In this document: positions 1 through 38,198 of the stretch, piece after piece
Numbering within the stretch: the first letter of the stretch is position 1
How the letters are laid out: each line of letters begins with the position of its first letter
Assembly (NCBI GenBank): GCA_965232515.1
Contig: CBDDPY010000001.1
Location: 1-38,198 of the forward strand
Direction: 5' to 3'
Length of the DNA: 38,198 nt
Origin: Alphaproteobacteria bacterium
GTDB lineage: Bacteria > Pseudomonadota > Alphaproteobacteria > GCA-2731375
Position numbers and translations under genes: made by a program
Notes under the pieces: model-generated
What the model saw: the letters and a program-made list of their open reading frames with translations, nothing else
What the model was told of the DNA's origin: nothing
The model's database searches: none

Positions 1-10
1 ACGAGCGGGG
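1..10. repeat. Terminal direct repeat (identical to 38189-38198) indicating a circular molecule
   Basis: ACGAGCGGGG at both ends; joining them keeps the 37792 ORF in frame to TGA at 102-104. Confidence 0.85.
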
Positions 11-104
11 GCTTTACGACATCGATGAGCGTCATTTCCCGTTGGCGGTCGTCCCTGGGGCCGCCGTTGCCTGGGGCGTGCCCTTGCCGCCGGCGGACGA
101 CTGA
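1..104 (+). CDS. C-terminal part of the hypothetical protein starting at 37792 (spans the circular junction)
   Basis: In-frame continuation ...DERGLYDIDERHFPLAVVPGAAVAWGVPLPPADD*. Confidence 0.75.
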   Translation, partial: ERGLYDIDERHFPLAVVPGAAVAWGVPLPPADD

Positions 105-497
105 TCGTCCAGGCCGGAGCGCGGTCGAGGGGCCGCGCTCCGGCTTTCCCTTTCTGGATTGATTGGATGGCGGCTGGAGGCGGCCGGCTCGCCCCGCGTG
201 GCGGGGCTCGCTGTTAAGGAGCGGCCTTGTCGGGGGCACTCGGTCCCGGCCGAGGCCTCCTGCGGGTGCCCTGTTGACCGCTCGCGGCCGCGCCGCGTGC
301 TGCCAGCTCGCCCGGCCGCCGGATATCTGTTTCCGGCGGTGCGGCCGGGCGGCTTTCCTGGCGCGCTGTTGTTCGCAGGCGCCGGCGTCGCCGGCGCCGG
401 TGCGGGATAGGGGGACTTTCCCTCCCCCTCCCGCGAAGCCCCGCCTCGGGGTCTCCCCATCCTTCCGCGCGGGCCGTGGCCCGCTTGTGCAGGACGA

Positions 498-524
498 CGC
501 GGATCCGCGTGCGCGGATGCTGCG
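498..524 (+). repeat. Palindromic motif GGATCCGC-GTGC-GCGGAT, copy 1
   Basis: 27 nt identical to 11823-11849; 18-nt core also at 37480-37497; variant at 21411-21428. Confidence 0.85.
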
Positions 525-647
525 TCGCCTTCGCTGCGCTCAGGTGGGCGATCCCCCTCCCCTCGCCGGCGCTTCACCCAACCCTCTCCCCGCTCGCCGC
601 GAGGCAGGTCCGGTTGTGCAACCGGACCAAACCCAAGGAGGGCGTAG

Positions 648-1115
648 ATGTCTCGCTACAACGACAAAAACCTCGACAACCTGCATGTCGGCTATCACTC
701 GCCGTGGACCTATCCATGTCCGTTCGCGGCCGGCGATCCCAGGGGCGATGCTTGGCGGGTTGGCCGGTGGCTGGCGGGCTCCGGCCTGCCGAAGCCGGAT
801 AGTTGCCATCAAGATCGTGTCCCCGTCACCTACGTCACCATTCTGGACGAGCACGCGCAGCCGGTCGAACTGCGGTGCGTCTGCGCGGGTGATTTCGTGC
901 AGATCGTGCCGGCCTCGACAGGTCTGCGGGCCGCGCCGCGCGATGCCGCCGGCGACGAACTGGTCTACCGGATCGCGCCGGCCTGGGCCTGGACGATCAT
1001 CGATGAGACCTTGGCCCTGGACGCCCGGTCTGCCGCCTTCGACGGCGAGCTACGGGCGCGGATCGCGGAAGCCGTGGCCGCCGTGGTCGATGCGAGCGCG
1101 GGAGGCCGGTCATGA
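648..1115 (+). CDS. Hypothetical protein (155 aa)
   Basis: AAGGAGG RBS before ATG; ATGA overlap with the next gene. Confidence 0.8.
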   Translation: MSRYNDKNLDNLHVGYHSPWTYPCPFAAGDPRGDAWRVGRWLAGSGLPKPDSCHQDRVPVTYVTILDEHAQPVELRCVCAGDFVQIVPASTGLRAAPRDAAGDELVYRIAPAWAWTIIDETLALDARSAAFDGELRARIAEAVAAVVDASAGGRS

Positions 1116-1897
1116 GCGATACCGGCCGCCCGGGCGGCGGGTATCGGCCCGCCGATCCCGCCCGTTTCATCAAACAGCTTGGCGACTTGGACCGCTCCAA
1201 GAGCGAGCGCGAGAAGTTCCGCGATTTGCTCGAATTGGCCTATTGCGCGTGGGCCAAGCTGACCGCGCCGGACAGCGAGCGGGCCGACGCCCTGGAGGCC
1301 CGTTATATGGCCGTCGTCGGCACCTATCGCGCCAAGGCCGACGTGCGGGCCTATCCCCGGTTCGTCGCAGCGGCGGCGGCGGAGGCCGCGCAGGGTCGCG
1401 ACTTTCTAGGAGAGGTAGCGGCCGAGCTTGGACTTCTGGACGCGCGCGCGGGCCAGTTTTTCACGCCACGTTCGGTCAGTCTGATGATGGCCGAGATCAC
1501 CATGAACGATCCCGGCCCGCTGATCGAGGCCGAAGGTTTCATCACGCTTGCCGAGCCGGCGGTGGGCGGTGGCGGCATGGTCCTGGCGGCGGCCGACGTG
1601 CTTGAACGCCGGGGCTACGAGCCCGGCCGCCACATGCTGGTGAACGCGGTCGATCTTAGCCCGCTGTGCTACCAGATGGGATTTTTACAGTTGACCTGGC
1701 GCGGCGTGCCGGCGCTGGTCGAACGGGCGAACAGCCTCAGCCTGGAGCGCTTCGAGGCGGCCTGGACGCCGGCGACGGCCGCGTTTTACGCCCTGCACGG
1801 CCGCTTGTTTCCCGAAGGCCAGAAGCCGGCCGCCGATGTGCCCGAACCGCCCCGGCGGTCGGTTCAACTCGACCTGTTCGGCGGGGGCCAGTCATGA
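1112..1897 (+). CDS. N6 DNA methylase-like (HsdM-like) protein
   Basis: GQFFTP and EPAVGGGGM SAM-binding motifs; no NPPY/DPPY seen; C-terminal QLDLF. Confidence 0.8.
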   Translation: MSDTGRPGGGYRPADPARFIKQLGDLDRSKSEREKFRDLLELAYCAWAKLTAPDSERADALEARYMAVVGTYRAKADVRAYPRFVAAAAAEAAQGRDFLGEVAAELGLLDARAGQFFTPRSVSLMMAEITMNDPGPLIEAEGFITLAEPAVGGGGMVLAAADVLERRGYEPGRHMLVNAVDLSPLCYQMGFLQLTWRGVPALVERANSLSLERFEAAWTPATAAFYALHGRLFPEGQKPAADVPEPPRRSVQLDLFGGGQS

Positions 1898-2796
1898 GCG
1901 GCCGCGCGGCTTGCCGCAGGTGCCCCGAGCGGGGCGCCTGCGGCGCGTCGGTGGCCATGTCGCCGCTGAGGGGCGGGCCGCTGGAGGGCGCGCGTTTGCG
2001 CGTCCTCTCCCTCGGCGCCGGGGTGCAGAGCACCACTCTGGCGCTGATGGCGTCGCATGGCGAGATCGGGCCGATGCCGGATGCGGCCATTTTCGCTGAC
2101 ACGCAGTGGGAGTCGCCGGCGGTCTATGAGCATCTGGACTGGTTGGCGAGCGGCAACGTCCTGCCCTTTCCCGTGATCCGGGTCACGGCCGGTAGCTTGC
2201 GCGATGCTATTGTCGGCAAGGCGACCGGCGGCGAGGGCCGCTTTGCCGCCGTGCCCTTCTACACGGCGGACGGCGGCATGGGCCGGCGGCAGTGTACCCG
2301 CGAATACAAAATCGATCCGATCCGCAAGCAGGTCCGCGCCATGCTCGGGTTGAAGCCCCGGCAGCGCGGCCCCAGGCGGCCGGTGGTGGAACAGTGGATC
2401 GGCATCAGCACCGACGAGATCGTGCGCATGAAGCCGGCGCGCGAGGCGTGGGCAGCGAACCGCTGGCCGCTGATCGAGGCCAACATGAGCCGGGCCGACT
2501 GTCTCGGCTGGTTGCGCCGACACGACTACCCGATTCCGCCCAAGTCGTCGTGCATCGGCTGTCCCTACCATTCCGATAGCTATTGGCGGGCACTGCGCGA
2601 CCGGCAGCCGGCGGCCTGGGACGACGCCGTGACGGTGGATAGGCTGATTCGCGCCAAGGGGCCGTTGCGCGGCATGAAGCAGGTGCAGTTCATGCACCGC
2701 GCCCGCAAGCCGCTGGACCAAGTGGACCTGACGACCGCCGAGGACCACGGCCAGCTTAGCTTTTGGGACGAATGCGAAGGGCTGTGCGGGGTGTGA
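1894..2796 (+). CDS. PAPS-reductase-like (PP-loop, probable Fe-S) protein, 300 aa
   Basis: SLGAGVQST, FADT, CTREYKI, WIGISTDE, KSSCIGCPY, C-terminal ECEGLCGV; ATG 1894 overlaps the upstream TGA. Confidence 0.85.
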   Translation: MSGRAACRRCPERGACGASVAMSPLRGGPLEGARLRVLSLGAGVQSTTLALMASHGEIGPMPDAAIFADTQWESPAVYEHLDWLASGNVLPFPVIRVTAGSLRDAIVGKATGGEGRFAAVPFYTADGGMGRRQCTREYKIDPIRKQVRAMLGLKPRQRGPRRPVVEQWIGISTDEIVRMKPAREAWAANRWPLIEANMSRADCLGWLRRHDYPIPPKSSCIGCPYHSDSYWRALRDRQPAAWDDAVTVDRLIRAKGPLRGMKQVQFMHRARKPLDQVDLTTAEDHGQLSFWDECEGLCGV

Positions 2797-2807
2797 CGCC
2801 CGGCTGT

Positions 2808-2823
2808 TGTAATGTGCATTACA
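2808..2823. promoter_or_regulatory. 16-bp palindrome TGTAATG-NN-CATTACA, copy 1 (parS/operator-like)
   Basis: The same 16-mer occurs at 14513-14528 and 19216-19231 in the opposite orientation. Confidence 0.75.
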
Positions 2824-3274
2824 GATCGCGCGGGCCGCCAGGAGGCGGCCCGCGATCCAGTTTCGCGACGCGCTGCCGCGCGTTGCGGGCGGCCTGAACC
2901 GCATTGGCGTCGAGGTCTTGCCGCTCGCCGTCCAAGAGATGGTCGAGCAGGCCCATGCGGTACAGCAGCTCGCTTGTGGCGGTGTCGCCGGTATGGTGCA
3001 TCGACGCTGCGGGCCAGGCGTCTAGGATCGCCTGGACGCCGGCGACGAAATCTGCCTCCGTATTGGCTTCCAGACAGACGACCGCGCGAATCTGGAAGCG
3101 ATAGGGATTGACCGCCACGGTCTGTGGCGGTCGCCCCCCGGGCGCGAGCACGATCTTGGCCCACCAGTGCCAGCCTCTGTCTGTGCTGATCACCCGCCAG
3201 GCGGCGCCCGCCGCGTGGTTCCCGCCCGGGCCGAAGACGGCACGCACGGCGGCGGCGAAATCCTGAGAGGTCAA
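2819..3274 (-). CDS. Hypothetical protein (151 aa)
   Basis: Last ORF of a four-gene minus-strand run; normal protein composition; TTG start. Confidence 0.65.
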   Translation of the reverse strand: MTSQDFAAAVRAVFGPGGNHAAGAAWRVISTDRGWHWWAKIVLAPGGRPPQTVAVNPYRFQIRAVVCLEANTEADFVAGVQAILDAWPAASMHHTGDTATSELLYRMGLLDHLLDGERQDLDANAVQAARNARQRVAKLDRGPPPGGPRDL

Positions 3275-3283
3275 GCCGGTGGG

Positions 3284-3472
3284 TTAGTTCAGCCGTGCGG
3301 CCGTGTCTTCGACCAGAAGTTCTCGCGCGAAGTCGATGATCCGGCGGCGCCGGTCGATGTCCTGAATCCGCGCGAACGATTTCACCAGCTCCAAGGTTTC
3401 TTCAGGCGGAACGGCATCGATGCCGGGCGGTACGTCACGCATCAGCCGGTGCATCAGAGTTTTGTCGGTCAT
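3284..3472 (-). CDS. Small protein resembling the C-terminal domain of alphaproteobacterial XRE (PraR/PhrR-type) regulators, without HTH
   Basis: EETLELVKSFARIQDIDRRRRIIDFAREL; start overlaps the PAS gene stop. Confidence 0.7.
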   Translation of the reverse strand: MTDKTLMHRLMRDVPPGIDAVPPEETLELVKSFARIQDIDRRRRIIDFARELLVEDTAARLN

Positions 3473-4029
3473 AAGGGTGCCTCCGAAGGGATGCCCGCGC
3501 CCACGTCGATAAAATCGACGTGGGCGACGGTGAGGGTTGAAACGGCGCCGAAATCCATCAGGTCGCGGCGCTCCAGGTCGAGGATGGCGGTATATGCGAT
3601 GATCTTGCTGGGGCGCCCCGTTTCGTCGAGCATCGGCAAGATGGTCTGTTCGAGATCGGCGCTACGGCCTGAAATGGTGCTGGCAGCGGCGCGGATCACC
3701 CCGACGCAGGGCGTGGCCGTGACCGCGCCATAGGCGTCCAGATATCGCGGGTCGTGATACGGAGAGCCGGCGAGATCGAAGGGGTCGCCGGTCAGGTCGC
3801 GGCCGTATAGGTCCGCCAGGCCGGTTCCCATGAGCCGCCAGACGAAGCCGCCCGCCGGCTGGCGGTCCAGCAGATGAATTTGCGGAAGTAAATCGGGAAT
3901 CATCGCAGCCGGATCAATCGCGGTGCGCGGCGGCACGGCCGAAGGCCCGCGCTGCGCCCACCAATACTCGTAGAAGGCGCGCGAATAATCGTCCCTCAAG
4001 CCTGCGGCGGGCGGCACGGTGGCGTTCAC
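3469..4029 (-). CDS. Stand-alone PAS domain protein (PAS_5-like)
   Basis: YWWAQR..VPPRTAIDP..LLPQI..WRLMGT..GRDLTG pattern typical of PAS_5. Confidence 0.85.
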   Translation of the reverse strand: MNATVPPAAGLRDDYSRAFYEYWWAQRGPSAVPPRTAIDPAAMIPDLLPQIHLLDRQPAGGFVWRLMGTGLADLYGRDLTGDPFDLAGSPYHDPRYLDAYGAVTATPCVGVIRAAASTISGRSADLEQTILPMLDETGRPSKIIAYTAILDLERRDLMDFGAVSTLTVAHVDFIDVGAGIPSEAPL

Positions 4030-4457
4030 TGGCGGGTGGCTCCGATCCCCTCATCCGGGCCATAGGCCAGCCAGAACGCCGCGACCTCCCAGAATCGGCT
4101 ATTCGCGTTGAGCCCGTGCTGTGCGGTCTCGTCGATACTGGCCTGGATCATCAAGGCGGCCCCGTCGCGGCCGTAGGTGGCCACGATGCTGGCGACGGCC
4201 GCGACTGGGCTGGTCAGGTCCCAGGTCGTGCCGTCAGAGTCCGCCGCGGCGATGCGGCGGCGATACAGCGCTCGCAGGACATCGCACCAGTATTCCGCCT
4301 GATCGTAGTGGCCGTCGCTGCACGCGTTCTCGTAGGTGCGCGTGGTAGCCTCGATCGCCGCCGCGCCCTGGCCGGCGTCCAGGGCGTCGGCCATCTCGTC
4401 AGGCGATGGGCGCTCTGGAGCGGCTGGCGTCGTGTAGCTGTGTGTGTGAGTCCCCAT
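4026..4457 (-). CDS. Hypothetical protein (143 aa, MGTHTHSY...)
   Basis: GGAG RBS before ATG at 4457; GTGA overlap with the PAS gene. Confidence 0.7.
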   Translation of the reverse strand: MGTHTHSYTTPAAPERPSPDEMADALDAGQGAAAIEATTRTYENACSDGHYDQAEYWCDVLRALYRRRIAAADSDGTTWDLTSPVAAVASIVATYGRDGAALMIQASIDETAQHGLNANSRFWEVAAFWLAYGPDEGIGATRQ

Positions 4458-4760
4458 GTCGTCGCGCTCCGGGCAAAGAAAAACGCCCGGCGATTGGCCG
4501 GACGTCGCCAGACCCGCGGAACCCCGACGGGGCGCGGGTTTTGGGTCCGAAGACCTTGGACAGCGCCGCGCCATCCGGCCACGACGTGGTCGCGACCGGG
4601 TGGGCTCCTCCGGGGGCTGGCGATTCCCCACCGACGGATTTGGCCGTCGGCGGCCGGAGAGTCGCAAAATTCCAATCGAGACGCAACTAGCGGCGGTGGG
4701 TCGGTTCGTTCTCTCGGGAGGGGGCTGATTCGATCCCTGTAGGGATGGGTCTCTTCGGGC
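4458..4760 (-). ncRNA. Putative structured 5' leader / attenuator
   Basis: About 300 nt with several GC hairpins, ending in a terminator-like hairpin plus U-tract (4475-4505) just before the RBS. Confidence 0.45.
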
Positions 4761-4765
4761 CGACG

Positions 4766-4794
4766 ATATAGGCCGGCTGGACGGTGGCTGGCAA
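4766..4794 (-). promoter_or_regulatory. Sigma70-type promoter TTGCCA-N17-CTATAT
   Basis: Matches the alphaproteobacterial housekeeping consensus and points into the structured leader. Confidence 0.55.
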
Positions 4795-5148
4795 GAGGGC
4801 CTAGGCGTTAAGTCACTGTAACGATTTTGGTTTTCGCGTTATGGCTGTGTTGTGGTGGGGTTGTAAAATCGAGTGCCCGATGCACCCTCTATCTCACGGC
4901 CGGGCATCGGGTGGCCGAGCTTCGGCCCGTCATCGCCGTGCAGGACGCCATGCGCGGGGTGATCGCGGACTTGGTGCGTCGTGACGACCTCGGATGGTCC
5001 CATTGCACTGATCAGCCGAGCAGCCGATCGACACGTAAGCGACGTGCTACGGGTTTCAGGCGGGCGTGATGGACGCTATGTGAGTTGTCCGCTATCCGGC
5101 GTTTGTCAGATGCGATCGGCTGCCGCTCCGAGAACGTGATGTGGCATT

Positions 5149-5200
5149 GCGCCCGGTCAAGGGCCTGCCCGCTCAAACGAGTTGACCCTTGACCGGGCGC
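5149..5200 (+). repeat. GGTCAAGGG...CCCTTGACC stem-loop element, copy 1
   Basis: 15-bp perfect inverted repeat with conserved loop CTGCCCGCTYAA; copies at 34931-34984 and 35529-35582. Confidence 0.85.
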
Positions 5201-5264
5201 AGGTATTGCCACCTCCGATCTCTTCGGCGTCAACCAACCGCATCTGACATAGAGGAAATCGGAT

Positions 5265-5543
5265 ATGTGCTCACAGAGCATCGACATCCCGAGCTGGCCG
5301 CCGAAAAGGAAATTCCCGCGTTCTAACAAGCTGTGGTGGACCGAGGCCGGTGATTGCTGGGCGCTGTTCAGAGACCACTCCTGCATTGCGCTTCTCAGGC
5401 CGCATGTGGAGGGTGGCGATGACGGCTGGATTACCGAAATCTGGCAGTTCGACGATTTAGGCTGGCATGGCGTCGATTGCCCGGACGTCGAGGGCGGCAA
5501 GATCATTCTGGAGAATTGGGCGCATGAAGCCGGCTTGGCGTGA
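5265..5543 (+). CDS. Hypothetical protein (92 aa, Trp-rich)
   Basis: GAGG RBS; follows the repeat element. Confidence 0.7.
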   Translation: MCSQSIDIPSWPPKRKFPRSNKLWWTEAGDCWALFRDHSCIALLRPHVEGGDDGWITEIWQFDDLGWHGVDCPDVEGGKIILENWAHEAGLA

Positions 5544-5560
5544 TGGCCGGCCGCTCGCCG

Positions 5561-5709
5561 TCTCCTAAAAACATTCGTTTCTAGGAGATCGCCGGCGGCC
5601 GGCCCGGTCATGGCTTTTTCGGTCCGAAATGTCTCCCAAAACCGTCTCTTGAAACCCGCTCTCCGAAAAGGTATGCTCGTAAACGTTTTTCGGAGACCGT
5701 GATTAGACA
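5561..5709. other. Probable res site for the serine resolvase
   Basis: AT-rich imperfect inverted repeats TCTCCTAAAAAC-ATTC-GTTTCTAGGAGA (5561-5588) and TCTCCGAAAA...TTTTCGGAGA (5660-5696). Confidence 0.55.
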
Positions 5710-5721
5710 CCGGAACTTGCC

Positions 5722-5958
5722 ATGACGATGATCGATGAGCCGGACCAGCCCGGCCGTGAAGCGAACGAGGCTTCGGAATGCGACGAGCGGCCGTCAACAT
5801 GGCTGAGGCGGCATCGTTCGGCGCTACTCGGCGGGGCGATGATCTTTGGCGGCATCGTGCTGATTTCCCTTGATCGCTGGGCCGCGTTTAGCTTCCTGGT
5901 CGTACTGCTGCCTTGCGTCATTTGCGGCATGATCGTCCTGCACCGCTGGCGCACCTAG
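5722..5958 (+). CDS. Small membrane protein (two hydrophobic segments)
   Basis: Hydrophobic stretches; LLPCVIC motif. Confidence 0.55.
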   Translation: MTMIDEPDQPGREANEASECDERPSTWLRRHRSALLGGAMIFGGIVLISLDRWAAFSFLVVLLPCVICGMIVLHRWRT

Positions 5959-5977
5959 CGCCGGGCAGAGCCAGGCC

Positions 5978-6658
5978 GTGCAGAACGAACCGGATTCCAG
6001 TGCGCCCCTATCAAGCCGCGATCGCCGGACTCGCGATGACTTCATCCGGCTTTTCGGCGGCGGGCGCTTCACGATCCGCGACCTTTGGCGCGAGTGGGTC
6101 GGACGAGCGCGTGGGCCGACACGGGATTTCGTCGCGGAGATGGAGACCGAGCTTGCGCGGCTGGCCTTCGTCGAGCCAGCCCCGGGCCCGCGCGGCGGCC
6201 AGGGCTGGCGTGTCCGGCCGGCGGTGGTGGACGAGCTTGAGCGGGATCGCGCCGACCAAGCGGTCTGGGTCCGGCAGCGTAACGAGGCCCACCGGCCGGC
6301 GGCCGAGGCCCTGACCAGCCGATATGCCGACATCGAGGTGGTCGACGACCCGCCGGAGGTACGTGTCGCCTATCCCAATCTCACCTTGCCGCCCAGGTGG
6401 ATCGATATGCGGTTGCAGGAGGTCACGGTCGGCGCCGTCATCGGGCATTGGTGCCGGCGGCATCGGTACAAGGGCATCAAGGCCGGCCGCCTGACGGCGA
6501 CGCTGACATGCGACTGGCGGTACGCCGCGAAGATGGCGACCGTCATCGCGAAGCTGGACGAGCTGGTCAGCCGTCACATCGCAGGGGCCATCAAGCATCA
6601 CCGGGGGCGCTTGGCCGAGCTGGAATCGATCATAGACAAGGAGAGTGAGGACGCATGA
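5978..6658 (+). CDS. Hypothetical protein (226 aa)
   Basis: Long ORF with ATGA overlap to the next gene. Confidence 0.75.
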   Translation: MQNEPDSSAPLSSRDRRTRDDFIRLFGGGRFTIRDLWREWVGRARGPTRDFVAEMETELARLAFVEPAPGPRGGQGWRVRPAVVDELERDRADQAVWVRQRNEAHRPAAEALTSRYADIEVVDDPPEVRVAYPNLTLPPRWIDMRLQEVTVGAVIGHWCRRHRYKGIKAGRLTATLTCDWRYAAKMATVIAKLDELVSRHIAGAIKHHRGRLAELESIIDKESEDA

Positions 6659-7401
6659 CGAGCTTCTATGACCTGCCGGGCGGCCGCCTAGGCGTGGCCC
6701 TCGACGCCGCCATCAGTGAGGCCGTGCGCAAGCCGCCGGCGCACGAACGGATTTTTTCTTATCCGGGGCTGATTGAAGTGGATTGGCAGCGTGCGGCCCA
6801 TTGCCATCATTCCAACGTCACGTTGGTCGGGACGATCGGCGCGATGCTCGATCCCGTCGCGGCCGCCGGCGCGCTCGGCAAAATCCGGCTGGCGTCGATC
6901 GTCGGTGGTGTCTCGAAGCTCGATTGGAATCAGAGCGCGCTTTTGGCGGCGGCGGCCGGCAAGCCGGGGGCCGAGCGTCTGCCGAAAAAGTTCTTCGCCG
7001 GCGCGGTCCTCGGTCTCATCGAGGCGGAAGGGCTGGAGCGCTATTTCGAGTTTGATGACGAGCTGGGCAAGGACCACTACGGCATCCGGCCGGCCGGCTA
7101 TGAGGAAAGCGAACGGGCTGACGCGCGGGCCTTCGCCGCTGGCGAGGATCTGGAGCCCCGCGATCTCTTCGCCGAAATGCGGCAGCGGGCCAGTCGCGAT
7201 CAGCTCACCCCGCCCGGGCGCGTGGCCCTGGTCGCGGTCATGGCGCTTTATAACGAGGATGATACGCGCGAGCGTTTCAAGGGCCGCGGCTGGAGCCTGA
7301 CCACGCGCGATTTAGGAGCCTATCTACAGGATCGTGCGGAGCGTCGGCCGGCTGCCTTCGAGAATCTGTTGCTGGCAATGGCCACCTATCATGGTTGGTA
7401 A
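6655..7401 (+). CDS. Hypothetical protein (248 aa)
   Basis: GAGG RBS; overlaps the resolvase start. Confidence 0.8.
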   Translation: MTSFYDLPGGRLGVALDAAISEAVRKPPAHERIFSYPGLIEVDWQRAAHCHHSNVTLVGTIGAMLDPVAAAGALGKIRLASIVGGVSKLDWNQSALLAAAAGKPGAERLPKKFFAGAVLGLIEAEGLERYFEFDDELGKDHYGIRPAGYEESERADARAFAAGEDLEPRDLFAEMRQRASRDQLTPPGRVALVAVMALYNEDDTRERFKGRGWSLTTRDLGAYLQDRAERRPAAFENLLLAMATYHGW

Positions 7402-8011
7402 GGCTTCTGCAGGGTCGGGCCAGGCCGTCGGCTATGCTCGGGTTTCCAAGCAGGATCAGACCCCCGCCTTGCAGCGCGACGCACTGAAAACAGCCGGTTG
7501 CAAGCGCATCTTCACCGAGCGGGCTTCCGGCGCGCAGCGCGACCGTCCGCAGCTTGCCGCCGCCCTGGACTATCTCCGCGAAGGCGACACGTTGGTTGTC
7601 TGGAAGCTGGACCGCTTGGCGCGGTCGGTCCGGCAGCTCATCGAAACGATCGAGGACCTGCATGAGCGGGGCGTCGGCTTCCGATCGCTCACCGAGGCGA
7701 TCGACACGACGACGAGCGGCGGGCGACTGGTGTTTCACATCTTCGGGGCCTTGGCCGAGTTCGAGCGATCGCTGATCCGCGAGCGGACGAATGCCGGGCT
7801 TGAGGCGGCCCGGGCGCGAGGTCGCGTCGGCGGTCGGCCGGTGTCTCTGGACTCCGAGGACCTGGTTGCCGCTAAAGCGATGCTGCTGAATCCAAATATC
7901 ACTGTCGAAGAAGTCGCTCGGCGCCTTAATGTGTCACCGTCCACTCTCTATCGCCATCTGCCCGGAGGCCGAAGCGCGATCGGCCATCCCGATTCAGCCG
8001 AGAAGACCTGA
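7391..8011 (+). CDS. Serine recombinase (resolvase/invertase family)
   Basis: GYARVS, LVVWKLDRLARS, AEFERSLIRER, GGRP and C-terminal HTH (VSPSTLYR). Confidence 0.96.
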   Translation: MVGKASAGSGQAVGYARVSKQDQTPALQRDALKTAGCKRIFTERASGAQRDRPQLAAALDYLREGDTLVVWKLDRLARSVRQLIETIEDLHERGVGFRSLTEAIDTTTSGGRLVFHIFGALAEFERSLIRERTNAGLEAARARGRVGGRPVSLDSEDLVAAKAMLLNPNITVEEVARRLNVSPSTLYRHLPGGRSAIGHPDSAEKT

Positions 8012-8012
8012 G

Positions 8013-8726
8013 ATGATTGAAGTCCCCGAAGCCGACAAAAACAGGACCGCCATCCGTGCGATTGCCGAAGTGCTGGCTCAGGGTATGCCTGTCACGGCCG
8101 GTCTCGCCCGCCTGTACCAGTTTACCCATCCTTCAGCCTTCGAGCAGGAGCTGCAACAATGGCGCCGGGATGTGACGCAAGCCGTCAACACGATTTCCGA
8201 GCAGCTCCGTATTCGCCTTCCCGTCAGCGAGGCCAGCCTTGAGGTCACTCGGTTCCTGGTCGGGCAAGCCGCTCGGGGCTATGGGGACGATATTGCTTTT
8301 CAACAGATCGAGGACGGCTTGCCGGAATACGACCGTGCAACGCTCCAGAAAGCCTGCTTCGATCTGGAGCAGTCCGATTTGGTGCGGATCGAGGCCGCCC
8401 ACGGGCGCCCGGTTCTGGCCGTTCGTCCCGAGGCCCGACTTTTCTGGACCTTTGACCCTTACTTCCTCGGCACCGATCCCGGCGCCGACGCCCTGGAGAT
8501 CGCCCGGAAGCTTCTTGAGCAGGATGACGGCGCCTCCGTCGCCGCCGGCGACCTGGAAACCTCTCTCGGCTGGTCGCGCCGACGCTTCAATCCGGCCTTT
8601 GAGAAGGTCGTGGCGGAGCTTCCGCCGGGATGGCTCCGCCAGCCAATGAAGCGGGACTATCCGGCAACCTTAATCCGCGTTTCTCCAGAGGTGCGCGCCC
8701 AGCTTGAACATTTCGTCTCAGGCTAA
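8013..8726 (+). CDS. Hypothetical protein (237 aa), possibly with winged-helix domains
   Basis: ATG immediately after the resolvase stop; LETSLGWSRRRFN HTH-like segment. Confidence 0.75.
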   Translation: MIEVPEADKNRTAIRAIAEVLAQGMPVTAGLARLYQFTHPSAFEQELQQWRRDVTQAVNTISEQLRIRLPVSEASLEVTRFLVGQAARGYGDDIAFQQIEDGLPEYDRATLQKACFDLEQSDLVRIEAAHGRPVLAVRPEARLFWTFDPYFLGTDPGADALEIARKLLEQDDGASVAAGDLETSLGWSRRRFNPAFEKVVAELPPGWLRQPMKRDYPATLIRVSPEVRAQLEHFVSG

Positions 8727-8750
8727 GCGGGCTTGCGATTGACGACGATC

Positions 8751-8776
8751 GGCGCCGGGGCAAGTGCCCCGGCGCC
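8751..8776. terminator. Hairpin between convergent genes
   Basis: GGCGCCGGGGCA-AG-TGCCCCGGCGCC perfect 12-bp stem; weak U-tract. Confidence 0.5.
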
Positions 8777-8783
8777 TTGACCG

Positions 8784-9110
8784 TCAGTCGGACGGATTCC
8801 AAATCAGGGCATAGACGTCGGGCTCATCCTGTCCGGCGGCAACACCCAGGTTGCAGTAGAGCCGGCGCGGGCCGAACTCCGGAGCGGCTAGCGCGAGCGA
8901 CACGTACTCTCTGCCGCTGGTCTCGCCCAGGCGCGTCCAACCGGCGCCGATGTCCACGTTGTCGGCATAGACCCGAAAGTCCGGCTGGTTGCTGTCCGGC
9001 TTCTTGCCGTTGTTCGGGCTGATGCGAATGGGCGCCTTGATGCTGAGGGTCCGCAGGTGTCCGAAGTAACTGCCGTCCGCCTGGAGCTTTACGTAACCGA
9101 TCTGTGCCAT
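8784..9110 (-). CDS. DUF736 family protein
   Basis: MAQIG..GHLRTL..PDFRV..IGAGW..YVSLAL..PEF..LIW pattern. Confidence 0.92.
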   Translation of the reverse strand: MAQIGYVKLQADGSYFGHLRTLSIKAPIRISPNNGKKPDSNQPDFRVYADNVDIGAGWTRLGETSGREYVSLALAAPEFGPRRLYCNLGVAAGQDEPDVYALIWNPSD

Positions 9111-9963
9111 TGTCCGATCCTCTTGCTGGAAGGGGCCATCCCCTTCGATGGCCAGACCGGATGGCGAAGCGGGCCGGGTGAAACCGCCTTGCGGCCCGCC
9201 CGTAGGAGCGGGACCTGAGCGGCGGGGTTTTTTGGAGCGTGAGCGGTCGCGAGGAGCCGCGCAGCGGCGGGGAAAAAACTCCGTGGCGAGGGTTGTGGCC
9301 GGCTCGCGGAGCCATAGGGCTATTAGGCGAGCGAAGGGGATGGTCCCCTTCCAGCCGTTGACGGTCGGCGGCGCGGTCGGTGCGGATCAGCCTTCCCGGC
9401 CGTGGCGTTTCGGAAAACCGGCGGCCCCGGCTTCCGCGCGGTCGCGGCCGACACAGCGGCCCGACGGCAATCGGCTTTTGCGTCGCGGGGTTCGGCCGAC
9501 CGTCTTGGCTGGCGTGATGCGCCTGGGCGAGACCAGTGGCCGGGAGACCCGATCGTCGTCTCATGCGCCCTGGCCGTGTTCGGTCTCGCCCGAGTGCATT
9601 GGTGTCCAGATGGCGGTCGAGCCGCCGGCGACGGCGGCCAGGTTCTTGATGCGGGCAGGTTCGGGGCGATGGCGCCGGCCAGGTGTCGCGGCCGTGCCGC
9701 CGTGCCTCGGGTGCCAGATCGCCGCTCTTGCTCGCTAAATCTACGGTCGATGCCTGTCCGGCCGACCAGCTCGTCGGAAACGTCCCGGCCGTTGGTCTGT
9801 CCCCTCCCCTTTCGTGGTTTCGACGCACCAGGCTTGCACGCGGGCCTGATGCCGGCCGCAACCTGCCAAGGCGGTTTCCGCTCCGCGGACCCTCCCCCTT
9901 TCGGTGGCGTTGGCGGCCCCGCGTGCCGATCCCGGTCGCGTCAACACGAAAGGAGACAGACCA

Positions 9964-10296
9964 ATGGCCTACGACGTGAACGATTTTCGGCTGATCGGCC
10001 GGGTGGCGGACATCCGGCACTTCTCCACCGTGAGCAAGGTGCGGATCGCGACCCAGCACCCGAGGCACAACGGCAAAGCCAGCTTCAACACCGTGTCGGT
10101 CTTCACCGCCGGGACCCGCTCCTACATCAAGCAATATGTCGCGGTCGGCGACAATGTGGGCTGCGACGGCCATCTGGCCACCAGCTCCTACGAGCGCGAG
10201 GGCCAGACGGTCTACAGCGTCGACCTGATCGCGGGCCGCTTCGGACTGATCGCGAAGAAGCGCGACGCCGGCGACGACGGGGCGGGGGCGCAATAG
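9964..10296 (+). CDS. ssb: Single-stranded DNA-binding protein, short form
   Basis: N..LIGRV, RIAT, GD.V..DGHLATSSYE OB-fold pattern; AAGGAG RBS. Confidence 0.85.
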   Translation: MAYDVNDFRLIGRVADIRHFSTVSKVRIATQHPRHNGKASFNTVSVFTAGTRSYIKQYVAVGDNVGCDGHLATSSYEREGQTVYSVDLIAGRFGLIAKKRDAGDDGAGAQ

Positions 10297-10548
10297 CGCC
10301 CCCCTTCCCTGCCGTGGCTACCACTACCAAGTGTTGATTTTCTTAGTCGCTTTGCTCCATGCTTCCAGCCGAGTCGTGTCGTCACGGTGCTGGCGACCGC
10401 CTCGCGGGGATCGCCAGCCCTGATTGCGCAATACCACTAGCCGGTCCGTGCCGGCCGTCCCCCTATAGGTAAAACAAGGTCTGGCTCACGAGCCGTCCGC
10501 CGGCTCGCGTGTCCACTGAAGCAGAGCCCCAGGGGGAGTAAAACGACG

Positions 10549-10791
10549 ATGTTCCAAACGGACGAGCGTGCGCATCCGGTCTTTATCGACGATCGCAGTC
10601 GCCAGGAAATTCGTGTCGGCGATCCAGTGGTCTTTCGCGGTGGCGGCCGCGCGGAAACCTGGCGCTTTCATGCTTTGAACGCCGGCGCCGGCATGGTCAC
10701 GCTCTGCGCCGTCGATAACCCAACCACTGCGATGACGGTCCCGGTCGACTTGACGTCGGGCCGCATAGAACGCGCCGGCGACGTCGGCTGA
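10549..10791 (+). CDS. Hypothetical protein (80 aa)
   Basis: GGAG upstream; plausible beta-rich small protein. Confidence 0.6.
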   Translation: MFQTDERAHPVFIDDRSRQEIRVGDPVVFRGGGRAETWRFHALNAGAGMVTLCAVDNPTTAMTVPVDLTSGRIERAGDVG

Positions 10792-10946
10792 CACCACACA
10801 GCGATTGGGGGTCTATCGGCCTGCGGCCCAACGTTGGTCGATAAGCACGGCGGGGGCGCGCTTCAGGGGAGAGTGCGTGAGTAGCGCCCCCGCCGTGCAG
10901 CTTCTCAGGTGACAGGGCCGCTTTCGGCCGGACTTGTGAGGGAAGC

Positions 10947-11498
10947 ATGACACCCGACAACCCTACCTATGATCCCATGACGCCGCAGGAGGTTCCGGCC
11001 GCGACCGAGTGCCGTATCTATCGGATGCTCAATGCGGCGCGGACGCTTCCCGAGCTTCAAGATCAGGTTCGATTGATTCTCCAGGGATTGCAGTTCAGCG
11101 ACTTCACGCACACCGTCCTTGGTCGCGAGGACGATCGCCTACCGCAGCCTAACCGCACGATGACCAGCTTCCCTTCGGCGTTGTGGGAGAGCTACGACGG
11201 CCACCTTTATCATCGCTGGGATGCGATCCTCGACTATGCGTGGCATAATCGACGGCCAATCTTTTACTCCGAGCTTCGCGCGGTCCTATTACGGTTTCCC
11301 CATGAATCCGAGTTAAAGCAACAGAACGATCGGATCGCCGCTTTATATCGCAGGCACGGCTATTACGAATTCTATTTGATTCCCCACGGCGCCGGCGGGC
11401 GCCGCTCGCTGTTCATGGTCGGCGATCGGCAGCTTGACCCCGACCGCATCCGCCGCCGTGCAGCCGCGGCTGACGGCGGCCAAGTCGAAGTCGAGTAG
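10947..11498 (+). CDS. LuxR-type autoinducer-binding-domain protein lacking the HTH
   Basis: LQFSDF..TSFP..LWESY-x8-DA..RRPIFY..RHGY pattern; no C-terminal LuxR HTH. Confidence 0.7.
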   Translation: MTPDNPTYDPMTPQEVPAATECRIYRMLNAARTLPELQDQVRLILQGLQFSDFTHTVLGREDDRLPQPNRTMTSFPSALWESYDGHLYHRWDAILDYAWHNRRPIFYSELRAVLLRFPHESELKQQNDRIAALYRRHGYYEFYLIPHGAGGRRSLFMVGDRQLDPDRIRRRAAAADGGQVEVE

Positions 11499-11533
11499 TT
11501 TCGTATGGTCTAAGGGGCTTCGCCTCTCGCACG

Positions 11534-11655
11534 GTCAACGCGATCACCGGCGGCCGTGGCCTGGGTGGTTCATCCCCGCGCGAGCGGGGAACGTTGTTAC
11601 CGTGACTACAGCTCTCCCACTGTAGACGGGTCATCCCCGTGCGAGCGGGGAACTT
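11534..11655 (-). CRISPR. Orphan type I-E-like CRISPR mini-array (2 repeats, 2 spacers)
   Basis: Repeats at 11627-11655 (minus: AAGTTCCCCGCTCGCACGGGGATGACCCG) and 11566-11594 (minus: ACGTTCCCCGCTCGCGCGGGGATGAACCA); period exactly 61; spacers 11595-11626 and 11534-11565 (32 nt each); no cas genes on the molecule. Confidence 0.88.
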
Positions 11656-11725
11656 TGTGTCAATATATGTACGCCTTTTGATTAAATCTTGTCGAGAATA
11701 ATCGCGGTAAAGCTAGGGTTTTTGG
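11656..11725 (-). promoter_or_regulatory. AT-rich CRISPR leader-like region
   Basis: AT-rich non-coding tract on the 5' side of the canonical repeat orientation; contains AATCAA (IHF-like half site). Confidence 0.6.
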
Positions 11726-11822
11726 GGCCATTGGTGGCCCGGTGATGGCGGCCGAGTTGGTCGAGAGGCAGCCTGCGGCTTCGGCGCGTCCGGCATTGGG
11801 GGCCTGGTGTGATCAGTGGCGG

Positions 11823-12022
11823 CGCGGATCCGCGTGCGCGGATGCTGCGCCCCTCTTTTTTTGATCCTGGCTAAGGGGCCTTGCCCCTCGCGCGGTCAAG
11901 GCTGCGGCCACCCCAGCCTCAGTCGCTCCGCTCCCTGCGGCAGGGTCCCCTGAACCTCGCCTGGACCTTGCTACCCCCAATCCTCGCCGGATGGGCAGGG
12001 GTTGATGCAGACGCATCACCCC
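11823..12022 (+). repeat. Long structured leading-region element upstream of the ParB-like gene (ssDNA promoter/ssi-like)
   Basis: GGATCC palindrome followed by a GCTAAGGGG...CTCAGTCGCT.CGCTCCCTGCG...GGGTCCCCTG...CTTGCTACCCCC block shared with 37606-37760 and, inverted, 19266-19385. Confidence 0.8.
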
Positions 12023-12058
12023 CTTCCCAGGGGGCTAGCAAGCCACAGGAGTTGCACC

Positions 12059-13786
12059 ATGCAATTGACCCATATCGACATCACCGACTTGAAGGTTTCG
12101 CCGCTCAACATGCGCTATGGCGAGGAACCGGACATCTCCGACATCCTACCGAGCGTGCGGAAACGGGGGGTGCTGTTGCCCCTGTTGGTGCGGCCGAACG
12201 GCAGCGGCTACGAGATCGTCGCCGGTGCGCGGCGTTTCGCCGCCGCCCAGGCTGTGGCGGAAGAAGCGGGCGAGATCGACCCCCTGCCCTGCGGCATCTT
12301 GGACGAGGACGACGACGCGGCGGCCTTGGAAGCGTCGATGTTGGAGAACCATGCTCGCCTCGATCCGCATGAAATGACGCAGTACGAACATTTCGCCCGG
12401 CTGGTGAAGGCGGGGCAGGACGTGGCCGATATCGCGGCCACCTTCAGCTTGACGGAGAGGCAGGTTGAACAGCGGCTCGCGCTCGGCAATCTGCTGCCGA
12501 AGATCAGGGAGGCGTACAGGGCGGATAAGGTCAGTGTGCCGACCATTCGGCATTTGACGATGGCGACCAAGACCCAGCAAAAAGCGTGGCTCAAACTGTT
12601 CGACGACCCTGCGACGCATGAGCCGTGCGGTGCGAACTTGAAGCGCTGGCTACTGGACGGTGACGACATTTCGACCGGGGGGGCGCTGTTCCCCTTGGAG
12701 GAATACACCGCCCGGAAAGGCCAGGACGGCAAGAAGGGCCGTGTCATCACCGATCTATTCGGAGACGGGGGCTACTTCGCTGACCGTGATCTGTTTTGGG
12801 AGTGCCAGAACGAAGCTATCGCCGCCGCGCGGGATGCGTTGTTGGCCAATGGCTGGGCCGAGGTCGAAATCCTCGAACGGGGCCAGAGGTTCTACCAGCA
12901 TGAGCATTCCGAAACCTCGAAAGCGAAGGGTGGCCGCGTCTACGTCACCGTCGCGCACAACGGCGCGGTCGACTTCCACAAGGGCTATCTGACCACCAAG
13001 GAAGCGGCCCGCAAGCGCCGCGCCGAGGCGGCGGCGGCACGCGGCGACGACGCTCCGGTGGAGAAGCCGGAGCGCGTGGAAATCTCTCAGCGAATGCAGG
13101 ACTACTTGGAAGGCTGCCGCCATACGGCTGTGCGGGCGGAACTGCTGCAACATCCCGGTCTGGCCCTGCGCCTGCTGGTCGCCCACGTCATCGAGGGGTC
13201 GCACCTATGGACAGTGAGCCCGGAACACCTGCTATGCGGGAACGACACGTTCGAGACCGAGCGGGCCGAGATCATCGCCCTTCTGGGTTTGCCGGAGCGC
13301 GGGTGCGTTGTTCACGAAGGCCGCGACGACAAGGAGGTGGTTCTGCTCACGGCCAAATTGCTTCAGATGCCGGACGACGAGGTGTTGCGCGTGCTGACAT
13401 TCGTGATGTCGGAAACCTTGGCCTGCGGCAGTGGGGTTGTCGAGGCGGTCGGCAACTACCTTGGGGTCGATATGGCCAACCATTGGGAGCCCGATGACGA
13501 GTTCCTTGACCTGATCAGGGACAAGCGGGTGCTCACGGCCATGATGCGGGAGATCGCCGGCAAGCGCACGGCGGACGCCCATGTGACCGCGACCGGCAAG
13601 GTCATGAAGAAGGTCATCCGCGATTGTCTGCGCGGCGAGAACGACCGCAAGAAGGTCGAGGGGTGGTTGCCGCGTTATCTGGCCTTCCCCTTCCGCGCCT
13701 ACACGAAGGCCGGGGGCGCGAAGGACGGCGGCATTCGGATCGCCGCCGCTTGGGATCGCGTCAAGCGGCTGCTGAAAGCGGCCTGA
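12059..13786 (+). CDS. Large ParB/Spo0J-family protein (plasmid leading-region type)
   Basis: N-terminal ParB domain GVLLPLLVR..IVAGARRF..SMLEN; HTH; AGGAG RBS. Confidence 0.92.
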   Translation: MQLTHIDITDLKVSPLNMRYGEEPDISDILPSVRKRGVLLPLLVRPNGSGYEIVAGARRFAAAQAVAEEAGEIDPLPCGILDEDDDAAALEASMLENHARLDPHEMTQYEHFARLVKAGQDVADIAATFSLTERQVEQRLALGNLLPKIREAYRADKVSVPTIRHLTMATKTQQKAWLKLFDDPATHEPCGANLKRWLLDGDDISTGGALFPLEEYTARKGQDGKKGRVITDLFGDGGYFADRDLFWECQNEAIAAARDALLANGWAEVEILERGQRFYQHEHSETSKAKGGRVYVTVAHNGAVDFHKGYLTTKEAARKRRAEAAAARGDDAPVEKPERVEISQRMQDYLEGCRHTAVRAELLQHPGLALRLLVAHVIEGSHLWTVSPEHLLCGNDTFETERAEIIALLGLPERGCVVHEGRDDKEVVLLTAKLLQMPDDEVLRVLTFVMSETLACGSGVVEAVGNYLGVDMANHWEPDDEFLDLIRDKRVLTAMMREIAGKRTADAHVTATGKVMKKVIRDCLRGENDRKKVEGWLPRYLAFPFRAYTKAGGAKDGGIRIAAAWDRVKRLLKAA

Positions 13787-13844
13787 TCTTCGTGGACGGA
13801 GGGGCCTGCTGGCCCCTCCCCTGCCCCGCAGCGGAAGGACCCCC

Positions 13845-14120
13845 ATGACCGTTCATTGCAACAAGGGCTGTGGCCGTACTTGGCCACGCCATCCCGTCCT
13901 TGAAGTGGACTGCCCGGCGTGCCCCGCCACGGCCGGATCGCGCTGCAAGCGCCCATCCGGTCATCAGGCGGCCGATTACCACCATGCCCGCGTGTTGTTG
14001 GCCTACGACGAGGGGCATTTCGGTTCCTGCCCTTGGGAATGCTGCCGGCCCGAGGGCCGCACCCTGCTCTCCGAGCGGGCCGGCGCGGACCTACCCCTGT
14101 TCGCGGCGCTAGACCGATGA
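13845..14120 (+). CDS. Small zinc-finger protein
   Basis: CNKGC, CPAC..C..H..H and CPWECC motifs; AAGGA RBS. Confidence 0.75.
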   Translation: MTVHCNKGCGRTWPRHPVLEVDCPACPATAGSRCKRPSGHQAADYHHARVLLAYDEGHFGSCPWECCRPEGRTLLSERAGADLPLFAALDR

Positions 14121-14500
14121 TGGTCTATCGGACACCGGGGACGCGGTTGACCTGGGCCAACCTGTCCGACTGGTGCGCCGTCGCCGGCGTGTTGAGCGAG
14201 CGGCGCGACGTGGACGGGGACAACCAGATGGCCCGAGCCGCCCATGTGGAAGCGTTGCCGCTGGCGCTCGTCGCCGGCTGTGACGACGTGGACGCGCTGG
14301 CAACGCTGCTGTGGTGGCTGATCGAGAGCCCGCCGAGCAAGCATATCGTGCGACCGCTTCGGGGGCACCGCGCCGATGCCCCGCATACGCCCTTGATCAT
14401 GGCCGCGAAGAACCGTCTCGCCCAGCTCGCGCGGGCGGCCGACACCGCGACCATGCCCATCGGCCACAACCGCCGTGCCGTCATCGATGCCGAGGATTGA
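14117..14500 (+). CDS. Hypothetical protein (127 aa)
   Basis: ATGA overlap with the upstream gene. Confidence 0.65.
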   Translation: MMVYRTPGTRLTWANLSDWCAVAGVLSERRDVDGDNQMARAAHVEALPLALVAGCDDVDALATLLWWLIESPPSKHIVRPLRGHRADAPHTPLIMAAKNRLAQLARAADTATMPIGHNRRAVIDAED

Positions 14501-14512
14501 GCGGCCGGATTT

Positions 14513-14528
14513 TGTAATGCACATTACA
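14513..14528. promoter_or_regulatory. 16-bp palindrome TGTAATGCACATTACA, copy 2
   Basis: Identical to 19216-19231; lies just upstream of the SprT-like gene. Confidence 0.75.
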
Positions 14529-14553
14529 ACAACTGTTCTAGAGAAGTGTCGTC

Positions 14554-15186
14554 ATGCCTAAGAAAACCACCCCTACCCAGGAAGCCTACGGCGAGTTGTC
14601 GAAAGCCTACGATCATTTCAATGCGGCCCTGTTCGGCGGTCGGCTGCCGCCTTGCCTTTTTACCTTTCAGCGCCGCAAGGGCACTTACGGTTTTTTTGCC
14701 GGGAGCCGCTGGACCGGGCGCGGCGAGCTTGTCGATGAGATCGCCATGAACCCTACGCATTTCAACACGCGGCCGCTGCTGGACGTGTTGTCGACGTTGG
14801 TCCACGAGCAGGTGCATTCAAAGCAGCACCATTTTGGTCGCCCGTCCCGATCCGGCTACCACAATCGGCAATGGGCTGAATGGATGCTGGACGTGGGCCT
14901 GGTGCCCTCCGACACCGGTGAGCCTGGTGGCAAGCAGACTGGTCAGCGGATGACCCACTACATCGAAACCGGCGGACGGTTCGAGATTGCCGCCCGCGCC
15001 CTACTCGATAATGGCTTTCGCATCACTTGGCGCGACCGCGCGGGAGAGGACGAGGCCAAGAAGAAGGGGAAGAGCGGCAGCCGGGTCAAATACATCTGCC
15101 CAGGCTGCGCGGCGGCAGTGTGGGGCAAGGCTGATCTGCGGCTCGCTTGCATGGAGTGTGAGGTCGAGTTGGAAGCCGACGATTGA
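14554..15186 (+). CDS. SprT-like zinc metalloprotease
   Basis: FNAALF..LP, HEQVH (HExxH), YHNRQW, C-terminal CPGC/CMEC zinc ribbon. Confidence 0.9.
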   Translation: MPKKTTPTQEAYGELSKAYDHFNAALFGGRLPPCLFTFQRRKGTYGFFAGSRWTGRGELVDEIAMNPTHFNTRPLLDVLSTLVHEQVHSKQHHFGRPSRSGYHNRQWAEWMLDVGLVPSDTGEPGGKQTGQRMTHYIETGGRFEIAARALLDNGFRITWRDRAGEDEAKKKGKSGSRVKYICPGCAAAVWGKADLRLACMECEVELEADD

Positions 15187-15191
15187 GCGGC

Positions 15192-15227
15192 TATTTAGGG
15201 GTCGGGCAGGTGCCCGACCCCTAAATA
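15192..15227. terminator. Hairpin after the SprT-like gene
   Basis: 17-bp perfect inverted repeat TATTTAGGGGTCGGGCA-GG-TGCCCGACCCCTAAATA. Confidence 0.6.
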
Positions 15228-15486
15228 TTCCGAATCACAGACCGATTCGGTGGTGCGTTGCGTATTTTAGCCCGCCGGACTCCCCGATTACTTTAGCCGT
15301 ACATAAAAATCCCACAATTGCGCGACTCCTAGTGTTTGTGCGGGTTTGGCGGCGGTCCGGCCGGGTGTAGCCCGGCCGGACCGCCTGACATGGTTAATAA
15401 TCGTTGACAGCGGCTATCGCGAGGGTAGCGTTGCTGCACACACGATGGGCACATACAGTGCCGGCTAACTCAGGTATTTGTGCCAG

Positions 15487-15762
15487 ATGGCCCTACGAAC
15501 GGCAGAACGAGTCAAACGCGCGGAGGCCCGGCGACGGGAACGTGGCGACGTCTCGATTTCGCTTTGGGCCAACAAGGATTGGGCGGAGCGGCTGGACGCC
15601 CACCGGGGCGATAAGCCCCGTGCCGCCTTTATTCGCGATGTCCTGGATGACTATTTCGACTGGCTGGATCACTACTCCGGCCAGATGGACTTTATGGCTT
15701 GGCTCGCGATTCCTGCCCAGCAGAAAAAGGAGAAGCGTCGAGGACTAAGAAAACGAGCATGA
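15487..15762 (+). CDS. CopG/ribbon-helix-helix-like regulator upstream of repC
   Basis: VSISLW..WAERLD..RAAFIRDVL pattern; TTGACA at 15404 upstream. Confidence 0.65.
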   Translation: MALRTAERVKRAEARRRERGDVSISLWANKDWAERLDAHRGDKPRAAFIRDVLDDYFDWLDHYSGQMDFMAWLAIPAQQKKEKRRGLRKRA

Positions 15763-15840
15763 AAAAACCCGGCTGGCCGGCCGGGCTTTTTACATGATCG
15801 CGGAGCACGGTTAGGACCGCCCCACCTCAATTCCAAGGGC
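15762..15840 (-). ncRNA. Putative counter-transcribed replication-control RNA (ctRNA/incA-like)
   Basis: Bidirectional terminator AAAAAACCCGGC..GCCGGGCTTTTT upstream of repC and a possible minus-strand TTGCGC-N18-TAGGGT promoter; position as in repC-family replicons. Confidence 0.45.
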
Positions 15841-15939
15841 GACCCTACCCGAAAAGCCGAGCCGGGCGCAAGCGGAAACTGTGCGTTTCTGCTAACGGCG
15901 AAGCCTTGCCTCCGCGATCCTGACAACAGGAGCGGAGAC

Positions 15940-24386: not shown

Positions 24387-25398
24387 GGGCGCTAAAGGCG
24401 ACTTCGCTGATGATACGTCTGCCCGTCTCGCGCTTGAGCTGGATGACGATATCGACGACGTGGCGGGCATAGGCCATGATTTCGTCGCGGCCGAGGCCGA
24501 GATTGGCTTGCATCACCATGAGCGCCAGTTGCTCGAAAGCACCGCGCGGGCTATCGGAATGCAGGGTGGTGATGCTGCCCGGATGGCCGGTGTTGATGGC
24601 GCGCAGGTAGGTGTAGGCTTCGGCGCCGCGTAACTCGCCCTGTAGGATTCGATCCGGCCGCAGGCGCAAGGCCGCTTCGAGCAGGTCTTGGACGTTTACC
24701 CGAGCCCGGCCCTGGTCGCCCTTGGACACAAGGAGGCTCACAGTGTTGGGCTGCGCCACCTTGACCTCCGGCGTATCTTCGATCGTCACCAGTCGCTCAT
24801 GCCGGGGGATTGCCTTGCTGATCGCGTTCAAGAACGTCGTCTTCCCCGAGCTGGTGCCGCCCGAGACAATGATGTTTTTTCTGCCGGCGACGGCCTCGGC
24901 GATAAAGGTGGGAAAGTCGCCGGCGGCGAGCAGGCTATCGAGCCGCTTGTCGAGGGCACTGCGTTCGTTGCCTTGGGAGGCGATGGCGTGCTTGAAGGCG
25001 CCGGCGGCCACATAGTCATCCAGGCTCAGGTCGGTGACGGTCTGCTTGCGGATGGACAGCGCGCCGCCGTGCGGGGCGGCGGGGGGTAGGACGATCTGCA
25101 CCCGCTCGCCGCTCGGCAGCGCGGCCGACAGCAACGGCCTGTCGGCGCTGACCGCCTGATCTGTGTTGCCGGCGATCTGGCGGCCGAGCTGGTGGATATG
25201 ATCGGCGGTAATCTCCGGCAGGTCGTGGCAGGTCATGCCTTGCGCGCCCATCTCTTCGACCCATACTTGGCCTGGCCGGTTTACCGCCACTTCCGATATG
25301 TCGTCGCGGCTCAGCCAGGGATCGAAGGGCTTGAGATAGCGCCGCAGATAGACGCCCTGCTGGATACCGCCGTTGGAGCTTGCCGCCAGGTCGTTCAT
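24379..25398 (-). CDS. virB11: VirB11 ATPase
   Basis: SGGTSSGKTT, TIEDTPE, LRLRPDRI, NTGHPGSITTLH. Confidence 0.97.
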   Translation of the reverse strand: MNDLAASSNGGIQQGVYLRRYLKPFDPWLSRDDISEVAVNRPGQVWVEEMGAQGMTCHDLPEITADHIHQLGRQIAGNTDQAVSADRPLLSAALPSGERVQIVLPPAAPHGGALSIRKQTVTDLSLDDYVAAGAFKHAIASQGNERSALDKRLDSLLAAGDFPTFIAEAVAGRKNIIVSGGTSSGKTTFLNAISKAIPRHERLVTIEDTPEVKVAQPNTVSLLVSKGDQGRARVNVQDLLEAALRLRPDRILQGELRGAEAYTYLRAINTGHPGSITTLHSDSPRGAFEQLALMVMQANLGLGRDEIMAYARHVVDIVIQLKRETGRRIISEVAFSAHA

Positions 25399-26576
25399 CG
25401 CAATTGTCTCGCGATGACGTTGGTGAAATCCAGGTCCTTTGCCACAAAGACGTTGATGCGGGTGCCTTGGTCGATGTGGATAGTCGGCGGGATGTTGATG
25501 CTGTTTTCCAGGGCGATTTCGGCGGAGCGGGAGAAGTCGTCGCCGCCGCTGATCGCCACGTTGGCGCTGTCGTCGCCGATGGCCTCGACGCCGGCTTGGA
25601 TGGCGCCGTCGATCAGCGAGAGCAGGATGGAGTTGCCGAAGCGGCGCCAGAAGTGGGTATCCAGGAAGCCTTCGAGCCCGGCGCGGCCGAGTTCGTCGGC
25701 CCCGGGCGAGCCGACCAGCACCGACACACCGTCTGGCAGGAGCGCTCGGGTCCAGATGACGAACACTCGGGTTTGGCCCTGTACCAGGCCGGATTGGTAG
25801 CGGCCGATCAGGCGGGCGCCGCCGGGAATGAGCAGCCGCCGGCCGTCGAAGGAGTAGACGTCCTGGCTGACCACGGCCCGGACCATGCCGGGCAGGTCCG
25901 ATTGGATCGCGGTCTCCAGGGTGCCGCGTATCATGGTCCCCTGGGGAATGATCTTGTCCAGATTGTCGAGCCTGGTCGCTTCGACCATCGCGACGCTGTT
26001 GTTGTCGGCGCGGCGCAAGAAAGCTTCCTCCCGGGAGAGGTCTTGGTCGCCGGTCTCGCCGAAGAAGGCGGCCGGCTCTTGGCCGTTGGCCGCCGCGGCG
26101 ACGCGTGGTTCAGCCTGTGGGCCCGAACCGCCGCGATCGACGATCAGGATTTCCGAGCGCAGCCGTTCCAGGCGGCGGCGTTCGGCTTCCTCGGCCCGCC
26201 GCATGGCGATTTCCTGAAGCCTCAGTTGCTGTTGACGCTCATAGGGGTCGATTTCGGCCCGGGGGGGCGGTGTCGGCTCGGGGGCCGGCTGCACCGGCCT
26301 TAAAGCCACGGTTTGCGGCGGCGCGACCGTAGGAGGGCGGCTGGCCGGCGAAAACTCTTCTTGATCCGGGTCGGTGAGGCGGACATCGGCGTTCTCGGTG
26401 GGCCAGTTGATCCAGGCCACGACGCCGGCGATGGCAAGGCCGAAAAACACCATTGCCAGCCGCTGGTTGCGGTTGGTGCGGGCAACCGGCGTGATGCCGC
26501 GATCGCCGGCGGCCAGCTCGGGTGTCTCGGGTGGCGTGCCGCCCGGCGGTGCTCCATTGTCGTGCCGATCGGTCAT
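25395..26576 (-). CDS. virB10: VirB10/TrbI
   Basis: N-terminal TM, Pro-rich linker, GTLETAIQSDLPG, IPPTIHIDQG. Confidence 0.95.
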   Translation of the reverse strand: MTDRHDNGAPPGGTPPETPELAAGDRGITPVARTNRNQRLAMVFFGLAIAGVVAWINWPTENADVRLTDPDQEEFSPASRPPTVAPPQTVALRPVQPAPEPTPPPRAEIDPYERQQQLRLQEIAMRRAEEAERRRLERLRSEILIVDRGGSGPQAEPRVAAAANGQEPAAFFGETGDQDLSREEAFLRRADNNSVAMVEATRLDNLDKIIPQGTMIRGTLETAIQSDLPGMVRAVVSQDVYSFDGRRLLIPGGARLIGRYQSGLVQGQTRVFVIWTRALLPDGVSVLVGSPGADELGRAGLEGFLDTHFWRRFGNSILLSLIDGAIQAGVEAIGDDSANVAISGGDDFSRSAEIALENSINIPPTIHIDQGTRINVFVAKDLDFTNVIARQLR

Positions 26577-27451
26577 GACCGCCGGCCTTCTGTCGGCGGT
26601 ATCGGCGTTTGCGACGTGGCCGCCGGTGCGTCGCTGTCTTCGGGCCGTGGGCTGTTGAGGTCGAGGTCGGGCGTGCGCGAGTAGGTCTCATTGTAGATGC
26701 AGGTGACGACGTTGCCGTCGCGCAGGGTGAATTGACGGCCGACGCGCTGCACCACGACATAGTTGCCGTCGACATGATGGTTGACCAGGGCCTCGGTCTG
26801 GTCGGCATTGACCAGGAAGATGGCCGGTGTGTCGGTCTTGGCGGCAAACTCAAAGTAGGTGAACTGGCCGTCGTCGAAGATTCGCTTCGGGACCAACTCG
26901 CGATCGCCGGCGAAGGTGTAATCGAAGTTCCAGGCGGCCGGCGTTACGCCCTCCCGGTCCGCACCGACAAGGGAGTCGCGGTCGCGTTGCGCCTTTTCCT
27001 CGCGATCGAGCAGCAGGCGCAATTCTTCCTCGGGATAGCTAAATTCCAGGCGATAGGCGATGTCGGAGTCCGCCGGCCCGCGGGCCTGGGACGCGCGCAG
27101 CTCGAAAGAATAGATGCGCGCGTCGGTGACGACGTTGAGGTTGGTCTGCGCGTTTTCTTCGATTGGCTTCAGGAAAAGTTTGTTGCCGGCGTTGTTCGGC
27201 ACGATCTGCCACGCGATGCTGTCGCCGATGGAGATGTTCTGAATCGCCTCATCCGGGGCGAAGCGGATCAGCGTCTGATAGCCATAGTGTCCCTCAACAA
27301 TATAGACGGTGTGCTCGGAGTAGACGAACGTCTTGATGCGCGGGTCCATCTGACCGGGCCGTGCGGTTGTATCGGCGAGGGCCGGGACGGCGAGTGCGAC
27401 GCCGGCCAGCACCAGGATCAGTCTCTTCATGGTTGCCTCTTTCATCTTCAT
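26573..27451 (-). CDS. virB9: VirB9
   Basis: Signal peptide, DPRI, NKLFLKP, TNLNVVT, FDDGQFTYFEF. Confidence 0.95.
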   Translation of the reverse strand: MKMKEATMKRLILVLAGVALAVPALADTTARPGQMDPRIKTFVYSEHTVYIVEGHYGYQTLIRFAPDEAIQNISIGDSIAWQIVPNNAGNKLFLKPIEENAQTNLNVVTDARIYSFELRASQARGPADSDIAYRLEFSYPEEELRLLLDREEKAQRDRDSLVGADREGVTPAAWNFDYTFAGDRELVPKRIFDDGQFTYFEFAAKTDTPAIFLVNADQTEALVNHHVDGNYVVVQRVGRQFTLRDGNVVTCIYNETYSRTPDLDLNSPRPEDSDAPAATSQTPIPPTEGRRS

Positions 27452-28107
27452 CGGACCATTTCTTGATCGCGTCGATAGCTGATCACTTCAAAGCCCAGTG
27501 GGTTGCGGAGCCGTTCGGCCAGGCTGGCGGGCCGGGCGACGTAGCGGAATTGGAGGATTGCGACCCAGTGATCGATAGTCTCGCTCTGGCGGTTCCGCGT
27601 CGTGGTCTGGAACCGCACGGAGGCCGTCCGATCGTTCAGAAAGGAGATGGCCTTGATCTGCACGGTGATCGTGCCGTGATAGCCGTATAGGTTGACCGGA
27701 TTGGTGGCACTGGCCCGGTCGTAGAGTTGTTGGTGCAACTCACGCGCCGTGCCCGTGCTTGTGCGCATGACGTGATCGAAATTTTCTTGGATGTCGGCCG
27801 GGTCGTAGGTCTCGCGGGCGGTCAGATGACGCGCGATATTTGCCTTGGTGATGGCCTCATCTTCGGTCAGTTCGCCGGGTTGGAGCCCTTTCGTGACTTC
27901 CATATAGCCGGTGGTCCGATCGACGGTGACGACATAGGGCGCGAACTCTTTCAGCGGCAGGACGAGCACGACGGCAAGCATGGCCAGGATGGCGATGCCG
28001 GCGGAAACGGCCGCGACGATCCAGGCCAGGGTCCGCGAGCGTCGGAGCCGCTGATATATCTCGCGGTCCCAGGTCTCCGCGTCGGCGTAATAGCCCTCTC
28101 TAGCCAC
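27448..28107 (-). CDS. virB8: VirB8
   Basis: TM, LPLKEFAPYVVTVDRTTG, RETY, NPLGFEVISYR. Confidence 0.95.
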   Translation of the reverse strand: MAREGYYADAETWDREIYQRLRRSRTLAWIVAAVSAGIAILAMLAVVLVLPLKEFAPYVVTVDRTTGYMEVTKGLQPGELTEDEAITKANIARHLTARETYDPADIQENFDHVMRTSTGTARELHQQLYDRASATNPVNLYGYHGTITVQIKAISFLNDRTASVRFQTTTRNRQSETIDHWVAILQFRYVARPASLAERLRNPLGFEVISYRRDQEMVR

Positions 28108-29152
28108 GGCGGGTCCTTCCCATCATCTGCTGGACTTCCGGCTTGTTGCCGGTCGGGACGCCGGCGCGGGTGCTGGACAGCGCCCGGCCGGTCTGGCTGG
28201 CGTCGTCGGCGGTCGGGGTCGGGGATCGGTTGCCTCTTAGCCGGCGGCCGAGATTGACGGCCGCGCGCCCGCCGGCATAGACGCCGCTACGGGCGCCGCC
28301 GGCGAGCTTGGTGAGGTTTCCAAACGCGCCCCCGGTCGAGAGCTGGAAGGCGCCGGCGATGCCGGCCGCCCAGCCGATCACCTGAGTCGCCAGCAAGAAG
28401 CTGACGACCATCACCAGGGAGTAGGCGGCCATTTGGGTATAATCGAGGGCTTGGTTTTGAGCTGCGATCAGCAAGGGTGCTGACACGCCGTTCATGATGT
28501 TGATGATAAGCGCCAGCAAGCCGTAGATGAAAATGGGGATCAGCGCGAAACTCAACGTTTGGCGCAACCAGCCTTCAAAGAGCCCGCGCGTCCCGGCGAA
28601 GATGTAGAGCAGGATGAAGATCGGGCCGACGGCCAAGAGGACCGCCGTCGCAAGCTTGGCAAGGACGATGACGAAGAGTGTGAAGCCGACGACGAGCAGG
28701 GTCAGGATGACGAGGGCGAGCCCGAGGAAGAAGGGCGTCGGATTGGTCAGTCCCGCATCCTCGCGCATGAGTCGAAAAGTCTCCCATGCGCGATTGTTGA
28801 TTTGGTCGAGGGCCTGGTTGATGTTGGTTTCACTTGGCAGACTTCCCGTAGCTTGCAGCAGGGTCGTGGCGAGGGCTTCGGGGACATCGGTCGCGAGGAC
28901 GAAAACGGTCTCGATCAACAGCGGTACGTGAGTCACGAAGACATAGACAAACGTGATTGTGAACACCCGGGTCATCCCTTCAGCCCAGGTCAATTGCGTC
29001 CGTCCCATCCAGAGCAGGTAGCCCCAAATCGCGATGTAGAGCACGAAGACCGACCGGATGATGTTGGCCCCTTCGGTCGTGAGCGTATTCCATGCCCCGA
29101 TCACGAAGACATCCACGTTGGCATTTACGGCTTCGAGGACGGACTCGAACAT
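28100..29152 (-). CDS. virB6: VirB6
   Basis: Polytopic membrane protein with LLAVGPIFI..TRGLFEGWL; start MFESVL. Confidence 0.92.
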   Translation of the reverse strand: MFESVLEAVNANVDVFVIGAWNTLTTEGANIIRSVFVLYIAIWGYLLWMGRTQLTWAEGMTRVFTITFVYVFVTHVPLLIETVFVLATDVPEALATTLLQATGSLPSETNINQALDQINNRAWETFRLMREDAGLTNPTPFFLGLALVILTLLVVGFTLFVIVLAKLATAVLLAVGPIFILLYIFAGTRGLFEGWLRQTLSFALIPIFIYGLLALIINIMNGVSAPLLIAAQNQALDYTQMAAYSLVMVVSFLLATQVIGWAAGIAGAFQLSTGGAFGNLTKLAGGARSGVYAGGRAAVNLGRRLRGNRSPTPTADDASQTGRALSSTRAGVPTGNKPEVQQMMGRTRRG

Positions 29153-29177
29153 CGGGGCTTTCCCTTTCGACCGGCGG

Positions 29178-29633
29178 TCAGTTCCCTTGGAGTGGGCTGG
29201 ATCGGTGGGCCTGCATCCAGGGATCGCAGGCTGCCTCGTCCCCTTGTCCGATAGGTTTGAGCATTTCAGCTTCACGGCATTCCCAGATCGGCCGCATCCG
29301 CTGATCCATGAACTCCCACAGCCACGGCTCTTTGACGTGCGCCAGGGTCACGTCATAGCCTTGCCCGCGCAGGCCCTGGACGATCAGATCGGGCATGTCG
29401 CGTAGGCAGAAGTCGGGATCGCCCCTGTTTCCGGGATCGTCAGGGTTGGTGTAATAGCGGTGACACCAACGGTTCCAATCGGGCTTGGTCTGCCGCAGAT
29501 CGTCGTAGAGCTGATCGCGGGGCACGGCCGCGAGCGGATTGGGCGTGGCGTCGGTGGCCTGTGAGCCGGTGTCGTCGCAGCCAAGCACCAGGCCGGCGGC
29601 GAGCAGGACGCCGGCGAGCCGGGGCAGCATCAT
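29178..29633 (-). CDS. Lipoprotein, candidate entry-exclusion factor
   Basis: Lipobox LVLGC; lies between virB5/virB7 and virB6, the usual eex position. Confidence 0.65.
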   Translation of the reverse strand: MMLPRLAGVLLAAGLVLGCDDTGSQATDATPNPLAAVPRDQLYDDLRQTKPDWNRWCHRYYTNPDDPGNRGDPDFCLRDMPDLIVQGLRGQGYDVTLAHVKEPWLWEFMDQRMRPIWECREAEMLKPIGQGDEAACDPWMQAHRSSPLQGN

Positions 29634-29800
29634 CGGGTCTCCACCAATGGCGCCGCGGCGAAGGCGACGTTCACCGGCAGCCGATCGCCGCAGCCCACGC
29701 GATCGAGCGAGGCGGTCGTGGGGCAGGGGGCTTTCAGTTCCTTGTGCGAGGCGCAGCCCCCCAGGGCGGCCAGCACGACGGCCAAGCATAGTGATCTCAT
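29630..29800 (-). CDS. virB7: Small VirB7-like lipoprotein (56 aa; not in the ORF track)
   Basis: MRSLCLAVVLAALGGCASHKELKAPC..CGDRLPVN; GAGG RBS; ATGA overlap downstream. Confidence 0.75.
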   Translation of the reverse strand: MRSLCLAVVLAALGGCASHKELKAPCPTTASLDRVGCGDRLPVNVAFAAAPLVETR

Positions 29801-29810
29801 GGCGGGTTCC

Positions 29811-30566
29811 TCAGTTGGTGGGAATCTCTCCCAGGCGCGTGGGCTGGAAGCGGTTCATGCGGGCATCGGCGCTCGTCGCGACTTGCTGCTGCGTCGCGAT
29901 GGTGCCGTTCAGTTGCAGGTTGACGGCTTGGAGGCGCAGCATCTCGTTCGCCGTCAGGCCGTTCTCGGCGGCGATCCGCGCGGTCAGATCGATGCTGGCC
30001 TTCAGATCGGCCGCGTGGTCGATTTCCGACAGGAGCGTTTCGTAGACCTGGACGCGACGGGCGGTCTGGCCGTAGGCAGCCTCGGAGGTCGCGAGGGTGG
30101 CATAGCTGGTGTCGGTCGTGCGCTGGTGCGCTTGGGCGGTGGGAATGTCCGGGCGGGCGGGCGCATAATCCTCGGCGGTGGCCACGTCGTAGCGTTCGGC
30201 CAGCTCTTGGAATATCCGCTGTACGTCGGAGGCACTGGCCGGGATGCCGGCGGCGTCCAGGATGTTCATGGTTTCGAGCCATCCCGGCGGCACGTAGCGG
30301 CGCAGATCGCGCTCGAGGTCGCCGTTGACCAGTCCACCCAGGCCGCGGCCGCCGGTGATCGCGTTGACCTGCGCGATGGCCTGGTCCAGCTCCTGAAGCT
30401 GGGTTTGATAGGCTTCCTGAAGCTGCCGGACCTGTTCGATGGCCTGCTGGGCCGTGATGGTGGTCTGGACCACGTTGGTCGCGTCGATGACCGGGATGCC
30501 TTGTGCGAAGGCGGCCGATGTGCCGGTGCCGGCGGCGATGACGGCCGCGGCGATAACTCGTCTCAT
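29811..30566 (-). CDS. virB5: VirB5 minor pilin
   Basis: Signal peptide then QGIPVID; AITGGRG; DLKASIDLTARI. Confidence 0.93.
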   Translation of the reverse strand: MRRVIAAAVIAAGTGTSAAFAQGIPVIDATNVVQTTITAQQAIEQVRQLQEAYQTQLQELDQAIAQVNAITGGRGLGGLVNGDLERDLRRYVPPGWLETMNILDAAGIPASASDVQRIFQELAERYDVATAEDYAPARPDIPTAQAHQRTTDTSYATLATSEAAYGQTARRVQVYETLLSEIDHAADLKASIDLTARIAAENGLTANEMLRLQAVNLQLNGTIATQQQVATSADARMNRFQPTRLGEIPTN

Positions 30567-32968
30567 AGGTGGACCCTCCTTTGGTGAAACAGGGGCAGCC
30601 AGTCGTCGGGACGGTCCCCGACATCGGCTCGGATTTCGTCGAGCAGGGCGACGGTTTCCGTGCGGCCCGAGAGGACCGCCAGAATGTCGTCGAGGCCCGA
30701 CAGGTCGAGGCGCACGACGACCGAGTGCGCGCCGTGCTTGATCAGGAAACAGCGGCTGTTATCCGGCAGGGTGCGGACCAGCTCGTATTCGGTCTCAGTC
30801 AGGCCGAAGCCGCGGCAGTAGTCCTCGCGGCCGGCCTTCAGGTTCGGCATGAAAATCTGCGTGGGCGATTGCTCGATAATCGCCGGGCCGACCTTGGTGG
30901 CCAGGGCGTCGCTGGCGGATTGCGAGCCGAAGCCCAGGACACCGTTTTGCTTGCGGATGGTTTTTTCCCAATCCTTGATCCGGGCCGCGAACCAGGGGTC
31001 GTCGAGGGCCTTCCAGCCCTCGTCGATGAAGATGATCGTCTTGGTGCCGTCCAGCAGGCTTTCGACGCGGTGGAACATGTACATGAGCGCCGGCGTGCGG
31101 CTCAGGGGATCGTCGAGGATGTAGGTCAGGTCATAGCCGGTCGTGTCGGCCTCGAAACTCAGCTCGTCGCGTTCGTGATCGAACAGCCAGGCGCGGTCGC
31201 CCTTGCCGACCCACTGGCCCAATCGCGCGGACAGGCTGTCGGGTCCCGGCCGTTCGTGGCCGGTGAACATCTCTTGCAGGTAGGACAGGCGGCGGTGTTC
31301 GGGCGCCTCGCTGTAGTTCGCGTCTACGGCGTCGCGAATTACAGCGCGATCGGTCGGGGTGAGCGGTTGTCGGTCGGCGGGCTGGACGAGCTGGGCCAGC
31401 CATTCGCGCAGGAAGGCCCGGTTGATCGGCGTGTCGTCGAGTTGAAGCGGGTTGAAGCCCGACGACACGCCCGGGCGGATCACGCTGTAGTGGCCGCCGA
31501 CCGCCCGGATGAAGATTTCGGCGCCCCGGTCCTTGTCGAAGAAGACGGAGCGCGGCCGGAACCGCTGCGCCTGGGCCATCAGGAAGGTCAGCACGACGGT
31601 CTTGCCGGTGCCGGACGGTCCGATCACCGTGAAGTTGCCGAGATCGCCGTGGTGGAAGTTGAAGGCATAAGGCGTGCCGCTGGTCGTTTCCAGAAGGGCG
31701 GCGGCGTCACCCCAATGATTGCCGTGCAGCTTTCCGGTGGGGAAGTTGTGCATGGCCGCGAAGCCGCTGAAGTTCGCCGACGAAATGGGGGCGTTGCGGG
31801 CGATATAGGCCATGTTGCCGGGGAGCTGCGCCCAGTAGGCCGCTTCCATGTTGGCGTCCTCGCGCACCGCGAGGATGCCGAGGGTGGTCAGGTCGGCCAT
31901 CACGTCGCTGATGGCCCGGTCCAGGGCGCGCGGGCTCGGAGCCTTGACGAAGGCGGTCAGGTGGTGCTCGCCCCAGACGATGCGGCCCGATGCCGTGTCG
32001 TCTTGGGCGTCGTCGAGCTGGTCCATAAGGGAGGTCGCCTTTTCGTCGGCCACGTCCATTTGTCGGCGCGTGCGAATCAGACTCTCCATCGCCCTGCCGC
32101 GGTCGATCAGGGCGAAGCTTTGCGTGATGACCATTTCATGTGGCAGCCGTAGCAGGCTGTCGGTCATGCCTGGGCCGGTCTCCGGCGGGTATTCTTTGAT
32201 GGCGATCAGCGCGCCGAGGTCGCTGTCGCCATTGACCGGCCCGCGCAGCTCGACCGTCTCCTGGCCGAAGAAGGGCCGCTTGGTCGGCAGGAGACGGTCG
32301 AGCGCCATGCGCGGCAGGCGGATCGGCCGCATTTCGTGATTGACCAGGTAGGCCAGCATCTCCAGGGCCTCCGAAAAGAGCCCGTCCGGCGTCTCGTAGA
32401 CGCCGATCCGCCGTGCCCCGTAGCGGTGCAGGCTGGAGACGATGGAGTCGACCGCATCGTTGAGCGCCTTCAGGTTCTCTTTACGGCTTTGTTCGGCCGC
32501 GCGTCGGTCGGTCTGCGCCGACAGGACGCGCAAGGCTTCCTGGATCAGGCCGATGTTGCCGCGCAGGGGCCGGCGGATGACCGTCAGATACTGGTCGTTG
32601 ACGAAGAGCCGACGCTGACCCAGCTTCGCGCGCCAGGCGTCGTCCAGGTCCCGGCAGAAGCCCGAGAACTGGCCGTCCGGATAGATCGACATGGACATCT
32701 CGCGCCGGATGATGTGGTGGTAGAGCGCGAAGCGGCTGTTGCCGAGCCCCCGGAGCAGGGTGTTGCGCTCGTGCGCGAGTTGGTTGATCTGGTCCTGATC
32801 GGCGGTTTCCCAAGCAAAACCGTCGATCTTGAGGATCTGGAGCAGGTAGCCGTCCTTCGTCGCGATCGTGTGATCATCGACGTGGTGGGTATACGGAATG
32901 AACGCGCTGACACCGACTTCACGGGTCGCGACTTTACCGTTGCGTGTGCGTCGGACAGCGCTGTTCAT
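30563..32968 (-). CDS. virB4: VirB4 ATPase
   Basis: GPSGTGKT, FFDKDRG, IDEGWK, TIRKQN; start MNSAVR. Confidence 0.97.
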   Translation of the reverse strand: MNSAVRRTRNGKVATREVGVSAFIPYTHHVDDHTIATKDGYLLQILKIDGFAWETADQDQINQLAHERNTLLRGLGNSRFALYHHIIRREMSMSIYPDGQFSGFCRDLDDAWRAKLGQRRLFVNDQYLTVIRRPLRGNIGLIQEALRVLSAQTDRRAAEQSRKENLKALNDAVDSIVSSLHRYGARRIGVYETPDGLFSEALEMLAYLVNHEMRPIRLPRMALDRLLPTKRPFFGQETVELRGPVNGDSDLGALIAIKEYPPETGPGMTDSLLRLPHEMVITQSFALIDRGRAMESLIRTRRQMDVADEKATSLMDQLDDAQDDTASGRIVWGEHHLTAFVKAPSPRALDRAISDVMADLTTLGILAVREDANMEAAYWAQLPGNMAYIARNAPISSANFSGFAAMHNFPTGKLHGNHWGDAAALLETTSGTPYAFNFHHGDLGNFTVIGPSGTGKTVVLTFLMAQAQRFRPRSVFFDKDRGAEIFIRAVGGHYSVIRPGVSSGFNPLQLDDTPINRAFLREWLAQLVQPADRQPLTPTDRAVIRDAVDANYSEAPEHRRLSYLQEMFTGHERPGPDSLSARLGQWVGKGDRAWLFDHERDELSFEADTTGYDLTYILDDPLSRTPALMYMFHRVESLLDGTKTIIFIDEGWKALDDPWFAARIKDWEKTIRKQNGVLGFGSQSASDALATKVGPAIIEQSPTQIFMPNLKAGREDYCRGFGLTETEYELVRTLPDNSRCFLIKHGAHSVVVRLDLSGLDDILAVLSGRTETVALLDEIRADVGDRPDDWLPLFHQRRVHL

Positions 32969-32982
32969 TCGGCCCTTCCCGG

Positions 32983-33270
32983 CTAGGGTTGATAGCTGTT
33001 CGCTCTCCAGAATTGGCGGTTGCGGCAGAGTGTCGTTTTGGTCAGCTTGATCCGCCAAAGATCGAACAGGCGGGGGTCCTTCAAACACATCAGGTAGCCG
33101 ACGATGTGGACCGGCAGGCCGACCAGGAAGGCCAGCAGATTGTTGCTGGCCAGGAACAGGATCGTCGTGATGGTGACGTTCGCGACGAAAAAGGTATAGG
33201 TCACGCCCTTGATCATCGGCGGTCGGGTCATTGCGAGAAACAACGGGGCGATCACGGGCCGGTCGCTCAT
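32983..33270 (-). CDS. virB3: VirB3
   Basis: PLFLAMTRPPMIKGV, DPRLF, NSYQP. Confidence 0.93.
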   Translation of the reverse strand: MSDRPVIAPLFLAMTRPPMIKGVTYTFFVANVTITTILFLASNNLLAFLVGLPVHIVGYLMCLKDPRLFDLWRIKLTKTTLCRNRQFWRANSYQP

Positions 33271-33274
33271 GGCT

Positions 33275-33571
33275 TTACCCGGCCGCCGCGGTGAAGGTGT
33301 CAACGATCGCGGCGCCGCCGAAGATCAGGATGATCCCGCCGATGATCGACCCGACCCAGATCCACCGTAGCCGCCCTGTGAGCGCGGCAAAGCCGAGGGC
33401 GGCGACGGCGATCACGGCGACCGTTCGGGCGAAGGTGCCCGTCAGGAAGTTCAACACCATATCGGCGACGTCTTCGACGGGCTGAAGCGTCTGGGCGAGC
33501 GCCGGCTCCGCCGCCAGCAGCAGCGCAAGACCGAGGGCCGCAATCTGGAGCGCCTTGGAGAGGCGGCCTAC
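33275..33571 (-). CDS. virB2: VirB2 pilin (start codon uncertain)
   Basis: EPALAQ processing site and two hydrophobic helices ending FGGAAIV; no canonical start near the signal peptide. Confidence 0.85.
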   Translation of the reverse strand, partial: VGRLSKALQIAALGLALLLAAEPALAQTLQPVEDVADMVLNFLTGTFARTVAVIAVAALGFAALTGRLRWIWVGSIIGGIILIFGGAAIVDTFTAAAG

Positions 33572-33831
33572 GCCCTGTCGCCGTTGGCGAGGCGGACGAC
33601 AAACTCCGCGGTGGTCGGAGAGACTTCGCGAATGAACGTTGCGACGGCCGATAGCTGTTTCCAAGTCCGCAGGTGGCCGCGCTCGGTCTCGATCTCCACG
33701 GCCTGTTCTGGAAATTCCGCGATGATCGCCCAGCCGTTCTGGGTCTGAAAAACCTTGAAGTCCCCCGTGCCCGCCGTTGATGACACCAGACGCAATTGGC
33801 CTTCCGTGATGCGTTTTCGTTTTTTTGTCAT
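33568..33831 (-). CDS. KorA-like (IncW/IncN-type) transfer-operon repressor
   Basis: ITEGQLR..ETERGHLRTWKQL pattern; first gene of the virB operon, directly before virB2. Confidence 0.65.
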   Translation of the reverse strand: MTKKRKRITEGQLRLVSSTAGTGDFKVFQTQNGWAIIAEFPEQAVEIETERGHLRTWKQLSAVATFIREVSPTTAEFVVRLANGDRA

Positions 33832-33963
33832 GTGAACTCTTCATTGCCCCCATCGAGTCGGCTCCTTTTCTCAAATTTCGGGGTGGTGCGGCAACTCCGC
33901 ATGCACGGATGCCCGAGCACGATAGGTTGTAATTGAAATATTGTCGATACAGATTCGTAGATA

Positions 33964-33995
33964 TGTCACTGCAAAATTATTATTTTGCTGTGACA
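33964..33995. promoter_or_regulatory. Palindromic operator in the AT-rich transfer-operon promoter region
   Basis: TGTCACTGCAAAAT-TATT-ATTTTGCTGTGACA. Confidence 0.6.
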
Positions 33996-34158
33996 ATTTA
34001 GGGGTTTTGCCGAAGCAAAACCGCGATATTGTAGACGGAGAGAGTTTGCCGTGATACGCTTGGAGCGGTTAGTTGTCCGACTCAAATCGCGTTCCGGTCG
34101 TGGGCGGATCGTAGCCTAAAGAGGCTCTAAATACAACGCACGCTCGAAAGGAGATTCC

Positions 34159-38198: not shown

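Follow-up and report, generated by a model that had tools for sequence, protein, structure and literature searches.

Short CRISPR arrays that lack cas genes are common on plasmids and form a described class, with 207 orphan arrays among 13,265 plasmids (Pinilla-Redondo et al. 2022, PMC9071438), and in the section of that survey cited here they are proposed either as remnants or as arrays for use in trans. The way in which type I-E spacers are inserted is also documented. According to the cited part of Swarts 2012, the last base of the repeat comes from the prespacer, and repeats that end in CCA have been reported (PMC3338789). Prespacers can enter backwards as well: Qiu et al. 2016 describe a 33-bp fragment that inserts inversely and leaves the spacer with the PAM-derived G at its distal end (PMC4762764), and the relevant part of Shmakov et al. 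2014 reports that non-AAG protospacers enter in both orientations nearly equally commonly, with median ratios of 2.8-4 (PMC4027179).

Here we analyse a plasmid locus that is a further example of these known kinds, the orphan plasmid array and the inverted spacer. The stretch of DNA analysed (the window) is the whole of contig C1, 38,198 bp long with 64.9% G+C, from a genome of four contigs and 7.39 Mb in all (96% complete, with a chromosome of 7.33 Mb). In our preferred reading, to which we assign a probability of about 60%, the locus holds an orphan mini-array of type I-E that is in decay on a 38-kb RepC/VirB plasmid, and its second spacer derives from the plasmid itself or a sibling and is dead for interference.

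Results

By gene content (RepC, a relaxase, VirD4 and a VirB set) the window is a conjugative plasmid (Table 1). One open reading frame runs off the 3′ end of the contig; were the molecule circular, the frame would be completed by the first 28 nt of the 5′ end, which is suggestive only. ParB_N and SprT-like genes adjoin the array locus, and copies of a conserved element lie on both sides of it; an RNA with a function would be no surprise in this position, which counts against an inert fossil. A search of Rfam at the gathering score found no family anywhere in the window; a riboswitch-like hit at 11385-11460 was sub-threshold and inside an open reading frame, and was rejected.

Table 1. Features of the plasmid locus, the conjugation genes and the spacer target (positions in the window)
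Feature	Position	Strand	Remarks
AT-rich leader-like flank	11656-11720	minus	upstream (minus-strand sense) of first repeat
Repeat B, leader-proximal, degenerate type I-E	11627-11655	minus	25/29 canonical bases
Spacer 1	11595-11626	minus	32 nt; internal 6-bp inverted repeat
Repeat A, near-canonical type I-E	11566-11594	minus	27/29 canonical bases; ends CCA not CCG
Spacer 2, virB5-derived, leader-distal	11534-11565	minus	without closing repeat; with 11566 a 33-bp unit
Truncated dispersed-element copy	11510-11541	plus	first ~31 nt, hairpin; diverges after ~31 nt
Full dispersed-element copy	11871-12030	plus	just upstream of ParB_N-domain gene (ATG 12061)
Full dispersed-element copy	37609	plus	
Full dispersed-element copy	19384	minus	
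RepC	15940-17220		
NikA-like	19452-20009		
MobA/VirD2-type relaxase	20006-21202		
VirD4	22536-24470		
VirB11, B10, B9, B8, B6, B5, B4, B3, B2	25398 to 33874	minus	
virB6	28100-29275		
virB5	29811-30566	minus	251 aa; between virB4 and virB6; PF07996
Protospacer duplex in virB5 (plus strand)	30336-30368		CCA at 30334-30336 on crRNA-sense side; AGG at 30370-30368 on minus strand
virB4	30563-33088		
VirB2 pilin gene	33275-33874		

Two type I-E repeats are present in the window, and the same two are the only ones in the whole 7.39-Mb genome. As the canonical repeat we took the 29-mer common to 67 of the 73 copies in the type I-E array of Haematobacter massiliensis pOT1-4, an array located downstream of cas3-casA-casB-cas7e-cas5e-cas6e-cas1e-cas2e. 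The close resemblance to this cas-linked repeat bears out an earlier note on this DNA, made from the sequence alone, which had recognized a type I-E repeat-spacer unit. Repeat A departs from the canonical sequence at its first and last bases, and repeat B at four positions, one of which opens the top pair of the stem and another of which falls in the 5′-handle part. The repeats start 61 nt apart (a 29-nt repeat plus a 32-nt spacer), the regular type I-E unit, and the match of the second spacer to virB5 ends 32-33 nt from repeat A. Spacer 1 is flanked by repeats on both sides and spacer 2 on one side only. We read the array on the minus strand because it is collinear with the pOT1-4 array downstream of cas2e; read in this direction, its spacer RNA would be complementary to the minus-strand virB5 mRNA, and the collinearity thereby supports the antisense crRNA that had been predicted.

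The leader-like flank contains no promoter site in a simple sigma-70 scan, and its resemblance to the leader of the G017 array, the one leader compared, is not significant (score 52, with shuffles at 44 ± 6). Spacer 1 has no match elsewhere in its own genome and chance-level matches only in PLSDB and phages; a pattern that left each sixth base of this spacer free had 0 hits in metagenome_contigs and in viral_contigs.

Spacer 2 matches a conjugation gene of the plasmid that carries it. The match noticed in the first reading holds in every respect: the reverse complement of 11533-11568 agrees with 30334-30369 at 35 of 36 positions, the 32-nt spacer agrees with 30337-30368 at 31 of 32, and the mismatch at 30345 is synonymous, being the third base of an Arg codon CGC (30347-30345) for which the spacer implies CGT. 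The 33-bp inserted unit (11534-11566) is identical to 30336-30368 save for this one mismatch. Within the window the 36-nt sequence occurs at two places, itself and virB5, and none of 100 dinucleotide shuffles gave two matches; across the whole genome the 32-nt spacer has no match besides itself and 30337-30368, after which the best is 16 exact bases. The target had been called the virB5 pilin gene. It is a true virB5, with a PF07996 score of 98.4 bits (cut-off 24.7, E = 9.3e-28) and with virB4, virB6, virB8, virB9, virB10, virB11 and virD4 adjacent; the word pilin does not apply, VirB5 being a minor pilus protein and VirB2 the pilin. An overlapping open reading frame at 29797-30624 was considered for virB5 and rejected as the wrong frame. 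The protospacer encodes V-N-A-I-T-G-G-R-G-L-G, and its A-x-T-G-x-R core is invariant or nearly so among 10 aligned VirB5 sequences.

VirB5 homologues in metagenome assemblies are 96, 74, 76 and 64% identical to that of the plasmid, all with PF07996. In PLSDB the VirB5 identity does not exceed 33% (31 records), and the virB5 gene has no match there at the DNA level. In genome_contigs the closest VirB4 loci are 50-56% identical (best 80 of 535 relatives). Only one of these 80 best VirB4 relatives has a VirB5 at E <= 1e-3, and the best match to spacer 2 among them has 8 mismatches in 32. Apparent spacer matches in two relatives' genomes (L007 and L009) proved to be neither virB5 nor spacers and were dropped. 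The search for further targets of spacer 2 that the earlier note had called for was fruitless, with chance-level matches in PLSDB (best E 0.2) and 0 hits in genome_contigs, metagenome_contigs and viral_contigs for a protospacer pattern that preserves the amino acids. A query for natural protospacers with the whole pOT1-4 array returned only other arrays, through their repeats.

The end of repeat A and the flank of the protospacer (30334-30336) both read CCA, as had been noticed. The A at 11566 is accounted for because the last repeat base derives from the prespacer, which supports the proposed origin of this base in the protospacer (PMC3338789). On the virB5 side the CCA is the complement of the wobble T of a Gly codon GGT (30338-30336) and the first two bases of a Gly codon GGA (30335-30333). 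Since two Gly codons encode it, the CCN flank is fixed, and any Gly-Gly allele has CCN; Gly-Gly is kept in four of the five closest VirB5 sequences, that of the plasmid included. The PAM is therefore no discriminator between self and kin, as the plasmid and its Gly-Gly relatives have CCN alike. In the type I-E system of V. cholerae a C at -2 abolishes PAM function (PMC12767519), in S. avermitilis the PAM is AAG (PMC4762764), and in E. coli 36 of the 64 trinucleotides are inert, with CCG in the 'stable' group, a statement that concerns CCG itself (PMC6568314). By these rules, which come from E. coli, V. cholerae and S. avermitilis and may not be those of this type I-E lineage, spacer 2 would be unable to license interference because its crRNA-sense flank is CCA and not an A-rich PAM.

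The other strand offers a different boundary. There an AGG (30370-30368) precedes the duplex, and its G plus 32 bp spans 30368-30336, precisely the 33 bp that the array contains. In E. coli AGG licenses interference as a PAM and, in naive adaptation, ranks with the commonest donors other than AAG, as far as the cited part of that study goes (PMC6568314). The four functional E. coli motifs make up 5.5% of the trinucleotides of the plasmid, and AGG 1.6%. We infer that spacer 2 was inserted inversely; a flipped insertion next to an AGG, raised earlier as a side remark, thus becomes the best-supported origin, given the exact 33-bp duplex that the AGG bounds. Under inverse insertion the two further matching bases of the repeat (CC) and one at 11533 would have to agree by chance, at about 1 in 64.

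No third repeat follows spacer 2. A degenerate one was sought and rejected, since 11505-11533 in register has 22 mismatches to the canonical repeat in 29 positions, and among 13 nearby registers the count falls no lower than 18, which 18.9% of all sequence windows along the plasmid also reach. In its place stands a truncated copy of a dispersed element of ~150 nt, the hairpin core of which occurs four times on the plasmid; this copy alone diverges after ~31 nt. The distal 6-8 nt of spacer 2 fall within it, the two having GGTCAA in common, and GGTCAA is also present in the neighbouring full copy at 11871. Because the junction lies in the shared GGTCAA, these sequences suggest that the array was once longer and lost its distal portion by microhomology deletion. 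Both full copies on the plus strand (11871 and 37609) sit just upstream of an ATG, the copy at 11871-12030 folds well as single-stranded DNA (z = -2.86), and a related intergenic sequence is found in eight Agrobacterium, Rhizobium, Neorhizobium and Peteryoungia plasmids.

The host genome returned no type I-E machinery. A Cas1 profile (PF01867) had 0 hits in the whole genome, and so had a Cas6e profile (PF08798), a weak test in which the control was detected in one of 14 control genomes; tblastn of the eight pOT1-4 type I-E Cas proteins against the genome gave a best E of 0.074. As the host is without detected type I-E Cas proteins, the locus is probably inert as a CRISPR array in its present cell. 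A similar repeat occurs in one of 32 other genomes of the host's family, and similar arrays are carried by many plasmids of Acetobacteraceae, Paracoccaceae and other groups, from which it follows that there are possible alternative hosts with cognate type I-E systems.

Relatives of the plasmid occur in public runs. A contig of X3 spans 11481-12279 with 0 differences, and X4, which comes from another study and bears another organism label, has a 1006-nt contig that corresponds to 11534-12541 with 8 differences and 2 gaps (99.2% identity). Among the other X4 pieces listed the divergence is 3-15%, and of 33 X4 pieces only three are at least 99% alike. The unusually conserved segment takes in spacer 2, the two repeats and the leader, together with the dispersed element and the beginning of the ParB_N gene; its preservation may reflect a recombination block or selection on the segment. 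That it is kept at 99.2% identity in the diverged X4 counts against pure decay. The X4 contig has its left end exactly at 11534, and the bin left of this point is also covered in X4; as a hint only, such an end would fit an assembly graph that branches where at least 31 nt are identical to virB5 in that strain. A contig of X5 departs from the window left of 11826.

Discussion

On our preferred reading, Cas1-Cas2 would have taken spacer 2 from the virB5 of this plasmid lineage, that is, from the plasmid itself or from a near-identical sibling. The 33-bp prespacer would have been measured from the AGG on the virB5 coding strand and inserted inversely. With CCA on the crRNA-sense side, spacer 2 would never have licensed interference, which would explain why a plasmid-borne copy was kept. 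The array would then have lost its distal part, and repeat B would have accumulated changes. Decay is favoured because the leader-proximal repeat B is the more damaged of the two, though that repeat is normally the best kept. On the opposite side, the spacer-protospacer pair differs at 1 of 36 positions and the repeats at 2 and 4 from the canonical sequence, a contrast that is statistically uncompelling. A variant origin is that a piece of array was captured from a former host or from a plasmid that had met this one. Naive type I-E adaptation reportedly draws heavily on plasmid DNA, a finding ascribed to Levy 2015 and Yosef 2012. A plasmid-borne acceptor would thus be expected to collect plasmid spacers, of which only interference-dead ones would persist in a Cas-proficient host.

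Several other accounts were weighed against a decaying, interference-dead array. An assembly chimera, against which the earlier note had warned, or a chance similarity can for practical purposes be dismissed, as no shuffle out of 100 reproduced the match and the junctions are bridged by independent contigs from X3 and X4, so that the locus is not an artefact of one record. The earlier note proposed a functional array, by which the plasmid might borrow host Cascade to exclude its relatives while sparing itself. In its general form, a mini-array would be used in trans by the Cascade of a cognate type I-E host, with spacer 1 directed at some other element and spacer 2 at sibling conjugative plasmids, much like mini-arrays borne by viruses or plasmid CRISPR systems aimed at conjugation genes. 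Precedents exist: in the reports as cited, mini-arrays carried by mobile elements are directed mostly at close relatives and use host Cas proteins (PMC11656645), and plasmid spacers over-target conjugative plasmids, with orphan arrays possibly using host Cas (PMC9071438). The repeats hardly differ from those in cas-linked arrays, and the protospacer lies in the most conserved motif of VirB5. Use in trans is nonetheless unlikely, and it is the most weakened of the functional rivals, through the fixed CCN and the lack of a 3′ repeat: the plasmid and its Gly-Gly relatives share a CCN that provides no PAM distinction and has a C at -2, non-functional in V. cholerae (PMC12767519), and spacer 2 has no downstream repeat to supply a 3′ hairpin. 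No cas gene was found in the present host, the repeats match no CRISPR system of its genome, spacer 1 has no match as a target in the sets searched, and the spacer 2 pattern has no second target in the three contig sets. The proposed exclusion of relatives is thus unsupported for lack of a detected type I-E cas gene, a PAM difference and a 3′ repeat, and so is the companion proposal that a CRISPR RNA damps the plasmid's own T4SS, as no type I-E cas gene was found and spacer 2 is without the downstream repeat from which Cas6e would take its hairpin.

The conservation of the segment in X4 speaks for use in trans, and equally for two further accounts in which an RNA acts without a working array. 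In one, the repeat RNAs would soak up the Cas6e, Cas5 and Cas7 of a recipient as an anti-CRISPR or decoy, the virB5-like part being a leftover spacer. RNAs that mimic repeats inhibit types I-C, I-E, I-F and V-A, and 90 solitary repeat units borne by plasmids are given in the cited part of that work (PMC10651486); here repeat A is near-canonical, and ParB_N and SprT-like genes and elements that can fold as single strands adjoin the locus. We nevertheless hold a decoy to be improbable, given that Racrs are solitary repeats whereas the repeats here alternate with 32-nt spacers in a regular 61-nt unit, that none of 10 neighbouring open reading frames compared with PHROGs is annotated as anti-CRISPR, and that the sigma-70 scan gave no promoter. 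In the other, a Cas-independent antisense RNA would pair over 35 of 36 nt with the virB5 mRNA and lower VirB5 synthesis, as a fertility brake of the FinP kind. A minus-strand transcript of 11534-11568 would indeed be complementary to that mRNA, the match is still nearly perfect, and a 191-nt transcript model folds (z = -2.56). There is, however, no promoter in the scanned flank and no terminator after the segment on the minus strand, and CRISPR adaptation explains the exact 33-bp length and the position next to a repeat with no function needed, which leaves the antisense account very improbable. The remnant could also have been exapted, a leader-driven transcript with the virB5-complementary 36 nt at its end, and the dispersed-element hairpin after them, acting on the plasmid's own virB5. 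Such an RNA might serve as a Cas-free antisense or, in type I-E hosts, as a PAM-less Cascade guide, and might tune the supply of the pilus-tip protein and mating; this role would explain a segment kept at 99.2% in a relative that has diverged by 3-15% elsewhere, and we regard it as highly doubtful.

If the fossil reading is true, the locus would be a clean natural record of two points familiar chiefly from the laboratory: that a leader-repeat on a plasmid can be the acceptor in type I-E adaptation, and that among plasmid-derived spacers those inserted inversely can survive on the plasmid, being blind to their target. It also carries a warning for surveys of 'self-targeting' spacers, in which a perfect-looking match may be interference-dead by orientation. 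Plasmid fertility control would be touched only if the rare functional reading held.

Comparison with known systems

Like the orphan plasmid arrays of the 2022 survey, this one is short, has no cas genes beside it and sits on a conjugative plasmid, with a spacer that points at a conjugation gene; unlike those arrays as far as the cited sections describe them, its sole identifiable target is its carrier's own gene, and it has two repeats with the last spacer unclosed (PMC9071438). A close counterpart is pACRY04, a 37.4-kb RepC MPF_T plasmid of Acidiphilium cryptum that also carries an orphan type I-E mini-array; that array, in contrast, has four repeats, the terminal one degenerate as is normal, and lacks a self match (four segments of 32 nt, each with at least 10 mismatches). 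The virus-borne mini-arrays of inter-element competition, the subject of Medvedeva et al. 2019 (PMC6858448), are likewise arrays of one or two spacers that a mobile element carries and that include a spacer directed at its own kin, but in this case the host is without a detected cognate CRISPR-Cas, the flank is no functional PAM in self or kin and the 3′ repeat is missing, points on which the cited account of those arrays differs (PMC11656645). As with the Racrs of Camara-Wilpert et al. 2023, a mobile element that lacks cas genes bears mimics of CRISPR repeats, type I-E included; compared with the Racrs in the part of that report cited here, its repeats are periodic, as repeat-spacer-repeat, and no acr neighbour was found (PMC10651486).

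The self match, the degenerate repeats and the absence of a detected cas gene recall the self-targeting spacers of Stern et al. 2010, which go with degraded repeats or a loss of cas, as relayed in PMC3338789, where the self is the chromosome and not, as here, the plasmid that carries the array. The likeness to flipped type I-E insertions lies in the 33-bp unit with its PAM-derived G at the leader-distal end (PMC4027179, PMC4762764), and in the reverse complement of the PAM downstream of the target, which is CCT here and CTT in S. avermitilis (PMC4762764). The locus differs from the flipped cases in those cited parts in that its motif is AGG, not AAG, that its acquisition is read from sequence, and that it is natural and plasmid-borne, the donor being the carrier replicon.

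Sequences flanking the CRISPR array

The array is bordered at one end by a 183-aa ORF that terminates 36 nt before spacer 2, the leader-distal, virB5-matching spacer. Its sole domain is the LuxR-type autoinducer-binding domain, with the DNA-binding domain absent; the ORF may regulate transfer in the manner of a TraR antiactivator. Also adjoining the array (window 12002-15186) are genes for a ParB_N-domain protein of 594 aa and an SprT-like protein of 210 aa, an arrangement reminiscent of the leading or anti-defence regions of plasmids. Further along the plasmid, the Zeta-toxin-like ORF is probably an addiction module.

Three full copies of a dispersed element of ~150 nt, which opens with a GC hairpin, occur in the window, along with one truncated copy. 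An ATG lies shortly 3′ of each plus-strand full copy (2/2), and the single-stranded DNA of the element has a good predicted fold (z = -2.86). An Rfam search of the window at the gathering score assigned the element to no family. Related sequence is found in unannotated intergenic DNA of eight plasmids from Agrobacterium, Rhizobium, Neorhizobium, and Peteryoungia. The element could serve as a single-strand promoter in a leading region or as a 5′-UTR element.

Features of the window (+, forward strand; -, reverse strand)
Feature	Position	Strand	Remark
LuxR-type autoinducer-binding domain ORF, 183 aa	10947-11498	+	PF03472
Dispersed element, truncated copy	11510-11541		
Dispersed element, full copy	11871-12030	+	
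Dispersed element, full copy	19384-19230	-	
Zeta-toxin/AAA_33-like kinase ORF	21742-22527	+	Between relaxase and virD4
Dispersed element, full copy	37609-37770	+	

Spacer 1 and other observations

Spacer 1 (11595-11626) contains a 6-bp inverted repeat, CTACAG ... CTGTAG, with arms 8 nt apart, and no target for it was found in its own genome, PLSDB, phages, metagenome_contigs, or viral_contigs. In X4, a sequencing run from another study that holds contigs of a diverged plasmid relative, window 11534-12541 is matched at 99.2% identity by a contig that starts at the exact distal end of spacer 2 (11534); other X4 pieces show 85–97% identity among the matches listed. Within the four-contig genome itself, the small contigs C3 (5,516 bp) and C4 (10,862 bp) have G+C contents of 46% and 42%, compared with 65% in the remaining genome; these contigs may represent contamination or small replicons of foreign origin.

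In Acidiphilium cryptum, the 37.4-kb conjugative RepC plasmid pACRY04 (NC_009470.1) carries an unannotated orphan type I-E mini-array of four repeats and three spacers at 25676-25893, and a second plasmid of the same strain (NC_009468.1) carries a similar, larger array.

Follow-up and report, generated by a model that had tools for sequence, protein, structure and literature searches.

The stretch of DNA analysed in this study (referred to below as the window; 38,198 bp) is one whole contig, C1, of an assembly that comprises 7.39 Mb in 4 contigs and is 96% complete. Pfam scans of 30 ORFs on this contig revealed nothing but plasmid backbone genes, and the backbone is that of a conjugative plasmid. 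The main backbone proteins are: RepC (15940-17220), a ParA/VirC1-like protein (17742-18458, minus strand), a NikA-like protein and a MobP-type relaxase (19452-21202), the TraG coupling protein (22536-24470, minus strand) and a Trb/VirB-type T4SS (25395-33088, minus strand), and the contig also encodes a resolvase, a DUF736 protein and a zinc-finger protein. An earlier reading, made from the sequence alone (the sequence-only reading), had taken the molecule to be complete. It is indeed a whole contig of the assembly, but its ends share no overlap that would show circular closure.

A short repeat array with an adjoining AT-rich region is located on the minus strand of this plasmid, between an ORF encoding a LuxR-type autoinducer-binding protein without an HTH domain (10947-11498) and a gene for a ParB-like protein of 594 aa (12002-13786). 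Further neighbours encode SSB (9904-10296) and a SprT-like protein (14554-15186). As the sequence-only reading had pointed out, the genes surrounding the array (SSB, ParB-like, SprT-like and DUF736) are of leading-region type, and with respect to oriT the array probably lies in the leading region. In an Rfam scan of 10800-12300 no family reached the gathering score. A match to c-di-GMP-II-GCG (E 0.18) in the Rfam searches was dismissed, as it falls inside the LuxR-like ORF.

The layout of the array, read along the minus strand, is: leader, repeat R1, spacer S1, repeat R2 and spacer S2. The motif GTTCCCCGC-N4-GYGGGGAT has two copies on this strand, one at 11592-11572 without mismatches and the other at 11653-11633 with 1 mismatch, and none of 100 shuffled sequences (0/100) contained at least 2 matches. 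The start-to-start distance of 61 nt corresponds to 29-nt repeats with a 32-nt spacer, so that the earlier description (two 29-nt repeats with 61-nt spacing and one stem mismatch in the leader-proximal copy) stands as given. R2 (11566-11594, minus strand) has the consensus core of its repeat family and ends in A, where the family has G. It folds into a hairpin with a 7-bp stem and a tetraloop (-14.2 kcal/mol), which is stronger than that of the leader-proximal R1 (11627-11655, minus strand; 6-bp stem, 6-nt loop, -10.7 kcal/mol). R1 is degenerate and carries a G>A substitution in the stem and an A>C substitution in the handle; among 1062 non-redundant natural repeats of the same family, the stem variant was found once (1/1062) and the handle variant never (0/1062). 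The final base of R1 is G, as in the family consensus.

The leader-like region upstream of R1 (11656-11725, minus strand) spans 70 nt and has a GC content of 37%, compared with 65% on average for the plasmid. An equally AT-rich composition is found in just 0.17% of the 70-nt windows, which agrees with the claim that an AT-rich leader is present on the expected side of the repeats. Two leader motifs were recognised, AATCAA at -23 to -28 and TCGACA at approximately -35 to -40. The region shares 39-48% identity with the leaders of real arrays, which among themselves share 35-58%. It is devoid of the conserved GGAAGA junction at the repeat, has about 7 extra nucleotides between AATCAA and the repeat, and contains no sigma-70-like site at the threshold of the scan. 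In the E. coli type I-E literature cited here, the range of the IHF site is given as -9 to -35 (PMC10011333), and AATCAA of this leader falls inside it.

Comparison with other genomes confirmed that the locus is part of a true type I-E CRISPR array, as judged from the sequence of its repeats. In the genome_contigs collection, exact copies of the 26-nt R2 core are present in 41 stretches, many of them long arrays; in 21 of the 41, type I-E cas genes lie within the 8 kb covered. This bears out the type I-E nature that had been proposed for the array. Arrays with this core and dozens of repeats were identified in Haematobacter, Rhodocyclaceae, Thauera, Thiobacillus, Serpentinimonas and Rhodospirillales MAGs. 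In Haematobacter massiliensis the order of the locus is cse2-cas7e-cas5e-cas6e-cas1-cas2, followed by the leader and the array. The repeat represented by R2 is one that is in use by many type I-E systems of alpha- and betaproteobacteria.

The spacer located between R1 and R2 is S1 (11595-11626, minus strand; 32 nt). No match to S1 was found in its own genome, in PLSDB or among phages, and its exact string is absent from IMG/VR and the JGI metagenomes (where exact matches only were considered). The sequence-only reading had set the extent of the element at 11566-11725, which correctly covers the leader and the two repeats; the array continues, though, and a second spacer at 11565-11534 had been missed. 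This spacer, S2 (minus strand; 32 nt), has no repeat beyond it and was defined by its match to a gene of the same plasmid. S2 is identical at 31 of 32 positions to the window sequence 30337-30368 (E 1.9e-9 against the whole genome), which is the sole such match in the 7.39-Mb genome. The protospacer-like site (30337-30368, plus strand; 5' flank CCA) lies inside a VirB5/TrbJ-like gene (29811-30566, minus strand), whose product matched PF07996 with 98.4 bits, above the cut-off, and the TIGR02791 VirB5 model with E 6e-22, below the cut-off. The single mismatch occupies a third codon position (CGC versus CGT, both encoding Arg) and is thus synonymous.

The identity between S2 and the virB5/trbJ gene reaches 3 nt (CCA) further, into the end of R2, and the last base of R2, A, is the base that flanks the virB5/trbJ protospacer. 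Among the 1062 non-redundant natural repeats, position 29 is G in 1013 cases and another base in 49, including A in 17. In the E. coli type I-E system, the last base of the repeat is reported to come from the PAM with the incoming spacer and not to be templated by the repeat (PMC10011333, PMC3764190). Because a match of exactly spacer length combined with a PAM-type base is the trace that Cas1-Cas2 integration leaves, 11565-11534 was read as a spacer. Its source is read as virB5/trbJ of the same plasmid or of a very close relative, on the strength of these sequence identities. The array may already have been plasmid-borne when the spacer was taken from the plasmid itself or from a sibling plasmid, or S2 may have arisen in another replicon that was immunised against the plasmid, the two origins being indistinguishable. 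Capture of a host array through recombination between spacer and protospacer is a possible origin too, but a less simple one, because the array is located 19 kb from virB5/trbJ. In E. coli type I-E systems, a flank resembling the end of the repeat does not permit interference, and by this rule the self-matching S2 would be tolerated, because its repeat-like flank would block interference. In PLSDB, S2 gave only matches of at most 87% identity, in unrelated genes. The reverse comparison, of spacers from other arrays with the plasmid, yielded no protospacer: among 1027 spacers, the best-scoring one agreed with the plasmid sequence at 24 of 32 positions and was mismatched at its first 7 positions.

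At the position where a third repeat is expected, S2 is fused to a plasmid repeat element of which a truncated 5' end is left (11505-11533, plus strand). This element is about 150 nt long and has other, full copies at 11853-12022 (plus strand), 37606-37759 (plus strand) and 19265-19403 (minus strand). The first of these is situated upstream of the ParB-like gene and bounds the array segment on its leader side, and a direct repeat is formed by 11510-11541 and 11871-11902 (84% identical). A degenerate third CRISPR repeat at 11533-11505 was considered and rejected, since this segment is the 5' end of the repeat element and has no repeat hairpin. The junction between S2 and the element falls inside a 9-nt stretch that is common to both at 8 of 9 positions, which would fit loss of the remainder of the array by microhomology-mediated deletion or recombination.

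The statement that no cas gene is present on the molecule was upheld, as far as tested, by tblastn, Pfam models and ORF scans, and the searches were negative for the rest of the genome as well. In tblastn, 7 type I-E Cas proteins of the Haematobacter locus (neither Cas3 nor the N-terminal part of Cse1 being in the query set) were compared with all 4 contigs, and the best E-value was 0.059. The Pfam models of Cas1, Cas6e and Cas7e gave 0 matches in the genome; the E. coli control responded for the Cas1 model and not for those of Cas6e and Cas7e, which makes tblastn the stronger test. No complete type I-E CRISPR-Cas system, with cas3, Cascade and cas1-cas2 genes, was recognised in this genome by these searches, which covered proteins other than Cas3. 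Nor was any other CRISPR-like array detected (exact repeats of at least 21 nt with spacings of 45-99 nt); all that the repeat scan of the genome returned was tandem repeats in coding DNA and two satellite contigs. A comparison of the repeats with chromosomal arrays of the host, which had been suggested as a check, consequently has no counterpart in this genome. Because the host is devoid of type I-E Cas6e, Cascade, Cas1 and another array, the array has nothing to hijack, guide or titrate here, and the proposal that it serves as a weapon, a regulatory guide or a Cascade decoy does not hold for the present host; it could apply only to other, Cas-bearing hosts. Within the host's family, type I-E casC together with an array was found in 1 of 33 genomes (G017), with a different repeat loop.

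The same array was found on further contigs, which come from public runs and were aligned with 10800-12300; among the listed runs that contain the stretch, none is recorded as RNA. A contig from another sample with the same organism label (X3) is identical over 11481-12279. One contig with another organism label, from another study (X4), covers 11534-12298 and has the same order of S2, R2, S1, R1 and leader. Two substitutions fall in its S1, at 11617 and 11619 (positions 10 and 8 of the spacer), and two in its leader, at 11677 and, inside AATCAA, at 11681; the leader also has one-base deletions at 11697 and 11724. In metagenomic data of a third study (X5) this array recurs and is altered at 11619. 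The array is thus present in plasmids from three studies, which are approximately 99% identical. In X4, 6 changes lie in the 131 nt formed by S1, R1 and leader and 3 in the 634 nt outside them (Fisher p = 0.0012), a comparison of non-coding DNA with partly coding flanks. Because the flanks are partly coding, this excess would show a lack of constraint rather than acceleration. R1, R2 and S2 are unchanged in X4 and X5 (0 changes in 90 nt versus 9 in 675 nt elsewhere), a difference that is statistically uninformative (p = 0.61). The spacer turnover among related plasmids that had been proposed as a check was not observed; both spacers were kept, and the changes amount to drift of the S1 and leader sequences. 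In another X5 contig, position 11742 is the junction with half a repeat, beyond which lies a different spacer; this suggests that the contig is another truncation product of a longer array. The persistence of the array in these plasmids could reflect selection; it is also expected by descent.

Beyond these contigs, a megablast search of PLSDB with 10900-12100 detected no close relatives of the plasmid, and a distant blastn search with 8700-15300 gave gene-level matches only (64-70% identity). No homologous locus was found in 60 related genomes or in the whole order (33 genomes). Across 400 genomes of the class, homologues of the ParB-like protein showed 47-56% identity, and none of 8 such loci had a repeat. 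When metagenomes were scanned with the LuxR-like protein, 42 pattern matches emerged, of which 0 were confirmed. In one genome (G037), a 28-nt match to the repeat was observed, but there is no array there.

We consider it probable that the array is an inert, eroding relic of an array that was once longer. Several signs of decay point to this, as far as they can be read from the nucleotide sequence: the rare substitutions in R1, the leader without its junction, the missing distal repeat and the drift between sister plasmids. Most likely, a type I-E adaptation module was at one time active in the same cell as this plasmid lineage and sampled the lineage's own T4SS gene. In the proposed course of events, the array would have resided in a cell with type I-E Cas1-Cas2, where S2 was acquired from virB5/trbJ of the lineage and S1 later. 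A deletion or recombination would then have removed the third repeat and everything beyond it, fusing S2 to the truncated repeat element, and the fusion point would be the short stretch common to the two. In the present host, which appears to have no Cas6e, Cascade, Cas1-Cas2 or Cas3, a transcript of the array would stay unprocessed and guide nothing, and the array could not grow. In a recipient with a matching type I-E system, only S1, flanked by two repeats, could mature into a crRNA; S2 could not, because its 3' hairpin is missing. This order of events and the lack of function are what we infer from the comparisons given above. Several points do not sit easily with an inert relic: a conjugative plasmid may have other hosts, about which the absence of Cas proteins from one host is uninformative, and many type I-E systems use this repeat; the unit of R1, S1 and R2 has all its structural parts, with R1 still able to form a hairpin; the leader keeps AATCAA at -23 to -28, inside the E. 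coli IHF range; and the array has persisted in plasmids from three studies.

An alternative is a working mini-array acting in trans: after transfer and transcription of the array, Cas6e and Cascade of a recipient with a matching type I-E system would load the S1 crRNA and destroy a resident competitor. Before the loss of its distal repeat, S2 would have been loaded too, against virB5/trbJ of sibling plasmids, and the carrier's own copy would escape by virtue of its CCA flank and the mismatch. Such a role would be in keeping with the apparent derivation of S2 from the lineage's T4SS gene, with the synonymous nature of the difference and with a flank that departs from the usual ending in G. It would also suit a repeat equal to that of many real type I-E systems, an intact R1-S1-R2 unit and a location among leading-region-type genes. 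Parallels are provided by virus-borne mini-arrays with spacers against related viruses (PMC11656645), and, in the part of the plasmid survey cited here, plasmid spacers mostly target plasmids and the use of host Cas proteins in trans is proposed (PMC9071438). However, S2 without its 3' repeat would give no normal crRNA, S1 had no target in any of the searches described above and is changed at positions 8 and 10 in sister plasmids, R1 carries rare substitutions, and the leader motifs vary between near-identical plasmids. In addition, type I-E is absent from the present host and from 32 of 33 genomes of its family, the repeats correspond to no CRISPR repeats of the host itself, and the three spacers of plasmid pACRY04 (see below) likewise have no target in PLSDB. 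With regard to a spacer directed against a relative, S2 has the match (31/32) and lacks the distal repeat, and S1 is flanked by repeats and has no target found. On balance, a trans-acting mini-array is unlikely. A more specific version, in which a mini-array of the leading region borrows the recipient's Cascade against virB5/trbJ of siblings, and this copy was recently disabled or its S1 still works against a target not yet sequenced, seems to us a little less likely again; if true, it would be the plasmid counterpart of the viral mini-arrays and would extend their strategy to conjugative plasmids using type I-E. The theme of conflict between plasmids, which the sequence-only reading had brought up, survives in the match of S2 to virB5/trbJ of the lineage, but the decay features argue against a maintained device.

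The repeats by themselves could also serve as an RNA decoy resembling Racr, the hairpins binding Cas6e and Cas7 of a recipient into aberrant complexes and weakening its type I-E immunity during establishment, with the spacers being irrelevant. Repeat mimics that inhibit CRISPR-Cas are reported from phages and plasmids, with two validated type I-E candidates (PMC10651486), the neighbours of the array are of leading-region type, and drifting spacers beside unchanged repeats are what a decoy would lead one to expect. The constancy of the repeats is, however, the statistically uninformative one (p = 0.61), and a locus made of two repeats, spacers of the canonical 32 nt and a leader has the anatomy of an array built by Cas1-Cas2 and not that of a solitary repeat. 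Moreover, R1 is degenerate, the scan yielded no promoter-like site, none of the neighbours was recognised as acr-like with Pfam, PHROGs and NCBIfam (libraries that are not built for anti-CRISPRs), and the present host has no type I-E system to inhibit, all of which leaves a decoy improbable. A regulatory guide of the CreA or crRNA-like type would employ S2 RNA to steer Cascade to the plasmid's own virB5/trbJ without cleavage and thereby tune conjugation in Cas-bearing hosts, which agrees with a self-match of 31/32 beside a flank that resembles the repeat end and, by the E. coli rule, blocks interference. The known crRNA-like regulators, as described in the portion of the preprint cited here, are encoded in cas loci and pair partially with promoters (bioRxiv 10.1101/2023.03.03.530964), though, whereas the match of S2 is near-complete and inside a coding region; S2 also has no 3' repeat for loading by Cas6e and Cascade, and the host has no Cascade, which makes such a guide very improbable. 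Lastly, the locus might be no CRISPR at all and represent two hairpins paired by chance or a dispersed family of non-CRISPR repeats, the latter having been named in the sequence-only reading as the outcome that would overturn it. It has two repeats in total, both in the window and in the whole genome, where an array is usually expected to have at least three, and another dispersed repeat element adjoins it. Two motif matches in 0/100 shuffles, 0 further copies in the 7.39-Mb genome, a 26-nt core identical to repeats beside type I-E cas operons, the exact geometry of 29 + 32 nt and the spacer-sized self-match next to it leave this explanation hardly any probability, and the repeat is not a dispersed element.

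The eroding relic is thus the preferred reading, and it bears on a wider group of loci. Orphan arrays on plasmids are common yet unexplained, and arrays of two repeats are usually filtered from surveys. The history of the present one can be read from a spacer that apparently derives from its own T4SS gene with a PAM-derived base, from a truncated end, from a host without Cas proteins and from drift between sister plasmids. It supports the view that some orphan arrays of plasmids are eroding records of past conflict between CRISPR and plasmids or between plasmids. It also indicates that looking one spacer length past the last recognisable repeat can recover extra spacers.

Virus-borne mini-CRISPR arrays with spacers targeting related viruses were reportedly described by Medvedeva et al. 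in 2019. Like the locus studied here, such arrays are carried by a mobile element, have 1-2 spacers and a leader and no cas genes, and contain a spacer that matches a close relative of the carrier, but, in the account cited here, their repeats are the host's own and their function was shown by competition experiments (PMC11656645). Here, in contrast, the host is devoid of CRISPR-Cas and the spacer that matches the carrier's own lineage has no distal repeat. With the Racr RNAs (Camara-Wilpert et al. 2023) the locus shares repeats on a cas-less mobile element, with plasmid and type I-E examples among them; as presented in the part of that work cited here, Racrs are single repeats without canonical spacers (PMC10651486), whereas the present locus is laid out as an array and includes a spacer that bears the marks of Cas1-Cas2 integration.

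Plasmid-borne arrays offer further comparisons. Plasmid pACRY04 of Acidiphilium cryptum JF-5 (NC_009470.1; 37.4 kb), which is likewise RepC-type and MOBP, carries an unannotated type I-E mini-array whose 4 repeats separate 3 spacers of 32 nt and are accompanied by an AT-rich leader; the annotation table used for the plasmid lists no cas gene and the last repeat is degenerate. It differs in the loop of its repeat (GCAC versus TCGC here), in its backbone and in that the array adjoins a transposase-like remnant, and its 3 spacers had 0 matches elsewhere on their own plasmid or on other PLSDB plasmids. In a survey of 17,828 non-redundant plasmids, 207 orphan arrays were reported, which were shorter than cas-linked ones, and the candidate explanations that its cited part offers are decay remnants, host Cas proteins used in trans and recombination between these arrays and those of the host (Pinilla-Redondo et al., NAR 2022, PMC9071438). 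The present locus resembles these orphan arrays in being a short, cas-less type I-E array on a conjugative proteobacterial plasmid, but arrays of two repeats were, by the survey's account as cited here, left out of its main analyses (PMC9071438). It differs from them further in that its host has no type I-E system at all and that one remnant spacer matches the T4SS gene of its carrier. Orphan arrays of plasmids are, then, already known, and the locus described here adds one with an unusually readable history.

The plasmid carries a dispersed, GC-rich repeat element of approximately 150 nt, which was recognized by sequence comparison at positions 11853-12022 and 37606-37759 of the window (both on the plus strand) and 19265-19403 (minus strand), together with a truncated copy at 11510-11541. 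The copies share 80-82% identity, and the element starts with a short hairpin; two of its copies are closed by a palindrome, TTGATGC...GCATCA, with GGGG/CCCC on its flanks. Immediately 5' of the ParB-like gene there is one copy, and another one adjoins the nikA-relaxase operon. The element may act as a shared promoter or operator, or may belong to the surroundings of oriT. Genome G008, from the host's family, also contains a 33-nt sequence matching the beginning of the element. A terminator-like hairpin followed by a T-run (11836-11860, plus strand) was found between the leader of the CRISPR array and the repeat element; it is oriented towards the ParB-like gene, and there is no clear gene upstream for it to terminate.

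Two further ORFs of this plasmid, both on the plus strand, were considered. The first one (10947-11498) encodes a LuxR-type protein of 183 aa (Pfam PF03472, E-value of 7.8e-8), which consists of an autoinducer-binding domain alone, without the HTH domain. It may represent a quorum-sensing protein that is truncated or anti-activator-like. The metagenome scan revealed no relatives. The second one (21742-22527), adjoining the relaxase gene, encodes a protein with zeta-toxin and AAA_33 kinase domains. One of the spacers of an array found in a metagenome-assembled genome (L061) agrees with this ORF at 24 of the 32 positions, but its seed is mismatched.

The array locus itself occurs in a second structural variant, represented by a contig from the public metagenome run X5. 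This contig joins the window sequence at position 11742; to the left of this point, the leader is replaced by half of a CRISPR repeat together with another spacer.

Apart from the plasmid, the assembly (GCA_965232515.1) contains two small contigs, C3 (5516 bp) and C4 (10862 bp), composed of tandem repeats that resemble satellite DNA, the repeat units being 53/83 nt and ~74 nt long, respectively. Their GC contents (45.8% and 42.3%) are far below that of the chromosome (65%), and both contigs are probably foreign to the host bacterium.

The repeat of the plasmid array is shared by further very short arrays, identified in genome contigs. One of them (L024) comprises two repeats and a leader and adjoins cas1-cas2. 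Three others contain two (L058), approximately three (L032) and one (L028) repeats, with no cas genes within the 6-8 kb examined. An unannotated type I-E mini-array, composed of four repeats, three spacers and a leader, is present in plasmid pACRY04 of Acidiphilium cryptum JF-5 (positions 4013-4224 of stretch L014, corresponding to about 25677-25888 of NC_009470.1), where it is placed downstream of a transposase-like remnant. Approximately 130 nt upstream of its leader, there is a 12-nt stretch identical to the 3' part of R1, the degenerate, leader-proximal repeat of the window.
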